Below, one piece after another: positions 1 to 64,000 of a stretch of DNA of 64,000 nucleotides. The stretch comes from an uncultured Bacilli bacterium (GTDB lineage Bacteria; Bacillota_I; Bacilli_A; RF39; UBA660), in NCBI GenBank assembly GCA_944350485.1, contig CALVPE010000074.1, positions 13,989-77,988 of the forward strand, in the 5' to 3' direction. A program made the position numbers and the translations under genes. The notes beneath the pieces are model-generated. The model worked only from the letters and a program-made list of their open reading frames with translations, made no database searches and was not told the origin of the DNA. Every line of letters starts with the position of its first letter. Within the stretch, counting starts at the first letter, position 1.

Positions 1-550
1 TTTCATCTAATAATAATTGAGCGACTGGTTTGCCAACTATATTTGAGCGACCAATAACACATACATTTTTACCCGTTAAATCTTCATTTATAGATTTAAT
101 TAATTTTACACAACCTTTTGGAGTACATGGTAATAATGACTTTTCTATATCAAAATCTCCAACGAATAATTTTCCAATATTTATTGGATGGAAACAATCA
201 ACATCTTTGTATGGATTAATTTTTTCTATAATTTTAGTAGTATTGATATGTTTAGGAAGTGGTAATTGAACTAAAATTCCATTCACTTCATCATTATTAT
301 TTAATTTTTCAATAATTTTAATTAATTCTTCTTCTGGTGTTTCTTGTGGCAATTCATATTTTAAAGATTTAATACCACATTTTTCACAAGCTTTTTCTTT
401 ATTTTTTACATATACTTTACTAGCTGGATCATCACCAACTATGATAACGGCAAGACAAGGTATTTTATTGCATTCATTTTTGATTTCATCAATTTTTTCT
501 TTAAGATTAGCTTTTATTTTATTTGCTAATTCTGTTCCACTAATAATCAT
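1..550 (-). CDS. folD: Bifunctional methylenetetrahydrofolate dehydrogenase/cyclohydrolase FolD, N-terminal ~183 aa. Gene continues past the left edge
   Basis: Minus-strand translation from ATG at 550: MIISGTELANKIKANLKEKIDEIK...GILVQLPLPKHI...GKNVCVIGRSNIVGKPVAQLLLDE. Classic FolD motifs. Not in the ORF track because there is no stop within the window. Confidence 0.85.
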   Translation of the reverse strand, partial: MIISGTELANKIKANLKEKIDEIKNECNKIPCLAVIIVGDDPASKVYVKNKEKACEKCGIKSLKYELPQETPEEELIKIIEKLNNNDEVNGILVQLPLPKHINTTKIIEKINPYKDVDCFHPINIGKLFVGDFDIEKSLLPCTPKGCVKLIKSINEDLTGKNVCVIGRSNIVGKPVAQLLLDE

Positions 551-722
551 GATTTCTTAAAAATATTAATATATTATAATATTAATATTAAAATATTTTT
601 TGTCAATGAAAAAACTCGGGAGCCACATTAAACTAGTATAAACTAAATAATGATACCTACACCGAGTATAGTATTTAATAATAAATCATAAATGCCACCA
701 TAACTAATGTAAGATATATTTT

Positions 723-971
723 TTAAATGTCAAGTCTTTTTTCCTTTAAGAATTGTTTAACATATTCTCTCTCTTCTAATATACTTTTAATTTTTTTGTT
801 ATGTGCTTCATAACCACCTTCATTATTAAAAATTAATGTTGTAATATCATTAGAAGGCTTAAAAGTTAATAAAAATTCTTCTTCAATATTCAATTGAATA
901 TTTAATTTTTCTATTTTATCTTTTGCTTGCTCCTTTGTATATTTCTTTCTATATCTCATTTTCTTTATCAT
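723..971 (-). CDS. hypothetical protein
   Basis: ORF only. Basic N-terminus. Confidence 0.35.
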   Translation of the reverse strand: MIKKMRYRKKYTKEQAKDKIEKLNIQLNIEEEFLLTFKPSNDITTLIFNNEGGYEAHNKKIKSILEEREYVKQFLKEKRLDI

Positions 972-1215
972 TTATTGCTAATATAAATTCTATTTCTGTT
1001 ATTGCTTTTTTTAAATCACTTTCTTTCTGTCCTTTAAAATTAGATCGCAATAAATATTCAACAGCATTAGAAAAATAATTAAATTCCATTCTGGAACATT
1101 CAATATTATTTTCTTTTAGTTTATTATCTACTGCTTGTAATATATTATTTACATCACAATCAACACCTTTTATATTAAATTGATAATGATTGTTTAAATT
1201 ATTATTTTTTTTCAT
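949..1215 (-). CDS. hypothetical protein
   Basis: ORF only. Overlaps the downstream ORF in operon fashion. Confidence 0.35.
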   Translation of the reverse strand: MKKNNNLNNHYQFNIKGVDCDVNNILQAVDNKLKENNIECSRMEFNYFSNAVEYLLRSNFKGQKESDLKKAITEIEFILAINDKENEI

Positions 1216-1265
1216 AATTTTTACCTTTATTTTTTTAAATATTTTTTTAAAAAAGAAATAATGTT

Positions 1266-2561
1266 TTATTTTTTTTCTATCTCTTTAATGTAATCAAAAA
1301 CACTATCCGAAAATCCAGATATATGTATATATCCTTGCTTGTAACCAACACCCCTTTGACAAGTTGAGACATTTATGATATAACTTTTTTCTGTCATTGC
1401 ATTTGGAATGGTATCTGATGTTTGTTCGTCTGTTATAATAATAATTCTATCATATTTAGTTTTTTTGTTAATAGAATTTAATGATTCTCCTAAATTTGTT
1501 CCCCAATGTCCTTGAGAATAATTTATAGCATCTCTTAAAGCAAATCCCCTTCTACTAGGAACTAATTTTTCTATTTGACTAAAAGTCCAAATTTCAACAT
1601 ATTCACTAATTTCTCTACCTATCATAGCTAATGAACAAGCATAATCTAAACAAGAAAATTTACTATTTTTTGAAGTACATTCCATAGAACCAGATACATC
1701 AACCAAAATAAGTGTTTTTCCAGAAATTTTATCTTTATTTTTACTCATATTTTTTAAAAATACTTTTTCTATTTCACTTTCAAAATTTGGATTCATAATA
1801 CCGGCTCTTATATAGTCAATAGGTAATAGCTTGTTTAAAGATATTTTTGATATTCTATCTTTTATTAATTTTTTATCAACACCACTTCTTGAAATTCCAG
1901 CAATATTTTTTAAGAAAGCCATATCAGGTATTTTATTTTTTAGAAGTAATTTTTCCCAAGCATTCTTCTTTTTTTCTATATCACTTCCAGCTTCTGATAT
2001 TAATACTTCCCATGTTTCTGGTGTTTTTAATGTTCCATTCATTAGTTTATTTATTGCTTCTGTTGGTTTTGGATGACATAAATTAGCAATATCTACCAAA
2101 TTATATTCTGCTTTTCTATTCCATTTTGCTAATTGAAATTCATCAAATTTAGTAAAAGCTTTTGCTAAACCTTTTTTAATTGAATTTGAAAGAGAATAAT
2201 TATTAGTTTTATATAAAGCTAAAAGCTCTCCCATGTCATCTGGCCTAGTTACAATTTCTTCAATTAAATCTTTTAAACCAGTTACACCTTTTGCTAATAA
2301 ACAACTAATCATATATAATGGGCAATGTCTAAGTTTCATATCAAACTTAGCTTTTTTAATTAAATCTATTATTTTTTGATTATCATTTATTGAATTTATG
2401 AGTGTTTGTATTCTTTCTGAAACTGATATTCCATTTTCATAAAAGCCATCTTCCCATAATAAACAAGCACAAACTGTTCTTTCAAGTTCTTCAAAAGCAT
2501 TTATTTTTGAAGCCTTACCATTTTCATAAGTAGTTAAAGTATTTTTTTTGTTTTTTTTCAT
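1266..2561 (-). CDS. Ro60/Rsr-like protein: TROVE-like N-terminal region plus C-terminal von Willebrand A domain
   Basis: C-terminal vWA MIDAS motif LILVDVSGSM...IIIITDEQT. N-terminal ...RTVCACLLWEDGFYENG...LPIDYIRAGI... parallels Ro60 FLCFGSEGGTYY.../...IHPFHILIAL.../LLAVDVSASM by eye. Confidence 0.55.
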   Translation of the reverse strand: MKKNKKNTLTTYENGKASKINAFEELERTVCACLLWEDGFYENGISVSERIQTLINSINDNQKIIDLIKKAKFDMKLRHCPLYMISCLLAKGVTGLKDLIEEIVTRPDDMGELLALYKTNNYSLSNSIKKGLAKAFTKFDEFQLAKWNRKAEYNLVDIANLCHPKPTEAINKLMNGTLKTPETWEVLISEAGSDIEKKKNAWEKLLLKNKIPDMAFLKNIAGISRSGVDKKLIKDRISKISLNKLLPIDYIRAGIMNPNFESEIEKVFLKNMSKNKDKISGKTLILVDVSGSMECTSKNSKFSCLDYACSLAMIGREISEYVEIWTFSQIEKLVPSRRGFALRDAINYSQGHWGTNLGESLNSINKKTKYDRIIIITDEQTSDTIPNAMTEKSYIINVSTCQRGVGYKQGYIHISGFSDSVFDYIKEIEKK

Positions 2562-2772
2562 TTTTTTTCCTATTGTTAATTAATAAATAGCAATAGGTTT
2601 TTCTTTAATCATTTTTGTGAAGAAAATTTTATTAAGTTATATAATATAATTACCCAAATATATGTAAACCTAATATTCACTATCACAAAAAATATAGCAA
2701 AGAATAACAAAAAAGATTTTTTAAAAATATACCTTATACTATGTAAATCTTTTTTTCACTATTGCTATACAT

Positions 2773-2801
2773 ATTTTAAAAAACTATTTTTTATTTGTCA
2801 A
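2773..2801 (-). promoter_or_regulatory. sigma70-like promoter (TTGACA-17-TAAAAT) for the Ro60-like gene
   Basis: Minus-strand TTGACAaataaaaaatagtttttTAAAAT, about 200 nt upstream of the start at 2561. Confidence 0.5.
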
Positions 2802-2808
2802 ATATTTT

Positions 2809-3423
2809 TTAATTAAACCATCTAACAATTGGTTCACCTTTAAAACCTTTTTGCCATACAAACCAAGCATAGCAAACAGCAGAACTACCAATATTAGAAA
2901 AATCACCATTCATAGCACATTTAATTCTAGATGAAGACACAAAAATATATTTTGGTGGATTGTTTTCAAAAAACTTTTTTCTTTCTTTACCTTCTAAAAA
3001 TTGAATTTTTAAAAACATACAAACATATCTACCTTCTTCAATTAATTCTAATGAGTGTTTACAAAAATCTAATGCCATAGAATATGGTGGATTAGTTACA
3101 ATATCACCATTCCATTTATTCTGTATCATTAAAAAATCTTCTCCATATCTATATGAAATACTAGGATAATAACCTCTATCAATTAAATCTGTTGCTAAAC
3201 CTAATTTGTTATGATCTTCAAATACTTTTGCTAAATGTCCACCACCCACACAATTCTCCCAAATATTATCTAATTGTGGCATTAATTCTAATAACATTTC
3301 ACCAGCTTTTGGGTCTGTTGCATAAAAAGCATTTTTTTCATAATCATGTTCGCAATGACTATTTGCACCTAAACATTTAAAAATAGAATTTTTATCTCCT
3401 GTCCAGTCTTTATTTTGTGTCAT
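2809..3423 (-). CDS. DNA methyltransferase (N6-adenine/N4-cytosine type, NPPY motif)
   Basis: DIVTNPPYS catalytic motif IV. Confidence 0.65.
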   Translation of the reverse strand: MTQNKDWTGDKNSIFKCLGANSHCEHDYEKNAFYATDPKAGEMLLELMPQLDNIWENCVGGGHLAKVFEDHNKLGLATDLIDRGYYPSISYRYGEDFLMIQNKWNGDIVTNPPYSMALDFCKHSLELIEEGRYVCMFLKIQFLEGKERKKFFENNPPKYIFVSSSRIKCAMNGDFSNIGSSAVCYAWFVWQKGFKGEPIVRWFN

Positions 3424-3434
3424 TTTTATTTTAA

Positions 3435-3884
3435 TTATTTATTAATAATAAAATTATAATGATTATTTGAATAAAAATATTTAAAAAGCCAAGATTCTTT
3501 TCTCATTATAGTATTTTGATACCAATCTCCTTCATTTTCTTCATTATTTTCAAAAAATTTATTAACAACTTTTCCATTATCTAAAACAATAGTTAATATT
3601 TGTCTAACTATTAATTTAAATTGACCTTTTAAAATTTTTATTTTATCTAATAAATCGCATAATATATCATTATTTTCATTTAATATAATATAAATTAATT
3701 CATGAATATTTATTCTATTAACTATATAAACATGTGTTAAATGTTTTATACTATCTTTGTTTTTTTCTTCATCTTCAACTTTTATGCAAAACTTACTAGA
3801 TTTAATTTCTACATTATCAATCATAATTTTTTCGGTTTCTTTATCAATTACACTACAATAATATATAAAATTATACTCTTTCAT
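3435..3884 (-). CDS. hypothetical protein
   Basis: ORF only. Confidence 0.35.
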   Translation of the reverse strand: MKEYNFIYYCSVIDKETEKIMIDNVEIKSSKFCIKVEDEEKNKDSIKHLTHVYIVNRINIHELIYIILNENNDILCDLLDKIKILKGQFKLIVRQILTIVLDNGKVVNKFFENNEENEGDWYQNTIMRKESWLFKYFYSNNHYNFIINK

Positions 3885-3892
3885 TTCTTTTT

Positions 3893-4618
3893 TTAATTAT
3901 TTAACAATCTTTCATTCATAATATTATAATAAAAATTATTAATTTCAATACCTATAAAATTTCTATTGGTATTTTTGCATGCTATACCTGTTGAACCAGC
4001 ACCAGCAAAACAATCTAAGACTAAATCATTTTCTTTTGTTGTTAGTTTGATTAAAATTTCTAATAATTTTATATTTTTTTCATTAGGATGCAAATTTTTT
4101 GATGCTCTTTTCTCTGTTGCAAAACATATTTTAGTATCCCAAAAGTTAGGATAAGCATAAGTAAATGGTTTAGGATTTTTATTTCTTTTATCTTTTAACC
4201 ATTCTTTTGAAGTAGGTATGAAATCAACTTCATTTAATGGTTTTCCCTTTCCTTTTGAAAATACTAAAATTGGTTGAAATTGAAATCCAAAATTATTTTT
4301 AGGACTAGGTGATCCATTATAAAAAGAACGAGTTGCTATAATGTTTTTATAATTAAATCCAGCTTTAATACCTTCTTGTATCCAATAATGAATTGTTTTT
4401 ACACCAACAAATAAAATCAAATAAGAATCTTCCTTTAATATTCTATACCATTCTTTATACCATAAAGGCATTTGTTCTAAAATATTAGATAATGAATCAT
4501 CATAGAAATTGTTTTTAAAATTAACTCCATATGGTGGGTCTGTTAATATTAAATCTATACTATTGTTGGATATATCTTTTATTATATCTAAACAATCACC
4601 ATTATATAAACCTGTCAT
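3893..4618 (-). CDS. DNA methyltransferase, beta-class (N-terminal DPPY, C-terminal FxGxG)
   Basis: LILTDPPYG near the N-terminus and DCFAGAGSTGIAC near the C-terminus. This is the circularly permuted beta-class N4/N6 MTase layout. Confidence 0.8.
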   Translation of the reverse strand: MTGLYNGDCLDIIKDISNNSIDLILTDPPYGVNFKNNFYDDSLSNILEQMPLWYKEWYRILKEDSYLILFVGVKTIHYWIQEGIKAGFNYKNIIATRSFYNGSPSPKNNFGFQFQPILVFSKGKGKPLNEVDFIPTSKEWLKDKRNKNPKPFTYAYPNFWDTKICFATEKRASKNLHPNEKNIKLLEILIKLTTKENDLVLDCFAGAGSTGIACKNTNRNFIGIEINNFYYNIMNERLLNN

Positions 4619-4930
4619 TAAGATACTATTCCTTTATATTGTTAATATTTTTGCCATATAATTCATAATATTTTTCTATATTATCACAAATATTTATAGT
4701 ATATATTGTATATTCAGAACAATATCTTCTTCTTCCTACTAAACATTTATAAATTTGTTTTTCTATTTTATTATTAGATTTATTGCATAATTCTATTAAT
4801 TTTTCTTTTTCTATTTTTGTTTGTTTATTAACTTTAATAGAACTAACAATTGTAAGAAAAATTCCTAAAAATAAAATAATATATGAAAAAGTTAATGTAA
4901 ACTTTATTGCATTTATTTTTATAAAACCCC

Positions 4931-5371
4931 CTAATATTCAGTTTTTTTATGTATAGTTTTCCATTGATTAGCTTTTTTCCATTCAATGTAATCAAAATAA
5001 TTTCTACAACCACTTTTACCAAAAAGACCTTTCCAATATGTCATTGGTTCATTTTTTAAAAGATTAGAATATTGTTCTAATATATATAAAATATTTTTAT
5101 GTTCTACTTTTTTTCTTAATTTATATTCTTGTAAGTAGGCTTTTAATAAGTTTAACAACCACAAAACATTACCATTACTTTCTTGTAGCCATTTTTGACA
5201 AGGATGATTTTGATAACATTCTTTATATAATCTATTATCTTCAACACCCTTTAATCTAAAAAAAGTGCTTAACAATTGTGTTGTTTCTAAAATCATTTTA
5301 TTTAATAAGATATCATCTAATTCTTTTGCATTAGCTTCAAAATTATTTATATAAAACATGAATATATTCAA
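4931..5371 (-). CDS. hypothetical protein with weak resemblance to the T4 endonuclease V (DenV) pyrimidine-dimer glycosylase family
   Basis: Size about 146 aa. C-terminal PMTYWKGLFGK resembles the endoV C-terminal PTWYKYYGK. The N-terminal catalytic region is not convincingly matched. Confidence 0.3.
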   Translation of the reverse strand: MNIFMFYINNFEANAKELDDILLNKMILETTQLLSTFFRLKGVEDNRLYKECYQNHPCQKWLQESNGNVLWLLNLLKAYLQEYKLRKKVEHKNILYILEQYSNLLKNEPMTYWKGLFGKSGCRNYFDYIEWKKANQWKTIHKKTEY

Positions 5372-5462
5372 ATTAATTCCTTGTTATTTTTTATAATATT
5401 AAAACCATTTTTTTAAAAGTCAATATAATATCTATATTTTATTGTTAGTCAACTACCCCCAG

Positions 5463-6622
5463 CTAAAGCAAGGAGCTTGTCAGTTCACAGTGAGAAACAA
5501 CTTTCTCAACTCCCTGACCATAAAGGGACGTTGCATCCCCATATTTTCCATAATTGAGTATATTTACAGAAGCATTATAATCTCTATTATGAATAGTGCC
5601 ACAATTAGGACAAGTCCATTCTCTAATAGATAAATCTTTTACTTTATCATTTTTATAACCACAATGATTACAAATTTGACTAGAAGCAAAAATCTATCTA
5701 CTTTTTTTATAGTTCTTCCATACATTTTTGCTTTGTATTCTAACATACTAACAAATTTACTAAAACTACATTCCATTATCTTTTCTGCTAATTTATAATT
5801 TTTAATCATCCCACTAACATTAAGATTTTCAAGATATATAACTTGGTTCTCGTTTATAATATCTTTACTAATATTATGTAGATAATTATTTTTTATATTT
5901 TCAATTTTTTCATATATTTTTGTTAATTTTAATCTTGTTTGTTTTCTTCTATTACTTCCTTTTTTTCTTCTCATTAATTCTCTTTGTGTTCTTTTTAGTT
6001 TCTTTTTTAATTTAATTTGTTTTTTATCTTTCATTATGTTTTTATATGTTTTACCATTAGAGCAAACTAATAATTCCTTTATTCCTAAATCAATTCCAAT
6101 TTCATTTTTAGTAATTGATAAATATTTTCTATTTTCTTCAACTAATATAGAAACAAAATATTTGTTAGTTGGTGTTTTTGATATTGTAACACTTTTTATA
6201 TTTCCTTTTACTTCTCTATGTTTTTTTATTTTAACATATTTTATTTTTGGCAATTTTATTTTATTATTTTGTAATTTTATATTGTTATTGACATTGTTAG
6301 TTTTATATGTTTGCTTTCCATTTTTACTATGAAATTTTGGTAATCTTTGTTTTCCTTTATAAAAATTCTTATAAGCAGTCTCTAAATCAATTTTAGCATT
6401 ACATAATGCTAAACTATCAATATCTTTTAACCATTTATATTTTTCTTTGTAATATGATAAAGAAAATAATTTTCTCTGTATTCCATATTCTTTATATTCA
6501 TTATAATTATAATTACTTTGTTCTAAATATTTATTATATATAAATCTAGTAGCACCAAAACATTTCTCAAAATATTCTTTTTGAGTTTTATTTGGATATA
6601 ATCTAAATTTATATGCTAACAT
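5463..6622 (-). pseudogene. tnpB: tnpB (TnpB/OMEGA RNA-guided nuclease family) interrupted by a 1-nt frameshift in a homopolymer run
   Basis: N-terminal MLAYKFRLYPNKTQKEYFEKCFGATRFIYNKYL is canonical TnpB. The ORF in the track stops at 5639. One T added to the T5 run (plus-strand A-run around 5688-5692) restores ...[52 protein letters not shown]..., the zinc finger plus RuvC-III, ending at 5463. Confidence 0.8.
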
Positions 6623-7080
6623 TATTTTTCCTGTTCTTCTATATACTTTACTAATTTTTGTAAACTAATATTTCCACTTGTTGCTAAATAATAACTATTG
6701 CTCCAAAAATGTTTACCCCATAACTTATCTGCTAAATATTGTTTATATTTATTTCTTATATATTTACTTGTTGACCCTTTTATAGTATTTATATATTTTT
6801 TTATGTCTAATGTAGGTTTTGTTTTTATCATTATATGTATATGGTCTTTATCAACTTCTTGTTCTATAACTTCAACATCAAAATTTTTTGATAAATCAAT
6901 TATTTTTGTTTTTAAATCATCTACAAGTTTATTATTATCAAATATTTTTTTTCTATATTTTACTACTAATATCAAATGATATATTAGTAAAAAAACAGAA
7001 TTACAACTTTTATCTAATTTATTCATATTTATTTTTTTTGTTATACTAATATTATAATAACCAAAAATATAAAAAGTCAA
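6622..7080 (-). CDS. tnpA: IS200-like Y1 (HuH) transposase TnpA
   Basis: HIHIMI (HuH motif) and SNSYYLATSGN. Size 152 aa. Confidence 0.85.
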   Translation of the reverse strand: MTFYIFGYYNISITKKINMNKLDKSCNSVFLLIYHLILVVKYRKKIFDNNKLVDDLKTKIIDLSKNFDVEVIEQEVDKDHIHIMIKTKPTLDIKKYINTIKGSTSKYIRNKYKQYLADKLWGKHFWSNSYYLATSGNISLQKLVKYIEEQEK

Positions 7081-7263
7081 GAAAATATTTTATTTTTAGC
7101 AATTTATCCCCCACTTAAAAGCAGGGGAATTCTTGCTATCTTACATTTAAATTTTTAATACTTTTATAAACATATTCTAAAAAGCTTATAAGCAATAAAA
7201 TTGGAATAACAAATAATTGCAATATAAATTCCAATATATCTATTATATAATGTATTATCTTTT

Positions 7264-7758
7264 TTAAATCTTCTTGCATATATTAAAATTATTAGTAATA
7301 ATTATTTCATCTTGTTTATTATATTTAAAATAATCTGATAAAATTTTTAAAGCTTGTTTACTATTAAAAACTAAACCTTGTTCTTCATCACAAGACAAAC
7401 CTACTAAAATACATCCCCTTGAATCACATCTCCAACAGTTGCCTTTTTTATCTTTAAAATATCTAACACTATTTCCGGCATGTATTCTAATATATTTTCT
7501 TATATTTTTAACATTATGATTATCATCATATTCTATACAGGCATCTAAACCATTATTTTCAACTTTTACACATTCACCAAATGTATAGCTTTTAAAATAT
7601 TTTCCAATATATTTACCTTCTGGTATTGATGAAATATTATTTTGATTATTTTTATAAGGTAATTCCAATGTAAAAATATTTACTTTTTTTTCACCTAAAT
7701 TGTTTATTTTTCCAATTATAAAATTATTATTAATTATATATCTATCTATTTTTATCAT
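7264..7758 (-). CDS. YkuD/L,D-transpeptidase-fold-like protein (possible cell-wall-active enzyme)
   Basis: RIHAGN...(about 20 aa)...SRGCILVG reproduces the L,D-transpeptidase His ... S-x-G-C-[IV] catalytic arrangement. Own sigma70-like promoter at about 7775-7815. Confidence 0.35.
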   Translation of the reverse strand: MIKIDRYIINNNFIIGKINNLGEKKVNIFTLELPYKNNQNNISSIPEGKYIGKYFKSYTFGECVKVENNGLDACIEYDDNHNVKNIRKYIRIHAGNSVRYFKDKKGNCWRCDSRGCILVGLSCDEEQGLVFNSKQALKILSDYFKYNKQDEIIITNNFNICKKI

Positions 7759-7837
7759 AACAAAAACAAAATTAGTATAATAATATATATTATATTATAA
7801 TTTTATTAAGTCAATATTTATAGGTAAAATATTTTAC

Positions 7838-8314
7838 CTATTTTTTACCTTTATTTACCTTTTCAAGATTTTTTAAATATAAATATTTTTGTTTTCTTAA
7901 TTCTTTTTGTTTTTTTAAAATATTTTTTTCATATTCAGTTTTTTCCCTTTTTATTTTAGGCTTATGAATTAAATTTTTATTTTTTGTATTAATAGTTATT
8001 TTTTTTCCAGAAAGTTCCTGATATTTATTAATCATAAATTCATCAATAGTCAATATATTATCTTGTAAAAAATCTTTAATATTATTTGTATTATTAATTA
8101 TTTCTGGTTCTTTTAAAAAACCATCATGTATTTTTCTATGACAACACATACAAACTGGCAATATATTTTTTTCATCCCAGCGATATAATAAATTTGCTCT
8201 TCTAATTATATGATGACCTACAACATTTTTTGTAGTTCCACAATAATAACATCGTTTTTTACTAGCTCTTTCTTGTATTATTTGATCTAATTTTTTCATT
8301 AAATTTTTATTCAT
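7838..8314 (-). CDS. HNH endonuclease
   Basis: CYYCG...VGHHIIRR...CMCCHRKIH (Cys4 plus HNH). Confidence 0.8.
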   Translation of the reverse strand: MNKNLMKKLDQIIQERASKKRCYYCGTTKNVVGHHIIRRANLLYRWDEKNILPVCMCCHRKIHDGFLKEPEIINNTNNIKDFLQDNILTIDEFMINKYQELSGKKITINTKNKNLIHKPKIKREKTEYEKNILKKQKELRKQKYLYLKNLEKVNKGKK

Positions 8315-8321
8315 AATATTC

Positions 8322-10511
8322 CTATTTTTTGCATTTCCATGAAAATAAAGCTTTTCCAGTAATAATATTTCCGGTAACTCTATTTATTAAACAATCTTTA
8401 AATCCTTCTTCTTTTGCTAATATATAATCTTCTGCTTTTCCAAATTTATCATAAGTTTTTGTACAGTCAACAAAAATTGGTTTTTTACCTTCTTGAAATC
8501 TTACAAGTCTTCCAACAGATTGTATTAACAAAGACAAAGACATCATTTGTCTAGCATTTATTATACAATCTAAACTAGGGCAATCAAAACCAATATTTAA
8601 AGCATTAACATTAACTAATATTTGTTTATTATTATTTTTAAATTTTTCAATTATTTCTTGTCTTTGTTTTTTAGGTGTATCTCCATAAATTTCCATAACT
8701 TCGTAACTCTTTTTTCTTAAAGTATCACATATTATATTAGCTTGTTGTTTACAACTAGTTATTATAAGAATCTTATTTTTTATAGGAAAAAATTCTTCAA
8801 CTGCTTTTATTGTATTATCTATTCTATCTTGTCTAGTAGTATATTTAACTATACTTTCTTCCGTATAATCACATCCTGTTGAATTTACTTGTAATTGTGA
8901 CAAATCAAAACCATTACTATAATCTATATATTCTGGTTTCATAATATAACCAGCTTCCATTAAATCCTTTAATTCCATTTTATAAACAATAGATCCAAAG
9001 AAAAATGGATGAATACGATTTAACATCATTAGAGAACCTGTATAGTATTTTTCACCACCATCATAACAAAATCTATTTACAAGACGATACGGGGTAGCGG
9101 AAAAAGAAAGTACTCGACTACATTTTATTTCTCCAAAAAATTTTGAATACATACCATTTGTATTTTGAGGATTTACTGTATGACAATTACCAGAAATAAA
9201 AGTCAATCCATCACTTCTAACTACTATTTTATGATTTGGGACTTCTACACAATAAACGTAATTATTATAATCTTGGATTATTTGTTTATTCGCTGCCTGC
9301 AAACTTCTATAATCGCTATCAAAAAAAATTACTCTATATAAAGTTTTTCTATTGTCGCCTCTTTCTCTTTGCTCCATTACTGTTCTATATCCAGCTTGTG
9401 TAGCTATTGCATTAACAAAATCTACATTATCTTTTATAATAGAAGAATAACTTTTTGGCATTTCATTTTTTCTAGTTCCATCCCATAAACATATTTCTTC
9501 TATAAAATCTCTTGCTCTATCATACCCCATATTTATATTAAAACATTTAGATAAATATTTTGCTCGTTTATTTAAAAAATCATTACCTAATAAAATATGC
9601 CATGCTTCATATCCTTCTCTTGTTATATTTAATTGTTTAATATTTGTCATGTTTTTTGTTAATAATTTCCATCTATCTTTTTTTCTTTGTTTTTTTAAAG
9701 AAATACTATAACGACCAACATCTTTTTTATTACGGTTAAAACTAACTGAACCATCAGCTTGTAAAGCAACCAAGACTCTTTCAAAATCTGTAAGTAAAAC
9801 ATTATTTCCTGTCCCCTTTCCTGCACAAATAAGTTGATTTTTACTAGAAGCACTATGTCCGACTGTTAAATCTTTTACTAAACAATTATTTATTGTATAT
9901 TTGTCCGAACTAATTTTTCTTCTATAAACTTGATTATGATTTGGCGTCATTAAGCAACCTCTGATATTTTTATAATTAGAGAAATTTATTTTTATCATTT
10001 CACCATTATGCTTCCTTTTTATGTATCTCAATGGTTTCACAAATTCTATTTTACCATCATCATATTGCGCAACTAATTCTGTTTGGTCTAAATCTTTAAA
10101 TTTTTTAAAACCTCTATCAGTTAATATTTCTACACCACCATCAAAACACTCATCTATTATGCAATTTTTTACATCTTTAAATAATTCTGGATGTTTATAT
10201 GCAGATTGTATAGTAGAAAATATAACATTTTTATCTGTTTCTTTTCTGTCTTTTCCAGCAGAAAAAACACTAGCTTCATAACCATAACTTTCATATTTAG
10301 ATAAATTTTGTTCTAATATTTCTTGTGATGGTTGAAATACTATTGTTTTATCTTGTAATTCTTTTGCTATATTTGCTATTACTATTGACTTTCCAAAAGC
10401 TGTACATGCTTGCATTATAATTGGTTTTTTAGAATTTTGTAAATAGTATAAGCCAGTTTTAACAGCAACTTTTTGATATTCTCTTAATTGTATCATTTTT
10501 TTTCTTTCCAA
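8322..10511 (-). CDS. SF2 DNA helicase (DECH box) interrupted by an intein
   Basis: Walker A QACTAFGKS, motif II IIDE|...|CHT, motif III LSFSATP. A 321-aa insertion lies exactly inside the DECH box. Confidence 0.75.
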   Translation of the reverse strand: MERKKMIQLREYQKVAVKTGLYYLQNSKKPIIMQACTAFGKSIVIANIAKELQDKTIVFQPSQEILEQNLSKYESYGYEASVFSAGKDRKETDKNVIFSTIQSAYKHPELFKDVKNCIIDECFDGGVEILTDRGFKKFKDLDQTELVAQYDDGKIEFVKPLRYIKRKHNGEMIKINFSNYKNIRGCLMTPNHNQVYRRKISSDKYTINNCLVKDLTVGHSASSKNQLICAGKGTGNNVLLTDFERVLVALQADGSVSFNRNKKDVGRYSISLKKQRKKDRWKLLTKNMTNIKQLNITREGYEAWHILLGNDFLNKRAKYLSKCFNINMGYDRARDFIEEICLWDGTRKNEMPKSYSSIIKDNVDFVNAIATQAGYRTVMEQRERGDNRKTLYRVIFFDSDYRSLQAANKQIIQDYNNYVYCVEVPNHKIVVRSDGLTFISGNCHTVNPQNTNGMYSKFFGEIKCSRVLSFSATPYRLVNRFCYDGGEKYYTGSLMMLNRIHPFFFGSIVYKMELKDLMEAGYIMKPEYIDYSNGFDLSQLQVNSTGCDYTEESIVKYTTRQDRIDNTIKAVEEFFPIKNKILIITSCKQQANIICDTLRKKSYEVMEIYGDTPKKQRQEIIEKFKNNNKQILVNVNALNIGFDCPSLDCIINARQMMSLSLLIQSVGRLVRFQEGKKPIFVDCTKTYDKFGKAEDYILAKEEGFKDCLINRVTGNIITGKALFSWKCKK
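9186..10148 (-). other. Intein (321 aa) with LAGLIDADG homing-endonuclease domain, inserted in helicase motif II
   Basis: Begins at C of CFDGGVEILTDRG and ends ...FISGN followed by +1 Cys of CHTV. Block B has T..H in CLMTPNHNQ, the LAGLIDADG-like motif is VLVALQADGSVS, and block F is YVYCVEVPNHK. Excision restores IIDECHTV. The penultimate residue is Gly rather than His. Confidence 0.7.
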
Positions 10512-10954
10512 ATTTTTAATATTTTTAAATTTCTTTCCCTATATCTTGAATGTTGATTTATATTTTTCTTATTAAATTTTTTTAAATATTGTTTTTTAAA
10601 TTTATTAAAAGCTTCATTAAAATATTTATTTTTATTTGTTTTAAAGTCAAAAGTTTCTTCAAATTTTATTCCAAGTTTTTTATATTTATATTTTTTATAA
10701 TAAAAAGCATCTAAATTTTTTTTATATTCTTTATTTTCTTCTCTCCATTTTTTTGCATATTTAGATTGACATTCTTTACATTTTGTTCTATGGCCCACTT
10801 CTATTTTTATTTTTCCATTTTCTGTTATAAATTTTTTTGTTTCTTTATGAAATTCACTTAATCTTTTCCATTGTTTACAAACTCTACATTGTTGTAAAAG
10901 AATACCATGTTCTCTTTTTCTAAAAGAGTTTTTATATTCATAAATATTTTCCAT
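10493..10954 (-). CDS. hypothetical basic protein with two CxxC pairs (zinc-ribbon-like)
   Basis: CRVCKQ...CKECQ. Overlaps the helicase start. Confidence 0.4.
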   Translation of the reverse strand: MENIYEYKNSFRKREHGILLQQCRVCKQWKRLSEFHKETKKFITENGKIKIEVGHRTKCKECQSKYAKKWREENKEYKKNLDAFYYKKYKYKKLGIKFEETFDFKTNKNKYFNEAFNKFKKQYLKKFNKKNINQHSRYRERNLKILKIWKEKK

Positions 10955-11008
10955 AATAAAAATTAATATTTTTTACAATAATAAAATATTATATTTAAAA
11001 ATCAAGTG

Positions 11009-11224
11009 TTAATTAAAATAATTTTTTAAAGCTTCTTTATCTTGATTAGATTTTTTTAGAGCATTATCATATTTAATGATACATTCTCCATAAGTGTTAT
11101 TTTCACAATCAACATATATTTTTTGCAATCTTATATAATTTAAGGGAATATCATTATGTACAAAATTATGTTTACAAGATACTAATAAAATTAAAATAAA
11201 TAAAAATAAAATATTTTTAAACAT
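11009..11224 (-). CDS. putative o-spanin (outer-membrane lipoprotein)
   Basis: Signal peptide with lipobox LLVSC. Small mature domain. Overlaps the preceding coiled-coil type II membrane protein by 8 nt. Confidence 0.45.
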   Translation of the reverse strand: MFKNILFLFILILLVSCKHNFVHNDIPLNYIRLQKIYVDCENNTYGECIIKYDNALKKSNQDKEALKNYFN

Positions 11225-11525
11225 CTTCTTTTAATATTTTTAATAAATCTTCACTAACTTTTTGATTAACACAAAAATTTTTATCATTTTTTTCTAATTT
11301 ATTAAGCTTATTTTTTAATACATTATATCTATTAATATAATATTTATTTTCTTCTTCACTTTTATTAAAATCTTCTTTTAATATATTATTTTTTTCTTGA
11401 ATATATAATAAATCTTCTTGTAAATTTCTATTAATATATTGTTCCATTTTTATTTTTTCTTTTAACAAAGATATATAAATAATTAAACATAATATAATAC
11501 TTATAAACAATAATTTTTTTATCAT
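11217..11525 (-). CDS. putative i-spanin (N-terminal TM plus periplasmic coiled coil)
   Basis: N-terminal TM LLFISIILCLIIYISLL followed by a charged heptad-like region. Paired with the lipoprotein gene downstream. Confidence 0.45.
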   Translation of the reverse strand: MIKKLLFISIILCLIIYISLLKEKIKMEQYINRNLQEDLLYIQEKNNILKEDFNKSEEENKYYINRYNVLKNKLNKLEKNDKNFCVNQKVSEDLLKILKEDV

Positions 11526-11526
11526 T

Positions 11527-11949
11527 TTATATAAAAAATTTTTGAATAATAATCATTAACACTGCACCACCAGCACCTGATAAAAAATTATAAAATATTT
11601 TTATATTTTTTTTAGTAGTAGTAATATCTTTTACAAAATCTTTAATTTCATTTATAGCCCCCTTTAATTCCTTAATTTCATTAATTAAACCTTTTGAATA
11701 ACAGCCATCTCCTTTTAAAAACATATTTATTTGTTCTAAATTTTTTTCTATTTGTTCTATTTTATGTTTTTGTATATTTTGTTCATCTTCTATTTCTTTT
11801 ATATTTTCATATATTTTAGATTTGCAATCCTTATTTATCATATTTTTATTTAACATATCAGCTTGTCTCTCCAAAATTTCATTGTGGTTATTGGTTGTTT
11901 TTACAAATGTTTCTACAACTTGTTTTAAATTATCTAATGTTTCCTTCAT
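11527..11949 (-). CDS. hypothetical coiled-coil protein with C-terminal TM segment
   Basis: C-terminal FLSGAGGAVLMIIIQKFFI. Confidence 0.35.
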   Translation of the reverse strand: MKETLDNLKQVVETFVKTTNNHNEILERQADMLNKNMINKDCKSKIYENIKEIEDEQNIQKHKIEQIEKNLEQINMFLKGDGCYSKGLINEIKELKGAINEIKDFVKDITTTKKNIKIFYNFLSGAGGAVLMIIIQKFFI

Positions 11950-12635
11950 TTTCTAAATTTCTTTATTTTTAAAATTAATAAATAAATACAAGGGAATATA
12001 TATTCTGACTTATATTCATATCCTTTAATTTGATTTAAAACATATCTTAAACTTCTTAAACAATTGAATCTAAAATAAAATGTTCTTTTTTGTCTAGCAT
12101 GTTGTGATAAAAGATTTTTTTCCCAATCTCCATTTAAATTTTTAAAATTAAATCCAGTATCTATAATTAAATATTTTTCTTTTAAATAATTTAGAGTTTT
12201 ATCAGTAAAAGGTATTTTTTGTAAAGTTTTAGCTTCATATCTCATCTGATATATATTTTTATTTATAATTAAACCTGCAGAACTATATGATAGACCAAAT
12301 ATTGATAATATAAATTGTTTTATTTTTTTAGGTTTATAAAAAATAATAAGTACATTATTATTATTTATTTCATCGCTTTTTATATAAGAAAATAATTTAC
12401 AAAATAAAAAATAAAATAAAAATAAAGATTGTATTATATAATATATAGAATAATTAATATTAAATATATAATTTAAAAAAGAAAAAAATATATCTATTAT
12501 AAAAAATATATTTAATGCTCTTAATATAAAATATTTATACTCTAATTTTAAATAATTATCAATTAGAATATATAATAAAATTATATAATATAAATTTTCT
12601 ATAATAAAATTAAACATTACTTCTATTGTCATCAT
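11946..12635 (-). CDS. hypothetical polytopic membrane protein
   Basis: Several hydrophobic segments in the N-terminal half. Confidence 0.35.
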   Translation of the reverse strand: MMTIEVMFNFIIENLYYIILLYILIDNYLKLEYKYFILRALNIFFIIDIFFSFLNYIFNINYSIYYIIQSLFLFYFLFCKLFSYIKSDEINNNNVLIIFYKPKKIKQFILSIFGLSYSSAGLIINKNIYQMRYEAKTLQKIPFTDKTLNYLKEKYLIIDTGFNFKNLNGDWEKNLLSQHARQKRTFYFRFNCLRSLRYVLNQIKGYEYKSEYIFPCIYLLILKIKKFRK

Positions 12636-12840
12636 TTAAAAAATTATCTAGCTCCCTTAATATAATTTTTTTATTTTTATTGTTGTAACTATTATTAGCT
12701 ATTAAATCTTTATTTATTTTTTCTAAATCTTTATTGTTAATAATATCATTTTTTTTATTTTTAGCAAAAATTTTATCAATACTTTGCTGAAAATAAGATC
12801 TTCTTTTAATATTTTCAAATGATTTTTTTGTTAAAGCCAT
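12610..12840 (-). CDS. hypothetical protein (first gene after a late-promoter motif)
   Basis: ORF. AGACTTCCATT motif lies about 50 bp upstream. Confidence 0.35.
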   Translation of the reverse strand: MALTKKSFENIKRRSYFQQSIDKIFAKNKKNDIINNKDLEKINKDLIANNSYNNKNKKIILRELDNFLNDDNRSNV

Positions 12841-12866
12841 AAAAAAATAAATATATTTATACTAAT

Positions 12867-12899
12867 ATAATATATAATTTTTTTAAATAATGGAAGTCT
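12867..12899 (-). promoter_or_regulatory. late-type promoter: AGACTTCCATT - 16 nt - TATTAT
   Basis: Minus strand AGACTTCCATTatttaaaaaaattataTATTAT, about 50 bp upstream of the gene starting at 12840. Confidence 0.5.
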
Positions 12900-12960
12900 A
12901 AAAAATAGTTTTTTATAACAAAAAAGGCTTGTAAAAAACAAGCCTAACAAAAGTTATAAA

Positions 12961-13167
12961 TTATTTAGCATTATCTATTTTCTTTTGATCTGCTTTTGTA
13001 TTTATAATTGAGAATTTAGATAATACTTTTATAATATTATCTAATACTGTATTATCCTTCATGGTTGGTGTAAGCCTTACAATAATACTAGCTACTGATA
13101 CAACACCACCAATAATTGCTAATAATTCATCCCAATGATTTTGAATAAAAGAAATTATTTCACTCAT
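12961..13167 (-). CDS. putative holin (single-TM small protein)
   Basis: 68 aa. TM AIIGGVVSVASIIVRL followed by LTPTMKD and a charged tail. Heads the membrane-protein/spanin block. Confidence 0.4.
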   Translation of the reverse strand: MSEIISFIQNHWDELLAIIGGVVSVASIIVRLTPTMKDNTVLDNIIKVLSKFSIINTKADQKKIDNAK

Positions 13168-13239
13168 TTTTTATAAGGTTATTAATATATAATATATTAT
13201 TAAATATATAATTTAATTTGTCAAGATAAATAATATTTG

Positions 13240-13267
13240 TTGACTTTAAAAAAAATAGTAATAATAT
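13240..13267 (+). promoter_or_regulatory. sigma70-like promoter (TTGACT-16-TAATAT) for the HU-like gene. A divergent minus-strand TTGACA sits at about 13225
   Basis: ttgtcaagataaataatatttgTTGACTttaaaaaaaatagtaaTAATAT. Confidence 0.45.
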
Positions 13268-13296
13268 TTAATTGTTATTAATAATTTTATAAAAAA

Positions 13297-13602
13297 ATGA
13301 ATAAAGTAGAACTTTCAAAACAAATTTCTAATAAATTTAATAATTTAGGTTTAACAGTTTCAAATACTGTTTCAAAGACAATTATTGAAATGGTAATTGC
13401 TAAAATCATTGATGAGTTAAATACTTATGGTGAAAGTAAAGTAGATGGTTTAGGAACTTTTAAAGTTAAAGAAGTTAAAAAGAGAAAATTCGTAATAAAA
13501 TCACCTATTGCTAAAAAAAGAATAGGAGAAGAAATTGAAATTGGTGGATTTAAAAAAATAACTTTCAAAGACTATAAAAGCACAAGAAAAAAATTAAAAT
13601 AA
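13297..13602 (+). CDS. HU/IHF-family histone-like DNA-binding protein
   Basis: GLGTFKVKEVKKRKFVIKSPIAKKRIGEEIEIGGFKKITFK, the beta-arm pattern of HU. Confidence 0.75.
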   Translation: MNKVELSKQISNKFNNLGLTVSNTVSKTIIEMVIAKIIDELNTYGESKVDGLGTFKVKEVKKRKFVIKSPIAKKRIGEEIEIGGFKKITFKDYKSTRKKLK

Positions 13603-13625
13603 ACAAATTAAATTATAAGAATAAA

Positions 13626-13666
13626 CTGGCATAAAAATACACGAAAAAAATGCCAGTTATTTTTTA
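13626..13666. terminator. bidirectional rho-independent terminator between the convergent HU gene and the minus-strand gene
   Basis: CTGGCAT-N18-ATGCCAG followed by TTATTTTTT on plus. The reverse complement is also followed by a T-rich tract. Confidence 0.45.
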
Positions 13667-13672
13667 ATAAAA

Positions 13673-13990
13673 TTAGTATTTTATTTTATTATTCTTTTTA
13701 AAAGATTTTTTGTTATATTTTGTTTCTTCTTCGTCTAAAACTTCATCTTCATCTTTATTATCTTCTGTTGTTTCATTTTGTAATGAATCTTCTACTAATG
13801 TTACATCTTTATTTTCTACTTTAAGATCATTATTTTGTAATTTAAGATCATTATGCAAAATAACAACATTTTTATTATGTTTAATAATATTATAAGTATT
13901 ATCAGTAATATCTTGAACACCTTTATATAATACTTTTCTATCAACTTGATTAGTTGTATAATAAATATCTTCTTTAATTTCTACTTTCAT
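13673..13990 (-). CDS. hypothetical acidic protein
   Basis: ORF only. Confidence 0.35.
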   Translation of the reverse strand: MKVEIKEDIYYTTNQVDRKVLYKGVQDITDNTYNIIKHNKNVVILHNDLKLQNNDLKVENKDVTLVEDSLQNETTEDNKDEDEVLDEEETKYNKKSFKKNNKIKY

Positions 13991-14040
13991 ATTAGTATTT
14001 TTTTTATTAATAAGAAGGGGAAAATATTTCCCCTTTTAAA

Positions 14041-14496
14041 TTATAATGTTGGAGCAACTTTCTTGTCCATAACAACAACTGCATTTAAAGCTGTTGTAAC
14101 AGCAGCTGATCCATCTGGTTGATATGTAATTTTAATATATTCATCACATAATTCTTTATAAATACCAAATATGGATTTTTCTTTTTTATCTGTTCCAGAT
14201 GTAAAATATAGAGCAGCTAATTCTGCTTCGTTTTCTCTATGTATTTCACCATCTTTTATAATTGGTTTTATAACTTTATCAGTAATGTCAACTACATTGG
14301 TATCAAAATCAGCATTAGAAGCTGTTTCAACTTTAACACCGATTTTTCCAGCAGTAATATCTGCTTCCATACATACCATAATGTCATTATAGTCTGTGGT
14401 TTTAATTACTTTTCCTGCAATATCAGTAGAAGCTGTTACTGATTTACCAGCAACATCTATAATAACATCTAATTCTTGACTTAAATCTTTCTTCAT
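14041..14496 (-). CDS. hypothetical protein immediately downstream of the major capsid gene (possible head decoration or auxiliary protein)
   Basis: Position only. Confidence 0.3.
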   Translation of the reverse strand: MKKDLSQELDVIIDVAGKSVTASTDIAGKVIKTTDYNDIMVCMEADITAGKIGVKVETASNADFDTNVVDITDKVIKPIIKDGEIHRENEAELAALYFTSGTDKKEKSIFGIYKELCDEYIKITYQPDGSAAVTTALNAVVVMDKKVAPTL

Positions 14497-14510
14497 AAAT
14501 TCTCCTTTAA

Positions 14511-15863
14511 TTAAGCTTTTTTAATAATAGTTAAACTATCAAATCCTTTTGCAGCACCACCACATCTTTGTCTCAACATATAATGAATTATTTCATTATT
14601 ATTTGCATAAGGGTTAAATTCAATAGTTCTTCCTGTTCTTTGAACAAAAGTGTAAGCTTTTGAGAAATTACCTACATAAACTGCTTTTGAACCGGTATCA
14701 GTAAATTTAGGACAATAGATAGATGTATAAACATTCATACCATTTATCATATAAACTGCCCCTTCTAATAACATATTAGGTTGAACTAATGGTCTACCTT
14801 GTGAATCTTTAACATCAAGTATTTCTGCAAGTGTCATAGGATTCATAACAACAACATTATTATTTGTTGACATAGTAATGTTAGCTTTTACAATAGCACT
14901 AATTAATTCTTCTGCATCATTTGCAACCATTGTTTTAAATTTACCAACAACATAAGGACTTTCTTTCTTTAATTCAGCTTCTGATAATTCATCATATTGA
15001 GAAATTCCTTTTGGTTTTCCTTGTGTAGCATTACCAGTAAATAAAGCTCTTTCAACAGCATTTGTTAAACTCTCATCAAGTAAAGGATATAAATATGTAT
15101 AAATGTTACCATTATAATCTTCTACTAATGTTCTTGTTAATGGAACAGATCCTTTAACAATTGATGTTGGAATAATTATTTTACCTTGGCTAACATTTGA
15201 TGTTTTATCAGAACCAAATTCATCTTCCCAAAAACCTTCATTAGAAGCATCAGAAGCTAAAACTTCTGCTTGGTTTGTAGAAGTAGACACCTTTTCAACT
15301 AAATCATATAAACATTTTTTAGTCTTATTTGCGGTATAGTCTGGTAATTTTTTAGCTGGTGTGATACCAAAACCACCATCACTTCCTACATATGTACTTT
15401 GTGCTTGTGCTTTTATATTTAAATCTAATACTGGAAATTGTGTAGATGTAACATCTTGCATAGCAGATTTAACATACTTTTTTTCCATATCTTCATTAGC
15501 TAAATTCATACTTTTAGCTAACATTTTAGCACATTTTTCAGCATTTTCAAGATATTCAGATTTTATTTCTGCTTTACCAGATGCAAAATCTCTTAATACT
15601 TGATCAAGATTTGATAAATATTTTTTTTGTATTTCATCATTGCCTTGATCATTTTTAATAGAAACTTTATAAAAATCGCTAATTTGTCTAGCATTTTCTA
15701 AATTTTCTTTTTTCAAATCATTGATCTCTTGCAATGCTTCATTATATTTTTTTTCCATATCAGCATTTTTTTGTTCTAATGCTTCAATTTTTTTTACATT
15801 GTCTTCTTTGAAGCTTTTTACTTCATCAACAATATTTTTTATATTTGTATTGATTTCTTCCAT
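14511..15863 (-). CDS. HK97-fold major capsid protein with N-terminal coiled-coil (delta/scaffold-like) domain
   Basis: About 100-aa charged coiled-coil, then a typical Phage_capsid core (...NPMTLAEILDVKDSQGRPLVQP...VYVGNFSKAYTF...). Follows the prohead protease. Confidence 0.7.
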   Translation of the reverse strand: MEEINTNIKNIVDEVKSFKEDNVKKIEALEQKNADMEKKYNEALQEINDLKKENLENARQISDFYKVSIKNDQGNDEIQKKYLSNLDQVLRDFASGKAEIKSEYLENAEKCAKMLAKSMNLANEDMEKKYVKSAMQDVTSTQFPVLDLNIKAQAQSTYVGSDGGFGITPAKKLPDYTANKTKKCLYDLVEKVSTSTNQAEVLASDASNEGFWEDEFGSDKTSNVSQGKIIIPTSIVKGSVPLTRTLVEDYNGNIYTYLYPLLDESLTNAVERALFTGNATQGKPKGISQYDELSEAELKKESPYVVGKFKTMVANDAEELISAIVKANITMSTNNNVVVMNPMTLAEILDVKDSQGRPLVQPNMLLEGAVYMINGMNVYTSIYCPKFTDTGSKAVYVGNFSKAYTFVQRTGRTIEFNPYANNNEIIHYMLRQRCGGAAKGFDSLTIIKKA

Positions 15864-15866
15864 AAT

Positions 15867-16979
15867 TTACTCTTTATTTTTTAATAATGAACTTAAATTT
15901 TTTAAATATTGATTAAATTTTTCTAACTCCTCAGGAGTTTTATCATTCTCATCAAGAGAATTTTCACTTGAAGATTCCTGTAAATCTTCTAATTCCTTTT
16001 TTGGTTTTTTTCTATTAGTACCACAAGCTTTTAATTCAGCAAGTCTACTAAAGAAAGTTTTAAAACCAGAATTCGTTAAACCAGACTTTTTTAAAAATCT
16101 TTCACAATCCTTAATGGTAAAGTTTTTAATAATATTTTGTTGATTTTCATAAGGTGAAATATAACTATTATCATTAGTGTTTTTTCTTATAATATCAAAA
16201 AGTAAATTTATTTTTTCTTTTAATTTTAATCTTTCATTTTCACTAATATTTAATGTATCAATATTATCTTTTCTTGAAAATTCAATAAGAGATTTAATAT
16301 TTATTTCTGGTTCACCTTCATTATTTATATCAATGAATAAACCATATTTTTTTTCACCATTAGCTAATAAATAAAAATCTTCATCCTTAAATTCTTCATT
16401 TTTTAAAATATTATTTAATTTTTGTTCAATATCTTTTTTATTAATAATTTTTTCTGGTGAACTTACTTTAATTTCATTAAGATTAATATTTTTAACATTT
16501 AAAATTTTTGCACTATCATTTGCTGGAAACATAACTAAACTTATTTCATGTAATTCAATATCTAATAATTCTCTTGTTTTATTGCTTTCGTTATAGAAAT
16601 CTTTTTTAACAATATATCCTATTGACATTTTTTTACATACACCAGCTTTTATTAAATTATAAGCTGTTCTTCCTTGTGGAATATTTAATAAAATTTTACC
16701 TTTTACAAATAATCCTATTTCATCTTCAAATATACTATTTATATCAAAAAATCCTATTGGATTATCAGTTTCATGAGACCATAGCATAGGTATATTTGTA
16801 TCATTTTTATTTTTTCTATTTTCTATGCTTTTTTGAAAAGCACCCTTTTTTACAACATCTCTATAACTATCTATTACTTCAAAAACAGAAGCATAACCTT
16901 CAAAATATCCATATTTGTCATCTTCTGTAAATTGTTTTATTTCAAAATTACTATCTAATTTTAATTCTTGCATTATCAA
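15867..16979 (-). CDS. HK97-family prohead protease (S78) with C-terminal extension
   Basis: GYASVFEVIDSYRDVVKKGAF...PMLWSHE signature. AGACTTCCATT motif about 55 bp upstream. Confidence 0.8.
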   Translation of the reverse strand: MIMQELKLDSNFEIKQFTEDDKYGYFEGYASVFEVIDSYRDVVKKGAFQKSIENRKNKNDTNIPMLWSHETDNPIGFFDINSIFEDEIGLFVKGKILLNIPQGRTAYNLIKAGVCKKMSIGYIVKKDFYNESNKTRELLDIELHEISLVMFPANDSAKILNVKNINLNEIKVSSPEKIINKKDIEQKLNNILKNEEFKDEDFYLLANGEKKYGLFIDINNEGEPEINIKSLIEFSRKDNIDTLNISENERLKLKEKINLLFDIIRKNTNDNSYISPYENQQNIIKNFTIKDCERFLKKSGLTNSGFKTFFSRLAELKACGTNRKKPKKELEDLQESSSENSLDENDKTPEELEKFNQYLKNLSSLLKNKE

Positions 16980-17000
16980 ATATATTAATATACTAATTTT

Positions 17001-17033
17001 AGTATAAAATATATACTTAAATAATGGAAGTCT
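17001..17033 (-). promoter_or_regulatory. late-type promoter: AGACTTCCATT - 16 nt - TATACT, upstream of prohead protease/major capsid genes
   Basis: Minus strand AGACTTCCATTatttaagtatatatttTATACT. Gene start at 16979. Confidence 0.5.
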
Positions 17034-17040
17034 TTTTTTT

Positions 17041-17076
17041 TAAAAAAATAAAAAACTTAGGAAATTTATTCCTAAG
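17041..17076 (-). terminator. rho-independent terminator of the RecT/exonuclease operon
   Basis: Perfect 8-bp stem CTTAGGAA/TTCCTAAG with a 5-nt loop, followed on the minus strand by TTTTTTATTTTTTT. Confidence 0.6.
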
Positions 17077-17150
17077 TTATAATATTAAAAAATTACGTTA
17101 CTAAAATCATTAAAAATATAAAATAATATTTTTTATTTGTCAAGCATTTT

Positions 17151-18017
17151 TTAATCTAATGATGAAGTTTTTTCCAATTCATCTATTGTAGGTATATCTG
17201 GTTTTTTTTCTTCACTTATTGTTATAAGTCTACCTTCTTCATCATAATATTTAGCTTTATCATCATACATTCCATTATCTATATCATTAAGCATTTCTAA
17301 ATCAACATCTTTTATAAACCATTTTCCCAATCTTCTTACAACTGTTTTTTTAATCATTTCATCTTCAAAATCTTTCCAAAAATTTGTAAGTTCTTTTTTC
17401 TTAGTATCATAATTAAAATATAAAGGAGCTAATTTTAAAATCTCTTCATATGTCATAACTACTATTTGTGGTTGTCTTCCGGTATTTTCTTTATATCTTA
17501 ATACAGCTACACCATATAATTTTTTTGCATTTTTTTTATCAATACTAAAATTTGGCTTATAAGTAAAATGATTTCCTTTATCATCCGAATAGTATTCAAA
17601 TTGATCTCCTTCATAAACTATAAAAGGTTCTATATTATCTATATCTTTATCCTTTTTAGCCAAATAAAGATAGGCTTGATATCCTATAATTAAACTACAT
17701 AATAATGTGCCGTTCTTATCTTTATATGGAACTAAATAAGCATAATGTTTAGAATCAACTGGTAATTTTAAATTAGCACTAGTTAATATTGAATATATTA
17801 TACTTTTTGTAGAGCATTTTAATAATTTATCATTGGTTCTAATTGTATTCATAACACCTGATATATATTTATTTATATCATTATTTTTTCCATTAATAGA
17901 ACCATACATAATATCACCAATTATATTTTTAAAATCTTGCGAATTTAAAGCATCTCCTATTGGCATATCACATATTTTTTGTAATACAGATTTTTTATTT
18001 TCTTGTGTTTCTAACAT
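17151..18017 (-). CDS. RecT-family single-strand annealing protein
   Basis: ...HYAYLVPYKDKNGTLLCSLIIGYQAYLYLAKK.... Partnered with an upstream PD-(D/E)xK exonuclease. Confidence 0.65.
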   Translation of the reverse strand: MLETQENKKSVLQKICDMPIGDALNSQDFKNIIGDIMYGSINGKNNDINKYISGVMNTIRTNDKLLKCSTKSIIYSILTSANLKLPVDSKHYAYLVPYKDKNGTLLCSLIIGYQAYLYLAKKDKDIDNIEPFIVYEGDQFEYYSDDKGNHFTYKPNFSIDKKNAKKLYGVAVLRYKENTGRQPQIVVMTYEEILKLAPLYFNYDTKKKELTNFWKDFEDEMIKKTVVRRLGKWFIKDVDLEMLNDIDNGMYDDKAKYYDEEGRLITISEEKKPDIPTIDELEKTSSLD

Positions 18018-18034
18018 TTTTACTCCTATATTTA

Positions 18035-18925
18035 TTAATAATCACTAACAATTTTAAATTCTCTATACATATTAGACATTAATTTAACTTCTTTAAAATA
18101 TTTAAAAACATCTAAATCTTTACCGCTAAAAAAATTATATAAATCTCGTTTACATTTATATAAAATTCCACAATCATCATCTAATAAAACTTCATCATTT
18201 TCTATTTTAAAATTTACATCTCTATTTTTACCAAAAACATAATCTATTGCTCTATCTACTGACTGCATGTCATATTCAAAAATTTGATATAAATCTTCAT
18301 AATCTTCTTTTGTAGATTGTACTAAAAAATAGAAATGTTTAGGATATGTTTTGTATTTTAAATAACATAATTGAGCATATACTGCATTTTGTATATCATG
18401 TCCATTATATACATTTCTTTTTTCCCATTTATCTAAATCTTCACTAGTAGTTTTATAATCAATAATAATTATATCCCCATTAGATAATTTTTTTATAGAA
18501 TCAGTTTTTCCTTTTAACCAAAAGCCATCTCCTATATCAACTATAAAAGGTTTTTCACTAATACCATTTTTTAATAAAGCACCAACAAATTTATCTTTAT
18601 ATAAATTATTTATCATTTTTTTAGCATGTTGATAATCATTTAAACTGACTATTTCTTTTGTTTGCTTATTTTTCCAATCTTTACCTTCTTTTGTTCTAAA
18701 ATCTAAATTATCTAAATTAACAATATAATTTTCTTCAAATTTTTTAGGTTCTAAAAGTAAACAATGAGCTAATGATCCAAAGTTAGTTGATTTAGTATCT
18801 ATTTTAATAGCTTCACTATTATATACACTTCTTTTCCAAAAATGATAAGGAGATTCATCATAATCTTTTAATTGACTAGCAGAAAGTGCAGGATAGTCAT
18901 AATAATTTTTATCACTTATTTCCAT
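18035..18925 (-). CDS. PD-(D/E)xK recombination exonuclease (lambda Exo/YqaJ-like)
   Basis: ...DIGDGFWLKGKTDSI...IIDYKTT (D ... E/D-x-K arrangement). Own sigma70-like promoter at about 18950-18985. Confidence 0.6.
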   Translation of the reverse strand: MEISDKNYYDYPALSASQLKDYDESPYHFWKRSVYNSEAIKIDTKSTNFGSLAHCLLLEPKKFEENYIVNLDNLDFRTKEGKDWKNKQTKEIVSLNDYQHAKKMINNLYKDKFVGALLKNGISEKPFIVDIGDGFWLKGKTDSIKKLSNGDIIIIDYKTTSEDLDKWEKRNVYNGHDIQNAVYAQLCYLKYKTYPKHFYFLVQSTKEDYEDLYQIFEYDMQSVDRAIDYVFGKNRDVNFKIENDEVLLDDDCGILYKCKRDLYNFFSGKDLDVFKYFKEVKLMSNMYREFKIVSDY

Positions 18926-18995
18926 ATTAATATTTAAAATTGATATAATAATATATTAGGACTATTTTTATAAATGTCAAGTTTTTTTAAAAAAA

Positions 18996-19559
18996 TTATA
19001 ATTTTTTTGAATTAGGAAAAAAAATTTTTATAGCAGATTCTGTATCGTTACCTTCTTCTGGAAAATATTCACCAAGACCTTTTAAAATTTCTTGGACTTT
19101 TAAATCCGTATTAGCGCCAGTTGTAAAAATATCTCTTATTAAAGCTTTTATTCCAATAGTAACTTGTTTTTCTGTTGCTAAACTAAAACTTTTAAATACT
19201 TTATTAACTGCTACTACATTTTTTGGTAAATCTTTTATATCTTCTACCTTATGTGGTTTAGGAAATTTTTTATTTTTAACTGCATTAAATAATTCATCTT
19301 TTAAAAAATATACATAATAATCAATATCCATTCCCATTTCTTCTTTATATATATTTTTTAAGTCTATTATATTATCATATGAAGTTAATCCAGTTTCAAA
19401 AAATGCATAAAGTAATGCATGAAATGTTTTATTTTGTTTATCTGTTTTATATTTTTTAATAGTAGAAATTTCTAGAACAAAACCTTTATCAAAATTTTCA
19501 TTAGGAATTTCTTTTATAATTTTTTCTAAATGATTTCTACTATTAATTATTACTTTCAT
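18996..19559 (-). CDS. hypothetical protein
   Basis: ORF only. Confidence 0.35.
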   Translation of the reverse strand: MKVIINSRNHLEKIIKEIPNENFDKGFVLEISTIKKYKTDKQNKTFHALLYAFFETGLTSYDNIIDLKNIYKEEMGMDIDYYVYFLKDELFNAVKNKKFPKPHKVEDIKDLPKNVVAVNKVFKSFSLATEKQVTIGIKALIRDIFTTGANTDLKVQEILKGLGEYFPEEGNDTESAIKIFFPNSKKL

Positions 19560-19573
19560 ATTTTTAAATTTTA

Positions 19574-19999
19574 TTAAAATGGAATTGAATCGCTAACTTC
19601 TTTACTTAATTGTTTTTCTTCATTATTTTTATTATCTGTCATGTTATTTTTATTTTTTTCAGATAAAATTTCTATCTTTGAATCAAAACCTTTTAATACT
19701 ACTTGTGTTATAGTTCTTTCAACTCCTTCTTTATCTGTATATTTTGTTGTTTGTAAAGAACCTTCAACATATATTTTATCACCTTGTTTAATATATGTTT
19801 TAGCAATATTTACTAAACCAGATGCATAAATAACAACTCTATGCCATTCGGTTTTTTCTTTTTTTTCACCAGAAACTTTATCTTTCCAGGATTCACTAGT
19901 AGCCAAATTTATTAAAACAACTTCATTATTATCACCAGATTTTTTAATTTCTGGATCTTTACCAACATTACCTATTAAAATTACTTTATTTAAAGACAT
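19574..19999 (-). CDS. ssb: single-stranded DNA-binding protein
   Basis: OB-fold N-terminus (ILIGNVGKDPEIKK...WHRVVIY) and acidic C-terminal tail ...SDSIPF. Confidence 0.8.
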   Translation of the reverse strand: MSLNKVILIGNVGKDPEIKKSGDNNEVVLINLATSESWKDKVSGEKKEKTEWHRVVIYASGLVNIAKTYIKQGDKIYVEGSLQTTKYTDKEGVERTITQVVLKGFDSKIEILSEKNKNNMTDNKNNEEKQLSKEVSDSIPF

Positions 20000-20061
20000 A
20001 TTTTTTTATTTTTATTTATAACAAATATATTATTACTTTTATTTTTTTTAAAGTCAATAAT

Positions 20062-20823
20062 TTATAAAACATATTTTTCTAATTCAGCATAATTTGGTTT
20101 ATTATTATATGATTTTTTGTTTTGTTTTGGTTCAAATATACCTTTATATCCATTAGCAATAGAAAAATTAATTATTTCTCTTGCTTTTTCTATATCATTA
20201 TTTGAATATTTTAATAAAGTGTTATAAAAAACTTTAATAGATTTACTAGATTTATAACTATTTTTTATCTCCTTTTTATATTCTAACCATTCTTCTAATA
20301 AGTTTTTAAAATCTTCATTTTCTACAAAATCTAAATTTTCTTTTTCTTTTATATTTTCTTTTTTGGATATAGTAGATTGATTTATTATAGTTACTGGATC
20401 TTTTTGTCTTTTATTTTCATAAAAGCCCCCCATTTTATTTTCATCAAAGGGGGTTATATTTTCATCAAATTGATTTTTATTTTCATTTTCTATTGTATCA
20501 GTCAATAATTCAAAATATTTTTCAGTTAAGGAAACATAGGAAAATGTTCCTTTTTCATTTCTTACACATTTTTTTAAAATAATACCTTTTTCTTGTAGTT
20601 TTAATAGTCTAGTAGAAATTGTTATTGTTTTTTTTATCTTTAATATAGGATATTCATTAATAAATGATCCATAATTAAACCAAACATACTCTTTATCATC
20701 TTCAATCATTTTATTCATTCTTGGATAAAAGTTTTTTATATAACTTAATATTAAAATATCGGTCATATCTAAATCATTTTCAACACATTTTTGTTGATTA
20801 AAATCATAAATACTATATTTCAT
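20062..20823 (-). CDS. putative replication initiator/replisome-organiser-like protein
   Basis: Position at the divergent control region next to the DnaC/DnaB genes. N-terminal winged-helix-like region. Weak. Confidence 0.3.
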   Translation of the reverse strand: MKYSIYDFNQQKCVENDLDMTDILILSYIKNFYPRMNKMIEDDKEYVWFNYGSFINEYPILKIKKTITISTRLLKLQEKGIILKKCVRNEKGTFSYVSLTEKYFELLTDTIENENKNQFDENITPFDENKMGGFYENKRQKDPVTIINQSTISKKENIKEKENLDFVENEDFKNLLEEWLEYKKEIKNSYKSSKSIKVFYNTLLKYSNNDIEKAREIINFSIANGYKGIFEPKQNKKSYNNKPNYAELEKYVL

Positions 20824-21090
20824 AATTATATTATTTTTATTATTAAAAAAGACTACACTTAAAAGGCAAGTTAGTGTAGTCTCTAATCTAATAACTAGAT
20901 TATGTAAATAAACTTGCCGACATTTATAAAATCTAATTATGTTTTAAATATAAAATAAGTATTTTTAAAGTCAATAAAAAATATTTTTTATAATTATATT
21001 TTTAAACCAATAAAAAAATAAGTGTTAAAACTTGACAAATAAAATTTATATTATAATCTATTTCTATAAACATAATTTTAATAAAATATT

Positions 21091-21531
21091 ATGGATATAA
21101 AATTTTTAAAATTAGCAGAAGACATATCCAAAAAATCAAAAGATCCTAGTACCAAGGTTGGATGTGTTATTTATGATGAATTAGAAGAAAAAATAGTTTC
21201 AATAGGTTTTAATGATTTTATAAGTAATTGTGATAGAACTTATATGACTTTTGAAAAACCTATGAAATATAGATTAATAGTTCATGCAGAAATGAATGCT
21301 TTGTTATCAAGTAAACAAAATTTGCAAAATTGTATTATGTATGTTACACACTTACCTTGTGATAACTGTTTAAAACATATAGCTTCAAAAGGAATTAAAA
21401 AAATAGTTTGTAAACATATGGATACTAATGGTAAAATGTTTAATGATGAAATGATGGAAGCTATAAAAAGAATTATTATGGCAACTAAAATTGAGATATT
21501 TAATGAAAAATTAGAAAAAATGGAATTTTAA
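21091..21531 (+). CDS. dCMP deaminase (cytidine/deoxycytidylate deaminase family)
   Basis: HAEMNAL and PCDNC zinc-binding motifs. Confidence 0.8.
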   Translation: MDIKFLKLAEDISKKSKDPSTKVGCVIYDELEEKIVSIGFNDFISNCDRTYMTFEKPMKYRLIVHAEMNALLSSKQNLQNCIMYVTHLPCDNCLKHIASKGIKKIVCKHMDTNGKMFNDEMMEAIKRIIMATKIEIFNEKLEKMEF

Positions 21532-21532
21532 T

Positions 21533-22153
21533 ATGACAATATTAATAAAAAATAGATTTAATAATTTATCAATGGATAATTTAATAATTAATGATTATAA
21601 TAAAAATTTAATTACATATTTAAAAGATTATAAAAAAAATATTGAAGAAAAAATAAATAATTACGAAAATATTATTTTAACTGGAAGTGTTGGAAGTGGA
21701 AAAACTTTTATTATGAGAAGTTTTTTTAATGATATCCAAAAAATTAAAATTAAAAGACAAAAAAGTTTTTATTATAATCAAATAGAAGAAGAAGATTATA
21801 TTTCTTCTATGTATGTAAATATGTATGATTTAATAAATGAATTAAGAAAAGAATATAAAGGTGAACATGTTGATAGTTTATTATTTACATGTGATTTGTT
21901 ATTTATTGATGAAATAGGTATACAATTTTGTACAGATGCAGAAAGACAAATACTTTTTAAATTAATAAATTATAGATATGAAAATTTTAAACCAATATTT
22001 TTAATTTCAAATCATCCTTTAAGGTCCACCAATGAAATTAAAGGTCTTTATTATATTTTAGGTGATAGAATAATGGATAGAATTTGTGATTGTAATTGTA
22101 AAGTATTTTGTTTTAATAATATAGAATCAATGAGAAAAAAATGTTTGAAATAA
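21533..22153 (+). CDS. DnaC/IstB-like helicase loader ATPase
   Basis: Walker A GSVGSGKT and Walker B LLFIDEIG. Confidence 0.7.
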   Translation: MTILIKNRFNNLSMDNLIINDYNKNLITYLKDYKKNIEEKINNYENIILTGSVGSGKTFIMRSFFNDIQKIKIKRQKSFYYNQIEEEDYISSMYVNMYDLINELRKEYKGEHVDSLLFTCDLLFIDEIGIQFCTDAERQILFKLINYRYENFKPIFLISNHPLRSTNEIKGLYYILGDRIMDRICDCNCKVFCFNNIESMRKKCLK

Positions 22154-24180
22154 AATTATATGATATTGAATGTGAACAAGTATTATTAGGATGTTTAATA
22201 TTAAATTCTGAAACATATTTTAAAATAAATTCAATAATAAAAAGTGAGTATTTTTTTGAAAGTGCTCATAAAGATATTTTTATTTTACTAAAAAATTTTT
22301 ATGAAAATGATAAGGTACAAGATTTAAAATCATTATCAGGCGAAATAAAAAATATTTTAAGAAAACATCATTATACAGATGATTATTTAAAATGCTTATT
22401 AAATATGGGAGCAGGAATAATTGATGTAGAAAGTTATTGTAATATAATTAAAAATTTTTATTTAAAAAGACAATTGAAAGATTTAGAAGAAAAAATTGAA
22501 TTAGAAATTAAAAAAAATACTAAAGCAGAAGATATATATGATAAAATAAAAAACAATTTAGAAAATATAGGAGAACAATCAAAAGAAGAACAATATACTT
22601 TTGATAATGCTATGGATATATGTGCTAAAAGAATATTGGATATAGAAAATACTATTAATAATAAAAATGAACCTGATAATATTATAAAAACTAATATTAT
22701 AGATTTTGATAGAAAGTTAGGTGGAATTTTTAGAAAAAAATTATTTGTTTTAGCTGGAAGGAGTTCGTCGGGAAAAGCGTTACCATTAGATACTAAAATA
22801 TTAACTAATAAAGGATGGATAAAAAATAAAAATATTAAAATAGGTGATAAAGTTATTGATCCATTTGGTAAAGAAGTTGTAGTTAATGGTGTTTTTCCAC
22901 AAGGAAGAAGAAGATGTTATAAAATATTTTTTGAAGATAGAATTATAGAAGCGGATAAAAATCATTTATGGGAGATATTTTTTGAAGATGAAATAGAACC
23001 AAAAATATTAAGCACTAAACAAATATATAAAATATTAAAAGATAAAAAAAATAATAAAAAGTTATGTATAAGGCTTTTTTGTGGAAAATATGGGCTTAAT
23101 AATAATAAAAGTATTTTATTTAAAAAATATGAAGCTAGAAAAAATTTTTTATTTAATTATCTTAATAAAAGAAAATATGAAATAAAAAGTTATAAAAAAT
23201 CTTTAATATTGCAACAATTAGCTTTTAGTTTAGGCATGAAGTGCCATATTATTTTTGATAAAATAAATAAAATATATAAAATAGATATTTATAAAAATAT
23301 TTCTAAAAAATTATATATTAATAAAATAGAAAAATCAAATTTTAAACATACACAATGTATTAGTGTTGATAGTAATGAACATCTCTATGTAATTCAAGAC
23401 TATATTGTTACTCATAATACTACACTTTCTTTACAAATTGCATTAAATGTAGCTAAACAAAATAAAAATGTTTTATTTTTTTCACAAGAAATGTGTTCTG
23501 AAGAGCAGGGAGATAAAATATTATCTAATGTTGCACAAATTAATTCTTCAAATATAAGAAAATCAGATGTTACTTATGAACAAATACAAAAAATGAAAAA
23601 TAATATGGAAGAAATAAATAAATTACCATTATATTTTAATGAAAAGTTAGGTATTAGTGGTGATTATGTAAGAAATGTTATTAAAAATTTTGAAAAAAAA
23701 GTCGGTAAAATTGATTTAGTTATTATAGATCACTTGCAAATAATGAGAACAGAAGATAATCAAAATAATAGGGTATTAGCTCTTGATAAATTATCTATGG
23801 ATTGTAAAAATATAGCAAAAGAATTTGATTGTGGCATGATATTGTTAAGTCAATTATCAAGAAAAACAGAAGAAAGAGATGATCCACGACCACAATTATC
23901 CGATTTAAGAGAAAGTGGTGGTATTGAACAAAATGCGGATGTTGTAGTTTTTATTTATCGGGAAGCTTATTATACAGAAAGAAAACTAAATGGGTTATTA
24001 GAAACAGATCCAAGATTCACTAGTTTATCTAATCAATTGAAAACTCAAAAAAATCAAGCAGATTTAATAATACAAAAAGATAGGGGGGGAAATTTAGGAA
24101 ATATAAAATTATATTTTGTCCCTGAATTTTCTTATTTTTCCGATATATATACTAAATATCTAGAAGATGCAAAAAAATAA
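22141..24180 (+). CDS. dnaB: Replicative DNA helicase DnaB interrupted by an intein in the P-loop
   Basis: N-terminal ECEQVLLGCLILNSE. P-loop LAGRSSSGK|...|TTLSLQIALNVA split by a 214-aa insert. C-terminal ...IIDHLQIM...ESGGIEQNADVVVFIYRE. Confidence 0.85.
   Translation: MFEIKLYDIECEQVLLGCLILNSETYFKINSIIKSEYFFESAHKDIFILLKNFYENDKVQDLKSLSGEIKNILRKHHYTDDYLKCLLNMGAGIIDVESYCNIIKNFYLKRQLKDLEEKIELEIKKNTKAEDIYDKIKNNLENIGEQSKEEQYTFDNAMDICAKRILDIENTINNKNEPDNIIKTNIIDFDRKLGGIFRKKLFVLAGRSSSGKALPLDTKILTNKGWIKNKNIKIGDKVIDPFGKEVVVNGVFPQGRRRCYKIFFEDRIIEADKNHLWEIFFEDEIEPKILSTKQIYKILKDKKNNKKLCIRLFCGKYGLNNNKSILFKKYEARKNFLFNYLNKRKYEIKSYKKSLILQQLAFSLGMKCHIIFDKINKIYKIDIYKNISKKLYINKIEKSNFKHTQCISVDSNEHLYVIQDYIVTHNTTLSLQIALNVAKQNKNVLFFSQEMCSEEQGDKILSNVAQINSSNIRKSDVTYEQIQKMKNNMEEINKLPLYFNEKLGISGDYVRNVIKNFEKKVGKIDLVIIDHLQIMRTEDNQNNRVLALDKLSMDCKNIAKEFDCGMILLSQLSRKTEERDDPRPQLSDLRESGGIEQNADVVVFIYREAYYTERKLNGLLETDPRFTSLSNQLKTQKNQADLIIQKDRGGNLGNIKLYFVPEFSYFSDIYTKYLEDAKK
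22777..23418 (+). other. Intein (214 aa) in the DnaB Walker A motif. It has a non-nucleophilic Ala1, ends ...VTHN, and the +1 residue is Thr
   Basis: Starts ALPLDTKILTNKGW (block A), ends ...DYIVTHN|TT. Excision gives GRSSSGKTTLSLQ. Ala at position 1 plus Cys in block F (TQCISVD) suggests a class 2/3-type intein. Its size leaves room for only a reduced endonuclease domain. Confidence 0.75.
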
Positions 24181-24191
24181 TATAAAAAATA

Positions 24192-24219
24192 TTGACATTA
24201 AAAAAAATTAATATAATAT
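24192..24219 (+). promoter_or_regulatory. sigma70-like promoter upstream of the GapR-like gene
   Basis: TTGACAttaaaaaaaattaaTATAATATA. Confidence 0.4.
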
Positions 24220-24248
24220 AATATTATGTTCAATTTTAAATTAAAAAA

Positions 24249-24500
24249 ATGGAAGAAAATAAAAAAAATGATGAAATAGATCTTAAATTAAAAAGATTTG
24301 TTGAAAATATAGAAAGGCTTGAAGAAGATAAAAAAGAAATTTCAAGACAAATTTCTGAAGTTTATTCTGAAGCAAAAGGTTTTGGTTTTAATTCAAAAGC
24401 TATCAGAGAAATAGTTAAAATAAGAAAAACTGATACTGAAAAAAGAATTGAATTAGAACAATTATTAGAAGTTTATAAAGAAGCATTGGGGATGTTATAA
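24249..24500 (+). CDS. GapR-like DUF2312 DNA-binding protein
   Basis: LKRFVENIERLEEDKKEISRQISEVYSEAKGFGFNSKAIREIVKIRKTDTEKRIELEQLLEVYKEALGM closely parallels the GapR core (...FIERIERLEEEK..I...IKEVYAEAKGNGFD.KA.R.II.LRK...E..E....LY..ALGM). Confidence 0.7.
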   Translation: MEENKKNDEIDLKLKRFVENIERLEEDKKEISRQISEVYSEAKGFGFNSKAIREIVKIRKTDTEKRIELEQLLEVYKEALGML

Positions 24501-24501
24501 T

Positions 24502-24723
24502 ATGGTTACTGCATTAGGATTTTGTACTTTTTTTATGTTAATAATATTAAAAGTACTAGAAGTAATAAATTTAAGCTGGTGGATTGTTATTTTGCCATTA
24601 TTTGCCGGTTTGTTTTATTTTATATTTATATTTTTAATTGTTTTTTTGTTTGGAACATCAATAATATCAATTAAAAGTTTAAAAGATTTTATTAATAAAA
24701 AAAAGGAAAATAAGAATGATTAA
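24502..24723 (+). CDS. small hydrophobic membrane protein
   Basis: Two predicted TM segments. Confidence 0.35.
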   Translation: MVTALGFCTFFMLIILKVLEVINLSWWIVILPLFAGLFYFIFIFLIVFLFGTSIISIKSLKDFINKKKENKND

Positions 24724-25171
24724 ATTAAAAGTTAAAAAAATTACAGAAGATGCTATTTTGCCTACACAAGCACACAAAGGTGATCTATTTGATGTATGCT
24801 CTAATAAAGATATGACAATTAATTCTTTTGAAAGTACAATAGTACCATTAGGTATTGCTATGGATATACCAGAAGGTTATAGAGTTAAGGTTTTTTCTAG
24901 ATCAAGCTTACCATTAAAAAAGAAAATAATAGTATCAAATAGTGTGGGTATTATAGACCAACAATACAAAAATGAACTCGGCTTAATATGTCATAGTTTA
25001 CCAAATATTAATGATAATGGACAATTAATAAATAATCCAGTAAAAATTAAAAAAGGTGATAAAATAGCTCAAATTCAATTAGAAAAAATAGAAGATTTTG
25101 AAATTGAAGAAGTTGCAGAACTTGACACTTCAAATGATAGGGGTGGTGGTTTTGGTTCAACGGGAAATTAA
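24716..25171 (+). CDS. dut: dUTP diphosphatase
   Basis: Motifs RSS, GIIDQQY and C-terminal RGGGFGSTG. Confidence 0.85.
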   Translation: MIKLKVKKITEDAILPTQAHKGDLFDVCSNKDMTINSFESTIVPLGIAMDIPEGYRVKVFSRSSLPLKKKIIVSNSVGIIDQQYKNELGLICHSLPNINDNGQLINNPVKIKKGDKIAQIQLEKIEDFEIEEVAELDTSNDRGGGFGSTGN

Positions 25172-25217
25172 AAATAAAAGCTGGATTTTTTCCAGCTTTT
25201 TTTATGAAAAAATATTA

Positions 25218-25727
25218 TTAATCATGTTGACTTTCTTGTTCTAATTTTTCCATAGATTCACAATACCATTTAGTATAAGATATTTTTCCCATTCCAGGAA
25301 AATCATGATCTTTTAAATATGCTAATGCTACTGCAATTATTTTATCATTATCAAAATTTAATATTGGTCCTAAATCAGAATATACTAAATTGATTTGTGT
25401 ATATAAATCATAGAAACTATAAACATCAGTATCTTTTTCTATATGTTTACTCATTAATGATCCAGAAACTTGTTCCATAGAAAAATGTGGTCCTTTTGTT
25501 CCATCAGAATTTACTATTTTATTTACATAATGTATAGCTTTTTCTTCTGTTAAAAAAGGATATAATGTATCTTCTATTTTATCCATTAAAGAATCATATT
25601 CCAACATATCTAATTTGTCTTTATGTTCACACATAAAATCATCAATTAGTTCTATTGCTTTTACTACATTATCATAACTAGCAACATCTTCATATTTTTT
25701 CATAATATCATTTATTTTTTTTGTCAT
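25218..25727 (-). CDS. hypothetical protein
   Basis: ORF only. Confidence 0.35.
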   Translation of the reverse strand: MTKKINDIMKKYEDVASYDNVVKAIELIDDFMCEHKDKLDMLEYDSLMDKIEDTLYPFLTEEKAIHYVNKIVNSDGTKGPHFSMEQVSGSLMSKHIEKDTDVYSFYDLYTQINLVYSDLGPILNFDNDKIIAVALAYLKDHDFPGMGKISYTKWYCESMEKLEQESQHD

Positions 25728-25741
25728 ATATATTTCCCTTT

Positions 25742-25948
25742 TTAATTAATATTAAGACAATTTTTATCATCCATAGTCGGTTGTTTTAAAGTATCTTTAT
25801 TATTTTTTAGGTATTCTACATTATTTTTTTGTAAATTATTTTTAGCTATATTAACAGCTTTATTTACAATATTATTTGCAGTATTTTTACCTTCTTTTGT
25901 ATAAAGTATCCAACCAATTATCATGTCTAATAAAAATTGTCTAGTCAT
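25742..25948 (-). CDS. small membrane protein
   Basis: N-terminal TM. Confidence 0.3.
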   Translation of the reverse strand: MTRQFLLDMIIGWILYTKEGKNTANNIVNKAVNIAKNNLQKNNVEYLKNNKDTLKQPTMDDKNCLNIN

Positions 25949-25959
25949 ATATTCTCCTT

Positions 25960-26268
25960 CTATTTAATTGAAATAAAATTTCTTAAAACAAAAGAAGTTC
26001 CATTATACCATGTTTTTAAGCCACAAGTATCAACTATATATTTAGTTAATAATATATCTCCCTTTCTGGTCATAACATTATAGTTTGTAGTACCATTAGT
26101 AATTACCACAGAAGAACCTAATGTAGCTTCATCAGGTAATGGTTGACAAAAAATAATATTATATGCCTGATTAACATTTAAACCAGTTGTTGCTGGTATG
26201 GTATAAACAACTTGGTTACTTTGAAAAGTAACAGCAGTAGTTTTTATATTTTGTACACAGTTACACAT
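25960..26268 (-). CDS. hypothetical protein
   Basis: ORF only. Confidence 0.3.
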   Translation of the reverse strand: MCNCVQNIKTTAVTFQSNQVVYTIPATTGLNVNQAYNIIFCQPLPDEATLGSSVVITNGTTNYNVMTRKGDILLTKYIVDTCGLKTWYNGTSFVLRNFISIK

Positions 26269-26387
26269 AATAGATTTACCCCTTAAATAATAATATTAAA
26301 AATGTAAAAAATATTTTTTTATTTAAGGAGAAATATTATTCTCCTTAAATTTATTTAATATTGTTTACAATATAAAACAACTTTAGT

Positions 26388-26996
26388 TTAAGCTAAATTG
26401 CTGTTATAGCAGCTATAACCACAATTATTGTTTAAACCATTAAAATAACCATTATAGTAACCGCTAGCTATAATTGGGCTAACTATTGGAGTACAACTAG
26501 CACCAATACTTGTTACTTCTGGTTTTTTCATCATTTCACATTGAATTTTACTAATTTGATTAGATAAAGTATCAAATTTTGCATTCAATGAGTTAGCTAA
26601 TGTCATTCTTTCAATTGTAGCATTCTTTTCGGAAAGAGCTAAATTGTAAGCATTCTGTTGAGCTAAGTTATTAATCTTTAAATCAAAGATTTTTTCACCT
26701 TGTTCAGCATCATATTGTGCTCTTAATTGAGCAGAAATAGCATCTGTTGATTTTCTATTTTCCTCAATTATTCTAAAATTAGTTTCGGCTGCTGTTATTA
26801 AGTTTTGTTTTTCAACTTCACAATTAGAAACTCTGTTGCAACCATTATTAGCTAATGCTTCACCAGCTAAAAATCCAGCTGCTCCTCTGTTTCCCCAACC
26901 GAAGCCAAAACCATTTCCACCAGAAAAGAACCATAAGATCAAGATTATAAAGATAACCCAACCCCATGAGAAAGTTCCCATTTCTTTTGTGTCCAT
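26388..26996 (-). CDS. membrane-anchored Gly-rich / coiled-coil / Cys-rich protein of unknown function
   Basis: TM WGWVIFIILILWFF, then GGNGFGFGWGNRGAAGF, a coiled-coil, and a C-terminal Cys/Tyr/Gly/Asn-rich tail. Confidence 0.4.
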   Translation of the reverse strand: MDTKEMGTFSWGWVIFIILILWFFSGGNGFGFGWGNRGAAGFLAGEALANNGCNRVSNCEVEKQNLITAAETNFRIIEENRKSTDAISAQLRAQYDAEQGEKIFDLKINNLAQQNAYNLALSEKNATIERMTLANSLNAKFDTLSNQISKIQCEMMKKPEVTSIGASCTPIVSPIIASGYYNGYFNGLNNNCGYSCYNSNLA

Positions 26997-27038
26997 AATT
27001 TTTTCCTTTTTTAATTATTAATAAAAAAAAATATAAAG

Positions 27039-27410
27039 CTAATTTTTCTTGACTTTTTTAAGACCTTGTTTTAATGTTTCTATATCATCTTTTTTATCAG
27101 AATCATAAGATGAAATTGGATTAGATACATTATAGCTACTTCTTATATTATCAAGGATTGAATTAGCTTTATTAACATCTAATCCAATTGCCTTCATAAA
27201 CATTTCAGCGATCGGGTTAGATGTATTCTGTCGTAATTTATCAATAAAATTACTTGAAATTCCTGTATTTCTTAAAATTTCTTCTGGACTTTTATCAGCA
27301 CTATTTTTAAGTATTGTTTGTGCTTTTTCTATTGCTATTTGTAAATCCTTAACCTTATTAGGCATAAAAGTATTTGCTAAATTTAAAATTTTATTAATAT
27401 CAATATTCAT
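27039..27410 (-). CDS. hypothetical protein
   Basis: ORF only. Confidence 0.3.
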   Translation of the reverse strand: MNIDINKILNLANTFMPNKVKDLQIAIEKAQTILKNSADKSPEEILRNTGISSNFIDKLRQNTSNPIAEMFMKAIGLDVNKANSILDNIRSSYNVSNPISSYDSDKKDDIETLKQGLKKVKKN

Positions 27411-27418
27411 GTTTTTAC

Positions 27419-27850
27419 CTATTTAAAATTTAATAATTTTTTATCACTTTTTTTATTTTCTTGAAGAACTATATTTTCTTGTATATCATTTTTATTATCT
27501 TTTGTTAGCATAATATTTAAATCTTCAATATTATTTTTTTCACTTTTTTTTAAGTCTTTTATTTCTTCTTGCATAATCTTCATTTGATTAAGCATATCAG
27601 TCATAATTTTTTGTTGTTCTTTTGCTATTTCTTCGGCTGTTTTTGGTTTTTCTATAATTCCTTTTTCAACAAGTACATTATAATAACCATCTGCTATTTC
27701 TTTTAATTCATTATACTTTTTTAAAGTAACACCTATTTTATTTTTTTGAGCATTCCAACCAATAATTTGATAAATTTCATCATTTTCTATTGAAGCATTA
27801 ATCATACTATTCATTTGAAATATACCCCTTTCATAAGTTACATTATCCAT
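27419..27850 (-). CDS. hypothetical coiled-coil protein
   Basis: ORF only. Confidence 0.3.
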   Translation of the reverse strand: MDNVTYERGIFQMNSMINASIENDEIYQIIGWNAQKNKIGVTLKKYNELKEIADGYYNVLVEKGIIEKPKTAEEIAKEQQKIMTDMLNQMKIMQEEIKDLKKSEKNNIEDLNIMLTKDNKNDIQENIVLQENKKSDKKLLNFK

Positions 27851-27963
27851 ATTTTTTAAATTATTTTTTACATAAAAAATATTAAAACATAACTAGTTAA
27901 AAAGAAAGTATATTGTATTATGTGTTTTTTATATAAAAATTATATTTTTTTTATAAAATTTTG

Positions 27964-28275
27964 TTAAAAATATGATATATTTTCTATGTTTATATTTTGT
28001 TTTATTAAATAACTATCAATTTTTAATAATGCTCTATCTAAATAATCTCTTAAAGAAGGTATAGATTGCATTTTACATAAATCAACTATTTGTTTATCAA
28101 CTCTATGTTGAATTTTTAAAGCTATTGCTCTATGCATTTTAAGATTTATATTTTTACCAGTTTCGGGATCTTTTATTACAAAAATATAATTTAATAAATC
28201 TTCACATTCTTTTCCTGGTAAACTTCTTAAATATTTTAATATAAGAGTTTTTCTTTCTGATTTTAATTTTTGCAT
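27964..28275 (-). CDS. hypothetical protein
   Basis: ORF only. Confidence 0.3.
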   Translation of the reverse strand: MQKLKSERKTLILKYLRSLPGKECEDLLNYIFVIKDPETGKNINLKMHRAIALKIQHRVDKQIVDLCKMQSIPSLRDYLDRALLKIDSYLIKQNINIENISYF

Positions 28276-28280
28276 ATGTC

Positions 28281-28565
28281 TTAATTATTATTCATGTATT
28301 TTTTTAAATTATCAAATTCTATTTCTATATTTTTTAATTCCTGTATTGAATTAGATTTATTTATTCTTTTTTCAAAAAAATCATATTTATAAATCATATC
28401 TTTTAAAAATCTTTCCCAAAATATTTTTTCACTTTCTACATAATTAATAAGATTATATTGCATATTTAAAAAATTAAATAAGGAAAAACCTTTATTTTTA
28501 ATATATTTATCTCTTTTTCTTTTTAATTCTTTTATTTTTTTATATTTTTCATAATTTAAATCCAT
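28281..28565 (-). CDS. hypothetical protein
   Basis: ORF only. Confidence 0.3.
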   Translation of the reverse strand: MDLNYEKYKKIKELKRKRDKYIKNKGFSLFNFLNMQYNLINYVESEKIFWERFLKDMIYKYDFFEKRINKSNSIQELKNIEIEFDNLKKYMNNN

Positions 28566-28567
28566 AA

Positions 28568-29017
28568 TTATTCCTTAAAATTAATATTAATCTTATCTAA
28601 TAAACTCTTTAAATTACAATTTTCAATTAATTTTTTTGTTGTATCATAAATTTTTGCGATACTTGATATTTTAGATTTATATAACTCTAAATCTTCGCTT
28701 GTAAATTCACCAATACCTAGTAATAAACTAATTAATAAATGTTGATTATTTAAATTTTCTATATCATATAAAGATATATTATCTTTTATAAATATATTTT
28801 TTTTAAATTCATCTCTTACTTTTTTTAATTCTTGTATTTTTTCTTGTTTTAGAAGTTCTAATGGTTTTTGTGGCGCATAACCTTTTAAATAATGAGCTCC
28901 ATCATAACCTTGTTCAACTTTACCTTCAATCATACCAATAGATTTGTAAAATTCTTCATTAGTTCCTAAACCAACATCTACTTTTTTTGTTTTTTCGTCT
29001 ATTATTTTATAAAACAT
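28568..29017 (-). CDS. hypothetical protein downstream of a tail fibre (possible fibre assembly chaperone)
   Basis: Position only. Confidence 0.3.
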   Translation of the reverse strand: MFYKIIDEKTKKVDVGLGTNEEFYKSIGMIEGKVEQGYDGAHYLKGYAPQKPLELLKQEKIQELKKVRDEFKKNIFIKDNISLYDIENLNNQHLLISLLLGIGEFTSEDLELYKSKISSIAKIYDTTKKLIENCNLKSLLDKININFKE

Positions 29018-29026
29018 ATTTTGCTC

Positions 29027-30667
29027 CTATATTTGATTTTTAAAAGGATAAAATGTAACATTTGAATTAACCATATCAATTTTATATTCTTCACCTTTAT
29101 TGACTAAAATAAAAGTGCTTGAAAATTGTCCTGTGGCACCATTGGAAATACCAGCAATTCTTTGAGTATTGTTATAAAAAGCACCGAAAGAATTAGCACC
29201 AGTAGATTGAAATTCGCTTATAATTATACCATTTGTTGGTGGAGTATAAGTAGTAGAAGAAATTGATATACCAGCAGAATAATCAACTTGAAATAAATTA
29301 ATTATATTATTTTTAGCATTTGTAGATATATTACTTAAATCATTATTTGCTAGTGTAAGTGGATAAAAAATATCTAAATCACAAAAATATAAACCATTAC
29401 CCAAAGATCCACCACTATTAATTAATGTATTTCCTATAATACATGAATATAAAAAACTTTCTTTATTTTCATTATCATATATTGTATTTAAATTTGAATC
29501 ATAAGTAAAATTTCTAAAATAAGGAACCTTACCTCTAGTAATAGCTATTTGTCTATTACCATAATATTCTTTGTTATCTTTAAATATAACATCTCCAACA
29601 ATATTTTCATTTTTTGTTTGTGTATATAATAAATTATTATTATTATCTCTTCCATCAGCTGTTATATATTCTACACCCGGAAGAATAAAAAAATATTCAC
29701 CAATAAAACCAAAACCATTAAAGGGAATAATCTTACTATCTATTCTACCGTTTATTGTTTCTAAACTTTTTATATAACAGCATACAGGCATTGATATACT
29801 TTCTATTAACCATTCATTAGTATTTTGATACTTTATTTTAATTACTTTATTTGTTAAATCATACCATAAATAATCTCGTGTAGTATCTAATTCTGGTTGT
29901 GTTTTAGATGCTATAACTTGTGAAGATTGATTATATGAATAAAAATTATCTTTATTTTTATTATAAACAATAATAAAAGTTCCTGTTCCTAAAATACTAG
30001 CAGTATAATCATGTTCTATAATTTTTTCTTCATATGTTGATCCAGATTTAATATATATATTAGTATTCTTTTTTATTTTAATATTTTGTAAACCTGCTAA
30101 ACTACTTCCTATATAACATTCAACAGTTTGTGGTACTTTTTTTAAATAATTAGTAATATATTTTAAATCTTGTTCTTGTGGATTATCATCATTATTATTA
30201 TTATCATTTTTTAAAATTATAAAACTATCTAATGCACTATTAAAAATTAATTGTACATATTCATTTTGCTTTATATATCCATTAGATATTCCTTCTTGGG
30301 ATATTTTTTCTCTTATTGATTTATCACCTAAACCATTAACATTTATAGTTGCATTAGTTAAATTATTTCCTTTTGAAAGAAAAATAACTACCATACCATC
30401 ATAATACATATTTGGTGCTTTAAAAGGATTTTTAGTTGATAATAAAATATGATTATAATCAGTAGTTACATCATCATAAAAATTACCTTTTGCAACATAA
30501 TTTGCTATTGATTTTGCCATTTGGTCTTCTTCATTCATAGAAGGAGTTAAATTAGCAGAATTAATAGTATTTATAAGTTCATTTCCTAAGATATTAAAGT
30601 CTTTAGCAGTACATTCACCAAATTTTGTATCACTTTCATCTTTTGGAAAATTTTCAAATTTAGACAT
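29027..30667 (-). CDS. tail fibre / receptor-binding protein
   Basis: Position in the fibre module. Size and Asn/Gly/Ser/Thr-rich beta-type composition. Confidence 0.45.
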   Translation of the reverse strand: MSKFENFPKDESDTKFGECTAKDFNILGNELINTINSANLTPSMNEEDQMAKSIANYVAKGNFYDDVTTDYNHILLSTKNPFKAPNMYYDGMVVIFLSKGNNLTNATINVNGLGDKSIREKISQEGISNGYIKQNEYVQLIFNSALDSFIILKNDNNNNDDNPQEQDLKYITNYLKKVPQTVECYIGSSLAGLQNIKIKKNTNIYIKSGSTYEEKIIEHDYTASILGTGTFIIVYNKNKDNFYSYNQSSQVIASKTQPELDTTRDYLWYDLTNKVIKIKYQNTNEWLIESISMPVCCYIKSLETINGRIDSKIIPFNGFGFIGEYFFILPGVEYITADGRDNNNNLLYTQTKNENIVGDVIFKDNKEYYGNRQIAITRGKVPYFRNFTYDSNLNTIYDNENKESFLYSCIIGNTLINSGGSLGNGLYFCDLDIFYPLTLANNDLSNISTNAKNNIINLFQVDYSAGISISSTTYTPPTNGIIISEFQSTGANSFGAFYNNTQRIAGISNGATGQFSSTFILVNKGEEYKIDMVNSNVTFYPFKNQI

Positions 30668-31281
30668 TATTTATCTCCTTTAATTATTTTTTTATCTAAA
30701 AATGTTATTTTAACATAACCATCACCACCTTTTCCACCAAATCCAGGGCTACTTGCTGTATTAGCATATCCACCACTACCACAGTATGTGTTTGGAATAA
30801 ATTCACTATATACAGTTGGATTTGCTCCAATATTTTTTGTAGCATTTATTCCTTTTTTTGCATTTTGTGGCTGTAAAATAGCATTACTATTTAAAATAGA
30901 TATATCTCCCCCTTCACCTTGTCTATATACAGATCCCTCTCTATTTGCTTGTCCGCCAAATCCACAACCACAAATAATTAAATTTTCTATTAAAGAATTA
31001 CTTCCTTGTTTAGCATTATTATTTCTATTACCATTACCACCACCAGCACCAACTTGTATATTATAAATTCCCGCATTTAAAAAAGCATTTCCTATATATA
31101 CAGCAGCTGAACCACCAGGGCTATTAGCACCACCACCACCACCACCAACTATTTCTATATAGTATGTTCCTCTGACATATATTTGTAATTGATAAGTTCC
31201 AGGAGTTCCTTGATCAAAAATAACTTGATTTTTTTGATATTTTGATATTCCGCCTAAATTATTTAAATGACTAATAAACAT
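30667..31281 (-). CDS. glycine-rich tail-fibre-associated protein
   Basis: Long GGGGG/GNG repeats (VGGGGGGANSPGG...GAGGGNGNRNN...GSGGYANTASSPGFGGKGGDG). Confidence 0.4.
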   Translation of the reverse strand: MFISHLNNLGGISKYQKNQVIFDQGTPGTYQLQIYVRGTYYIEIVGGGGGGANSPGGSAAVYIGNAFLNAGIYNIQVGAGGGNGNRNNNAKQGSNSLIENLIICGCGFGGQANREGSVYRQGEGGDISILNSNAILQPQNAKKGINATKNIGANPTVYSEFIPNTYCGSGGYANTASSPGFGGKGGDGYVKITFLDKKIIKGDK

Positions 31282-32462
31282 TACTTATATACTCCTTGTG
31301 TATTTCCTATCCACTTTTGTAAATTACCATCATATAAAAATACTAATGGATATACTCCACTTTCATTAAAAACAGGAGGCGAATTATCTAACCATGTATT
31401 AACATTGCTAAAAGTTAAATTACCAACTGTATTTATATTTAAAAAAACTTGTATTTTTTGCATATGATTAGGATTTCCAGATAATGTTATAGTTCTATCA
31501 CCAGATAAAGAATTGACATAAACAAAATCTGATTGATCTGTATCAATAGTTAAAATAGAACCATTATCAGTATATGCATTTAATACATATTTTCCATCAG
31601 CTCCATTTTTTATTAAATATTCCCCATTAAAAAAATAAAATTCTTTTTCTTCTTCAACAAAAACTATATCGCCTGCTTTTAAAATATTTTCATGATAATG
31701 AATAGTCCCATCTAAATCAATTTTATATACATAATAAATTGCATTTTTTACAACTTTTGTGCCATTTTCTTCTACTTTATCTTTTATTAAGGTTCCATCT
31801 TGCGTATTAATTATACTCTGTGATATTTGTGCAGTAGTGTTTAAATTATTTACTAAGTCAAATCTTTTAAGAACATTATATTTACCACATATATATTGAA
31901 CTAAATCAGAAGATAGAAGTTCATACAGAATAAAACAAGGTTGTTCAGCTCTATAATTATAAGCAATTATACATAAACTATCAGCTATAATATCACCTTC
32001 TTGTAGTTCTACTAATTTATTATTTGTTCCTAATTTTAATAATTTTAAAGTAGACTGTCCATATATTTGTAAATTAACATTATTAGAAGTATTTGTAAAA
32101 CTAGGCATAAAGAAAAAAATACCTTTATGTAAAGAATTTCCTAAATGTTTTGTATTGTTTTGAAAATCTATTCTATCAGCTATATAAAGATCTGTTATAT
32201 TATTATGTTGTTCTATTGTTGATCTATCTTCTAATATATTTTCAAAAGTATAGTTTGCAACTGATATAGCTGTTTTATTTTGTGTTGTAGTATTTAATTG
32301 AACATTTGCACTTGACCAAAAATATCCAAATTCATTTTGCGATTGGTTTACATTTTGTGCAAAAACTTTTTTTTGATTTTCAATACTTAATTCTGAACCA
32401 TCTGTATCACTTTTTGGTGAATATATAAAAGCATCATTAATATTAAAATTTGGTGTAGCCAT
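31281..32462 (-). CDS. tail fibre protein (first gene after a late-promoter motif)
   Basis: Position after the baseplate gpI-like gene. AGACTTCCATT motif about 45 bp upstream. Confidence 0.45.
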   Translation of the reverse strand: MATPNFNINDAFIYSPKSDTDGSELSIENQKKVFAQNVNQSQNEFGYFWSSANVQLNTTTQNKTAISVANYTFENILEDRSTIEQHNNITDLYIADRIDFQNNTKHLGNSLHKGIFFFMPSFTNTSNNVNLQIYGQSTLKLLKLGTNNKLVELQEGDIIADSLCIIAYNYRAEQPCFILYELLSSDLVQYICGKYNVLKRFDLVNNLNTTAQISQSIINTQDGTLIKDKVEENGTKVVKNAIYYVYKIDLDGTIHYHENILKAGDIVFVEEEKEFYFFNGEYLIKNGADGKYVLNAYTDNGSILTIDTDQSDFVYVNSLSGDRTITLSGNPNHMQKIQVFLNINTVGNLTFSNVNTWLDNSPPVFNESGVYPLVFLYDGNLQKWIGNTQGVYK

Positions 32463-32488
32463 AAAAAAAATATTATTTTTCTAGTATA

Positions 32489-32521
32489 ATTATAGAAACT
32501 ATTATTAAATAATGGAAGTCT
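32489..32521 (-). promoter_or_regulatory. late-type promoter: AGACTTCCATT - 16 nt - TATAAT, upstream of a tail fibre gene
   Basis: Minus strand AGACTTCCATTatttaataatagtttcTATAAT. Gene start at 32462. Confidence 0.5.
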
Positions 32522-33155
32522 AAATATATACTATTTTTAAATCTATATCAATAATTAAATCTAAAAGCATTTTTATTGTATCAGTAAAATTATCCCTATT
32601 AATTAAAGCAAAAGGTATTTTTTTAGTAGCTAATACATTTTCATCATTAATTTCATTTGCTGTTGGTAATCTAACAACAACAGTATTGTCAGTAGCATCA
32701 AAAGAAGCAAATTTAAAAGGAAATTTACATGTAAATCTATTATTGTATTTACTAGTTTTAATATCGGAAATATAAATACTAATATCTAAATCAAAAATTT
32801 CATTTATAAAATCTTCTATTTGTCTTGATGTTGATATTCCAGAACTTGCTTTTGCAAATGCATTAATAATTTTATATTTTTTTACATTATTTTCTGGTTT
32901 TTCTTTAATATATTTTGAAATACCAAACATATCCCAATATTCATCTAAAAATTGGCTATTTTCATCTAATTTTAAACTATTAAATCTTTCCGCAAAATTT
33001 GCATCTCTTTGTCTAAAAACTTCCGCTATACAAGATAAAAACTTATATATATTTGTATTTTTATTATCTATGCCATTCCATAATATACCTTGTGGCATAG
33101 CATTATTGATAATTTTTCTCCATTCTTCTAAATTTTTTGCATTATAAACACTCAT
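32520..33155 (-). CDS. P2 gpI / Mu gp48-like tail protein
   Basis: About 210 aa, immediately after the baseplate J-like gene. Canonical position. Confidence 0.45.
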   Translation of the reverse strand: MSVYNAKNLEEWRKIINNAMPQGILWNGIDNKNTNIYKFLSCIAEVFRQRDANFAERFNSLKLDENSQFLDEYWDMFGISKYIKEKPENNVKKYKIINAFAKASSGISTSRQIEDFINEIFDLDISIYISDIKTSKYNNRFTCKFPFKFASFDATDNTVVVRLPTANEINDENVLATKKIPFALINRDNFTDTIKMLLDLIIDIDLKIVYI

Positions 33156-33156
33156 A

Positions 33157-34545
33157 TTATTCCCATGTTATTTTTAAAATTGGAAATTCATTGTATTGTA
33201 ATTCTATATCATCTTCTGGATTATTTAAAATATAATTATCTTCCAAAATATTACCATTTGAATCTATAACCTGATCTAACCAATATTGTATAGTTTTTTT
33301 AAATATTTTTTTTCTAAAATAACATACATTTTGATCATTCTGCATTTCTTTTATAGTTTCTTCAACTGCTTTTTTCATATCTAATGTATTGGCTTCATTT
33401 AATAAAGAAACATTAATTTCTATTTCCCTTAGTACTGGATTAACAACATTAACTTGATCTTCTGTTGGATTAATTTTATAAATAGTATCAACTAAATATT
33501 GTTTAATATCTTGTAATTCTGTATTTGATAGAGTTGTAAAATCATTTTTTATCATATATATAGTAGTATATCCACTAACAATAGTTCCATCAGTTTTTTC
33601 TGCTCTTGGAATAAAAATTAATGCATTAGTATATTTTCCATATTGAAATTCCCTTATTTTTAATATTATATTACTTCTATTCCATCCTTGTGGTATTCCT
33701 CTAATTCTTTCTAAAATTCTTTTTCTATAATCTTCCATTTCTTCTTCATCTTTTCCACCATTAATTCCATCATAGTATACATAGCATGTACTATCAACAC
33801 CTTGTTGTTCCACATTCATTTTTAAAGTTGATCCAGCAATTAAATTTTGATTTGATCCTGTATCACTTGATTCAACTAAAACAGAAGCGCTAATTATATC
33901 AACAAAAATATCACCAGTAGCAGTATTTGGTGCATCAGTGTCAATATCATAAGTAAAGCTATTTGTACTAATAGTAGTTATTTTAAAATTTTCTTTATTA
34001 TATTGTTCTTCATTAGCTCCATATATTCTGCTAATAGGCATGCCACTAGCTGTTTTAAAATCTTGTGATAATACCACTGTTGCTTTTCCTTGTGAACTTG
34101 TTAAACTTTTAACTTGTATAGTACTTTTTGATATAACAACAGTTTCTTGTGTTAAATAATTATTTCCATTTGAAGATATTTGCGTTCCTTGCATTATTGA
34201 TCCACCTTCTATTCCAGTAAATATTATATAACCAGTAGCTGGTGTTGATGTATAATGATAAACCCCCCAAGTATTTCCATGAAATTCTTTTAAGGGAGTA
34301 TAATCAGCTGTTTGTGGAAAAAATTGTTTTAACAAAAATTCTGAATTAATATCATTATTGTAAGAAGCATTTGTTAACGTATTTAAAAAGGCATATAATA
34401 CTTTACCTTGAACTGTATTATAATCTATTGTTACAATTTCATTTGTAGAAGTATTTATTATTTTTTGTTCTTCCAATGACTGTTTAAAAAAATTTAAATT
34501 ACTTTGTAATAATTCTTCATAACTTTTTGACATATTATTTACCAC
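33157..34545 (-). CDS. baseplate J-like protein (P2 gpJ / Mu gp47 family)
   Basis: Size and position between the W/gp46-like and gpI-like genes. Confidence 0.5.
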   Translation of the reverse strand: MVNNMSKSYEELLQSNLNFFKQSLEEQKIINTSTNEIVTIDYNTVQGKVLYAFLNTLTNASYNNDINSEFLLKQFFPQTADYTPLKEFHGNTWGVYHYTSTPATGYIIFTGIEGGSIMQGTQISSNGNNYLTQETVVISKSTIQVKSLTSSQGKATVVLSQDFKTASGMPISRIYGANEEQYNKENFKITTISTNSFTYDIDTDAPNTATGDIFVDIISASVLVESSDTGSNQNLIAGSTLKMNVEQQGVDSTCYVYYDGINGGKDEEEMEDYRKRILERIRGIPQGWNRSNIILKIREFQYGKYTNALIFIPRAEKTDGTIVSGYTTIYMIKNDFTTLSNTELQDIKQYLVDTIYKINPTEDQVNVVNPVLREIEINVSLLNEANTLDMKKAVEETIKEMQNDQNVCYFRKKIFKKTIQYWLDQVIDSNGNILEDNYILNNPEDDIELQYNEFPILKITWE

Positions 34546-34957
34546 TTATTTTATAATTATATGAAAATTTATTATCGCTATTTATATTTTTATTACCTTT
34601 TATTGAAATATATAATTGATTAAAAGCACTATTAATTTCAATATTATTAAAATTATAAACATTATTTTCAACAAAATCTTGATTTAGGGCATTGTTATAA
34701 ATATTATTAACATAAGATATAACTTCTTCATCATTATATCTTGAATGATATAATTTAGTCCATGCATTATTTCCATAATATAAGCCATAACATCCTCTTT
34801 TTTGTCCAAAATTTAATGTATTGTCATAGTCATCTGTAAATAATGTTGCAGCTATACTAGTTTCTAATGTATCGTCTATTTTTAAACCACCATTGTCAAA
34901 AACTAAATCAAATATACCATTTTTATTTTGTTGCATTTTTAGATCTATAAAATCCAT
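34535..34957 (-). CDS. baseplate wedge protein (P2 gpW / Mu gp46-like)
   Basis: About 140 aa between the gpV-like and J-like genes. Confidence 0.45.
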   Translation of the reverse strand: MDFIDLKMQQNKNGIFDLVFDNGGLKIDDTLETSIAATLFTDDYDNTLNFGQKRGCYGLYYGNNAWTKLYHSRYNDEEVISYVNNIYNNALNQDFVENNVYNFNNIEINSAFNQLYISIKGNKNINSDNKFSYNYKISGK

Positions 34958-35577
34958 CAGCTAACTCCCCCTGTATTATCTTTACCACCTGTTACACCAA
35001 TATGTGTATGAATATCATTTATAACTTTTCCATTTACTGTCATTCCCAAAGGTGTTGTTATCATGCCTGTAATATCCATTTTTCCATTAATTGTTAAATT
35101 ACCTTTAATACTTATATCTCCTTCAATAGTAATATTAGGTGATTTAATAATAATATTATTTTCTGATATTAATTCTATTGTATTTTGACTATTAATGGAA
35201 GTCTTATTATTTGCTTTTATATATATTTGTTCTGTTCCATTTTCTTCAATTTTTATTTCATTATCATTTATTCTAATATAATTGTTAGTTTTAAAATTAC
35301 CAATAGCGACTTCATTTGGATTTGTATCTGGTTTATAATAATTATCAGTTGCTATACAAAATTTTTCACCAGAATTTTCCAAAAAAACATAAGCAATATC
35401 ATTTGTATCTGGCGTTGATGTAAAACCAACTGGATTGATGATATAAATATCACTTTTAATAAAATTTTGAGATTTTAATTCAAATTCTTTTATTTCTGGA
35501 CTTGAATAACCTATATATTTTATATTATAAGGTCTTTGATTTCTTTCTGTATCTTGTATTTTTATTAATTCTACCAT
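34957..35577 (-). CDS. baseplate assembly / spike protein V-like
   Basis: C-terminal ...INDIHTHIGVTGG resembles the gpV family His-x-His tip. Correct position. Contains an internal copy of the late-promoter motif. Confidence 0.5.
   Translation of the reverse strand: MVELIKIQDTERNQRPYNIKYIGYSSPEIKEFELKSQNFIKSDIYIINPVGFTSTPDTNDIAYVFLENSGEKFCIATDNYYKPDTNPNEVAIGNFKTNNYIRINDNEIKIEENGTEQIYIKANNKTSINSQNTIELISENNIIIKSPNITIEGDISIKGNLTINGKMDITGMITTPLGMTVNGKVINDIHTHIGVTGGKDNTGGVS
35182..35214 (-). promoter_or_regulatory. late-type promoter motif internal to the gpV-like gene: AGACTTCCATT - 16 nt - TAGAAT
   Basis: Minus strand AGACTTCCATTaatagtcaaaatacaaTAGAAT, inside CDS 34957..35577 and about 240 bp upstream of the next gene start. 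Confidence 0.35.
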
Positions 35578-35579
35578 AA

Positions 35580-37322
35580 TTATACCTTTAATAATTCCAC
35601 CTTTTTTGTCCCGTCTTTATAATAAATTATTTTAGTATTTTTTGTAAAATCTATTTTTTTAATTTTAGCTTCCTCTTTTTTCTTTTCTAATATTTTTTTA
35701 TTTTCTTCTTTTTTAAAATCTTCTGTATTTAATTCACTAGCATTATAAGATAATGGTGGTATTAATGTCAAATTAGTATAAGCTCCACTATCACTATCAT
35801 AATTTATTTCTAATTCTCCAACAATTAAAGATAAATTATTTATACCTTGTGCCGGTGAATTAACTATTACCTTTCTGTTTATTTCCCAAAATTTATCTTG
35901 TTTTTCTTCACAATAATTTACTTTCGCAAAATTCATATCTATTGTATATCCTATAACTTTTGCTTGTATTCTATAACTTTCAGCTCTCATAGCATTTATT
36001 TCATAATTTAATCTCCTACTAGCAGCATATTCTGTCAAATTTTCTTCAACAAAAATATTTTTTATATTTCCCATTAAATTTTGTCCTAAGTATTTACTTT
36101 TGTTAAAATATAAGTCTTTTTGTCTCATGGTTTCTATTGATTCTTTATCATATATACCCTGTCCATTAGCAGCTAAAAATTGTCCTTCTTTATTTCTAAG
36201 AATGTAAACAGAATATTCATTTGATCCGGAATATTCTTCCGTTAATTCTTCAAGGCAATTACTGTTATCTGTTCCATCATTTGTTACATAACCAGTTAAT
36301 TCCATAAAGGCATATGTGAACCATTTTGTATTTCTAGAAGCAGTATATAAAAATGGCATTTTAGTATATGACCAATTACCATAAGCTGGTATACTTTGTT
36401 TTAAATTATATTGCAATTTTAATGGATTATAAATATCTGCATCAATTCCAGGCCTATATAATAATAAAACATAAACAATAGTTTCTTTTGTATTATTTGG
36501 TTTTGGATAAATATATTGATCTACTAAATATTCTTTTATATCAGAATATAAACCTATACATTTTACAAAAACATTTATATTCTTTGTTATACTTTTTATA
36601 TAATCAAAAACCGTTTGGTCATAAGAACTTGTTCTTTTATTTTTTTTAGAAAAAACAGATATTTTTGTATTATATAAGTTAAATGGATCATATAAAACAA
36701 ATTGTATATATTTTTTTTCTAAATTACTTTTATATAATTGTCCATTTAAAATTATATTAAATATTTTATCTGATGTATTTTGTAATTCTTTTTTTATTTT
36801 CATTGTTTTACTATTATCAAAATATTTATAGGTATATTGTTTATTTTCACCTATTATTGTTTCTTTTCTAGTTTTTATTATAGGGGATAAATTTCTATTT
36901 TCTTTTATGCTTTCTATTGTTGGTTGATATGTACAAACAAAATTTTTTTCACAAGTATTTTTAATAAAATCCCCTAAACAATCACCACCCGTATATTCTT
37001 CTGATTCATATATATCGCTATTACATAATTGCCAACCATGTGTAGAACATTCACAAGTTATATAATTATTTTTTACTCTTCTGTTTAATAATATTCCACT
37101 AACATAGAAACAATCATTTACATAAACATCTATCTTTAATCCTAAAAAATTTGGTATATATGTTTCATATCCATTTTCATTAACAATAGGAATTGTAAAA
37201 GAAAAACTATCAGTTACTGTTGATATATTTTTTTTAATTGAAATACTTTTAGGATATAATATTTCATCAAATATTTTTATAAAAATTTTTCCTGCATATA
37301 AACTAGTAGCTTCTTTTTTCAT
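35580..37322 (-). CDS. baseplate hub / tail protein (Mu gp44 or P2 gpD-like position)
   Basis: Position between the DNA-circulation-like and V-like genes. Confidence 0.4.
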   Translation of the reverse strand: MKKEATSLYAGKIFIKIFDEILYPKSISIKKNISTVTDSFSFTIPIVNENGYETYIPNFLGLKIDVYVNDCFYVSGILLNRRVKNNYITCECSTHGWQLCNSDIYESEEYTGGDCLGDFIKNTCEKNFVCTYQPTIESIKENRNLSPIIKTRKETIIGENKQYTYKYFDNSKTMKIKKELQNTSDKIFNIILNGQLYKSNLEKKYIQFVLYDPFNLYNTKISVFSKKNKRTSSYDQTVFDYIKSITKNINVFVKCIGLYSDIKEYLVDQYIYPKPNNTKETIVYVLLLYRPGIDADIYNPLKLQYNLKQSIPAYGNWSYTKMPFLYTASRNTKWFTYAFMELTGYVTNDGTDNSNCLEELTEEYSGSNEYSVYILRNKEGQFLAANGQGIYDKESIETMRQKDLYFNKSKYLGQNLMGNIKNIFVEENLTEYAASRRLNYEINAMRAESYRIQAKVIGYTIDMNFAKVNYCEEKQDKFWEINRKVIVNSPAQGINNLSLIVGELEINYDSDSGAYTNLTLIPPLSYNASELNTEDFKKEENKKILEKKKEEAKIKKIDFTKNTKIIYYKDGTKKVELLKV

Positions 37323-38659
37323 ATATCAAATATTTTTATTTTACCACTAACATTTAAAATATCATCTATAATATTATTATTCAACAATAAAATATCTTCA
37401 AATAAATCTTCATTACCATAATAATCATAAACTATTTTATGAAGCGTTTGTGGTGTTTTAATTTCTAAATATTTTATATTATTTTTAGCAACAGCTTCTT
37501 CTAACAAATATTGTTTTGTTTCATTAAAACAAGAAAACAATAAATCTTTTATTTTTATACTTATACTATCATTATAATATAAATTATTGTACATTTCATT
37601 TATTTGTTTGTATAAACTTTCTATTTCTTCATCTGTATTAAAATCCACTTCTGTTGATAATTCCATAATATTTGTAAAATATACAATATTTGAACTATCT
37701 TTTATTTCTTTTTCCATTATTGCTTCTTGTAATTTATTTATATTATAATATTCTACTAATTTATCATTATTACTAGTTGAAAAGTCAAACATTGTATATA
37801 AAAATTTAATAGTATTTTTTGTATCATTAAAATAACTATAAATACCATCGCAAATTTCTTCTATTGTATCTACTATTTTACCTGGTGTTTTTGCAATATT
37901 GACTAATTGTCCATTTATATATTTTAACATGTTTAATATTCTTAAAGGTTCTTGTAACGTTGATACAAAAAAATTAATATTATCTTGTACTGTATTTAAT
38001 ATATTCTGAACTTTTGTTACATATGATTTAACTAAATTAGAATATTTTCTAAAACTTTTATAAATATTTTTTATATTTTCATTTGTAGTTGATAACAAAC
38101 TAGCATTTTTAGTATTATTAATTTTTTGCATAAATGAATTTGGTAATTCACCATTTTGTATTTCTGTTTTTAATTCATTTAAAATTTGTGATTTTAAATT
38201 TTTTATTTTATTTACATCAGCTTTTTGTTCTGTTTTGTAAGAATATTGTAAAGCGACAAATTCTAATGATTCTGTATTTAATCCTAATGAAAAATAACCT
38301 TTATTTGCACTTCTTAAAACACCATAAAAAATATCGCCATCAGGAAATTCTATTTTAACATTTTTACATTTTTCAGTATTTATAATATTTTCTAAAAAAT
38401 TTTTTTGTTCTAAAAAACTATTTTTTAATTCTTCTTTTGAACTATTCTCACCACTCTTATATATACCACCATATTTTATGGTTATTGAAAAAGTTGTTTC
38501 ATTAGGTCCCAAATATTGTATAACCGGTCTATATAATCCATTAATATTATCAATTACTAATCTTTTTCCTCTACTATTAGATATATCATCCCAGAGAAAT
38601 TCTCTATCATTTATTTTTATATAATTTTTATAATATTTATAAACCGCTGTATTTTCCAT
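37319..38659 (-). CDS. tail protein in the position of Mu gp43 (DNA circulation protein)
   Basis: Directly follows the tape measure gene. Size 446 aa. Confidence 0.35.
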   Translation of the reverse strand: MENTAVYKYYKNYIKINDREFLWDDISNSRGKRLVIDNINGLYRPVIQYLGPNETTFSITIKYGGIYKSGENSSKEELKNSFLEQKNFLENIINTEKCKNVKIEFPDGDIFYGVLRSANKGYFSLGLNTESLEFVALQYSYKTEQKADVNKIKNLKSQILNELKTEIQNGELPNSFMQKINNTKNASLLSTTNENIKNIYKSFRKYSNLVKSYVTKVQNILNTVQDNINFFVSTLQEPLRILNMLKYINGQLVNIAKTPGKIVDTIEEICDGIYSYFNDTKNTIKFLYTMFDFSTSNNDKLVEYYNINKLQEAIMEKEIKDSSNIVYFTNIMELSTEVDFNTDEEIESLYKQINEMYNNLYYNDSISIKIKDLLFSCFNETKQYLLEEAVAKNNIKYLEIKTPQTLHKIVYDYYGNEDLFEDILLLNNNIIDDILNVSGKIKIFDI

Positions 38660-38666
38660 ATATTTC

Positions 38667-41162
38667 CTAAATATTACTACCTAAATTTAATCTACTTCTT
38701 ACAGATACATCCAAATTACCACTATTAATATTTTGTGATTTAACCGGAAAATCTGCTACAACATCAACTCTTGCATAATTATTTTGCATTGATGATGAAT
38801 TTAAAACTAATGCTCTTGACATAACTTCTCTTTCCCTATTTTCTCTTTGTTTTTGTTTATTTTTATCATCAAAATATTTAAAAATTTTAAATGATAAAAG
38901 TGCTAAAATAATTAAACCAATTACATAAGGATTTAAAATTAAACTTAACATACTAGGTAATAATGATGTTATAGCTTTAGTAGTTCCACCAATTATTCCT
39001 GAAGTTTTATATCCTTTTCTATAATTTATAAGTGAAATTTTTTCCATTTTATTAAATGTCTTTTTCATATTATCAAAAGATTTTTTAAAATTATCCTTTG
39101 AAAAAAAAGACGAAAAAGAAAAAGCATTAGATATTATTTCTCCACTTATATCTCTATTAATTTTTTTATGTAAAATAGCTCCTGTACCTAATAATCCAAC
39201 CTTTTCTAGATTATTCATATGTCCTATTGAAGCAACTCTCTTAAATAAAAATAAAGTTTTTAAACCACCTAATATATTAGCAATTCCACTGATAGTAAAG
39301 AGAGAAGATAAAATTAATTGTAATGTATTAGAAAAATTTAATCCCTCTGAATTTATACTATCTAATGCATTCTCTAAATTTGAATAAGCTATTGATAATG
39401 TTAATACAGATGAACCTAATCCTATAAAACTTTGTTTTAAAAATTCATTTCTTAATGACATCATATCTAAAATTTTTCCTTCTTGGAAGGCTTTTTGCAT
39501 TGATGTTAAATATATCGTCATATCCTTTAATGATTTACTAGAAGTAAAAGTAATAGATTTAAAAGCTGCAAAACCAACTACTGATAAATTAATTAAAGGC
39601 ATTAATTTTGTAAATAGTTGTACTAATGATGTTAATGTTGATATACCAGATGTTAATGAATTTAAAATTGGATTAAATTCTGTTAAACCACCAGTTAATG
39701 ATAATTTAAAATCTTGTATAGCATTATTTAATCTAGATATATCTGCCCCTAAACTATAAATATATAAATTTTCTTTATTTCTAGGATCTAATTTAGATTC
39801 TTCAAAAACTGTTTTAAAAAATTCAGCTGTTGATATATTATTACTTCTTAAATAATTTTGTAAATCATCAAAATTCTTTAATGTATCATTAGCCATTTTA
39901 TTATAGCCTTTTAAAGCATATTGTAAAACTGGTGCTCTTAATGGGGTGTTACCTAATTGCCTATTAAATTCTTCTGCCGATAATGAACCTTTTTCAAGCA
40001 TTTGATAAAAAGCCCTTATAGCTCCTTGTTGTTCATCAGCTGTTGCACCAACTAATGTAAACATTTTCATCATTTCTTTATATGATGATAATGTATCATT
40101 AAATGTTATAGTACCTTTTGGAACAGCATTAGCTAATTTAGAAAATCCCTTTTCCATTTCTCCATATTCAACACCAAGTTCATTTGCATAGTTTCTTAAA
40201 TCTTTCATTAAGTTTTTAGCTTCAACTATATTTTGTGAAGATGAATTTTGAGAAAATTCTTCAAAATTTCCTAAAACTCTACCAAGCATAATTGAAGTTG
40301 ATTCAAATTCTTTTCTAACACTTACTATATCTTTTACAAAAGTAAATAAACTTAATGCTCCTAAATAAAGTCCAAAAGTTTTTACTTTTTCCATGAAATC
40401 GTCAAAAAAATCACCAAAATTTATTAATGGCTTTGAATATTGTTCAATATCTTTAATATATGTATTATCTATTATTTTTTTTAATTTATTATCTTTTGTA
40501 GTTAATTTTGAATATTCCCTTTGTTGTTCTTTTATTTCATTTTTTAAATTTTTTATTTTATCCAAAAATCTTTTATTTAAAATTTTATCTTCAAGTCTAC
40601 CAAGTTTTTGTATCTCTTTTTGTTGTTTTACTATTTCATTAGTTTGTTTCTTTAATTCTTTTATTTTTTCAATAAATCTTTTATCTAAAATATTACTTTC
40701 TAATATTCTAATTTTTCCTATTTGTTCATATTGTTTTTTATATTCAATAGTTTGCTCTCTTAAATCTTTTATTTTTTGTTTATTACCATCAACATCATAT
40801 ACTTTTTTTAATAATTCAGCAGAAGCATATGATTTTAAAGGAAATTTTTTTGATAATATTTTTTCTTGTTGTTCAGGTAATAAATTTGCAAATTCTTTTG
40901 TGGAAATAAAATTTGACATTTTTAAAAATTTATTACTATAAGTTCTAGCCATAAATTCTGGATCAGTAAAATTTTTCAAAAATGTGGCCATACCTTTTTT
41001 GCCAAATCTTCCATTATAAGAAGATAGTTCACCAAAAAATCTATTTTTATAATTTTTTATATTTAGATTTTTTAGTTGTTTTTGTAAAGTAGAAAAATTT
41101 TTAATTAATTTTTCTAATAATTTTGTATCAACACCAAATGTAACATCAACAGAACTAGCCAT
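38667..41162 (-). CDS. tail tape measure protein
   Basis: 831 aa. Coiled-coil N-terminal half and hydrophobic segments in the C-terminal half. Follows the chaperone pair. Confidence 0.65.
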   Translation of the reverse strand: MASSVDVTFGVDTKLLEKLIKNFSTLQKQLKNLNIKNYKNRFFGELSSYNGRFGKKGMATFLKNFTDPEFMARTYSNKFLKMSNFISTKEFANLLPEQQEKILSKKFPLKSYASAELLKKVYDVDGNKQKIKDLREQTIEYKKQYEQIGKIRILESNILDKRFIEKIKELKKQTNEIVKQQKEIQKLGRLEDKILNKRFLDKIKNLKNEIKEQQREYSKLTTKDNKLKKIIDNTYIKDIEQYSKPLINFGDFFDDFMEKVKTFGLYLGALSLFTFVKDIVSVRKEFESTSIMLGRVLGNFEEFSQNSSSQNIVEAKNLMKDLRNYANELGVEYGEMEKGFSKLANAVPKGTITFNDTLSSYKEMMKMFTLVGATADEQQGAIRAFYQMLEKGSLSAEEFNRQLGNTPLRAPVLQYALKGYNKMANDTLKNFDDLQNYLRSNNISTAEFFKTVFEESKLDPRNKENLYIYSLGADISRLNNAIQDFKLSLTGGLTEFNPILNSLTSGISTLTSLVQLFTKLMPLINLSVVGFAAFKSITFTSSKSLKDMTIYLTSMQKAFQEGKILDMMSLRNEFLKQSFIGLGSSVLTLSIAYSNLENALDSINSEGLNFSNTLQLILSSLFTISGIANILGGLKTLFLFKRVASIGHMNNLEKVGLLGTGAILHKKINRDISGEIISNAFSFSSFFSKDNFKKSFDNMKKTFNKMEKISLINYRKGYKTSGIIGGTTKAITSLLPSMLSLILNPYVIGLIILALLSFKIFKYFDDKNKQKQRENREREVMSRALVLNSSSMQNNYARVDVVADFPVKSQNINSGNLDVSVRSRLNLGSNI

Positions 41163-41163
41163 T

Positions 41164-41933
41164 TTATTTTATTTTATTATTTTTTTTCATATTATTTAAT
41201 GTGGATTCAATTTCATCAGAAATATCATTAGCAACTTTATTTTCTAAAAGTAATTCATCTATTGTTAAAGTATTTAGATATTCTGCTGTCATACCACCTT
41301 CATAAAATTTTATTATCTTGTTTCTAGTTTTAATAATTTCCTCTCTTACATATTCTAGTGAAAAAGACAAATTAATATTTTTTATATCACATTTTGTCTC
41401 TTTCACTTTTTCAATTATTTTTCTATCTTCCTCGTTGATGAAGAGTTGGATACTTGAAAAAAAAATGCAAAAATGATTTTGTATAAATCAAAAATATCAC
41501 CACTTTCTTCAAGTTGTTTTTTTATCATATTACCTGAAATATTTTTTTCCATTTCTTCGTCAACAAATAAAAATTTATCAAAATAAACTGGACATTTTTC
41601 TAATAAGTCCTTTTCAAAATCATCATAACCACCCATAACACATCCATATACTAGACTATTAGCAGTTTGTAAAATATTTTCATCATTATCAAATATATTA
41701 TCTGCTTTTTCTTGTATTTCTTCATCATTTTCATCAACAATAATATTATCAGAAATAACCTTTTGTCCTAACACTAAATATTTTTGTGTCTTATGAATAA
41801 TTGCAGAAAACAAACCAATATTTTTTCTAATTAAATCTTCAACAGTAGGTTTTTTAATATAAATATAGTCAGTTTCTACTAATTCATTATTTTTATCTTG
41901 ATAACTTATTTTTTCCGATAGTTTAAGTTTCAT
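41164..41933 (-). CDS. tail assembly chaperone pair (G-like 41415..41933; G-T-like fusion product made by -1 frameshift into 41164..41406)
   Basis: Two short ORFs between tube and tape measure. A slippery T9 run on the minus strand (plus 41457-41465) sits at the end of the upstream ORF. The -1 frame continues directly into the downstream ORF frame without a stop. Confidence 0.6.
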
Positions 41934-41954
41934 GTATTTTTTCCTTTTTAATTA

Positions 41955-42380
41955 TTAAATTAATAAAAATTCAACTGGATCTCCCTTAAATACTAGTCTC
42001 ATATCGTTTCCAGAATTTAATGAAACACCAGTAATAAAATCTGCTACACAATTAGATACTTTTGCACAAACCCCTAATTCAGCATCAATAATTGTCAATG
42101 TAAAAGAAGGTCCTTGTGCTAATTCTGTACAGTATCCTAATGTATACATATCAGGCGACATAGGTACAGATATTTCAGACTGTGTATTATCATAGGTAAT
42201 AAAAGTCACTATACCACCATCCTTCAATGATATTGTATCATTTGTACCATAACCTAAATTTTCAAATGTATAATCACCATTTGTCAAATTGGTTTTTAAA
42301 AGTTCTCCATTTATATACACATGAGGCTTTGTATCAGATTTTTTTCCTTGAACACCATTAATTTCAAAAATTCCTGCCAT
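41955..42380 (-). CDS. tail tube protein
   Basis: 141 aa immediately downstream of the sheath gene. Confidence 0.6.
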   Translation of the reverse strand: MAGIFEINGVQGKKSDTKPHVYINGELLKTNLTNGDYTFENLGYGTNDTISLKDGGIVTFITYDNTQSEISVPMSPDMYTLGYCTELAQGPSFTLTIIDAELGVCAKVSNCVADFITGVSLNSGNDMRLVFKGDPVEFLLI

Positions 42381-42389
42381 TTCTTCTCC

Positions 42390-43934
42390 TTAACTTATAT
42401 AACCAAATTTATAATTCATAAAAATTTCTCTTAATTGAGAATAAACTACAGTCTCTATTAAAGTACTTGTAATTTTACCATCAGCATAATCTTCAACAGT
42501 ATTATTTTTTAAGGCATTTAAGAATGTAGTTAAACCTTCTGGTTCTACAAACTTATATGATCTTTTAGTTTCTGAATCTGTTTCTTGACCAGAACAAACC
42601 TTATATCCTGTCTGACAATCAATTATAAAATTAGCCTTTGTAATTCCACTTTCCATTCTTTTATGTGCCATAGTTCTTTTTTGTCTATTAAATAAATAGC
42701 TTAAAAAACTAGAAACACATTCATCAAAAGCCATCCAATGGAAATTTTTATCTAAATTACCTTCACTATCTTTTGTGTATGTAGTTACTAAATCACCAAT
42801 AACTAATTTATTTTCTTTATTAATTGTAAATACAGAAACACCTGAATCATTAAGTAATTGAACTTCATCTCCATCTTCATTTTCTAACCATTCTTCACCT
42901 TCTTCTATTGTATATTTTTCTAAAATAGTTTCAGCTAATGGTAATGATACATTATTAGGATCACCCAAAGGAATTAGTGAATTTATTTTTCCAAAATTTG
43001 TTCCTTCTGTATAGCATAAATTTAATACACCAGCTATTAAAGAAGATAAATAACATGGTTGAATAATTATATGACCACAATTATAACCATCTTTATTAAT
43101 TTTCTTTAATCCCAATATTGTTTGTGAACTCTCATTTAGTCCTTCAGCTTGTTCAATTAAATTTTCTAATGTATCAACTTTGGTTTGTATCATTCTACCC
43201 CTTTTATCAACATTAGAATAATTTTGCCATTTCTTTAATTCATTAATAAAATTAGTAGTATCTATACCATCTTCAAAAATATATAATCTATTTTTTTCTT
43301 TTTTACTATTAATATAGTTAATTAATTCATCTGCAGTAGCACTATTTGTTCCAGCATTAATAGTAATTGAAGATGTTATACCTTCACCAATTATTTTTGC
43401 TTTAACTGGTGTACTTGCACCACATGAACCATCAACTCTTGAAGTAAATGTTACCTTTGTGTCTGAAGCAGAATAGTTAGTAACATCAAATGGTATATCT
43501 TCCCATTTTTTTGCTTCTGTTATAATAGCTTCCACTATTTGTGTAGGTGTAACACTACTTTCAAAATTTAAAGAAAAACTATGTATTTTATCAAAAAATG
43601 AAAAATCTACTTGAATAGCACTTGTAGCAGTTCCTTCAAATTCAACTTCAATGGTTGTTGCTGTTGCTTCTTCTGGCGTAGGTAAAACATCAACAGAAAC
43701 TTGGCATTCATATTCACTATCTGCCTCCAAATAAGCTAAGTACATACCATATAAAAAACTTCTTTCACCAGCTACATCACTAACTTGTTTTTTAGTTTTT
43801 ACAGATGGTAAATGAACTATTTCTTGTAAATTTTTACTTTTTTCAGCAGTACCAATTAATTTAACACTATAATCGGCATTTTGCTGACCTTGTTTTGTAG
43901 TAGTATAATTAATTTTTGCCATTATTTTCCCCAA
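42390..43934 (-). CDS. contractile tail sheath protein
   Basis: 514 aa. Sheath-like size, directly upstream of the tube, chaperones and tape measure. Confidence 0.6.
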   Translation of the reverse strand: MGKIMAKINYTTTKQGQQNADYSVKLIGTAEKSKNLQEIVHLPSVKTKKQVSDVAGERSFLYGMYLAYLEADSEYECQVSVDVLPTPEEATATTIEVEFEGTATSAIQVDFSFFDKIHSFSLNFESSVTPTQIVEAIITEAKKWEDIPFDVTNYSASDTKVTFTSRVDGSCGASTPVKAKIIGEGITSSITINAGTNSATADELINYINSKKEKNRLYIFEDGIDTTNFINELKKWQNYSNVDKRGRMIQTKVDTLENLIEQAEGLNESSQTILGLKKINKDGYNCGHIIIQPCYLSSLIAGVLNLCYTEGTNFGKINSLIPLGDPNNVSLPLAETILEKYTIEEGEEWLENEDGDEVQLLNDSGVSVFTINKENKLVIGDLVTTYTKDSEGNLDKNFHWMAFDECVSSFLSYLFNRQKRTMAHKRMESGITKANFIIDCQTGYKVCSGQETDSETKRSYKFVEPEGLTTFLNALKNNTVEDYADGKITSTLIETVVYSQLREIFMNYKFGYIS

Positions 43935-44133
43935 CTTTATTATTTACAAAAACCTTTTTTTGTGTATCTTTTTTATTATTATCAATTATAATTTTTAAAT
44001 CTCCATCTTGTTTTCTTCTTTCACAGAATGTTTTTAAATTATAATTGTTATCATCAACCAAAATAGTATCGTTCTTTTTATAAACTTTACCATCTGGCAT
44101 CTTAATTTTTTCTCTTTTTACTTTATATAACAT
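43909..44133 (-). CDS. small basic protein (first gene after a late-promoter motif)
   Basis: ORF. AGACTTCCATT about 55 bp upstream. Confidence 0.3.
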   Translation of the reverse strand: MLYKVKREKIKMPDGKVYKKNDTILVDDNNYNLKTFCERRKQDGDLKIIIDNNKKDTQKKVFVNNKVGENNGKN

Positions 44134-44163
44134 ATTTTTATTTAAATATTAATTTACATTACT

Positions 44164-44197
44164 ATTATAAAATATAAATATATCACAATGGAAGTCT
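44164..44197 (-). promoter_or_regulatory. late-type promoter: AGACTTCCATT - 17 nt - TATAAT, upstream of the sheath gene block
   Basis: Minus strand AGACTTCCATTgtgatatatttatattttTATAAT. Gene start at 44133. Confidence 0.5.
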
Positions 44198-44201
44198 AAT
44201 T

Positions 44202-45341
44202 TTAACAATCTAATTCAATTTTTGAAAAATTATTACTATCCCTATTAGTTATATCCATTTCTATATTATTTAATCTTACATCCATAATAGGTAATTTATA
44301 ATCATCAACAAAAGTTTGTATTCTAAATTCATATTGAAAATCAATAACACTTAAATCATTTTCTCTATTTTCTGCAAAAGAAGATTTAATAAATTTTATT
44401 TTTTCGGTTTTATCTATTAATAAATTTTTATCAGTTAAAAATATATTTTTTTCTCCAAAAATTTTATTAAAAACTTTATGTAATAAAAAATCTTGAAAAT
44501 CTCTTAAAATATATTTATTAATATTTCTATGCATAAAAAAAGTATATACATGAAATTTATAACTATAATAACCAACAGAAGTAAAATTACTAGCAGTATT
44601 ATTAACTTCGTCATCTAAAACTATAAAGCATGTTATTTGATTACTTTTTTTAATATTAATTATTGGTTTATTTTCCTTGGTTATTTTATCTTCTATAAGA
44701 CCATTTTGTATATTTCTACTGAATTGTGCTTTTGCATCTAAAAAATCATAAGCTGGAAAGATTCTAGTATTAAAGGTAATATACATATCATCTTTATCTT
44801 CAATTATAAAATTTAATTTTGTATCATCTTCTTGAAAAGAAAATTTATTTTTATCTAATATTTTTACTCTTTTTATTCCATTGCCTTTAAAATAATTATA
44901 TATATAAAAAAATGCATTTTCTACATTTGGATTATCTGTTGTATTTTGATTAACTTTTATTCTTAACTTAAAACCTGCATCTTGATAATCTTCTAAAACT
45001 TCAGTTTTAACATTATATAAATTATCTTCGCAACCTTGTATATTTATAAAAACTTTATCTTTTTTTGAAGGATCTTTTGTTTGATTATGATTTTGTTTTG
45101 AATATAAAAAAGCTTCATCAGATTTAATTTTCTCTATTTTTTCTATATCTATTCTTAAAGGTATGTTTTGTATAAAAAAAACAGCTTCGGTATCTTTTTC
45201 TAATTTTAAATCTTCTTTTGTAGTAACAGTAAAAAGTCCATCAATAACTTCTACCTTTTGAATATAAATTTTATCACTAAACATATCAGTTAATAGTGGT
45301 AAATATTTTTTTGCTTGGTTAACTAAAAATTCTACTTTCAT
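44202..45341 (-). CDS. hypothetical virion protein (neck / head-tail joining region)
   Basis: Position only. Confidence 0.3.
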   Translation of the reverse strand: MKVEFLVNQAKKYLPLLTDMFSDKIYIQKVEVIDGLFTVTTKEDLKLEKDTEAVFFIQNIPLRIDIEKIEKIKSDEAFLYSKQNHNQTKDPSKKDKVFINIQGCEDNLYNVKTEVLEDYQDAGFKLRIKVNQNTTDNPNVENAFFYIYNYFKGNGIKRVKILDKNKFSFQEDDTKLNFIIEDKDDMYITFNTRIFPAYDFLDAKAQFSRNIQNGLIEDKITKENKPIINIKKSNQITCFIVLDDEVNNTASNFTSVGYYSYKFHVYTFFMHRNINKYILRDFQDFLLHKVFNKIFGEKNIFLTDKNLLIDKTEKIKFIKSSFAENRENDLSVIDFQYEFRIQTFVDDYKLPIMDVRLNNIEMDITNRDSNNFSKIELDC

Positions 45342-45345
45342 ATTT

Positions 45346-45897
45346 TTACCAATTTTTTAAAGTTATTATACTTGCATTTGACAATTTTTTTTCTTCATTA
45401 AATTTTTTAATAGCATTATATAAGCCATAACCATAACTTGTTCTACCATTAATTAAATATCCTTTATTATCTCTATTTTTAAATAAATCTCTTTTATTAG
45501 AAACATATATTTTTTTGCCATTTTTTAAATATTCTGATTTATATTTTGCTCTTTCCGATGTATCTTTAAGACTAATATTAAAGTTTATGGTTTTATTATT
45601 ACTATCACTTCTTAAAAATGTAACATCTGATTTTAAACCTCTATATGTTCCTATATCACTTTTTCTTGACCTAATTGAGTTTGGTTCTCTTCCAATAACT
45701 TCTCCTAATGCTGATCTTCTATATCTAAATTTTATATATTTTTTTGTTATTAAATTTCCGGTTTTTTTTCCATGAATCATTTCATCTTTTGTAATTTTAA
45801 GAGCATTATTAGCAATATTTTCTGCTTCTATTCTAGCTACTTTCTTAATTTTATCATTAATTTTTTTTCTAAAAACAGACAGTTTTACTTGCTTCAT
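45346..45897 (-). CDS. hypothetical virion protein (head completion / tail terminator-like position)
   Basis: Position only. Confidence 0.3.
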   Translation of the reverse strand: MKQVKLSVFRKKINDKIKKVARIEAENIANNALKITKDEMIHGKKTGNLITKKYIKFRYRRSALGEVIGREPNSIRSRKSDIGTYRGLKSDVTFLRSDSNNKTINFNISLKDTSERAKYKSEYLKNGKKIYVSNKRDLFKNRDNKGYLINGRTSYGYGLYNAIKKFNEEKKLSNASIITLKNW

Positions 45898-46310
45898 TAT
45901 ATACCCTCATTTCCTTTTAATTGTTCATTACCCATTGTCATTAAAGAACATTTTAAAAACATTCCCATATTATCAACATTTTCTATATCTATAATTTTAT
46001 ACCTTATAGTTCTATATAAAACATAACATTCACAATCAATATTATTTCTATATGGTATAATCATTTCAGCATTTTTTATAGATTTAATTTTTTCAGCAAT
46101 ACCTAATCCATCTTCATCATATTCAACAAAATCAGGTTTTAAAACTTTCCAATAACAATTTACTTCAAATATTGTTTCAAATTTATTAACTACTGATAAA
46201 TCATCAAAATCATTATTAGACTGGTATCTTTTTTGTACCTTAACAGTATGTACCATATCACCTATATTATAAAATTTTTTTTCAGCAAAATTTGATTTTT
46301 TGAATCCCAT
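45897..46310 (-). CDS. hypothetical virion protein (head-tail adaptor-like position)
   Basis: Position. AGACTTCCATT about 45 bp upstream. Confidence 0.3.
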   Translation of the reverse strand: MGFKKSNFAEKKFYNIGDMVHTVKVQKRYQSNNDFDDLSVVNKFETIFEVNCYWKVLKPDFVEYDEDGLGIAEKIKSIKNAEMIIPYRNNIDCECYVLYRTIRYKIIDIENVDNMGMFLKCSLMTMGNEQLKGNEGI

Positions 46311-46331
46311 AATAAATTTGTTTTTTTTATA

Positions 46332-46364
46332 AAAATAACATAATTTTATTATTAATGGAAGTCT
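46332..46364 (-). promoter_or_regulatory. late-type promoter: AGACTTCCATT - 16 nt - TATTTT/TATAAA, upstream of the neck gene block
   Basis: Minus strand AGACTTCCATTaataataaaattatgtTATTTTTATAAA. Gene start at 46310. Confidence 0.45.
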
Positions 46365-47585
46365 TTAAATTTGTATATATTTATAATTTTTAAATATATT
46401 TTTTACTAAATCAGTAGTATTTGAAGTTTTATTAGCTATTGTTAATATATCTGAACCCCTGTTCATCATTTTAAATTGAACATCATTCATAAAAGCTAAT
46501 TTTAAATCTTCTGGAAAAATATTATTTTCATATCCTACTGAAAAATAAAAAATATAAGGCATTTCAGATTCTATACTTCCATCATTTAATATATCTTCTG
46601 GTACTTCAAAATCACTACTTATTTGCACTATTCTTTGTTCATTATAATTACCAACTTTTAAAACAGTAAAATAACTTGGGTCTATTTCTTTTTCAACTAT
46701 TTCATATTCTGGTTCAGTACTTTCTTGATTATCTTCATTATTTTCTATATTTTCATTATCTTGTATATCTTGGTTATTTTCTTCTTCTGTTTGTATATTA
46801 TCATCAATAATTTCTTCTTTTTTTTCTTGTAATGTTAAATAGCAAACTTTATCTATTTTTCTAATATCAACCATTGGTAATATAATATCACCATCTGAAA
46901 TACTATCTATATAATATTTGTAATCACAATCTAGAACATTTCTTGAATATTTTTTTTCAAAATCTTTTATTGATGAAATTATTGTATTATAATACATATT
47001 ATAATTACTTTCTAATAAATTAGATTTTAAATTTTCTATATATTTTATTCTAAAATAAAAAATTTCTTTTGTTATTGTTTCTGTTTCTTCAACAGGTATT
47101 GTACCACCCATTCCATCATCTTTATCTACTATTATAGTTTGTTCTTCTTCTATAATTTCTTTAATATATTCCAAAATAACAAATGAATCAACAGGTATTG
47201 AATTTAATATAAACTTTTCTTCATTAAAAATATTTCTTAAATTATATACATTATTATTTATTTTTATTCTAATATCTTCTAGTTCATTAGTATTAATAAA
47301 TTTTGTTCTTATTTGATCACCTTCAAAAAAAGTATTTTTAGATAATATTTTATTTTCCGGAACTAAATTAAATAATTCATATTTTATAATAGTTTCTTCT
47401 GGTGGTGTTTCTTCATCAATATTATCATCATTAATAATTATTTCTTCTACTATTTGTGATTCTTCACTACAATAATTATCTCTTATTTCAGAAATTTGAA
47501 ACATTTGGTTATTGAATTGATATTCTTCTTCAACAGTTATAGGTAATTTTAAAAATTTTTCTACTTTTTCTAATTTATCTTTCAT
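46365..47585 (-). CDS. acidic protein following the portal (Mu F-like minor head protein position)
   Basis: Position. Very acidic Glu/Asp/Asn-rich C-terminal half. Confidence 0.3.
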   Translation of the reverse strand: MKDKLEKVEKFLKLPITVEEEYQFNNQMFQISEIRDNYCSEESQIVEEIIINDDNIDEETPPEETIIKYELFNLVPENKILSKNTFFEGDQIRTKFINTNELEDIRIKINNNVYNLRNIFNEEKFILNSIPVDSFVILEYIKEIIEEEQTIIVDKDDGMGGTIPVEETETITKEIFYFRIKYIENLKSNLLESNYNMYYNTIISSIKDFEKKYSRNVLDCDYKYYIDSISDGDIILPMVDIRKIDKVCYLTLQEKKEEIIDDNIQTEEENNQDIQDNENIENNEDNQESTEPEYEIVEKEIDPSYFTVLKVGNYNEQRIVQISSDFEVPEDILNDGSIESEMPYIFYFSVGYENNIFPEDLKLAFMNDVQFKMMNRGSDILTIANKTSNTTDLVKNIFKNYKYIQI

Positions 47586-47587
47586 AG

Positions 47588-48892
47588 TTATTCCTTTTTA
47601 TTTGTACTTTCAAAATTTTTAGAAATTGCTTCATTTAATGGGGCAGTAGACATACCAACTCTAACTTTATCACCACCTTCAACTGCATCCAAATCATTAA
47701 TACTTCTAACTTCATTAGTTGTATAAGCTTCTGTCTTTTTAGCCTTTTCCATAACATCTAAAATATCTTTCATTAATAAATTAATATTAGACTTATTATA
47801 TGTGAGTTTATATCTTCCAGTTTTATCATATTTTGGCATTAAAAAACTATCAAGTTTATCATATAATAAGTTTGTAAAAGGTATAATTGTATTAATTATA
47901 AAGGCTTTTCTTGCTTCTTCTGCTGAATTATATGTTTTTGCACTTATAACACCACATTCTTCTGCTGGAATTCCCATAACCATACATATCATTTGAATAG
48001 ATAATTCAATTAATTTTGAAAAATCCATATCTTTTATACTGCTTGATAGATTTTGTACTTTTATACCACCTTCTAATAAAATAGGTCTACCTGCATTTTC
48101 TGAACCACTATATCTACTATTTAATTGTTCATTTAATATAGTTCTTTGTTCATCAGTTAAAATACCATCATAACCATCTTTTGGTTCAACAATAAAAGCT
48201 ATACTAGGTCTAGCTCCATTTTGTAAAAATGATAAATTAAACTTATTTGCTATATCTATATGATTAATAGCATCAGAAGCGGATTCTAATGGACTTGTTC
48301 CATTATCTTTAAAATTATCACTTGTGGGATTATAAAAAGTTTGTTTAAAAAAATAACTTTTTTCATCATAGTATGGAATATTTTTAATTGTTTTATTTTC
48401 TTGTCCCATTGTAACATTATAATCTATTACATTTCCCTTTTCATCATTATTAGATACATTTACATTACCTGGCATAATTCTTTTTAATGATAAAATATTA
48501 TTACCTTTCATTTCAGCATACAAATAATAAACTCCATAAATAAAAAGATCATTTACTAAATCTCTAATTATTTCTTTCCAAACTTGTTCTCTATTAGGTC
48601 TTTTTAAAATTTCATTTAATAATAATTTTGTATCTCTCTTATGTTCTAGTGTATCAATAATCATTGGCTCTAAACTACAAACAGCATTAGAAAATCTATC
48701 AATAACTGTTCTTAAAATAGCATTTTTTGTATATTTATCTGATAAATCAACAGTTACCACATTTAAAGAATTCCATCTAAAAATTTTTAAAGCTCCATTA
48801 TTATATGTACTTATTTCTTCTAGTTTATTATTATTACTATTAGGAATAAAACTTTTTATATTGAAAATGTTTTGAGATTTATTAAAAATCAT
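47588..48892 (-). CDS. portal protein
   Basis: 434 aa. Portal-like conserved core (...GIPAEECGVISAKTYNSAEEARKAFIINTIIPF...). Follows the terminase. Confidence 0.7.
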   Translation of the reverse strand: MIFNKSQNIFNIKSFIPNSNNNKLEEISTYNNGALKIFRWNSLNVVTVDLSDKYTKNAILRTVIDRFSNAVCSLEPMIIDTLEHKRDTKLLLNEILKRPNREQVWKEIIRDLVNDLFIYGVYYLYAEMKGNNILSLKRIMPGNVNVSNNDEKGNVIDYNVTMGQENKTIKNIPYYDEKSYFFKQTFYNPTSDNFKDNGTSPLESASDAINHIDIANKFNLSFLQNGARPSIAFIVEPKDGYDGILTDEQRTILNEQLNSRYSGSENAGRPILLEGGIKVQNLSSSIKDMDFSKLIELSIQMICMVMGIPAEECGVISAKTYNSAEEARKAFIINTIIPFTNLLYDKLDSFLMPKYDKTGRYKLTYNKSNINLLMKDILDVMEKAKKTEAYTTNEVRSINDLDAVEGGDKVRVGMSTAPLNEAISKNFESTNKKE

Positions 48893-48894
48893 TT

Positions 48895-49122
48895 TTATTT
48901 TTTACTTATTATTAAAACAGAAATTATAAAAAATATAAACATTAGAGAATATTTTAAAATATCAAAATATGTACTTGCATTTAATAAAAAAAATGGTGTA
49001 TAAATCATACATGCAACACAAATAATAATACATATATTGCTAATATTTTCTAATATTTTTATTATAATATTTTTTAAAAAAAGATAAAATTTATTTAAAA
49101 TCATTGATATTTTTTTAAACAT
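48895..49122 (-). CDS. small hydrophobic protein between terminase and portal
   Basis: Two TM-like segments. Confidence 0.3.
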   Translation of the reverse strand: MFKKISMILNKFYLFLKNIIIKILENISNICIIICVACMIYTPFFLLNASTYFDILKYSLMFIFFIISVLIISKK

Positions 49123-51688
49123 AACTTATATTTATTCTCCTTTGTTTAGTTTTATTAAAATAATTTCTAGCCCAATTAATTACTTGTGATAAAGAATCAA
49201 CTGCATCATCATGTACACTATCATTTTTGCTAGGAAATACATTTAATTCTCTCTCTATTTCTTTTATAACATATATTTGTTTTTTGTCAAGTCTAGTAAT
49301 TTTATTATATTCTTTTGGAAAAAATACTCTACCATTATTTATTTCAAGGGAACATGATTTTGCTCTATCTTCTTTTGATAATTTTGGAGAAAAACAAATA
49401 ACAATTTTATTTTTTCTAGGATCTTTTTTTTCTAATAAACCACCATATATTAATATTTCAAGTTCATTAATAATTTCATAACCACTACTTTTTTCTTCAA
49501 CTATTATAAAGTCTGGTTGATATTCAATATACCAATCAATAACTCTTCTAACAAACAATGGTGTTTTTTCTTGTGTTAAACTAGCTTCTAAAAGATATGA
49601 TTGTAATTCTTTTCTTTTTGTAATATTATTTGTATAAGTATTAAATCCCCATAATTGCATTGATTGATAATCATTTTCTCCATTAGATGAATCTATTGAA
49701 ATAACTCTTTTTTCAAAAATAATATCTTTTATATTATCATTAGTATATTTATTAATACAATTTATATTAAATATTTTTGTATCTTCTTCTTCACATTTTT
49801 GAAACATTTGCCATTGAAAATCAATATCATTGTTTATTAAGTTTCTATGAAGTTCAAATCTATTATCATCAAATTTATCTGGAAATATAAAATCTCCATT
49901 TTTGACAAACCATTTTCTATAAGGACTAATAAAATATTTTCCAGATAATAATTTATTATTTTTTGCATCATAATATTCTTCTACTTGATTTTCTATTTTT
50001 GCAGGTATTTCTATATGTTTCCATTTGGAACTGTTAGGAAGTCTTAATAAATATCCAGTTGTGTCATTTTCTGCTATTCTTTGCATACAAATGATTAATG
50101 GAGCTTCGGAACCTATTATACCCCTATCCCTTGTAATACAACCACTTACAATTTCATTCATTTTTGTTAAATAAGTATCTTTTTCTGTTTTAAATCTAGT
50201 ATAATCATTTGGATCATCAAAAATTGTAAAATCAGAATCGGTACCTGTTATATTACCTTGCATTGTTTTTATTGTAATACTACCACCACCTTCTATTTGT
50301 TCTCCATAATTAAATTTTTCTAAGAAAAATACTTCTTCTGTATTTTTTTGATTTTTATCTATTTTAACTTGTGGAAATAATTGTTGATAATAATCAGAAT
50401 TTAATATTTCTTTAATATGTCTAACATATTTATTTCTAACGGTATCAGCACCGGAAATAATTAAAAATCTAGTATGTGGAAAAAATCCAATATAAAGACA
50501 TACAAAAGATATTAAACTATTGGTATTATGGCAAACTGTATAATTATCAAGTAAATATAAATGATTACCATCTAATTCAAAACCATAATATTTATCATAT
50601 CCCATGCTTTCAATATTAAATTTTTGTAAAGATAAATATATAGGATTATCTTTAAAATGATTTTTTTTATTTTTTAATGATATTTTTTCTATATTACCAT
50701 GAATATATATTTTATAAAATTGTTTATTTTTAATAAATTTTGTATACTTTTTTGTATAAAATCCTAAACTTCTTGATAAATCAATTATAAAATTTGTTTT
50801 TTCTAAATTATTGCAAATTATTTCAATTTCATTATTTGATTTTATAAATCCCCTTCCATCAACTATTCCGGATAATAGTTTTAATCTTATATCTTCATTA
50901 TTAAAAATATAATCATTTAAAAATTCTTTATTTTTTTCTATTTTATCTAATATTTTAAATTTCTTATTATTAAAAAATTTATTATTTAGTTTATTTAATT
51001 CTATTGTATGTAATGTTTTATTTTTATTTGATAAATATAAACCAACAAAATAAGGATTTATATCTACTTTTTTATATTTATAAAGTATCTTATTTTTTAC
51101 CATTCTATGATTTTTTTTAAAATCTTCATCTTGTTTTAAATAGTCATCAACAGTGATTTTAATAAAATTTTTATCATTTATATTATATAAATATAAAATA
51201 TGTTCTTTATTACAAGTAAATTGTGTATCATCATCCATAGTAATTTTATACATATTAGAATAACTACTTCCTAATGATATGACATTTCTAGGAGTACTAT
51301 CATCTCCCATTATTTTATCTCCTATTACTATGTCTTCAACTTTTTTTAAAGTTCCATCATACATTCTTATTAATGTACCTTTACCATGACATTTACCATG
51401 TCCAGGTGGAATATTAATAATTAAAAATTTATTTCTTTTTTCTAAAATTTCTTTTAAAAAATCAAAATAATACTTAAAATACCAATTAAATTTAAAATTT
51501 ACTTGCGGTTCACATATTCTACAACATATTTCATGAAACAGAACCATATTATTTATTAACCAGTAATAATCTGGATAAAAATTACCATTTTCATCAACTT
51601 CTAATGTTATATTATCAGTTATTCTTTTAGAAAAAACTGTTTTATAATATTCTAATGTATTTTTTTTATTTTCTAACTCAGAAGTCAT
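49115..51688 (-). CDS. terminase large subunit interrupted by an intein in the ATPase P-loop
   Basis: NIPPGHGK|...|TNSLISF reconstitutes the Walker A motif PPGHGKT after removal of a 289-aa insert. The C-terminal nuclease-like region includes FIIVEEKSSG and DDAVDSLSQ. Confidence 0.8.
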   Translation of the reverse strand: MTSELENKKNTLEYYKTVFSKRITDNITLEVDENGNFYPDYYWLINNMVLFHEICCRICEPQVNFKFNWYFKYYFDFLKEILEKRNKFLIINIPPGHGKCHGKGTLIRMYDGTLKKVEDIVIGDKIMGDDSTPRNVISLGSSYSNMYKITMDDDTQFTCNKEHILYLYNINDKNFIKITVDDYLKQDEDFKKNHRMVKNKILYKYKKVDINPYFVGLYLSNKNKTLHTIELNKLNNKFFNNKKFKILDKIEKNKEFLNDYIFNNEDIRLKLLSGIVDGRGFIKSNNEIEIICNNLEKTNFIIDLSRSLGFYTKKYTKFIKNKQFYKIYIHGNIEKISLKNKKNHFKDNPIYLSLQKFNIESMGYDKYYGFELDGNHLYLLDNYTVCHNTNSLISFVCLYIGFFPHTRFLIISGADTVRNKYVRHIKEILNSDYYQQLFPQVKIDKNQKNTEEVFFLEKFNYGEQIEGGGSITIKTMQGNITGTDSDFTIFDDPNDYTRFKTEKDTYLTKMNEIVSGCITRDRGIIGSEAPLIICMQRIAENDTTGYLLRLPNSSKWKHIEIPAKIENQVEEYYDAKNNKLLSGKYFISPYRKWFVKNGDFIFPDKFDDNRFELHRNLINNDIDFQWQMFQKCEEEDTKIFNINCINKYTNDNIKDIIFEKRVISIDSSNGENDYQSMQLWGFNTYTNNITKRKELQSYLLEASLTQEKTPLFVRRVIDWYIEYQPDFIIVEEKSSGYEIINELEILIYGGLLEKKDPRKNKIVICFSPKLSKEDRAKSCSLEINNGRVFFPKEYNKITRLDKKQIYVIKEIERELNVFPSKNDSVHDDAVDSLSQVINWARNYFNKTKQRRINISYV
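50525..51391 (-). other. Intein (289 aa) with LAGLIDADG homing-endonuclease domain in the terminase Walker A motif
   Basis: Cys1 at CHGKGTLIRMYDGTL (block A). Block B T..H in FTCNKEH. Two LAGLIDADG-like motifs (YFVGLYLSNKNK and LSGIVDGRGF). Block F YGFELDGNHLYLL. Terminal TVCHN with +1 Thr. Confidence 0.8.
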
Positions 51689-51811
51689 TGTTAAAAATTT
51701 TTAAACTAAATATAGTTTATAAATATTTTTTTAAAAGTCAACTATCAAAAAAAATACTTGACAAAAATAAAAAAATTTTAGAAAATTAAAAAAAATCTAT
51801 AAAAACAAAAA

Positions 51812-52165
51812 ATGGAAGAAAACTTAACAAGAGAAGAATTAATAGATTTTGAAAGAACTACATTTTTTTTTAAATATTTAGTGCTTTTTTTTATGTGTGA
51901 AGCATTGAAAGATTCAAGAAAGATTAAAAGGGGACACACATTATCAAGAGAAAGAGAAAGAAGTATAAAAGATACACAGGAATGGTTTCAAAAAGATAAT
52001 AAATTATTACAAGAATATTGTAAATTAGCTATGATAGATATAGACGATTTATTTTTTGAATTTGAAAGAATAAAATTAGAAAAAAATAATAAAAATACTC
52101 CTTATTTAAAACCAAAATTAATAATAAAAAATAAAAAAAAATTGACTTTAAAAAAAAATAAATAA
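51812..52165 (+). CDS. hypothetical basic protein
   Basis: ORF only. Confidence 0.3.
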   Translation: MEENLTREELIDFERTTFFFKYLVLFFMCEALKDSRKIKRGHTLSRERERSIKDTQEWFQKDNKLLQEYCKLAMIDIDDLFFEFERIKLEKNNKNTPYLKPKLIIKNKKKLTLKKNK

Positions 52166-52198
52166 TAATTAAATTATTATTAATAACTTTTAAAAAAA

Positions 52199-52684
52199 AT
52201 GGATTTAGAAAAAATATTTAAATATAAAAAAGAAATTTTAGAAGATTTAAAAGAAAAAATTAATGATATAGAAGATAATGTATATTTAACTGATGATTCT
52301 TCTTTATTGGTAATTTTTGGAGAACAAAAAAAGCCTACTCAATTTGATATTGAAATTAAATTTCATAAATTTGATGATTTAGATCATTTTAATATTGTTA
52401 ATCCAATAAATAAAAAAATATTAGAAAAAATTGATAAGGATTCTTTAAATGATATTACAAAAGAATTAGAAAATATTGAAAAAAAATATAATGATTTAAT
52501 AAATAAAGCAAAAAATAAAGTTGAAAAAGAAAAATTGCAAAATAAAAAAATGTCAGAAAAGAATAATATATCACTTCCTAAAACTAAAAAATTTGAAAAT
52601 ATGGACGAGTTTGAATTATTGAAAGCTCTACAAGATTATTCTAAAAAAATTAATAATATGTTAAATTTTAGGTTTAAAAAATAA
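52199..52684 (+). CDS. hypothetical coiled-coil protein
   Basis: ORF only. Confidence 0.3.
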   Translation: MDLEKIFKYKKEILEDLKEKINDIEDNVYLTDDSSLLVIFGEQKKPTQFDIEIKFHKFDDLDHFNIVNPINKKILEKIDKDSLNDITKELENIEKKYNDLINKAKNKVEKEKLQNKKMSEKNNISLPKTKKFENMDEFELLKALQDYSKKINNMLNFRFKK

Positions 52685-52975
52685 ATGCTTGAAGACGATA
52701 AATTTAGACTAAAAAATATTGATGTAGATTGTAAGAGATTATGGAAGGCAGTAGTCTTACAAATTATACTTGATATTTATTCTTTTAAAAAAGAATTCAG
52801 TAAGAATTTATCTCTTTCTCAAAAAGAATCTTTTAAAAATAAAAGAAAAGCAGAGTTTTTTTTAAACTCTGCTGACTTTGATATTATTTGTGAATATGCC
52901 AATTTAGATCCTAATTTTATTAGAGAAAATAAAGAAAAAATATATCAAAGAATTATAAAAACAAAAATTAAGTAA
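52685..52975 (+). CDS. hypothetical protein
   Basis: ORF only. Confidence 0.3.
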   Translation: MLEDDKFRLKNIDVDCKRLWKAVVLQIILDIYSFKKEFSKNLSLSQKESFKNKRKAEFFLNSADFDIICEYANLDPNFIRENKEKIYQRIIKTKIK

Positions 52976-52976
52976 A

Positions 52977-53606
52977 TTATTCATAATCTGCAAAATCACT
53001 ATTTCCATAATATTTAATACCAGTAATAGTATTTAAAAAGCAGGCTTTGTCGTTTTCGTCTAAAATAGGTACTAAATTATAAAGTAGTGTATCATCTTCG
53101 TATATTTGAAAGTAATATAACTTATAGTTTCTCAAACCCTGTGTAGCAACATCTCTTCTATTATTGGTAAAAAGAGACAAGTTATAACTACCTTGCCAAT
53201 CATAAGTTGGTTCAACAATAGTTGTTATAAGTTCATCATCAACAAATATTTGAGCATTGTATAGCATATATTTTCTTCTAACACCAACAACTGTTGGACT
53301 ATCCCATATATTCTGTCCTACATCCCTTCCCCAAGTTGAAGAATAAACATTGTTATTCCTCAAATATAAAGTAAAACTTAAATTACTCCAAGAAATTTCA
53401 CCACCAAAAATAAAACCTTCTTTAAAACCACTTGTTTTTCCTTCACCTTCAAAAATTATTTTTGTCTTTTGATTAGGTGTATAATCAAGTTTTACATAAT
53501 TACCATCTCCATTAGCAATATAAGTCAAATATTTATATTTTGATTGACTTTTATTTAATAACAAATGATGTCTTAATAATAAACTAGACATAAGCAATAA
53601 CTCCAA
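52977..53606 (-). CDS. tail-fibre-associated / receptor-binding-domain-like protein
   Basis: Directly downstream of, and overlapping, the repeat-containing fibre gene. Confidence 0.3.
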   Translation of the reverse strand: MELLLMSSLLLRHHLLLNKSQSKYKYLTYIANGDGNYVKLDYTPNQKTKIIFEGEGKTSGFKEGFIFGGEISWSNLSFTLYLRNNNVYSSTWGRDVGQNIWDSPTVVGVRRKYMLYNAQIFVDDELITTIVEPTYDWQGSYNLSLFTNNRRDVATQGLRNYKLYYFQIYEDDTLLYNLVPILDENDKACFLNTITGIKYYGNSDFADYE

Positions 53607-54645
53607 TGTTATTAAGAATAGATACTTGATAAGTTTTGCTTGCTTCTATTGTAGGTGTACCACCAACCCAAGAAATACCTTCAATATTTAAAGTTGTAGG
53701 TGTCGTTCCACTTATAAACTCAAAAGCATATAAAGGTGTTTTATTTTCTTGTGGAGCTGTTAATGTGATATTAAGCTGTGCTACCTCACCAAAGCTATAA
53801 AACTTTTCTGCTTCTAATGATACAGTTGTATTTGTTTCTGTAATCATATCAGTAAGAACATCATTTTTAGTAGCATAAGCAGATAAATCAATAGTTCCAC
53901 CTAATTTATCCCATTGTGTACCATTCCAAGCATAATTATCATCTGTATCTAATACATTATATACATCACCAATCTTATTATTTTCTTGTGGAAGTTCACT
54001 TACTGTGTCAACATTTCCCTTATAAACAAAAACAGAACTAATTTTAGAATCTATTTCACTTTTAGTATAGGCATCTTCAATACCATATCCTGAAAGTGTG
54101 GTAGATTTATTTGCTTTACTATCAAGACTTGTTATTGTAGCATATGTTGAATTAGCTTCGTTTTTAGTTAAATAATCACTCAAATCTTCTGGTTGAATAG
54201 CAGAATCGGCTTTAACACCTTGCTCATATGTAGCATATTTTGTATCTGATTGTGTCTTTGTATAAGCATCTGTAATACCATAACCAGATAATGTTGTTGA
54301 TTTATTAGCTTTATTAGCTAAATCATTTGTTGTTGCATAACTACCAGCTGGTTGAAGCCCTAAATCAGTTGAAGTCTTATTACCAGTTAATGTAATTCCA
54401 TTAATTTGTGGTTTATTAGAGAGTAAGTTATAGTTTGTAGTACCACCAGAACCACCACCTCCACCAATTATATCGGAAAGTAATGAAATTGAACCATCAG
54501 GATTTAAAACTTTATTAACAATAGGTAATCTTTTTTTATATTCTTCTGCTTGATAATCAATAGAACTTCCATTTAATGTAGTTATTGATCCATCTTCATT
54601 AAGCATTTTATTTGCTATTGGACTATATTTATCATATTTGTTCAT
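53584..54645 (-). CDS. tail fibre protein with internal tandem repeats
   Basis: G-run GGGGGSGG. Duplicated KANKSTTLSGYGI(T/E)DAYTK units. Ser/Thr/Asn-rich. Confidence 0.5.
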   Translation of the reverse strand: MNKYDKYSPIANKMLNEDGSITTLNGSSIDYQAEEYKKRLPIVNKVLNPDGSISLLSDIIGGGGGSGGTTNYNLLSNKPQINGITLTGNKTSTDLGLQPAGSYATTNDLANKANKSTTLSGYGITDAYTKTQSDTKYATYEQGVKADSAIQPEDLSDYLTKNEANSTYATITSLDSKANKSTTLSGYGIEDAYTKSEIDSKISSVFVYKGNVDTVSELPQENNKIGDVYNVLDTDDNYAWNGTQWDKLGGTIDLSAYATKNDVLTDMITETNTTVSLEAEKFYSFGEVAQLNITLTAPQENKTPLYAFEFISGTTPTTLNIEGISWVGGTPTIEASKTYQVSILNNIGVIAYV

Positions 54646-54713
54646 AAAAAATTAAGTGTTATTATTTTAATTAGATAATAACACTAAAAAATACTAAAAA
54701 GCAAGATTAAAAA

Positions 54714-55160
54714 TTAATTACATTTGCTAGAACTTATTTTATTATAATAATTAAATTTTTTTATTTTATTATCATCGCAGTAAACATTTCCAAGTTCTTT
54801 TTTAAGTACTTGCTCTCCATAATCTTTACCATCAACTTCAACATATCTAAGTTTACGATTGTATCTATCCCTGTCTCTTCTATCTTTAATTAAGGTAACC
54901 TTTTTTCCTTGAAGTTTTTGAGTAGCAAATTTTTTTCCTTTGCTAGATAACTTTTTTATTTTGCTTTTGCTATATCCAGTTCTATCTTGCTGTTTTTTAA
55001 CCATTCTACTATTAGTGTCATAAGTATCTATTCCTAAAATTCTTATTTTTCCATTGTTTTTAGTCTCAATAGTATCCCCATCTATAACACGAATAACAAC
55101 ATCTTCTTCCTTAAAACCACAAAGAAATAATAATATTAAACAAAATAATATTTTTTTCAT
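54714..55160 (-). CDS. secreted thermonuclease (staphylococcal nuclease-like)
   Basis: Signal peptide MKKILFCLILLFLCGF, then VIDGDTIETKNNGKIRILGIDTYDTN (SNase catalytic signature) and RDRDRYNRKLRYVEV. Confidence 0.7.
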   Translation of the reverse strand: MKKILFCLILLFLCGFKEEDVVIRVIDGDTIETKNNGKIRILGIDTYDTNSRMVKKQQDRTGYSKSKIKKLSSKGKKFATQKLQGKKVTLIKDRRDRDRYNRKLRYVEVDGKDYGEQVLKKELGNVYCDDNKIKKFNYYNKISSSKCN

Positions 55161-55169
55161 AACAACCCC

Positions 55170-56225
55170 TTATTTTTTTAATAAATATTTATTAGAAATA
55201 ACTTTAAAAGATAAATCGTAGTTTAAACTTCTAATAACAAAACCTTCTCTTAATGATTGTTTATTAATTAATGAATTACCATCAGCTTCATTTAATATAT
55301 CATCAATATTATCAAATTTAAGAGTTTTTCTATCAAATAAAGGCACAATATCAAACAAATTATTAAAATATTGCATAAGACTATAGTCTATTTTTTGTCC
55401 ATTTATAAAAATATTAAATATATATAGTTTATTTTCTGTTAATTTATAGTTATTTTGTTGTATATTTGGACCTATAAGCTCACCTTGTAATACCACACTG
55501 TTAACTTTATCATTTAAAAGAGATAAAGTTTTATTTTTTAAGTCATGTTTTTCTACATAATCTACATATTTTCTAGTATCTTTATTTGGTTTTTGCATAT
55601 TAATTTGATAATTTCTAGTACAAATACCAAATTCTATGACTTCTCTCTTAAAAAATAAATATTTTCTCTTTTGTACTTTTCTAGCAAATAAAGTAAATGA
55701 TGTACCATCTAGCTTTTCTGTAATATAAAACTTATCTTCTACATCTTTTAGAACTTTTGTCATATTTTGTATTCTTTCTTCATCTGTTTTTTGTATCCAA
55801 TTAGGAAAAGGTAGATAAGAATTGTTTTTCTTTTTATTTTTATTAGCCTTTTTTTCATCTTCATACTTTTCAAATTTAGTAATACCTAGTAAATAAGTGA
55901 CATCTTGACCTTCTTTTATTTTTTTTATTTCAGTAAATTTTGAAATAGGCATAGCTAATCCTTGTGATAAAACACCAGCCATTTTAATAGTTTTAATTTT
56001 ATAACCAACTTTTTCAAATTGTTTAAATCTTTGATCTTCTTTTGGTAATAAGCTATCTATTTCAAAATAAACAACTAAATCTCCCTTTTTTATTTCATTT
56101 TTATCTACTATAACTTTCCATCCTAATATGGTTGCTAATGCAATCTTGTCTTTATTAGGAATTGGTTGTACATCTAAAACTCTTTCTATATGTGCTAATT
56201 TTCTAGTCATTTTATTTTTTCTCAA
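55170..56225 (-). CDS. ATP-dependent RNA ligase with N-terminal OB-like domain (Rnl5 / DraRnl-like architecture)
   Basis: Nucleotidyltransferase motif I ITEKLDGTS (KxDG). N-terminal approximately 140-aa region preceding the NTase core. Confidence 0.55.
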   Translation of the reverse strand: MRKNKMTRKLAHIERVLDVQPIPNKDKIALATILGWKVIVDKNEIKKGDLVVYFEIDSLLPKEDQRFKQFEKVGYKIKTIKMAGVLSQGLAMPISKFTEIKKIKEGQDVTYLLGITKFEKYEDEKKANKNKKKNNSYLPFPNWIQKTDEERIQNMTKVLKDVEDKFYITEKLDGTSFTLFARKVQKRKYLFFKREVIEFGICTRNYQINMQKPNKDTRKYVDYVEKHDLKNKTLSLLNDKVNSVVLQGELIGPNIQQNNYKLTENKLYIFNIFINGQKIDYSLMQYFNNLFDIVPLFDRKTLKFDNIDDILNEADGNSLINKQSLREGFVIRSLNYDLSFKVISNKYLLKK

Positions 56226-56544
56226 AATTAATAAATGGATAATAAGCTATTTTTCTAGTTTCTATTTTACTAATACCGTAAATAACATCGTCTGTATTTA
56301 GTATTTCTATAAGATGTGTAACATCACTTATAAATTCTTTTTTATCTTTATAAACACTTGCGATCTTTCTATTATTATCTAAAACAATTTCGTAAATGTA
56401 GTAATGTTTTTCTGGTGAATCTTCAACTTCAAAAAAATTAACAATAGATATATGTTCCAGTCCTATTATTACTTCTGAATCAGTTATATCATCTTTAAAA
56501 AATTTATATCTCATATTTACATATCCTTTATTATTAAATAGCAA
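56212..56544 (-). CDS. hypothetical protein
   Basis: ORF overlapping the start of the ligase gene. sigma70-like promoter about 120 bp upstream. Confidence 0.3.
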   Translation of the reverse strand: MLFNNKGYVNMRYKFFKDDITDSEVIIGLEHISIVNFFEVEDSPEKHYYIYEIVLDNNRKIASVYKDKKEFISDVTHLIEILNTDDVIYGISKIETRKIAYYPFINFEKK

Positions 56545-56814
56545 GCACTTTTTGCTGTGATATGTCTAATCTGACACCATACAGACAATAAGTATAATAC
56601 AAATAAATAGTATAACATAGATAATTTTCTTTATTACATAGTATAATTTTATAAGGTGAATTTATAAAGTCAATAATCTTTGATTAGTTTTGTTAAAAAA
56701 ATTGTGTTGGTGGGAGATGGGGCTACCCACTTTTGTTATGCCCCTTAAACTCATTTTTTTCAATGCTAGGGGGGTATTTACATTAAAAATATTTTTAAAA
56801 AATTAAAAATAAAG

Positions 56815-56844
56815 TTGACTTTAAAAATAAAATAGTGTTATAAT
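56815..56844 (+). promoter_or_regulatory. strong sigma70-like promoter (TTGACT-18-TATAAT) for the right-hand plus-strand operon
   Basis: aaagTTGACTttaaaaataaaatagtgtTATAATaat. Confidence 0.55.
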
Positions 56845-57038
56845 AATAATGTAATTAATAATTTTTAAAATAAATTTTAAAAAATAAAAAAAATATATAT
56901 ATTATATAAAATTTTAAAAAAATAGCCCTGCGAGAGAACACCTATAAAAAGGCTTCTGCTGGCAGTGTATCAAAAAATAGATTGTCAGCAATCGCGGGGC
57001 TGTATTATATATTATTAATAATTAAAATGAGGTTCAAA

Positions 57039-57470
57039 ATGACAAATATATTACAAAAATATTCTAAAAATGATATAAGTAAAGCAATTAATGTAAACAT
57101 ATCATATATTGAGAAGTACATTGAACTAACTTCTAATAAGGACTTCTTGTTAAAGTTAATTGACTTAAATTTAAAAAGTATTAATAAAATCTTGCAAGAG
57201 CAAGAGCAAGCAAGAGCTGAAGCTTTGCAAAATAACACTTTAGTCAATGTTGAGGAGTTCTTAGAAAAGTATAAGACTATAGATAGTCTTATAAAAGAGC
57301 TTTATAATCAAGTGCTATTCTATACAAAGTGTGACGTTGTAGCTTCTTGTGTTATAGAGAACTCTTTTAAAAATTTAAAAATGCAAGTAAAGAGTTTAGC
57401 AGCTGAGGAGCGCGCATTCTTATTATTGCAACAAGAAAAGCAAGAGCAACAAAAGCAAGAAAATAAATAA
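57039..57470 (+). CDS. hypothetical protein, possible HTH regulator. Start revised to the ATG with a GAGG Shine-Dalgarno
   Basis: The ORF track start at 56982 lacks an RBS. ATG at 57039 is preceded by aaatGAGGttcaaa. Gln/Glu-rich C-terminus. Confidence 0.4.
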   Translation: MTNILQKYSKNDISKAINVNISYIEKYIELTSNKDFLLKLIDLNLKSINKILQEQEQARAEALQNNTLVNVEEFLEKYKTIDSLIKELYNQVLFYTKCDVVASCVIENSFKNLKMQVKSLAAEERAFLLLQQEKQEQQKQENK

Positions 57471-57474
57471 ATCA

Positions 57475-57498
57475 AGGGGCGAGAGCCCCTATTATTAA
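57475..57498 (+). terminator. GC-rich hairpin terminator after the first gene of the plus-strand operon
   Basis: AGGGGC-GAGA-GCCCCT followed by an AT-rich tract. Confidence 0.4.
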
Positions 57499-57516
57499 TA
57501 AATAGGACTTAATAAA

Positions 57517-58023
57517 ATGCAAGACAAAATAAAATATATAATAAAAATAAACAATTTTATATCTAAACATAATTTTAAAATGAATGATTTACATTTATTA
57601 ATTAATGTAATTAATAAAAAAATTTTAATTAATGACAAAGTTTATTGTTGTCTTTATAATAGCAACAATTTACAATTCTTAAGATATGTAAATATCTTAA
57701 TAAATTCCTGCTTGTTTACCTCTATAAGAAGCGAGCAGAATATAGATATAATTAATATTAAAAAAGATATTCAATTGAATAATGAATTTTATAAAATTGT
57801 TGAGTACTGTAAAACTAACAAAATAAATTTTTACACTGGCGCCGAAGTTATTAATAAAAACAAACGCAGCAGCTTGTCAAGAATAGGACAAGGTGACCCT
57901 ATAATGTCAAGAGAGGACAAAATAAATAAAAAGGGCGTTGTCAATAAAAAATTAAACGGACAACCACTTTTTAAAAATATTATTAGATATAAACAATTTT
58001 ATTATGGAGAGTTTAAAAAATAA
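57517..58023 (+). CDS. hypothetical protein
   Basis: ORF only. Confidence 0.3.
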   Translation: MQDKIKYIIKINNFISKHNFKMNDLHLLINVINKKILINDKVYCCLYNSNNLQFLRYVNILINSCLFTSIRSEQNIDIINIKKDIQLNNEFYKIVEYCKTNKINFYTGAEVINKNKRSSLSRIGQGDPIMSREDKINKKGVVNKKLNGQPLFKNIIRYKQFYYGEFKK

Positions 58024-58255
58024 ACAACTTGTATTTTTAAGTCCGCCCTCCATACTTTTTTAGTAGGGAGCCCCTCCATATTTATCATATTTTTTTTATG
58101 ATAAATTTTTTTTATTCTAAATTTACAACTACAAGTAAGTAAATTTTTTTGTGGTGTATATAAACCCCGAGTTTTTATTTACTTATAGTTGTATTTTTAT
58201 TTTGATTGTTTAAAAAACAATTGATTGATTATTAATAACATAAAAAGATATAAAA

Positions 58256-58768
58256 ATGATTTTTAAAAATAAAAAAGATTTTAATTTTATAAATAATAAA
58301 CTCATTAATCTAAATGAGCGACTATTTACAATAAATAATACTCTAGATTATAGAGTAGATTATGATAATCTAAAAATTACAATTGGCACTCTTGATTTAC
58401 AAAGTGTGCAAGATTTTCTTGATTTTATTAAAAAGAAAAATGGCAAAGTGCAAGCTTATCAAGATAAGATTAGATTGCAAAAGCAACAAGAAAAAGAAGA
58501 AAAGAAAAAAAGAGAGGACGAACTTTTTAAAAATAATAAAGATAAAGTATGTTTTCAAGATATGAAAGAAATATTTGACTATGATGAAATGCCGATTGGT
58601 GTAACATTCATTTTTAAATATGGCAATCTTATAAAAGATATAGATTGTTATTTTAATGACTATGACTGCCTCTCTGATTTATGGGACGATTGGCAAAGTA
58701 ATAAATTTAATACTGGAATTATTGATTTTGCTAGAAAAGTAGCAGATGATTATATTAAAAATTTATAA
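58256..58768 (+). CDS. hypothetical protein
   Basis: ORF only. Confidence 0.3.
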   Translation: MIFKNKKDFNFINNKLINLNERLFTINNTLDYRVDYDNLKITIGTLDLQSVQDFLDFIKKKNGKVQAYQDKIRLQKQQEKEEKKKREDELFKNNKDKVCFQDMKEIFDYDEMPIGVTFIFKYGNLIKDIDCYFNDYDCLSDLWDDWQSNKFNTGIIDFARKVADDYIKNL

Positions 58769-58865
58769 TTATAAGAAAAATATGCATAAAGTCAAGTGTT
58801 TTGTCGGGAAAACACCTGACAAAGTATGCATAAAATAGATATTTATTAATTTTAGGAGATTAAAA

Positions 58866-59246
58866 ATGACAAAAGACGAATTAAAAGAATTATTTAAAGA
58901 ATCACTATATTACAATGATTTAGTTGTAGTAGGTGAATATTACAGAGGATTTTTGTATACAGATGGTTATGAAAACTTGAAGCAACTTTATTTTGATAAA
59001 GCTTGCGAGTTATGGATTGATAATTTATATCTTAAAAAGGATGGCGATTATATGCTAAATGAAGAAGTATATAATGACTTGACTATTCAGGATATCAAAA
59101 GCGACGTACAGCAAGTATTGACCGGCGACAATATCATAGACCACATAGTAGACACAGACACAGAAGAAGACTATTTTAAAGTGCAAGTGTCAATAAATGG
59201 TGGTTATGATTATGTTAAAGTACATAAAGATTATATAATAAAATAA
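58866..59246 (+). CDS. hypothetical acidic protein
   Basis: ORF with AGGAG RBS. Confidence 0.35.
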   Translation: MTKDELKELFKESLYYNDLVVVGEYYRGFLYTDGYENLKQLYFDKACELWIDNLYLKKDGDYMLNEEVYNDLTIQDIKSDVQQVLTGDNIIDHIVDTDTEEDYFKVQVSINGGYDYVKVHKDYIIK

Positions 59247-59255
59247 GGAGCAAAA

Positions 59256-59813
59256 ATGTCAACAAATAATTTTAATATTTTTAATGAACCTTTTGCATTA
59301 AATAATGAAAAAGCAGAAAATTTTTATTTAGAAAATCAAGATTTATTACAAGAAAATTCTAAATTATCAACAATGAGTTTTCCTGTATATACTATTAAAA
59401 AGTTTAAGACAGTAGAAGTAATATACTGTCCTGCATATTATGAAGGAGCAACTTTAGATTATGATTGTTTTGAAATTGATAATTATGATTTAGATTTATT
59501 TTTTAAATATGATGTTCAAGGTTATCTTGATTATAATGAAAAGACAATTAATCAACTAAACAAGCAAACTCTTTTAGAATTAATAAGAGATTATATTTTT
59601 GATGGATTTTTAGATATAGAACAATTTAAAAATATAACTTTTAGAAACAAAGATAAGAAGCAATTTGTTCAAGAAGTAGTTAATAAAGCAATTAGCAAAG
59701 ATAAGAAAGAAGCTTTAAAATATCTAAAAGATTTAGCTAAACAATATAAAGCTATTGCTATAAATAAGATTGGAAGTTTTAACAATGGAGAAGCAATTTA
59801 TTCAACAAAATAA
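59256..59813 (+). CDS. hypothetical protein
   Basis: ORF with RBS. Confidence 0.35.
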   Translation: MSTNNFNIFNEPFALNNEKAENFYLENQDLLQENSKLSTMSFPVYTIKKFKTVEVIYCPAYYEGATLDYDCFEIDNYDLDLFFKYDVQGYLDYNEKTINQLNKQTLLELIRDYIFDGFLDIEQFKNITFRNKDKKQFVQEVVNKAISKDKKEALKYLKDLAKQYKAIAINKIGSFNNGEAIYSTK

Positions 59814-59822
59814 GGTAATAAA

Positions 59823-59975
59823 ATGAAAAAAAGTTTAAAACTTAGATTAAATTTAACAAAATTTTTGATTAACAAGTTTGATTTAATAATTTTTAAAGAC
59901 AAACTTTTTTCTAAACTAATAGATAATGCTAAAAGTTTAGAAGAAATAGAAAAGATTAAAAATATAATGAGGTAA
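59823..59975 (+). CDS. small ORF (50 aa), not in the ORF track
   Basis: ATG with AAGG RBS. Tightly packed between neighbours. Confidence 0.3.
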   Translation: MKKSLKLRLNLTKFLINKFDLIIFKDKLFSKLIDNAKSLEEIEKIKNIMR

Positions 59976-59978
59976 AAA

Positions 59979-60143
59979 ATGTCAAAAGAAAAGAAACAAA
60001 AATTATTTACAAAATTTATAAACTTTATTAAAGATTGTAAAGATGACTTTGATAAAGATATAAAAGCTGTTGAATTTTTAAAAACTTTAAATAATTCAGC
60101 AGAAAGAAGTTTTATTATTAATTATATTGAGTACAGATTATGA
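59979..60143 (+). CDS. small ORF (54 aa), not in the ORF track
   Basis: ATG with GAGG RBS 7 nt upstream. Confidence 0.3.
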   Translation: MSKEKKQKLFTKFINFIKDCKDDFDKDIKAVEFLKTLNNSAERSFIINYIEYRL

Positions 60144-60265
60144 AGATTTTGATTATTATTTTAAGTTTAATATCTTATGCAAGTGCAAAAGATGTTTGCT
60201 ATACTAACAAAGCAGATAATATTACATATTGTTATAATGCTGAAGGTAGTTATATTAAAGATTAA
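60140..60265 (+). CDS. small secreted peptide (41 aa: signal peptide plus 25-aa Cys-containing mature peptide), not in the ORF track
   Basis: MKILIIILSLISYASA|KDVCYTNKADNITYCYNAEGSYIKD. Start overlaps the preceding stop (ATGA). Confidence 0.3.
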   Translation: MKILIIILSLISYASAKDVCYTNKADNITYCYNAEGSYIKD

Positions 60266-60307
60266 AATATTTTTAGATTACTAACAAATAAAAATATAAG
60301 GAGTAAA

Positions 60308-60637
60308 ATGAAAAAAATACATTTAAATTGTGATAAAATAAAACATCTAGATAGAGAAAAAAAATTTGATATATTTAAAAAATATATATATAAAAAATAT
60401 AATATAAATGAAGAAAAATACCCGTATTTTGGTGTAAGTCAATTATATAACATTATTAGTTTTTCTAATGGAACATTAAAAAGAACTGGCTTTGGTTATG
60501 AACATTTTGATAAAAATGGAAATATGTTAAGTATTTATAGTAACAGCTTGAAAAAAATATATAGAAAATTAAGAGAAGAAGATAAAAATAATGTTTTAAA
60601 ATTACAATTAGGTTGTTTTGGCAATTTTAGTTGTTAG
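60308..60637 (+). CDS. hypothetical protein
   Basis: ORF with AGGAG RBS. Confidence 0.35.
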   Translation: MKKIHLNCDKIKHLDREKKFDIFKKYIYKKYNINEEKYPYFGVSQLYNIISFSNGTLKRTGFGYEHFDKNGNMLSIYSNSLKKIYRKLREEDKNNVLKLQLGCFGNFSC

Positions 60638-60661
60638 ATTATTAATAAATAGGAGTAAAAA

Positions 60662-60943
60662 ATGAAAATAAAATTAAAAAAATTATACATAAAGGGTAAC
60701 TTTGAAAATATTTATCAATATACCAATGCAATTAAAGAAGCATTTAGTAGTTGTACTTATGATAATAATACAGTAGAACCAAAAGAAATTGATATTGAAG
60801 ATATTGATTTTTATAATGACTACTTTTTTTATTCAAGTGATTTTTTGGATATAGTAGAAAATTTTAAAGATGAGGATTATATTCAATATATTCAAGAATC
60901 TTTTGATGTTGAAATAGTATATATTTTTAAAAAAATAAAATAA
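60662..60943 (+). CDS. hypothetical acidic protein
   Basis: ORF with RBS. Confidence 0.35.
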   Translation: MKIKLKKLYIKGNFENIYQYTNAIKEAFSSCTYDNNTVEPKEIDIEDIDFYNDYFFYSSDFLDIVENFKDEDYIQYIQESFDVEIVYIFKKIK

Positions 60944-60952
60944 GGAGAAAAA

Positions 60953-61213
60953 ATGATAAAATTACAAAGAATAATATTAGATTTTAACTATGAATCTCAA
61001 TTTATTGAAACTATACTAGAATCTATAAAAAAAGCTTTTAATGATGATGATGGAATAACAGAAGAAGAATTATTAAAAATTGATGAATGTTGGTTGCCTC
61101 ATGATTATATACAAGAAAACTATAAAAATTATAAAGGAAGTATTCATTTTAAATATGAAGTTGCTAGTGAAAATTATATAGAGTTGTTTTTAGAAGATGA
61201 TTTTAATGATTAA
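60953..61213 (+). CDS. hypothetical acidic protein
   Basis: ORF with RBS. Confidence 0.35.
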   Translation: MIKLQRIILDFNYESQFIETILESIKKAFNDDDGITEEELLKIDECWLPHDYIQENYKNYKGSIHFKYEVASENYIELFLEDDFND

Positions 61214-61230
61214 TAATAAAAGGAAAAAAA

Positions 61231-61512
61231 ATGAATAATATAATTAATGAATTAGAAAAAGTTTATCAAGATGTAGATTATAATGAATACGAAAATATAA
61301 TATGTCTAGATTATATATTACCTACAATTCAAGAAAAAAATCTTGATAAAGCTAACAATCTAGAAATTGATAATGATTGTTATATTATAAGAATTCTATA
61401 CGAAGAAATTAATGAGAGTAGAATTGATATAATAATTAAGAATAAAGATTTTAATATTAATAATCTTATAAAAGATATTAATGAATTAATTAATGAATGT
61501 AATAAATTATAA
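61231..61512 (+). CDS. hypothetical acidic protein
   Basis: ORF with RBS. Confidence 0.35.
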   Translation: MNNIINELEKVYQDVDYNEYENIICLDYILPTIQEKNLDKANNLEIDNDCYIIRILYEEINESRIDIIIKNKDFNINNLIKDINELINECNKL

Positions 61513-61524
61513 TAGGAGTTTAAA

Positions 61525-62364
61525 ATGGAAAATAAAAAATACAAAATTAGAGAAGATTTATCAATAATATATAAAAATAGAAAGCTTTATAGAATAGAAG
61601 CTTTAAAAGATTTTTCTGGTGATAATTTTCAAATTGAAAAAGGAAAATTAGGTGGTTATGTTGAAAGTGAAAAAAACTTATCACAAGAAGGCAACTGTTG
61701 GATATTTTGTAATGCAAAAGTTTATGATAATGCTTGTATATTTGATAACTCATTAGTATTAAATAAAGCAAAAGTATATGGAAATGCTTGGATATTAGGC
61801 GAATGTAAAATAGAAGACAATGCTTGTGTATATGATAATGCAGTAGTAAGTGATAATGTATGTATAAGAGATGATGCTAAAGTATTTGAAAATAGTAGAA
61901 TAAATGGATATGTTCATATTAGAGATAAAGCAAAAGTATATGGAAATGCTGAAATATTTGATAATGTGGTAATAAGAGATAATGCTGAATTATATGAAAA
62001 ATGTTATATTTATGGAAATGCAGTAATTGCTGATAATGCAAAAGTTTATGGACAAGCTTATATAAGTGGAAATGCTGTAATTTTAGAAAATGCAGAAATT
62101 TTTGGTAATACTATAATAAAAGGAACTAGTCATATAAAAGATGAAAAAATAAGTTCTACAAATCAAGTAACAAATATATTTGGTGAAATAGATCTTACAA
62201 TAACACCTAATTATATATCAATATATAGTAATTTTTTTAAAAAAGAAGATTTTTGGAAAATACCAGATGAGGATATTATTCGTCTTTTTTATTGTACAAA
62301 TGAAAATCCTAAAAAACTTTGGAAAAAATGGAAGCCTATATTAAAAGCAATTTGTGAATGTTAA
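61525..62364 (+). CDS. hexapeptide-repeat (left-handed parallel beta-helix) protein
   Basis: About 19 consecutive [IV]-x-[GDE]-[NDK]-[AVC]-x hexads (VYGNAW/ILGECK/IEDNAC/VYDNAV/VSDNVC/IRDDAK...), about six 18-residue turns. Confidence 0.6.
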   Translation: MENKKYKIREDLSIIYKNRKLYRIEALKDFSGDNFQIEKGKLGGYVESEKNLSQEGNCWIFCNAKVYDNACIFDNSLVLNKAKVYGNAWILGECKIEDNACVYDNAVVSDNVCIRDDAKVFENSRINGYVHIRDKAKVYGNAEIFDNVVIRDNAELYEKCYIYGNAVIADNAKVYGQAYISGNAVILENAEIFGNTIIKGTSHIKDEKISSTNQVTNIFGEIDLTITPNYISIYSNFFKKEDFWKIPDEDIIRLFYCTNENPKKLWKKWKPILKAICEC

Positions 62365-62384
62365 TAATAAAATAGGAGATTAAT

Positions 62385-62900
62385 ATGTTAAATTATGAAA
62401 AAATATTAAAAATGAGTAATTATGATTTGTATTATGATAATAATGCTACCATAGAATATAAAGAATATAATAAATTAAAAGATTTTTTATTTGAAAGAGA
62501 TTTTAAATTATATCTTGATTATGTTATAGAAGAAATAAAGAAGCTAAAAGTTCATTGGGATAAAATAGAAAATTATGATATTGATAAATATATAGAAAAA
62601 TATGAAGAAAATTTAGCAGATAGAATTGTAGATTATATAAGAGAAAATAATAAAGAAATACAACCACTTACTTTTGATGCTGAAAAATTTATTAATAAAA
62701 ATAATTTAGAATATTTAAAAGATGAATCTATTAATTTAGTATGTGAATTTTCTAAAAAAGAATTATATGAAATATTAAAATATAACTACATAAAAGATGT
62801 AGATGATGAAGAATTAAGATATAAAATATCAGAACATATTTTATATGATAGTGAATATTTTAATGTTACAGATTTAGTATTAACAAAATTAGGAAAATAA
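62385..62900 (+). CDS. hypothetical acidic protein
   Basis: ORF with RBS. Confidence 0.35.
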   Translation: MLNYEKILKMSNYDLYYDNNATIEYKEYNKLKDFLFERDFKLYLDYVIEEIKKLKVHWDKIENYDIDKYIEKYEENLADRIVDYIRENNKEIQPLTFDAEKFINKNNLEYLKDESINLVCEFSKKELYEILKYNYIKDVDDEELRYKISEHILYDSEYFNVTDLVLTKLGK

Positions 62901-62910
62901 AGGAGATATT

Positions 62911-63324
62911 ATGGGTAGATATTATTATGGAGATATAGAGGGTAAATTTTGGTTTGGTTTACAATCAAGCGATGCACCAGAAAGATTTGGATGTGAAGCT
63001 TGCGAACCATCAACTGTAACTTATTATACAGAAGATAAAAAATTTGTTGAAGATGAAATTGAATTTATAAAAGAAAATTTGGGAAAATATAAAGAACCAA
63101 TGGAATTATTTTTTAAAAATAATGATAGTTTTAATGAAGAAGAAGTATTGGACTTTCTTGTTGACTATTTTTATAAAGATAAAAGTGAAGAAGAAAAAAT
63201 AAAAGAAAAAGATAAGATAAATATTATATATCTTTTAAGAGAATATGCAGATTTACAACTAGGGCAAAAAATATTAGATTGTTTAGAAAAAAATAATTGT
63301 TGTGAATTTGAAGCAGAATATTAA
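62911..63324 (+). CDS. hypothetical acidic protein
   Basis: ORF with RBS. Confidence 0.35.
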   Translation: MGRYYYGDIEGKFWFGLQSSDAPERFGCEACEPSTVTYYTEDKKFVEDEIEFIKENLGKYKEPMELFFKNNDSFNEEEVLDFLVDYFYKDKSEEEKIKEKDKINIIYLLREYADLQLGQKILDCLEKNNCCEFEAEY

Positions 63325-63343
63325 TAAAATAAAGGAGTAAGAT

Positions 63344-63811
63344 ATGAATAATTTTTATATAATATTAAATGAGTTAAAAAAATTAAATATAAATAAAAAA
63401 AAGAATAATGTTATCTTTAAATATGATAATAGACTAATGGTTTTATTAGAAAATAATTTATTTATAGAAATAGATATTATATATAATGATACATACTTAT
63501 TTGAAGATAAAAAATATTATGATTTTAATAAATTGATTTCAAAGAATATGTTAAAAAAAATAGATTATTCTTTGCCTTCAAGAAAATTAATTATGAATGA
63601 TTTTCTTAATCAAGATAATTATGAATTATTAAGAGCAATTGATTTTACAAAAGAAAAAACTTATTTTTGTAAACCTTTTAATAATCAATTCATAGAAGAT
63701 ATAGATTTTAGAAATAATGATTGTGTTAAAGTTTACAAAAATGATAAACAAAAACTTATTATGTTAAATTATAACTATATAAAAATTTATAAAACTAATT
63801 TAGTTTATTAA
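63344..63811 (+). CDS. hypothetical protein
   Basis: ORF with RBS. Confidence 0.35.
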   Translation: MNNFYIILNELKKLNINKKKNNVIFKYDNRLMVLLENNLFIEIDIIYNDTYLFEDKKYYDFNKLISKNMLKKIDYSLPSRKLIMNDFLNQDNYELLRAIDFTKEKTYFCKPFNNQFIEDIDFRNNDCVKVYKNDKQKLIMLNYNYIKIYKTNLVY

Positions 63812-63837
63812 TAATAAAGAAAAAATTATGGAAGAAA

Positions 63838-64000
63838 ATGAATAAAAAAGAAATAAAACAAGAAATGATATCTTTTATACAAGACAATATAGAAGTCTTT
63901 TTAAAAGGTTGGGACTATAATACACAAATAGATGGTTGTGATATTGGTTATTGGATAACAGAAATTGCGGAAAATTGTAGTGACAATGAATATAACCAAA
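63838..64000 (+). CDS. hypothetical protein, 5' partial (runs off the right edge)
   Basis: ATG at 63838 (MNKKEIKQEMISFIQDN...). No stop before the window end. Confidence 0.3.
   Translation, partial: MNKKEIKQEMISFIQDNIEVFLKGWDYNTQIDGCDIGYWITEIAENCSDNEYNQ

What the first reader, a model, noticed from the sequence alone, without database searches (positions are those of the whole stretch)
1266..2561. Phage-borne Ro60/Rsr-like TROVE+vWA protein. Partner Y-RNA not found in the window
The C-terminal MIDAS vWA motif is clear. The N-terminal segments parallel Ro60 TROVE motifs. Bacterial and phage Ro60 orthologues are usually encoded beside structured Y RNAs (YrlA-type, tRNA-like). They function with RNA repair enzymes. 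This phage also encodes an RNA ligase at 55170..56225.

The flanking intergenic DNA here (2562-2808, 1216-1265) is almost pure AT and shows no GC-rich stem structure. The cognate RNA, if any, is elsewhere or highly diverged. The gene has its own sigma70-like promoter (2773-2801).
Basis: partly seen in the sequence, partly recalled or inferred. Interest (0 to 1): 0.65.

Follow-up and report, generated by a model that had tools for sequence, protein, structure and literature searches.

The report
Phage Ro60 protein with Y RNAs

Summary
The ORF at 1266-2561 (-) encodes a 431-aa Ro60/Rsr homologue. It passes the Pfam thresholds for TROVE and vWA_Ro60 and matches PHROG 850. Its MIDAS motif is complete. 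Its AlphaFold model matches Ro60 structures over its full length, best the Thermus phage phiLo Ro60.

The window is 64 kb of an ~82.9-kb uncultured myovirus at 22% GC. No tRNA gene was found.

The claim that no partner RNA is present is wrong. The 247-nt leader (2562-2808) holds two tandem ~80-nt hairpins, u1 (2692-2770) and u2 (2612-2691). They are on the gene's strand and directly follow the strongest sigma70-like site in the region.

Covariance models built only from hairpins next to TROVE genes of other phages gave two significant hits in the whole window. These scored 37-40 bits (E about 1e-7); the next best scored 11 bits. The same model gave 247 hits in 87 related loci, all co-oriented with the TROVE gene.

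The hairpins share the known Y-RNA layout: a terminal stem, a 1-nt bulge, a GNYGAA motif, a second stem and YUAY. Both lack the tRNA-like module carried by their closest counterparts in related contigs.

RNA binding and function are untested. Verdict: new member of a known kind.

The parts
1266..2561 (-). Ro60/Rsr-like protein gene, 431 aa (TROVE HEAT-repeat ring plus vWA)
   Evidence: ORF. Pfam TROVE 38.4 bits and vWA_Ro60 29.6 bits, both above their cut-offs. PHROG 850 E 1.9e-29. phmmer to phiLo phage Ro60 9l5y/9kop E 2.2e-18. AF2 pLDDT 89.2; Foldseek to Ro60 structures TMq 0.64-0.73.
1743..2504 (-). HEAT-repeat (TROVE) part of the ring, residues ~20-273. The last helix, residues 420-430 (nt 1272-1304), would complete this domain after the vWA insertion.
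   Evidence: Secondary structure of the AF2 model: 17 helices, H22-273, and a terminal helix H420-430. The split-domain layout is as described for phiLo Ro60. Ring closure itself was not measured on the model.
1317..1727 (-). vWA domain, residues ~279-415, with a complete MIDAS: D288-x-S290-x-S292 (nt 1686-1700), T355 (1497-1499) and D378 (1428-1430)
   Evidence: Pfam vWA_Ro60 covers residues 283-382. The MIDAS residues are invariant in 47 homologues. They align with the DVSGSM, GT and ITDE stretches of phiLo Ro60, whose metal ligands are D322, S324, T391 and D416.
2692..2770 (-). Y-RNA-like unit u1, 79 nt. Layout: S1 GUAUAGCAA/UUGCUAUAU, bulged U, AG:CU, 5' loop UGAA, S2 ~10 bp, UUACAUAG, small AU-rich apical hairpin, then a U-run.
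   Evidence: CM R1 hit at 2766..2696, 40.4 bits, E 9.4e-8. CM R2 37.5 bits, E 6e-8. Full model length, no non-standard pair. MFE -18.8 kcal/mol, z -4.17. 100% identical in variant L030.
2612..2691 (-). Y-RNA-like unit u2, 80 nt. Layout: S1 UUUUUGUGA/UCACAAAAA, bulged U, AG:CU, UGAA, S2 UAUUAGGUU/AACUUAAUA, UUACAUAU, AU-rich apical region.
   Evidence: CM R1 hit at 2687..2616, 38.6 bits, E 2.8e-7. CM R2 37.7 bits, E 5.1e-8. z -2.28. Both ends align to tRNA-bearing units of L036 and L059 around an internal deletion.
2773..2801 (-). sigma70-like promoter candidate TTGACA-17-TAAAAT. The expected start falls at about 2764-2768, at the 5' end of u1.
   Evidence: Best-scoring site in 1-5500, 11 of 12 positions. 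This is a consensus match only; the overall site count is not above shuffles.
2569..2597 (-). Third hairpin, CCUAUUG...CAAUAGG. Its 3' arm overlaps the likely Shine-Dalgarno AGGA (2568-2571), 6 nt before the ATG. A possible translational control element.
   Evidence: Fold -6.8 kcal/mol, z -4.40. Function is inferred and was not tested. It is not matched by the Y-RNA models.
55170..56225 (-). RNA ligase of the DRB0094 (DraRnl) type. Context only; not adjacent to the TROVE gene.
   Evidence: Pfam PF21189 OB-fold 86.2 bits plus PF09414 RNA_ligase 69.8 bits. TIGR02306 144.1 bits against a cut-off of 151.15. The next ORF, 54714-55160, is an SNase-like nuclease.

Best explanation
The gene encodes a compact (431 aa) phage Ro60/Rsr-type ring protein. 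A TROVE HEAT-repeat horseshoe is joined to a vWA domain with a full MIDAS site. Its 247-nt leader encodes two tandem ~80-nt Y-RNA-like hairpins, u1 and u2, on the same strand.

The most likely mechanism has four steps:
1. Transcription starts at the sigma70-like site at 2801-2773 and produces u1, u2 and the TROVE mRNA. They may form one precursor that is later processed, or u1 may be partly terminated at its own stem plus U-run.
2. Each hairpin binds the outer face of the ring. Binding would use the bulged helix and the (A/G)G(U/C)GA(A/G) strand near its 5' end, as in Xenopus Ro-Y RNA and as shown by gel shift for phiLo phage Ro60 with Yrl1 and Yrl2.
3. The resulting RNP acts on host or phage RNA during infection. 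It could gate the central cavity for misfolded or damaged RNAs, or dock onto the host 3'-5' exonuclease PNPase and change its activity.
4. Unlike about two thirds of related loci, this phage's Y RNAs carry no tRNA-like module. They correspond to the 'long hairpin' class (YrlB/Yrn2-like).

Shown here: the protein family and predicted fold, RNA homology by covariance model, position and strand, base-pair covariation in the family, and sequence conservation between two phage variants.
Inferred: expression, processing, physical binding, and the PNPase or RNA quality-control role.
For: Protein:
- Pfam TROVE and vWA_Ro60 are both above their cut-offs. PHROG 850 'RNA-binding protein' E 1.9e-29.
- phmmer to the phiLo phage Ro60 chains 9l5y/9kop gives E 2.2e-18 over residues 9-390, with the MIDAS stretches aligned.
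- The AF2 model has pLDDT 89.2 and pTM 0.82. Foldseek top hits are all Ro60: phiLo E 2.5e-18, Xenopus Ro TMq 0.73, D. radiodurans Rsr.
- 86-92 phage records hold homologues, annotated as TROVE or Ro-like. More than 3,400 metagenomic homologues were found.

RNA:
- Relatives with 52-58% identical proteins carry 3-4 tandem units upstream of the gene. These show GGCGAR...UUACAUMG motifs and permuted tRNA-like T and D arms, i.e. YrlA-type.
- Model R1, built from 42 units of other phages, gives only two significant hits in the 64-kb window with filters off: 40.4 and 38.6 bits. The next hit scores 11.3 bits.
- Model R2, which also excludes the nearest AU-rich relatives, gives 37.7 and 37.5 bits against 11.3.
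- R1 finds 247 units in 87 loci, all on the TROVE strand. In 73 of 80 IMG/VR loci there are 182 upstream, 28 downstream and 0 inside the ORF.
- Covariation: 93.6% of cells are paired against 59% in shuffles and at most 49% when the partner is slid. The pair next to the bulge is GC in 120 sequences, AU in 26, and nothing else in any. The window units carry the AU form.
- u1 plus u2 are 159/159 identical in variant L030. The rest of the leader is 77/88 identical and the flanking ORFs 94-98%.

Literature:
- GNCGAAN0-1G and YUAY motifs, Y RNAs within 4 kb on the same strand, and two Y-RNA classes per species (PMC4201824).
- phiLo Ro60 binds two upstream Y-like RNAs and host PNPase (PMC12135203).
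Against: - There is no expression, processing or binding data for this uncultured phage.
- The window units deviate from the published motif: AGUGAA against GNCGAA, with no trailing G.
- They are almost entirely A and U, so stems form easily by chance. u2's fold z-score is only -2.3.
- The seed units were picked with pairing criteria. The covariation counts on A4 and A5 are therefore inflated by selection and by fitting to the model.
- The model E-values are rough because calibration was short.
- The units may stay part of the mRNA leader as cis-acting Ro-binding sites rather than become free Y RNAs.
- The PNPase link is extrapolated from D. radiodurans, Salmonella and phiLo.
- About 350 bp of the ~82.9-kb genome could not be fetched and searched.
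Confidence: 0.8

Rival explanations
1. u1 and u2 are not free Y RNAs. They are cis-acting parts of the TROVE mRNA leader: an attenuator or terminator (a stem followed by a U-run) and/or autoregulatory binding sites for the protein. Together with the third hairpin that covers the ribosome-binding site, they would tune TROVE expression.
For: The units lie between the best promoter-like site and the start codon. u1 is followed by UUUUU. Hairpin 3 overlaps the Shine-Dalgarno sequence (z -4.4). In M. smegmatis the Y RNAs come from one precursor upstream of rsr, so co-transcription is usual.
Against: Homologous units in other phages also lie downstream of the gene (28 of 210 in the IMG/VR loci) or kilobases upstream, for example L032 131-210 and L008 10-218. 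That placement does not fit a pure leader function. Many units carry tRNA-like modules typical of stand-alone YrlA RNAs. No intrinsic terminator was called in 1-5500.
Confidence: 0.12
2. u1 and u2 are decaying remnants. They would be former Y-RNA or tRNA cassettes that lost their tRNA-like bodies and no longer function, and the protein would work without a dedicated phage RNA, for instance on host RNAs.
For: Both units align at their two ends to tRNA-bearing units of L036 and L059, with the middle deleted. The genome has no tRNA at all. The motif is degenerate (AGUGAA).
Against: All 16 modelled pairs are intact in both units. The GG:CC to AG:CU change is compensatory and recurs in 26 family members. 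The units are 159/159 identical between two variants whose surrounding sequence has diverged by 2-12%. 28 of 87 loci show only short units, so the short form is a regular state.
Confidence: 0.06
3. The protein is only a generic vWA/MIDAS protein and the TROVE resemblance is spurious. This was the refutation criterion the first reader proposed.
For: The individual Pfam scores are modest (38 and 30 bits). NCBIfam has no match.
Against: Full-length matches to Ro60 structures by both sequence and predicted fold. PHROG 850 E 1.9e-29 over residues 100-429. Co-occurrence with Y-RNA-like units across 87 loci.
Confidence: 0.02

Closest known systems
Thermus phage phiLo Ro60 (phiRo60; PDB 9kop, 9l5y) with Yrl1/Yrl2 (PMC12135203)
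   Same: It is the closest solved structure by both sequence (E 2.2e-18) and predicted fold (E 2.5e-18). Both have a HEAT ring plus an inserted vWA with a metal site. Both have two Y-like RNAs in the non-coding DNA upstream of the gene, with a CGAA-type motif in a bulged 5'/3' stem.
   Different: Only 22% identical. The window protein is 431 aa against 502 aa. The window RNAs carry UGAA rather than CGAA and are about 80% A+U. Binding to RNA and to PNPase is shown for phiLo and only inferred here.
Bacterial Rsr with YrlA/YrlB (S. Typhimurium, M. smegmatis) and Yrn1/Yrn2 (D. radiodurans) (PMC4201824)
   Same: The Y RNAs lie within 4 kb on the same strand. They share a 5' motif GNCGAAN0-1G followed by YUAY and a long stem made by the two ends. 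Each species has at least two Y RNAs, and one class is a plain long hairpin. The predicted fold matches Rsr 2nvo.
   Different: No unit in this phage has the T and D arms that define YrlA. The motif is AGUGAA. There is no rtcB/rtcA operon, and the only RNA ligase is a DRB0094-type enzyme about 30 kb away. The protein is about 100 aa shorter than Rsr.
crAss001 gp96 and other phage TROVE proteins of PHROG 850 (CcrColossus gp139, RsoM2USA gp57, Xanthomonas phage Tenjo)
   Same: 35-40% identical over the full length. They belong to the same compact clade. Model R1 finds co-oriented Y-like units beside each of them. The crAss001 gene is an early gene (PMC8375218).
   Different: Those phages carry tRNA genes or tRNA-like units next to the TROVE gene. 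This phage has none.

Membership tests
Ro60/Rsr (TROVE + vWA) proteins | TROVE (HEAT-repeat) domain detected above the curated threshold | tested here: met
   PF05731 38.4 bits against a cut-off of 23, E 1.1e-9. The same family is precomputed for homologues P0001-P0120.
Ro60/Rsr (TROVE + vWA) proteins | Ro60-type vWA domain with MIDAS residues DxSxS...T...D | tested here: met
   PF25045 29.6 bits against a cut-off of 27.7. D288, S290, S292, T355 and D378 are invariant in 47 sequences and align with the corresponding phiLo stretches.
Ro60/Rsr (TROVE + vWA) proteins | Ring architecture: helical repeats closed by a vWA domain inserted before the last helix | tested here: met
   Prediction only. 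AF2 pLDDT 89.2 with the order helices 22-273, vWA 279-415, helix 420-430. Full-length Foldseek matches to 9kop, 1yvp, 2i91 and 2nvo, TMq 0.64-0.73. The central hole was not measured.
Ro60/Rsr (TROVE + vWA) proteins | Cognate Y RNA encoded nearby on the same strand | tested here: met
   Two covariance-model hits at 2766..2696 and 2687..2616, 55-205 nt upstream, on the same strand.
Ro60/Rsr (TROVE + vWA) proteins | Binds Y RNA and misfolded RNA; associates with PNPase | not testable with these tools
   Needs biochemistry. Shown for phiLo Ro60, D. radiodurans and Salmonella in the literature.
YrlA-type bacterial Y RNA | GNCGAAN0-1G motif near the 5' end | tested here: not met
   The window units read AGUGAAA and AGUGAAU. 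The family consensus in related phages is GGUGAAG or GGCGAAG. G-to-A at the first position is compensated by the partner base (GC 120, AU 26).
YrlA-type bacterial Y RNA | Conserved YUAY after the first stem | tested here: met
   UUAC is present in both units, as UUUACAUAG and UUUACAUAU. The feature is defined.
YrlA-type bacterial Y RNA | tRNA-like domain with T and D arms | tested here: not met
   No T-loop or D-arm sequence is present in u1 or u2. ARAGORN and the Rfam tRNA model find nothing in 82.5 kb of the genome. Related units in L027, L028, L034, L036 and L059 do have these arms.
YrlB/Yrn2-like 'long hairpin' Y RNA | Long stem made by the 5' and 3' ends that carries the Ro-binding motif, with a small apical loop and no tRNA-like module | tested here: met
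   Folds of u1 and u2 and all 16 model pairs. The class is described in PMC4201824. There the loop is called pyrimidine-rich; here it is simply AU-rich.
Rfam Y_RNA or any other Rfam 15 family | Match at the gathering score | tested here: not met
   No relevant hit in the window at gathering or at E<=10, in the leader alone or in the rest of the genome. The obvious YrlA-type units of relatives are also unmatched apart from partial tRNA-model hits.

The most novel reading that the evidence does not exclude
The compact (~430 aa) phage Ro60 clade may come with a modular RNA family that has not been catalogued. It would consist of arrays of 2-8 tandem, co-oriented cassettes that share one Ro-binding stem: S1, a bulge, GG:CC, YGAAG, S2, GUUACUUC...YGCUUGUUCC. 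The apex of each cassette would be one of three things: a permuted tRNA-like body (YrlA type), a complete normal-order tRNA that ARAGORN calls as a gene, or nothing. Under this reading, phage Ro60 would work on pre-tRNA-like transcripts held by their leader-trailer helix. The window phage would be the stripped-down end state, showing that the tRNA part is dispensable.
Probability: 0.4. Interest if true: 0.55.

Novelty: new member of a known kind. Interest (0 to 1): 0.35.

Why it matters
Phage Ro60 homologues and their Y-like RNAs are already known. Y RNAs were predicted in 22 phages in 2014, and a phage Ro60 structure with two upstream Y-like RNAs was published in 2025. This locus therefore adds a member rather than a principle.

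Its value is practical:
- Extremely AT-rich, tRNA-less Y RNAs escape Rfam and tRNA finders, yet a clade-specific covariance model recovers them.
- The locus offers a minimal pair, a 431-aa ring and ~80-nt hairpins, for studying Ro-Y RNA recognition without a tRNA-like module.
- The same model marks unannotated Y-like arrays beside the TROVE genes of well-studied phages such as crAss001, CcrColossus and Xanthomonas phage Tenjo.

Tried and rejected
- Rfam at gathering score and at E<=10 on the window, on the leader alone and on the rest of the genome gave only chance hits: psbA 3'UTR, mir-308, snoRNAs, Ysr197.
- ARAGORN on the window and on the extensions found no tRNA.
- Megablast of 1-12000 against phages found nothing. 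The terminase is at most 25% identical to that of any cultured phage, so host and taxon stay unknown.
- A scan of reference genomes found only two distant TROVE loci, so this genome is not among the species representatives.
- I first took folD at 549..1 (-) for a host gene marking a prophage edge. I rejected this because the ~82.9-kb contigs are circularly permuted and phage genes continue beyond folD.
- A search for GC-rich islands as ncRNA candidates found the TnpB-associated region and a hairpin at 56710-56775, but nothing Y-like.
- My regex-plus-pairing unit finder gave about 40 chance hits in this AT-rich window. I used it only to collect seeds from other loci, not as evidence.
- The first MAFFT seed alignment (A3) had ragged 3' ends and was replaced by end-trimmed alignments (A4, A8).
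- MAFFT misplaced the 3' end of u1 in A6. The correspondence of u1 to the L059 and L036 units rests on reading the sequences.
Full report
**The observation**

The ORF at 1266-2561 on the minus strand is real and encodes 431 aa. Pfam places it in TROVE (38.4 bits, cut-off 23) and in the Ro60-specific vWA family PF25045 (29.6 bits, cut-off 27.7). PHROGs places it in phrog_850, 'RNA-binding protein', at E 1.9e-29.

phmmer against PDB sequences finds only the TROVE protein of Thermus phage phiLo (9l5y, 9kop) at E 2.2e-18. The alignment runs over residues 9-390, and the DVSGSM, GT and ITDE stretches line up. In an alignment of 47 homologues, D288, S290, S292, T355 and D378 are invariant. These are the MIDAS positions; phiLo Ro60 uses D322, S324, T391 and D416 to hold a metal ion.

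An AlphaFold2 model built on that alignment is confident (pLDDT 89.2, pTM 0.82). It shows 17 helices, then a vWA sheet at residues 279-415, then a last helix. Foldseek against the PDB returns only Ro60 structures at the top: phiLo (E 2.5e-18), Xenopus and human Ro60 (TMq 0.71-0.73), and D. radiodurans Rsr.

**The genome**

The window has 22% GC. It encodes a terminase, portal, tail sheath, tape measure and baseplate hub, so it is a myovirus.

The exact protein occurs on metagenomic contigs of 82,865 and 82,896 bp that start at different points. Those contigs are identical to the window where they overlap. The window is therefore 64 kb of a circular or permuted genome of about 82.9 kb.

Together with loci L019 and L024, I could read 82.5 kb of it. 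No tRNA gene was found. No cultured phage is close.

The RNA ligase at 55170-56225 is real and of the DRB0094 type. It lies about 30 kb from the TROVE gene on the circle.

**The missing Y RNA**

Rfam finds nothing.

I looked at relatives instead. The protein has more than 3,400 metagenomic homologues, mostly 420-445 aa long. In contigs whose proteins are 52-58% identical (L027, L028, L034), the gene is preceded by 280-530 nt of non-coding DNA. That DNA holds 3-4 tandem units on the gene's strand.

Each unit has the same layout:
- an outer stem made by its two ends
- one bulged base
- two pairs, GG:CC
- a 5' loop CGAR opposite a U-rich 3' loop
- a second stem
- UUACAUMG
- an apical module

In some units the apical module is a permuted tRNA-like body: a T arm GGUUCGAnUCC, a closed acceptor-like hairpin, and a D arm UAGCUCAGU-GGUAGAGCA. 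This is the published description of YrlA, including its GNCGAAN0-1G and YUAY motifs (PMC4201824). Other units have only a short hairpin, like YrlB or Yrn2.

The window's own leader contains two such units:
- u1 (2692-2770): GUAUAGCAA-U-AG-UGAA-AAAAAGAUUU-ACAUAG...AAAUCUUUUU-UGUUAUU-CU-UUGCUAUAU
- u2 (2612-2691): UUUUUGUGA-U-AG-UGAA-UAUUAGGUU-UACAUAU...AACUUAAUA-AAAUUUU-CU-UCACAAAAA

**The statistical test**

I fetched 80 further TROVE loci from IMG/VR with 1.5-kb flanks. From loci other than this phage I collected 42 short units and built covariance model R1.

With filters off, over both strands of the 64-kb window, R1 gives exactly two significant hits. They are 2766..2696 (40.4 bits, E 9.4e-8) and 2687..2616 (38.6 bits, E 2.8e-7). 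Both cover the full model with no non-standard pair. The next hit scores 11.3 bits, E 1.8.

A second model, R2, was built from 33 units and leaves out the closest AU-rich relatives. It gives 37.7 and 37.5 bits against 11.3. The E-values are rough because calibration was short, but the 26-bit gap to the background is clear.

**Behaviour of the RNA family**

Across 100 loci, R1 finds 247 units at E<=0.01, and every one is on the TROVE strand. In the 80 IMG/VR loci, 73 have units: 182 upstream, 28 downstream, and none inside the ORF, which makes up about 28% of each locus.

On the model-based alignment, 93.6% of cells are paired. The figure is 59% after shuffling and at most 49% when partners are slid. 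All 16 pairs show double changes. The pair next to the bulge is G-C in 120 sequences, A-U in 26, and never anything else. The window units have the A-U form.

Two caveats apply. The seeds were chosen with pairing criteria, and the alignment is fitted to the model, so these counts are upper bounds. The strand bias, the positional bias and the conserved 3' motif YGCUUGUUCC were not imposed by the selection.

**Conservation in a second isolate**

Locus L030 carries a variant of the same phage. u1 plus u2 are 159/159 identical between the two. The rest of the leader is 77/88 identical, the upstream ORF 94.1%, the downstream ORF 96.6% and the TROVE ORF 98.1%. At the TROVE gene's own rate, zero changes in 159 nt has a probability of about 0.05. 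At the leader's rate the probability is far lower. This calculation is my own inference.

**What is particular here**

The nearest RNA relatives are in L036, L038 and L059, whose proteins are 54-55% identical. Their units share the AUAGUGA form and near-identical stem sequences, but they are 116-142 nt long.

The counterpart of u1 carries a YrlA-type body. The counterpart of u2 carries a complete normal-order tRNA-like body, which ARAGORN calls as tRNA-Val or tRNA-Ser. In the window both bodies are missing and are replaced by short AU-rich loops.

This state is not rare. 28 of 87 loci showed only short units, although that figure is inflated: the model favours short units and the flanks were short. 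L027 and L034, for example, do have long units. I therefore treat the window as a regular 'short-only' variant, not as an oddity.

**Transcription**

The best sigma70-like site in 1-5500 is TTGACA-17-TAAAAT at 2801..2773. It would start transcription at the 5' end of u1. The total number of such sites is not above chance in this AT-rich DNA.

u1 is followed by a U-run. A third hairpin (2569-2597, z -4.4) covers the likely Shine-Dalgarno sequence. A single promoter driving u1, u2 and the gene would match M. smegmatis, where the Y RNAs are cut from one precursor upstream of rsr. All of this is inference.

**Mechanism and what is not shown**

By analogy, the hairpins would bind the outer rim of the ring through the bulged helix and the YGAA strand. 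The RNP would then engage misfolded or damaged RNA, or the host PNPase. The analogies are Xenopus Ro-Y RNA, Rsr-Yrn1-PNPase, and phiLo Ro60, which binds Yrl1 and Yrl2 and attenuates Thermus PNPase.

The crAss001 homologue is an early gene. This fits a role at the start of infection.

Binding, processing and the target were not tested and cannot be tested here. The main rival reading is that the units act in cis within the mRNA leader. The units found downstream of, or kilobases away from, the gene in other phages argue against that as the general role.

**Verdict**

The protein is a new member of a known phage family. The supposed absence of its RNA partner came from looking for GC-rich or tRNA-like structure in a 22%-GC genome. 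Interest is modest.

The covariance model and the Y-like arrays it reveals beside the TROVE genes of crAss001, CcrColossus and Tenjo are the most useful by-products.

Noticed in passing
L036 687-802; L059 332-448 and 1259-1374; L011 4824-4957; L009 4155-4317: Some Y-like units enclose a complete normal-order tRNA that ARAGORN, or the record's own annotation, calls as a gene. Examples are tRNA-Val at L036 706-778, tRNA-Asn and tRNA-Ser in L059, tRNA-Asn at L011 4824-4894, and the annotated tRNA-Gln of CcrColossus. The Ro-binding stem would then be formed by the tRNA's leader and trailer.
   Followed up: partly
L010 (crAss001) 5909-5988, 6003-6076, 6084-6227: The 900-nt 'empty' gap downstream of crAss001 gp96 (TROVE) holds two R1 hits and a 144-nt match to the tRNA model with a large insertion. 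None is annotated in the record. No paper in the searched library mentions Y RNAs in crAss001.
   Followed up: partly
L009 (CcrColossus) 3748-4939; L011 (Tenjo) 4364-4957; L043; L067: Arrays of 4-7 tandem co-oriented Y-like units fill the non-coding DNA upstream of the TROVE gene in several phages.
   Followed up: partly
L003, L007, L012, L013, L014, L015: Phage TROVE/Ro-like genes sit inside or next to tRNA gene arrays in many unrelated phages, including Atuin, Alone3, Neville and RHph_TM30. The window phage has no tRNA gene at all.
   Followed up: partly
window 1-549 (-), complete in L019 2533-3390: The phage genome carries a full-length FolD (methylene-tetrahydrofolate dehydrogenase/cyclohydrolase; Pfam THF_DHG_CYH plus its C-terminal domain). 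It lies two small genes downstream of the TROVE gene and looks like an auxiliary metabolic gene.
   Followed up: partly
window 5442-7080: An IS200/IS605-type element lies inside the phage: TnpB (OrfB_IS605, 5639-6622) and a Y1 transposase (6622-7080). A GC-rich stretch (48% GC, 5442-5549) follows TnpB where its guide RNA would be expected. A second TnpB copy lies just outside the window (L019 4406-5365).
   Followed up: no
window 56710-56775: A GC-rich island (45-67% GC) with the hairpin GUGGGAGAUGGGGCUACCCAC lies in the 437-nt divergent intergenic region between the leftward and rightward gene blocks. It matches neither a Y RNA nor any Rfam family. Its function is unknown.
   Followed up: no
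window 49115-51688, 8322-10511, 22141-24180: The terminase (857 aa) and two helicases (729 and 679 aa) are unusually long and give split or foreign PHROG matches in their middle or N-terminal parts. This would fit inteins or fused domains.
   Followed up: no
window 2809-4618; L030, L032, L035: One or two DNA methyltransferase genes (N6_N4_Mtase, and D12-class in L032) lie directly upstream of the TROVE gene in the window and in several AT-rich relatives. This looks like a conserved gene order.
   Followed up: no

Follow-up and report, generated by a model that had tools for sequence, protein, structure and literature searches.

The stretch of DNA that we analyzed (64,000 nucleotides, hereafter the window) carries a phage genome interrupted by what looks like a transposon whose nuclease gene, tnpB, falls out of frame near its end. 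This locus raises two questions: what the element is, and whether its broken frame reflects an assembly error, regulated expression, a step towards a new function, or decay. We think it very likely that positions 5448-7146 (reverse strand) hold a single copy of an IS200/IS605 element, laid out like IS608 or ISDra2, and that its tnpB was inactivated by a 1-nt deletion. The element is about 1.7 kb long and comprises tnpA, tnpB, and a structured guide-RNA module. It was previously uncatalogued, but selfish elements of this kind are well understood, and we do not regard it as a new system. What we report is mainly an annotation: the exact ends, the predicted TAM (TTTAA), a model of the omega-RNA scaffold, and the state of the nuclease gene. 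None of these results challenges the current understanding of such elements.

The transposon, its ends, and its target

The phage genes in the window include those for a terminase, a portal, a tape measure, a tail sheath, a capsid, and a prohead protease. The tailed-phage genome around the element is very AT-rich (22% GC). Read along the reverse strand, the order is TTTAA (7147-7151), the left-end (LE) hairpin, tnpA, tnpB, a GC-rich structured 3' module, and the right end (RE), which finishes with ...GTTGAC at 5448. We found tnpA, tnpB, and the RNA module just once each in the window.

tnpA (6622-7026, reverse strand) encodes a Y1 HUH single-strand DNA transposase of 134 amino acids, counted from the ATG. 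The protein matches Y1_Tnp (PF01797 in Pfam; E = 2.4e-36) and the IS200/IS605 transposase family NF033573 in NCBIfam (121.9 bits; the cutoff is 55), and it has the HUH motif (HIH) and a C-terminal SYY tyrosine region. Judging by its sequence, tnpA still appears intact, with three non-synonymous changes that are specific to the window (Q93K, D110N, and G133E). tnpA and tnpB are co-oriented, as had been noticed before, and the ATG of tnpB overlaps the stop codon of tnpA (TAATG at 6622). Once its frame is repaired, TnpB has three Pfam domains (HTH_OrfB_IS605, OrfB_IS605, and Cas12f1-like_TNB) and scores 425.1 bits against NF038281 (IS200_TnpB; the cutoff is 425) and 319 bits against NF040570 (the cutoff is 100). 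Residues 3-357 of the repaired protein align with structures of the TnpB of ISDra2 (PDB 8bf8/8exa/8h1j; E = 1e-79). Given that both proteins pass curated family thresholds, that the window contains phage structural genes, and that near-identical copies exist elsewhere, the original prediction of an IS200/IS605 element within a phage holds.

The best promoter-like site of the region lies in LE (TTGACT, 18 nt, then TATAAT; 7080-7051). It matches the consensus at 11 of 12 positions and is conserved in the closely related copy L003. A sigma70-like promoter had been proposed at about 5400-5430, but this site matches at just 9 of 12 positions, and the region has 21 such matches versus 21.2 expected from shuffles. 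The site at 5400-5430 is therefore not evidence of a promoter.

Three copies of the element (in the window, in L003, and in L152/L153) are 95.2-97.2% identical over about 1,702 nt. They lie in three different phage-like contexts, and their flanks are unrelated. The presence of the same element at different genomic sites indicates, by sequence comparison, that it is mobile. A related phage (L147) has a tnpB-only element with 69% nucleotide identity at another site. Using megablast, positions 5300-7300 had no match among the INPHARED phages. Close copies are also absent from GTDB species representatives, IMG/VR, and JGI metagenomes, where the best hits have 52%, 45%, and 48% amino-acid identity, respectively; these searches turned up no copy from a host. 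The related phages that carry this element also carry inteins and an HNH gene.

The ends had been placed at 5450-7140; comparing the three copies in their different contexts refines them to 5448-7146, with the target TTTAA at 7147-7151. LE (7027-7146, reverse strand) contains a two-tier imperfect hairpin (about 7097-7138) as well as the promoter-like site. The inner stem of the hairpin is CCCC...GGGG (7108-7126), and its outer stem, GCAA...TTGC, covaries in L147 (GCAT/ATGC). The DNA fold of LE is -9.1 kcal/mol (z = -2.48). The similarity of the window's LE to L152 begins with TTTAAATGT, while its similarity to L003 begins with TTTAA plus ATAGC; in L003, the first ~6 nt past TTTAA are unlike those in the other two copies.

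The predicted TAM lies directly 5' of LE (reverse strand) and outside the element. We compared seven loci whose upstream flanks are unrelated, and in each, this motif is found 16-20 nt 5' of the foot of the LE hairpin. The motif is TTTAA in the window, L003, L152, L147, and L073, and it is TTTAT in two distant relatives (L080 and L023). Both TTTAA and TTTAT were reported as TAMs of related TnpB or TldR proteins from Firmicutes (bioRxiv 10.1101/2023.11.30.569447).

RE (5448-5476, reverse strand) is made up of an imperfect hairpin at 5455-5476, CTCCTTGC-TTTA-GCTGGGGG, and the terminal TAGTTGAC, so that the element ends at 5448. The final ...TTGAC is common to four copies, and the right flanks that follow are unrelated (TAAC, TCAA, ATTA, and AATA). 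In distant relatives, the element ends in ...GTTCAC or GTTCAA. As originally predicted, the two ends of the element carry similar hairpins: they are homologous and point the same way, terminal inverted repeats are absent, and both stems covary in relatives. In the window only, C has changed to T at 5474, so that a C-G pair of the RE hairpin has become T·G, and the DNA fold of RE is -3.2 kcal/mol (z = +0.85) in the window versus -6.7 in L003. The right flanks do not repeat the left flank, and no target-site duplication is visible. These junctions suggest that the element inserts 3' of a fixed 4-5-nt target without duplicating it.

The element was thought to sit between two phage genes, but it does not do so cleanly. 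It is inserted 77 nt upstream of the gene for a phage DNA-binding protein, and on the other side, LE provides the stop codon of a predicted 47-amino-acid ORF (7136-7279). We also looked for this phage without the IS. Exact look-ups of two neighboring proteins gave only contigs that appear to carry the IS, and IMG/VR contained no relatives of the two phage proteins that neighbor the IS. We rejected L147 as a clean empty site because the corresponding region has an extra DUF2828 gene as well. Since no empty site was found, it is from the three copies plus the more distant relatives that we place the exact left boundary and take TTTAA as the target. We predict that the empty site would have TTTAA joined to TAACAATAAAATATAG, that is, TTTAA-TAACAAT.

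A structured RNA at the 3' end of tnpB

The 3' end of the element had been described as strikingly GC-rich and similar to an omega-RNA. The GC content of 5442-5640 is indeed 36.7%. For the core of this region (5448-5560), GC content is 44.2%, which is the joint highest among 113-nt segments across the 64 kb (mean 22.3%, sd 5.7%). We predict that 5448-5560 (reverse strand) encodes the core of an omega-RNA (reRNA) scaffold with three helical modules. The core overlaps the last ~30 codons of tnpB and runs to RE, and the scaffold may extend upstream to ~5650.

Several observations support this prediction. The RNA fold of the 3' module has a z score of -3.1, and among three sequences, the module has seven compensatory pairs. 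A covariance model built from the three copies (R1) finds the module in about 50 homologous loci, where it lies on the sense strand at the 3' end of tnpB. In the alignment of these loci, paired cells make up 87.6%, compared with 40-46% in slid controls, and double changes occur in 234 cells, compared with 36-66 in the controls. These pairing figures are somewhat inflated, since the RNA alignments were fitted to the model. When the window is compared with L003, all five of the substitutions that fall on predicted pairs keep the pairing as G·U. Four of these substitutions alter the tail of TnpB (M365T, S366F, C368Y, and P384S), and the fifth is just past the tnpB stop codon. Thus, both the covariation and the position and strand of the model's matches bear out the omega-RNA-like 3' end. 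We consider the identification of the module as an omega-RNA scaffold to be strongly supported, and the RNA module of the window's copy still appears to be intact. Across the whole window, Rfam gave no match at gathering thresholds, and a permissive search gave just a weak match to HEARO on the opposite strand.

Might the GC-rich region be conserved as a single-stranded DNA structure for TnpA (the recognition hairpin of RE), instead of as an RNA? The terminal hairpin (5455-5476) resembles the LE hairpin, and from this resemblance, it must surely be a binding site for TnpA. Also, model R1 weakly matches left ends as well (L147 at 2289-2369 and L073 at 389-482). However, the two helices upstream (at about 5479-5544) have no counterpart in LE, and yet they covary strongly. 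In the homologous loci, there are 161 G·U pairs versus 23 A·C pairs; this strand-specific pattern is expected for RNA and not for DNA. Finally, the window's own changes in RE leave the DNA hairpin weaker, and yet the RNA still pairs. We consider it improbable that the region is conserved as DNA structure rather than as RNA.

Because the guide of a TnpB, in the established architecture, is the DNA 3' of RE, we place the predicted guide segment of this omega-RNA at 5428-5447 (reverse strand), where it would read through into the phage flank (TAACAATAAAATATAGATAT). The numbers of second guide targets in the window are at chance level (27 versus 18±4.6 and 20 versus 12.6±3.6). There is one TTTAA-flanked match to the guide with 2 mismatches, at 45734-45754.

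The frameshift in tnpB

As encoded, tnpB (5639-6622, reverse strand) gives a product of 327 amino acids, of which 311 are native and 16 are out of frame. This product contains the HTH/WED/REC regions as well as D178 and E265 of RuvC. The frame is lost exactly where the original prediction had it, at a plus-strand run of five A (5688-5692), which reads as T5 in the coding direction. Intact relatives carry T6 there, so the window has a 1-nt deletion. The 3' part of the gene (5463-5690, reverse strand) is in the -1 frame and encodes the zinc finger (C318/C321/C338/C341), D348 of RuvC-III, and the C-terminal tail, up to a TAG at 5463-5465. Adding one base yields a TnpB of 386 amino acids that ends at this TAG, and the zinc finger (CNHC...CPNC) and the C-terminus down to 5463 are regained, as anticipated. 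TnpB as encoded does not have an intact D-E-D triad and zinc finger, but with one T added, it does. Because the zinc finger and D348 are lost, the 327-residue TnpB should be nuclease-dead, and the window's copy would have lost its homing or retention function.

A single base in a homopolymer is a classic site of error, and the frame downstream is fully open, as it would be if the frameshift were a sequencing or assembly artifact and the phage's tnpB were really intact (386 amino acids). But the run is T5 in the window and in L001, L002, L004, L005, and L151. These five other assemblies are from at least two projects, and one of them is an independent re-assembly of raw reads by Logan. All of the T5 contigs share 99.9-100% identity with the window, and the identical 327-residue product (P0002) is called on 6 contigs from public assemblies. 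The run is T6 in L003, and L152/L153 encode an intact protein of 386 amino acids (P0121; the intact 386-residue relatives are P0001 and P0121). Also, the contig names and coverage tags suggest that these are SPAdes-type short-read assemblies, for which we infer that a 5-nt run is not error-prone. With T5 in the window and five other assemblies, and T6 in the intact copies, we conclude that this is a fixed 1-nt deletion and not a sequencing error; we give the artifact almost no chance of being correct. The T5 contigs show that the deletion is real, not that selection maintains it.

In the -1 frame, no stop codon has yet interrupted the ~75 codons past the frameshift, as expected of a recent mutation. 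An open frame would also allow some frameshifted expression, and the T5 allele might produce a low level of full-length TnpB by -1 ribosomal frameshifting or transcriptional slippage, as a form of regulation. Other IS families, such as IS1 and IS3, commonly use programmed -1 frameshifting, and the consensus ...DRFFASS... is exactly what a -1 shift on AGA-UUU-UUG would produce. However, in the closest relatives, the run is T6 and the ORF is unbroken, which implies that the shift is derived, not conserved. Among the 120 best homologs listed, there is no frameshift-type truncation except for this phage's own allele. The overlap in which a shift would be productive, from the -1-frame TAG to the 0-frame TAA (~18 codons), contains no slippery heptamer (X-XXY-YYZ), and the upstream A-AAA-AAA run (A7) goes straight into the -1-frame TAG, so we rejected programmed frameshifting as the main reading. 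A run of five T is also short for efficient polymerase slippage. Given that the productive overlap has no canonical slippery site, slippage is not favored, and we view regulated expression of the full-length protein as unlikely. Separate translation of the C-terminal piece was rejected as well: its frame has no ATG, GTG, or TTG until the last codons.

Another reading is that the truncated, nuclease-dead TnpB is being co-opted as a TldR-like RNA-guided DNA binder or repressor, working with the omega-RNA that the element has kept. What the protein has lost is exactly the zinc finger and RuvC-III, and the RNA module is intact. Some of the described TldRs have truncated C-termini that ablate RuvC and the zinc finger, some TldRs are encoded by phages, and one clade uses TTTAA (bioRxiv 10.1101/2023.11.30.569447), all of which we counted in favor of co-option. 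On the other hand, tnpA and both transposon ends are retained, the frameshift is very recent and leaves a junk tail of 16 residues, and the truncation is seen in only one near-clonal population of phages. The guide corresponds to the adjacent flank, and the rest of the window offers it no TAM-flanked target beyond chance. Nor did we find what would identify a TldR, which is a nuclease-dead homolog that is conserved outside of a transposon and has a guide to a promoter target. Finally, the excess of non-synonymous changes (see below) suggests relaxation and not new selection. Co-option as a TldR seems very unlikely to us.

Of the three explanations that were originally considered for the frameshift (sequencing error, decay, or slippage), only decay remains attractive, and a recent inactivating deletion is the best reading. 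The ratio of non-synonymous to synonymous changes is 11:8 on the window's lineage and 4:9 on the lineage of L003. Because this contrast is small, it is only a hint of decay beyond the frameshift. Along with the weakened DNA hairpin at RE, the non-synonymous excess suggests that the window's copy may be in early decay.

Proposed mechanism and related systems

We propose that the element arrived in an AT-rich tailed phage by single-strand "peel and paste" insertion 3' of TTTAA. If an intact copy behaves like its studied relatives, then TnpA would bind the two subterminal hairpins and would excise or insert the top strand. The 3' end of the tnpB transcript would fold into the omega-RNA scaffold, and the omega-RNA would read through ...GTTGAC into ~16-20 nt of the flank, which would be the guide. 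TnpB with this omega-RNA would cut the joint of TTTAA and flank, either where excision has emptied it or in an IS-free sibling genome, and recombination with a copy that bears the IS would then restore the element. In this phage lineage, the T6-to-T5 deletion truncates TnpB after residue 311 and is fixed.

The IS lineage is found only in related AT-rich phages (at 3-4 sites) and in none of the bacterial collections that we searched, which suggests that it may spread between co-infecting phages. This leads to a joint reading in which the element is a phage-to-phage gene drive and the truncated allele is a first step towards a TldR-like domestication. As a gene drive, TnpB and its omega-RNA would cleave IS-free genomes at TTTAA-plus-flank, and the phage's own RecT/exonuclease would carry out the repair. 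As for domestication, the truncated product of the fixed allele might have kept its binding to the omega-RNA, which is intact, and this would make it an early-stage, TldR-like, nuclease-dead RNA-guided DNA binder. We think this combination is a long shot.

Taken as an ordinary IS200/IS605 element with a recently inactivated tnpB, which is the reading that we prefer, the locus may still be useful. Related phages that carry this element at different sites are a good natural setting to ask about TnpB homing between phages, and the intact T6 and broken T5 alleles, which differ by 3%, are a ready natural contrast. P0001 and P0121 are compact (386 amino acids), AT-rich TnpBs with a defined RNA, so they are candidates for testing as editors.

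Among known systems, the omega-RNA of HEARO/IscB (RF02033) is the only one that Rfam brought up. Its first ~33 nt, GUCAACUACCCCC...CUUG, resemble the reverse complement of RE, beginning at the boundary at 5448. We rejected it as the identity of the RNA module: the match has 13.8 bits (the gathering threshold is 83) and E = 7.3, it runs antisense to tnpB, and an iscB gene is absent. The resemblance reflects, at most, an end hairpin that is shared within IS200/IS605.

The TnpB clade from Firmicutes that uses TTTAA or TTTAT, along with its TldRs, shares the TAM that we predict (Wiegand et al., bioRxiv 10.1101/2023.11.30.569447). As in some TldRs, the window's truncated product lacks the zinc finger and RuvC-III, and it is found in a phage context. 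Unlike a TldR, the window's gene lies within an intact-looking transposon with tnpA and has a fresh frameshift, no associated cargo gene, and no conserved target that we could find.

The other two comparisons are with experimentally studied transposons. IS608 from Helicobacter pylori is the mechanistic model for peel-and-paste transposition by TnpA, and both elements encode a Y1 HUH TnpA. In each, both ends carry an imperfect subterminal hairpin, the two hairpins are in direct orientation, and there are no inverted repeats. Like IS608, our element appears from its junctions to insert on the 3' side of a short AT-rich motif and not to duplicate its target. IS608 is cleaved on the left ~19 nt 5' of the hairpin foot, and in the window, TTTAA is 19 nt upstream of the hairpin foot. 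The motifs themselves differ: IS608 has TTAC and ...TCAA, versus TTTAA and ...TTGAC here. ISDra2 from Deinococcus radiodurans (TnpA, TnpB, and omega/reRNA) has a TAM of TTGAT, in contrast to the predicted TTTAA, and it is found in a bacterial chromosome instead of a phage with 22% GC. Also, the window's tnpB is frameshifted, and its RNA scaffold sequence has no Rfam family. Otherwise, the layout is that of ISDra2: tnpA is followed by a co-oriented, overlapping tnpB, the repaired TnpB has the D-E-D triad and the CxxC...CxxC zinc finger, and a structured RNA overlaps the 3' end of tnpB and reaches the right end of the element.

An IS200/IS605 element in a tailed-phage genome

The minus strand from 7146 to 5448 carries two co-oriented genes, tnpA and tnpB. 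tnpA (6622-7026, minus strand) encodes 134 amino acids from an ATG, and its product is a Y1 HUH transposase (E = 2.4e-36 to PF01797 from Pfam; 121.9 bits to NF033573 from NCBIfam, whose cut-off is 55). The ATG of tnpB overlaps the stop codon of tnpA, and its reading frame is 327 codons long, with a TAA stop at 5639. In a three-frame translation, the TnpB sequence resumes in the -1 frame from a run of five Ts (T5; A5 on the plus strand, 5688-5692). Adding one base gives a 386-aa TnpB with all three TnpB domains from Pfam and a score of 425.1 bits (cut-off 425) to NF038281, "IS200/IS605 RNA-guided endonuclease TnpB." The RuvC residues D178 and E265 lie upstream of the shift; the zinc-finger cysteines (318, 321, 338, and 341) and RuvC D348 lie downstream. 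The original prediction had described the co-oriented genes, the loss of frame at T5, and the recovery of the C terminus by one added T, all of which we also find; a related element on another phage-like contig (L003) has T6.

The element was also said to lie in a phage, and the window (22.3% GC) is indeed a tailed-phage genome. It encodes a large terminase (49115-51688, minus strand, 857 aa), portal (47588-48892), tape measure (38667-41162), tail sheath (42390-43934), major capsid (14511-15863), prohead protease (15867-16979), RecT with a PD-(D/E)XK nuclease (17151-18925), DnaB helicase (22141-24180, plus strand, 679 aa), and a SNF2/DEAD-type helicase (8322-10511, minus strand). Other minus-strand genes encode a Ro60/TROVE-vWA-like protein (1266-2561), an RNA ligase (55170-56225), and a free-standing HNH endonuclease (7838-8314). 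The Ro60-like gene is a hint of a Y-RNA-like partner that is missing from the annotation; Rfam at gathering thresholds found none in the window.

The large terminase contains an intein (Hom_end_hint in Pfam, residues 100-387, E = 7.7e-18), and its terminase homology is confined to residues ~394-850. The SNF2/DEAD-type helicase has a ~330-aa insertion (residues 110-443) with E = 5e-25 to a PHROG that otherwise matches intein-bearing proteins, along with a weak match to Intein_splicing. The N and C domains of DnaB are separated by a ~320-aa gap, which may be a third intein.

Close copies of the element are found on two other phage-like contigs, L003 and L152. The three copies and a more distant element, on contig L147, are all on low-GC contigs (21-25%), and the window phage has genes in common with those of L003 and L147. 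The element lineage thus appears, from these contigs, to circulate among related phages. Among GTDB species representatives we found no copy above 52% amino-acid identity; the best copies in IMG/VR and the JGI metagenomes were ~45% and ~48% identical, and INPHARED had no nucleotide match to the element.

L147 is an 84-kb contig (BRZ_CT NODE_496) of a related phage, with genes homologous to 10998-11120 and 11214-12616 of the window. Between those homologs, its 2289-3767 region has two additions, a DUF2828 gene and an element with tnpB alone. The latter encodes a 416-aa TnpB, and its ends and RNA module are of the same type as in the window. Nearby, on the other strand, are fragments that match TnpA and HTH_OrfB in Pfam.

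Ends, predicted target site, and promoter-like sequences

The original prediction located the element at 5450-7140; comparing copies in different contexts refines this to 5448-7146. The copies from the window, L003, and L152 are 95.2-97.2% identical across ~1,702 aligned positions. All end with ...GGGGT(A/G)(G/A)TTGAC, beyond which the flanks differ completely (TAAC, TCAA, and ATTA; AATA in L147), which places the right end at 5448. More distant relatives end with ...GTTCAC or GTTCAA.

On the left side, similarity begins in L152 from TTTAAATGT and in L003 from TTTAA, then ATAGCAAG. TTTAA is found 16-20 nt 5' of the foot of the left-end hairpin in the window, L003, L152, L147, and another relative's locus, L073; two further loci (L080 and L023) have TTTAT at the equivalent position. 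The sequences upstream are unrelated. We therefore place the target/TAM at 7147-7151 and the element, 1,699 bp long, at 5448-7146. We searched for an IS-free version of the window phage and found none, so the left boundary is deduced rather than observed; the first ~6 nt after TTTAA deviate in L003, which is a loose end. No target duplication is visible at the element's ends. As DNA, the left end folds into a two-tier hairpin (-9.1 kcal/mol, z = -2.48) whose outer stem covaries (GCAA/TTGC to GCAT/ATGC in L147).

The element had been placed between two phage genes, but it is not cleanly intergenic: the TTTAA target overlaps the final codons of an ORF predicted to encode 47 aa (7136-7279), and the ATAG of the left end supplies its TAG stop. 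The gene directly downstream (4931-5371, minus strand) encodes 146 aa that match just positions 1-99 of the 309-position profile of PHROG 624 ("DNA binding protein"). As the element lies upstream of the start of this gene, it is not the cause of the truncation.

A sigma70-like promoter proposed at about 5400-5430 carries no weight: it has 9 of 12 consensus positions, and the region has 21 such matches versus 21.2 expected from shuffles. The region's best promoter-like site, TTGACT-18-TATAAT (7080-7051, 11/12 positions), precedes tnpA within the left end. Also conserved in L003, this site is a plausible tnpA/tnpB promoter. At 5425-5452 (minus strand), the right end's terminal bases, together with one base of the flank, make up TTGACT, which is followed 16 nt later by TATTAT (10/12 positions). 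This could be an outward hybrid promoter for the phage gene starting at 5371, but it is indistinguishable from chance in such AT-rich DNA. A match to the predicted guide that is preceded by a TAM (TTTAA then TAACAAAAAAATATAT; 45734-45754, minus strand, 2 mismatches in 16 nt), inside an ORF at 45346-45897, is within the chance expectation for the base composition.

The frameshift in tnpB

The original prediction allowed for sequencing error, decay, or slippage-dependent expression. A protein search found the exact 327-aa product on six public contigs from the same phage (99.9-100% nucleotide identity across the region); their names (BRZ_* and ONAT22-1) indicate at least two assembly projects. 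L151 is a further contig of this phage, from an independent Logan assembly. The search also found an intact 386-aa protein (from L003) that is 97% identical to the truncated product; a further intact 386-aa relative (from L152 and L153) falls in the same 90% cluster. These relatives are on other phage-like contigs with different neighbors: portal and baseplate J genes in L003, and a YopX gene in L152. T5 is present in all five of the other same-phage contigs that span the site, whereas L003 has T6 and L152 and L153 encode intact TnpB. The window allele is therefore no sequencing error but a 1-nt deletion that has become fixed in the lineage of this phage.

A programmed frameshift at the T run, which would yield full-length TnpB by slippage, is unlikely: the intact relatives show that the shift is not ancestral, the ~18-codon productive overlap window lacks an X-XXY-YYZ heptamer, and an A7 run just upstream runs into a -1-frame TAG. 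Nor could ordinary initiation yield the C-terminal piece as a separate product, since the first ATG, GTG, or TTG of the -1 frame comes only among its final codons. The deletion is real, derived, and inactivating.

When L152 serves as the outgroup, 26 changes are private to the window lineage. Of these, 11 are non-synonymous and 8 synonymous, versus 4 and 9 in the L003 lineage; the numbers are small, but the difference leans towards relaxed constraint. tnpA has three of the non-synonymous changes, including D110N beside the catalytic-tyrosine region. A private C to T change at 5474 leaves the right-end hairpin with a T·G in place of a C-G pair. As DNA, the window's right end folds poorly, at -3.2 kcal/mol (z = +0.85), versus -6.7 in L003; as RNA, the pair is kept as G·U. 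We read this as a copy that was inactivated recently; of its parts, only the RNA module and tnpA still appear whole. TnpB itself reportedly processes its own mRNA into omega-RNA, so the truncated protein may also fail at omega-RNA maturation.

A predicted omega-RNA scaffold and its known relatives

The last ~200 bp had been described as strikingly GC-rich and omega-RNA-like. The GC content of 5448-5560 is 44.2%, joint highest among all 113-nt windows of the 64 kb (mean 22.3%, standard deviation 5.7%). The sole other 113-nt stretch that reaches 44% is 31037-31149, at the 3' end of an ORF (30667-31281). The predicted RNA fold of 5448-5680 beats 200/200 shuffles (z = -3.1).

The decisive evidence for a predicted scaffold is comparative. 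The TnpB of L147 is merely 54% identical, yet the 3' end of its tnpB aligns base for base, and among three sequences, 7 of 32 predicted pairs have compensatory double changes (such as GAGAAA/UUUCUC to AGUCAG/CUGAUU). We built a covariance model from those three sequences and ran it over 143 sources. It matched the window once, at 5448-5560, and matched ~50 homologous loci, where with few exceptions the hit shares the strand of tnpB and touches or overlaps the end of the tnpB match. In a 31-sequence alignment, 87.6% of cells are standard pairs, versus 40-46% with partners slid by 1-3 columns; all 32 pairs have double changes, in 234 cells versus 36-66 in the controls, with the caveat that alignments fitted to the model are biased towards it. 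There are 161 G·U pairs but just 23 A·C pairs, an excess that seems to mark selection for RNA structure on the sense strand and not for DNA structure. Also, all five substitutions on predicted pairs between the window and L003 still pair, as G·U. Four of these alter the C-terminal tail of TnpB (M365T, S366F, C368Y, and P384S), and the fifth is just beyond the tnpB stop codon, so selection at these paired sites is apparently on RNA, not protein. Together, these comparisons support reading the GC-rich 3' end as an omega-RNA scaffold.

Overall, every sequence detail of the original observation was correct, and the interpretation drawn from it is supported with three adjustments: refined ends, a settled account of the frameshift, and a promoter at chance level.

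This kind of element is thoroughly known already. ISDra2 TnpB, which has a solved structure, aligns to residues 3-357 of the repaired TnpB (E = 1e-79), and both TTTAA and TTTAT are TAMs reported for related TnpB/TldR proteins from Firmicutes (bioRxiv 10.1101/2023.11.30.569447). In Rfam, we found no family for the window's RNA scaffold. HEARO, the omega-RNA of IscB, has a weak match to 5448-5580 on the plus strand (13.8 bits, E = 7.3), far below threshold. That match is on the strand opposite tnpB and starts exactly at the element's boundary (GUCAACUACCCCC...), which would be sensible if IscB elements share the end hairpin, read from the other strand.

Follow-up and report, generated by a model that had tools for sequence, protein, structure and literature searches.

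The window, by which we mean the whole 64,000-nucleotide stretch of DNA analyzed here, includes a minus-strand gene for a RadD-like superfamily 2 (SF2) helicase that is interrupted, in frame, within motif II. The carrier of this helicase is an uncultivated myovirus-like phage with a GC content of 22%. Given that a megablast search with window positions 7000-12000 against 50,697 phage records produced no matches, this phage has no close cultivated relative; in a tblastn search with its portal protein, the best identity was only 33%. An exact-sequence look-up of the precursor protein, with either of its possible starts, gave no record. The features of the locus are as follows (here and below, a slash within a sequence marks the insertion point or a splice junction).

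8322-10511, minus strand: precursor gene of a RadD-like SF2 (DExH) helicase with an intein, 729 amino acids, TTG start (open reading frame list and Pfam)
10149-10511, minus strand: N-extein, amino acids 1-121, ending in ...KNCIIDE (limits of the Pfam matches in the precursor)
10386-10394, minus strand: helicase motif I, GKS, within the N-extein
9186-10148, minus strand: intein, 321 amino acids, Cys1 to Asn321, precursor residues 122-442 (homology, and DNA breakpoints against contig L002)
9810-10148, minus strand: N-terminal half of the HINT domain, intein residues 1-113, with block A CFDGGVEILT (beta-rich in the AF2 model, pLDDT about 90)
9936-9947, minus strand: block B, TPNH, intein residues 68-71
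9315-9797, minus strand: predicted two-motif LAGLIDADG homing endonuclease domain, intein residues 118-278 (AF2 and Foldseek)
9747-9776, minus strand: LAGLIDADG motif 1, VLVALQADGS
9474-9503, minus strand: LAGLIDADG motif 2, IEEICLWDGT
9186-9302, minus strand: C-terminal half of the HINT domain, intein residues 283-321 (family conservation)
9225-9260, minus strand: block F, YVYCVEVPNHKI, which aligns to block F of PDB 6zgq
9249-9251, minus strand: Cys300, position 4 of block F (F:4)
9186-9191, minus strand: Gly320-Asn321, the end of block G (FISGN)
8322-9185, minus strand: C-extein, from CHTV to the stop codon, carrying the Helicase_C domain (Pfam)
9183-9185, minus strand: Cys+1, the C-extein nucleophile and the Cys of the DECH box (intein-less homologs read VDE/CH unbroken)
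9093-9101, minus strand: helicase motif III, SAT, within the C-extein

The host protein has the attributes of an SF2 DExH helicase, namely GKS, DE/CH at the splice site, SAT and a Helicase_C domain. In the precursor, Pfam detects Helicase_C (1.9e-20) and ResIII (6.9e-15), with the ResIII and DEAD matches both ending at residue 122. Upon removal of the insert, the ResIII score rises from 55.8 to 74.1 bits, the matched portion of the profile expanding from positions 2-134 to positions 2-164 of 164, and the DEAD score rises from 27.8 to 46.5 bits. The spliced product matches the NCBIfam model of RadD (NF053632, 4.5e-68) with 230 bits, which is below the 720-bit cut-off of that model, and we therefore refer to the helicase as RadD-like rather than as a RadD equivalog.

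Boundaries of the intein

An earlier note, made from the sequence alone, proposed that an intein at 9186-10148 splits the DECH box between E and C. These coordinates are exact, and the strand, which the note did not give, is the minus strand: read from 10148 down to 9186, the insert begins with CFDGGVEILT and ends with LTFISGN, followed by CHTV, and the plus-strand translation of the same interval contains stops throughout. Deletion of the insert restores IIDECHTV (motif II) upstream of SAT, as predicted. In a blastn comparison with the intein-less contig L002, homology breaks exactly at 10147/10148 and 9185/9186; the intein-less site of L002 reads ...TGTATAGTTGATGAA/TGCCATTCAATAAAT..., and is also represented as AAATATTGTATAGTTGATGAA/TGCCATTCAATAAATCCTAAA.

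We identified 766 homologs of the helicase, the nearest of which are all about 408 amino acids long and, in the homolog alignment that the note had suggested as a check, continuous through VDE/CH. The closest intein-less helicases are P0007, with 81% identity, and P0008 and P0009, with 63-64% identity. The finding that would have spoken against an intein, homologous helicases that keep the segment as a structural domain, was looked for, and the homologs lack precisely this segment. As is typical of an intein, the insert is in frame at a conserved site of the host protein, is absent from orthologs, and leaves the host sequence restored when removed. One additional intein-positive allele, P0127, carries an intein that is 97.8% identical to that of the window, in exteins that are only 87.5% identical to the window exteins and are closer to those of the intein-less P0007 (90.7%). 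Furthermore, an unrelated intein of the HN type occupies the identical DE/CH site in P0058.

HINT and LAGLIDADG domains

The AF2 model of the intein (pLDDT 83.4, pTM 0.86) supports the presence of a HINT domain into which a LAGLIDADG endonuclease with two motifs is inserted. The top Foldseek matches are TliVMA, PI-SceI, PI-PfuI, PI-TkoII and I-DmoI, with E-values of the whole model of 8e-15 to 1e-10 for PI-SceI, PI-PfuI and TliVMA. In the predicted secondary structure, residues 121-276 form two tandem alpha-beta-beta-alpha-beta-beta units, the first helices of which (121-132 and 209-223) terminate at the D-G of the respective motifs. For the endonuclease domain, Foldseek retrieved I-DmoI at about 1e-4 (TM-score to the target 0.55-0.60), and I-SceI was matched as well. 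All motifs quoted in the earlier note, that is, TPNH, the LAGLIDADG-like VLVALQADGS, block F and the terminal GN, are present, and the LAGLIDADG domain that it postulated is upheld by the two D-G motifs, the modeled tandem fold and the match to I-DmoI.

In contrast to these results, the search with curated HINT and LAGLIDADG models envisaged in the note did not yield the expected matches. The score of the intein against PF14890 is 17.2 bits, under the cut-off of 35.8, and against TIGR01445 (NCBIfam intein_Nterm), 23.9 bits, under the cut-off of 24.5; the Pfam models LAGLIDADG_1, LAGLIDADG_2, LAGLIDADG_3 and Hom_end showed no matches to the intein even at E<=10. A single-sequence phmmer search of the intein against PDB retrieved only spurious matches to PII proteins (E 1.2), and solved relatives in PDB were reached only with a family profile and a mini-intein profile; among the profile matches at E<=1, there were no solved structures of class 3 DnaB inteins as such. 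The scores below the cut-offs reflect the limited sensitivity of the curated models and are not a defining biological feature: these models miss the lineage, whereas a profile built from 7 sequences reaches more than 15,000 representatives.

A phage intein lineage with a Gly-Asn terminus

With the insert alone as the query, homologs were found at E-values from 1.7e-69 to 1e-7, well outside anything that chance would produce. Homologous inserts with 26-45% identity reside in a thymidine-kinase-like protein (recognized by eye), another helicase, an AAA+ clamp-loader-like ATPase, a YqaJ exonuclease and a CHAP protein, and each of these starts with Cys and ends with GN, followed by Cys. The 7-sequence profile matched 15,265 proteins at E<=1e-3 among 1.84 billion representatives. 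In isolated phages, the proteins that host inteins of this family are the alpha and beta subunits of ribonucleotide reductase (RNR), NAMPT, DNA polymerase, primase and PhoH.

Residue conservation was assessed in 176 family inteins, comprising 175 database inteins from the best 150 of the roughly 15,000 matches and the window intein. The most conserved residue is the Cys at F:4, which is present in all 176; the earlier note left this residue without comment. Cys1, the Thr or Ser of block B and the His of block B are each found in 175/176 inteins, Asn at G:7 in 174/176, Gly at G:6 in 173/176, and Thr or Ser at G:5 in 132/176; in the N-terminal half of the HINT domain, the family invariants are C1, T10 and H71. 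The residue following the intein is Cys in 145, Ser in 22 and Thr in 8 of the 175 database inteins. The candidate catalytic residues of the endonuclease are also largely retained (D132 in 161/176, D223 in 164/176 and K156 in 165/176), and from this conservation the domain is predicted to be an active endonuclease.

The window intein belongs to this lineage by virtue of significant full-length homology and possession of C1, TxxH, Cys at F:4 and (S/T)GN. The lineage is large, mostly phage and metagenomic, and has the signature C1 ... T-x-x-H ... C(F:4) ... (S/T)-G-N, followed by C, S or T; its members include the Bethlehem RDF intein, the AceL NrdHF intein and the intein of a mycobacteriophage DNA primase/TOPRIM gene. 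Thus, the window intein adds a member with Cys+1 and a DECH insertion site to a known, already sampled phage lineage.

The penultimate residue, G:6, is Gly320, and the His that is typical of this position although not obligatory is missing, as the earlier note had observed. The GN end is not a loss peculiar to this one intein: by these residue counts, Gly is a near-invariant trait of the lineage, and the Gly-Asn terminus is neither an oddity nor a defect. Functional inteins without the penultimate His are on record (PMC5050341, PMC7891396, PMC4031507), and two characterized relatives of the window intein end in GN. The Bethlehem RDF intein splices to completion, and the G316H substitution causes accumulation of the precursor and slower splicing (PMC5050341), whereas in the AceL NrdHF split intein, with its TGN end, G145H abolishes activity (PMC7891396). 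By analogy, Asn cyclization in this lineage would be independent of a His at G:6. In AceL NrdHF, the missing His is compensated by Arg at position 11 of block B (PMC7891396); the residue at B:11 of the window intein is Asn.

Comparison with characterized inteins

The RDF intein of mycobacteriophage Bethlehem, located in a metallophosphoesterase (gp51 in Kelley et al. 2016 mBio, PMC5050341; gp52 in AY500153), belongs to the same lineage, as indicated by a match to our A1 profile over positions 6-312 (E 7e-21). Like the window intein, it is a full-length intein (about 317 amino acids) of a phage gene, with LAGLIDADG blocks according to Kelley et al. (PMC5050341), and combines Cys1, Cys at F:4 and a GN end, its own blocks being ITANH (B), VWCLRVP (F) and TGN; its endonuclease is toxic in E. 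coli (PMC5050341). The differences are the phosphoesterase insertion site (GNHD/C...TGN/S), with Ser+1 in place of the Cys+1 of the window intein, the distant sequence (a score of 60 bits against the A1 profile) and the type of phage, a high-GC actinobacteriophage.

The closest solved structure by sequence is the AceL NrdHF split intein (PDB 6zgq; Hoffmann et al. 2020, PMC7891396), which was matched by the mini-intein profile at 7.7e-10 and is also the best mini-intein match to the window model in Foldseek. The two inteins have comparable versions of block B, SPNH(R)M in AceL and TPNH(N)Q in the window, and share Cys at F:4 followed by x-x-V-P. AceL has a TGN end, and both inteins either lack or can do without the His that is customary at F:13 and at G:6; AceL is probably of phage origin as well. 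It differs in having Ala1, with a class 3 mechanism that has been proven, compared to Cys1 in the window intein, in being naturally split and accompanied by a free-standing GIY-YIG gene instead of containing an internal LAGLIDADG domain, and in its host, RNR beta, with Ser+1, as well as in the Arg in place of Asn at B:11.

PI-SceI, PI-PfuI and TliVMA (PDB 1vde, 1dq3 and 7qsu) share with the window intein the overall architecture, in which a LAGLIDADG domain with two motifs is set into the HINT domain (TM-scores 0.55-0.67), and the class 1 nucleophiles Cys1, Asn and Cys+1. However, they are only 9-14% identical to it, have an HN end and, typically, Asp at F:4, and contain extra DNA-recognition regions, unlike the compact, 321-residue window intein. 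The class 3 (WCT) DnaB inteins (MP-Be DnaB, Msm DnaBi1 and Mch DnaB1) resemble the window intein at F:4 (Cys) and G:5 (a hydroxyl residue), in their link to phages and in their preference for helicase ATPase motifs, but lack a nucleophile at position 1, contain Trp at B:12 and have retained His as the penultimate residue.

Proposed splicing mechanism and mobility

Considering the exact boundaries, the presence in some alleles and absence from others, the homology, the fold and the conservation of catalytic residues, we estimate at about 0.9 the probability that 9186-10148 on the minus strand is a bifunctional intein in motif II (DE/CH), in which a HINT domain predicted to splice harbors a two-motif LAGLIDADG domain predicted to cleave DNA. 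The HINT domain would excise the 321 residues post-translationally. With the help of Thr68 and His71, Cys1 would convert the Glu121-Cys122 bond to a thioester, and the acyl group would then move to Cys+1; cyclization of Asn321 would free the intein, and an S-to-N shift would link Glu121 to Cys443, regenerating the DECH box and an active helicase of 408 amino acids. During co-infection, the LAGLIDADG domain, with Asp132, Asp223 and Lys156, would cut alleles that lack the intein at the stretch that encodes VDE/CH, and repair of the cut allele would copy the intein in. The greater identity of the inteins than of the exteins in the two intein-positive alleles counts in favor of this predicted site-specific cleavage, and homing of this kind could account for the patchy distribution of the intein among near-identical helicase genes.

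The order of nucleophilic attacks outlined above is that of a canonical class 1 intein, which is likely but not certain for the window intein because its closest solved relative (6zgq) belongs to class 3. Absence of Cys1 is what defines that class, and the window intein has a nucleophile at this position. At the positions that form the WCT triad, it contains Gln73 (B:12), Cys300 (F:4) and Ser319 (G:5), so that Cys matches, Ser is a conservative replacement and Trp is absent; the corresponding residues in the class 3 AceL NrdHF are Met, Cys and Thr.

The principal, although clearly less probable, alternative is a class 3-like or relay route, in which Cys300 rather than Cys1 would make the first or obligatory attack on the N-terminal junction, forming a branched thioester at block F that is then passed to Cys+1, with Cys1 in an auxiliary role, for example as a relay partner or as a redox or zinc switch. 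The universal Cys at F:4 and the frequent Thr or Ser at G:5, two of the three WCT positions, speak for such a route, as does the fact that, in sequence as well as in fold, the closest solved structure is that of the class 3 AceL intein, where the Cys at F:4 (C124) is essential and serves as the branch point (PMC7891396). Moreover, within the family set, AceL is nearest to inteins that have Cys1 and occupy the same RNR-beta site (41% identity, 1.7e-15), and the lineage includes a sub-clade with Ala1 (two inteins in P0188, and those of P0276, P0277, P0279 and P0283), so that loss of Cys1 is tolerated there. However, the near-universal retention of Cys1 would be unexpected if this residue was dispensable, B:12 is Gln and not Trp, and Cys is the second most common residue at F:4 among inteins overall (PMC4031507). 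Furthermore, Kelley et al. place the His-less mycobacteriophage inteins, including the Cys1/GN intein of Bethlehem RDF, with class 1 (PMC5050341).

An extension of the class 3-like route, which we put forward with equal reservation, is that the whole Cys1/Cys-F:4/(S/T)-Gly-Asn lineage might depend on the block F Cys as a nucleophile, either a relay or the primary attacker, and would then stand, in its mechanism, naturally midway from class 1 to class 3. Should that be the case, class 3 chemistry would have arisen independently, by divergence from Cys1 ancestors, in the Ala1 sub-clade at RNR beta (AceL NrdHF, P0188, P0276, P0277 and P0279), which would count against the convergence of class 3 from a protease-like ancestor proposed previously (PMC7664689).

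Under a far less plausible scenario, the intein is decaying or defective in splicing, such that loss of the His cripples Asn cyclization, the helicase is made poorly or never, and the gene is turning into a pseudogene. Some inteins without the His have indeed been reported to splice better once His replaces the native residue (PMC5050341), and the sub-cut-off scores of the curated models would fit decay. Nevertheless, we reject a dead intein: the frame is intact across 729 codons, all residues that are invariant in the lineage are kept (C1, T10, H71, C300, G320 and N321, along with C+1), Gly at G:6 is the norm, the two GN relatives discussed above splice efficiently and are harmed by the change of Gly to His, and a second allele carries a nearly identical intein. 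This second allele, together with the intact frame, also rules out a frameshift or an assembly artifact. The idea that the segment is no intein but a lineage-specific accessory domain retained in the mature helicase, to which the weak scores against curated intein models could be taken to point, is refuted by its precise absence from the closest homologs and is further contradicted by the separation of DE from CH in motif II that it entails, by the recurrence of the module in functionally unrelated proteins, always within C...GN/C, S or T, and by the resemblance of the fold to intein endonucleases.

Implications for annotation and intein evolution

Under the preferred interpretation, a bifunctional intein in motif II, the gene should be annotated as encoding a 408-residue RadD-like enzyme together with a 321-residue mobile element. 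Nothing in these observations would surprise specialists. With one Cys1 member that has been grouped with class 1 and another member of proven class 3 mechanism, the lineage provides a convenient natural series for the study of class 3 evolution and of the replacement of the penultimate His. Compact GN inteins with a native Cys+1 junction, as well as new LAGLIDADG specificities, could be of some value for protein and genome engineering.

A search of the window with the A1 and A4 profiles detected no second copy of this lineage, only a weak match (0.011) to the DnaB intein. The window carries two further inteins, one in DnaB, of class 3 with a true WCT triad, and the other in TerL, of class 1.

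The helicase intein and its empty site

The open reading frame at 8322-10511 on the minus strand encodes a 729-aa protein, of which residues 122-442 correspond exactly to window positions 10148-9186; the intein that an earlier note placed at 9186-10148 is thus confirmed to the base. The coding strand is the minus strand, and the plus-strand translation of this segment contains many stops. The intein (CFDGGVEILT...YVYCVEVPNHKIVVRSDGLTFISGN) is followed by CHTV, and the motifs read in that note, namely TPNH, VLVALQADGS, YVYCVEVPNHK, the terminal GN and the downstream helicase motif SAT, were all found where they had been located. By GC content, the insert (26.9%) is not distinguishable from its surroundings (exteins, 25.3%; whole window, 22.3%).

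In the precursor, the Pfam ResIII and DEAD matches both end at residue 122. In silico deletion of the 321 residues raises the ResIII score from 55.8 to 74.1 bits, with profile positions 2-164 of 164 covered, and the DEAD score from 27.8 to 46.5 bits. The spliced product matches the NCBIfam RadD model at 4.5e-68, under the equivalog cut-off, and is therefore described only as RadD-like. Among the 766 homologues found with the spliced sequence, the nearest ones are 407-416 aa long and uninterrupted across ..VDE|CH.. (P0007, 81%; P0008 and P0009, 63-64%). The DNA of L002, a contig with an intein-less helicase allele, aligns with window positions 8305-9185 (81.6%) and 10147-10945 (70.4%); given that the aligned segments stop at the intein edges, the 963-bp segment is absent to the base. 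Had the segment been a structural domain of the helicase, as the earlier note considered, it would be expected in homologous helicases; its precise absence from the nearest ones and from L002 favors an intein. Furthermore, the more distant aligned homologue P0058 (704 aa) carries an unrelated intein with an HN end (CFVAGTTV...NILVHN|CHLL; Pfam PF07591 and PF14890) at the identical DE|CH site, indicating that this site was invaded independently. The interpretation of 9186-10148 as an intein is accordingly supported.

The AlphaFold2 model of the intein (pLDDT 83.4, pTM 0.86, with a 7-sequence alignment as input) has beta-rich termini and a centre (residues 121-276) that consists of two alpha-beta-beta-alpha-beta-beta units, the first helices of which end at D132-G133 and D223-G224. 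In Foldseek searches against the PDB, the whole model matched TliVMA (8e-15), PI-SceI, PI-PfuI and PI-TkoII, and the centre matched I-DmoI (~1e-4) and I-SceI. Thus, although no Pfam LAGLIDADG model matches the intein, the proposed LAGLIDADG domain is supported by the predicted structure. The acidic residues D132 (161/176) and D223 (164/176), together with Lys156 (165/176), are conserved among the aligned inteins of the lineage described below, which is consistent with an active endonuclease.

A large lineage of Gly-Asn inteins

Inteins in helicase ATPase motifs, phage LAGLIDADG inteins and functional inteins with a penultimate Gly are already documented; what is added here is the recognition of the window intein as a member of a very large lineage that is poorly captured by curated HMMs. 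This lineage is defined by Cys1, Cys at F:4 and Gly-Asn at the end, and includes class 1-like as well as class 3 members. Of 1.84 billion representatives searched, 15,265 proteins matched the 7-sequence profile at E<=1e-3 and 1,834 still did so at E<=1e-30; most of these matches cover the full length. Because the window member falls under the Pfam and NCBIfam intein cut-offs, automated annotation likely misses such inteins despite the more than 15,000 representative matches. The aligned set comprises 175 inteins from the best 150 representatives and the six first matches, plus the window intein, and is biased toward the query profile.

Conservation of signature positions in the aligned set
Cys1: 175/176
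B:7 Thr/Ser: 175/176
B:10 His: 175/176
F:4 Cys: 176/176
Arg/Lys after block F (R311): 176/176
G:5 Thr/Ser: 132/176
G:6 Gly: 173/176
G:7 Asn: 174/176
+1 residue (175 database inteins): Cys 145, Ser 22, Thr 8

The insertion site is DE|CH in 97 of the 175 database inteins. The absence of the penultimate His reported in the earlier note holds, with Gly at G:6; its reading as an exception does not apply within the lineage, where Gly in 173/176 makes this the rule.

Homologues of the insert alone (26-45% identity) are all bounded by C...GN|C and reside in the following hosts:
thymidine-kinase-like protein (assigned by eye), VIDE|C..GN|CQFL
another helicase
two AAA+ clamp-loader-like ATPases, IIDE|C..GN|CH
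YqaJ exonuclease
CHAP-domain protein, directly at the motif VPW|C..GN|CSGFV

With tblastn, lineage inteins were detected in 122 deposited phage genomes, including:
Staphylococcus Silviavirus-type phages, RNR alpha and NAMPT
Tenacibaculum phage PTm1, RNR beta
Salmonella phage Shivani and Shigella phage SHSML-45, NrdA
Escherichia phages, DNA polymerase
Lak megaphages
Mycobacterium phages Bigfoot and Turj99, DNA primase/TOPRIM

In P0127 (728 aa), a second intein-positive helicase allele, the intein is 97.8% identical to that of the window protein and the exteins only 87.5%, being closer to those of the intein-less P0007 (90.7%). The history of the intein is therefore uncoupled from that of the host gene, as expected under homing or recent gain and loss. 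Among the host proteins of the best 150 profile matches, 24 contain two or three inteins of this lineage (e.g. three in P0216, 2223 aa).

Probable splicing route

Experimental data exist for two members of the lineage. One is the Bethlehem RDF intein, which matches the lineage profile at 7e-21 and has the pattern C1..ITANH..VWCLRVP..LTGN|S; it is reported to splice completely, to have a toxic endonuclease and to accumulate precursor upon the G316H substitution (Kelley et al., PMC5050341). The other is the AceL NrdHF split intein (6zgq), which among solved structures comes closest by the mini-intein profile (7.7e-10), followed by Mja KlbA (1.6e-6) and Spl DnaX (0.0036). It ends in T-G-N and is inactive with the G145H substitution, an effect ascribed to a predicted clash with Arg69 (B:11), which contacts the C-scissile carbonyl (Hoffmann et al., PMC7891396). 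The window intein differs in having Asn at B:11; Arg311, at a position that is invariably Arg or Lys, is a candidate residue that may compensate for the missing His.

AceL NrdHF, an Ala1 intein, is proven to be class 3, with the F:4 Cys as the first nucleophile (PMC7891396); we follow the definition of class 3 as lacking Cys at position 1 and having Cys at F:4 (PMC7891396). The Int-N of AceL NrdHF most closely resembles Cys1 members that share its RNR-beta insertion site (P0227, 41% identity, 1.7e-15). This site also harbors an Ala1 sub-clade of the lineage (P0188, P0276, P0277, P0279 and P0283) with the junctions ..RDE|ALSGDHELLT...VTVTGN|CVHG, so that the lineage includes both Cys1 and class 3 members. 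P0188 (956 aa) contains two Ala1 inteins (~101-429 and 523-829). P0276, P0277 and P0279 are ~360-aa proteins that are nearly all intein, with exteins of just 10-20 aa, and may represent orphan or fractured-gene arrangements; P0276 has zero Pfam matches. The P0276 and P0277 contigs reach 111 and 345 kb, respectively.

Given that Cys1 is retained in 175/176, the window intein most likely follows the canonical class 1 order, in which Cys1, Cys+1 and Asn would act in turn, with Cys300 filling the role usually held by Asp F:4. Cys at F:4 is common to all members, Cys1 and class 3 alike, and could instead act in the window intein as a relay or class 3-like nucleophile, which appears unlikely.

Other inteins of the window phage

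The genome in the window is that of a myovirus-like phage and encodes a major head protein, portal, TerL, tail sheath, tape measure and baseplate; no close cultivated relative was found. It holds three inteins of three different types, the other two and a further open reading frame being:
22777-23418, plus strand, DnaB intein (214 aa) in the P-loop/Walker A of a DnaB-like helicase gene (22141-24180)
50525-51391, minus strand, TerL intein (289 aa) in the P-loop/Walker A of the terminase large subunit gene (49115-51688)
7838-8314, minus strand, 158-aa ORF directly downstream of the RadD-like helicase, with a CxxC...HH...CxxCH pattern

The DnaB intein (GRSSSGK|ALPLDTKILT...YIVTHN|TTLSL) bears the full WCT class 3 signature, with Ala1, NHLW (H-L-W) in block B, QCISV in block F and a THN|T end. 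By sequence, the top PDB entries for it are gp41-1(WCT) (6riz, 7e-8) and Msm DnaBi1, a class 3 intein (6bs8, 3.5e-6); it also matches the class 3 Mch DnaB intein and has no intein match in Pfam. The TerL intein (PPGHGK|CHGKGTLIRM...NYTVCHN|TNSL), with a Pfam Hom_end_hint match (7.7e-18) and a LAGLIDADG-like LLSGIVDGRGF, is of the canonical class 1 type and ends in HN. The 158-aa ORF has weak, sub-threshold Pfam matches to HNH (18.6 vs 21.4 bits) and NinG, and may encode a free-standing HNH endonuclease adjoining the intein-bearing gene.
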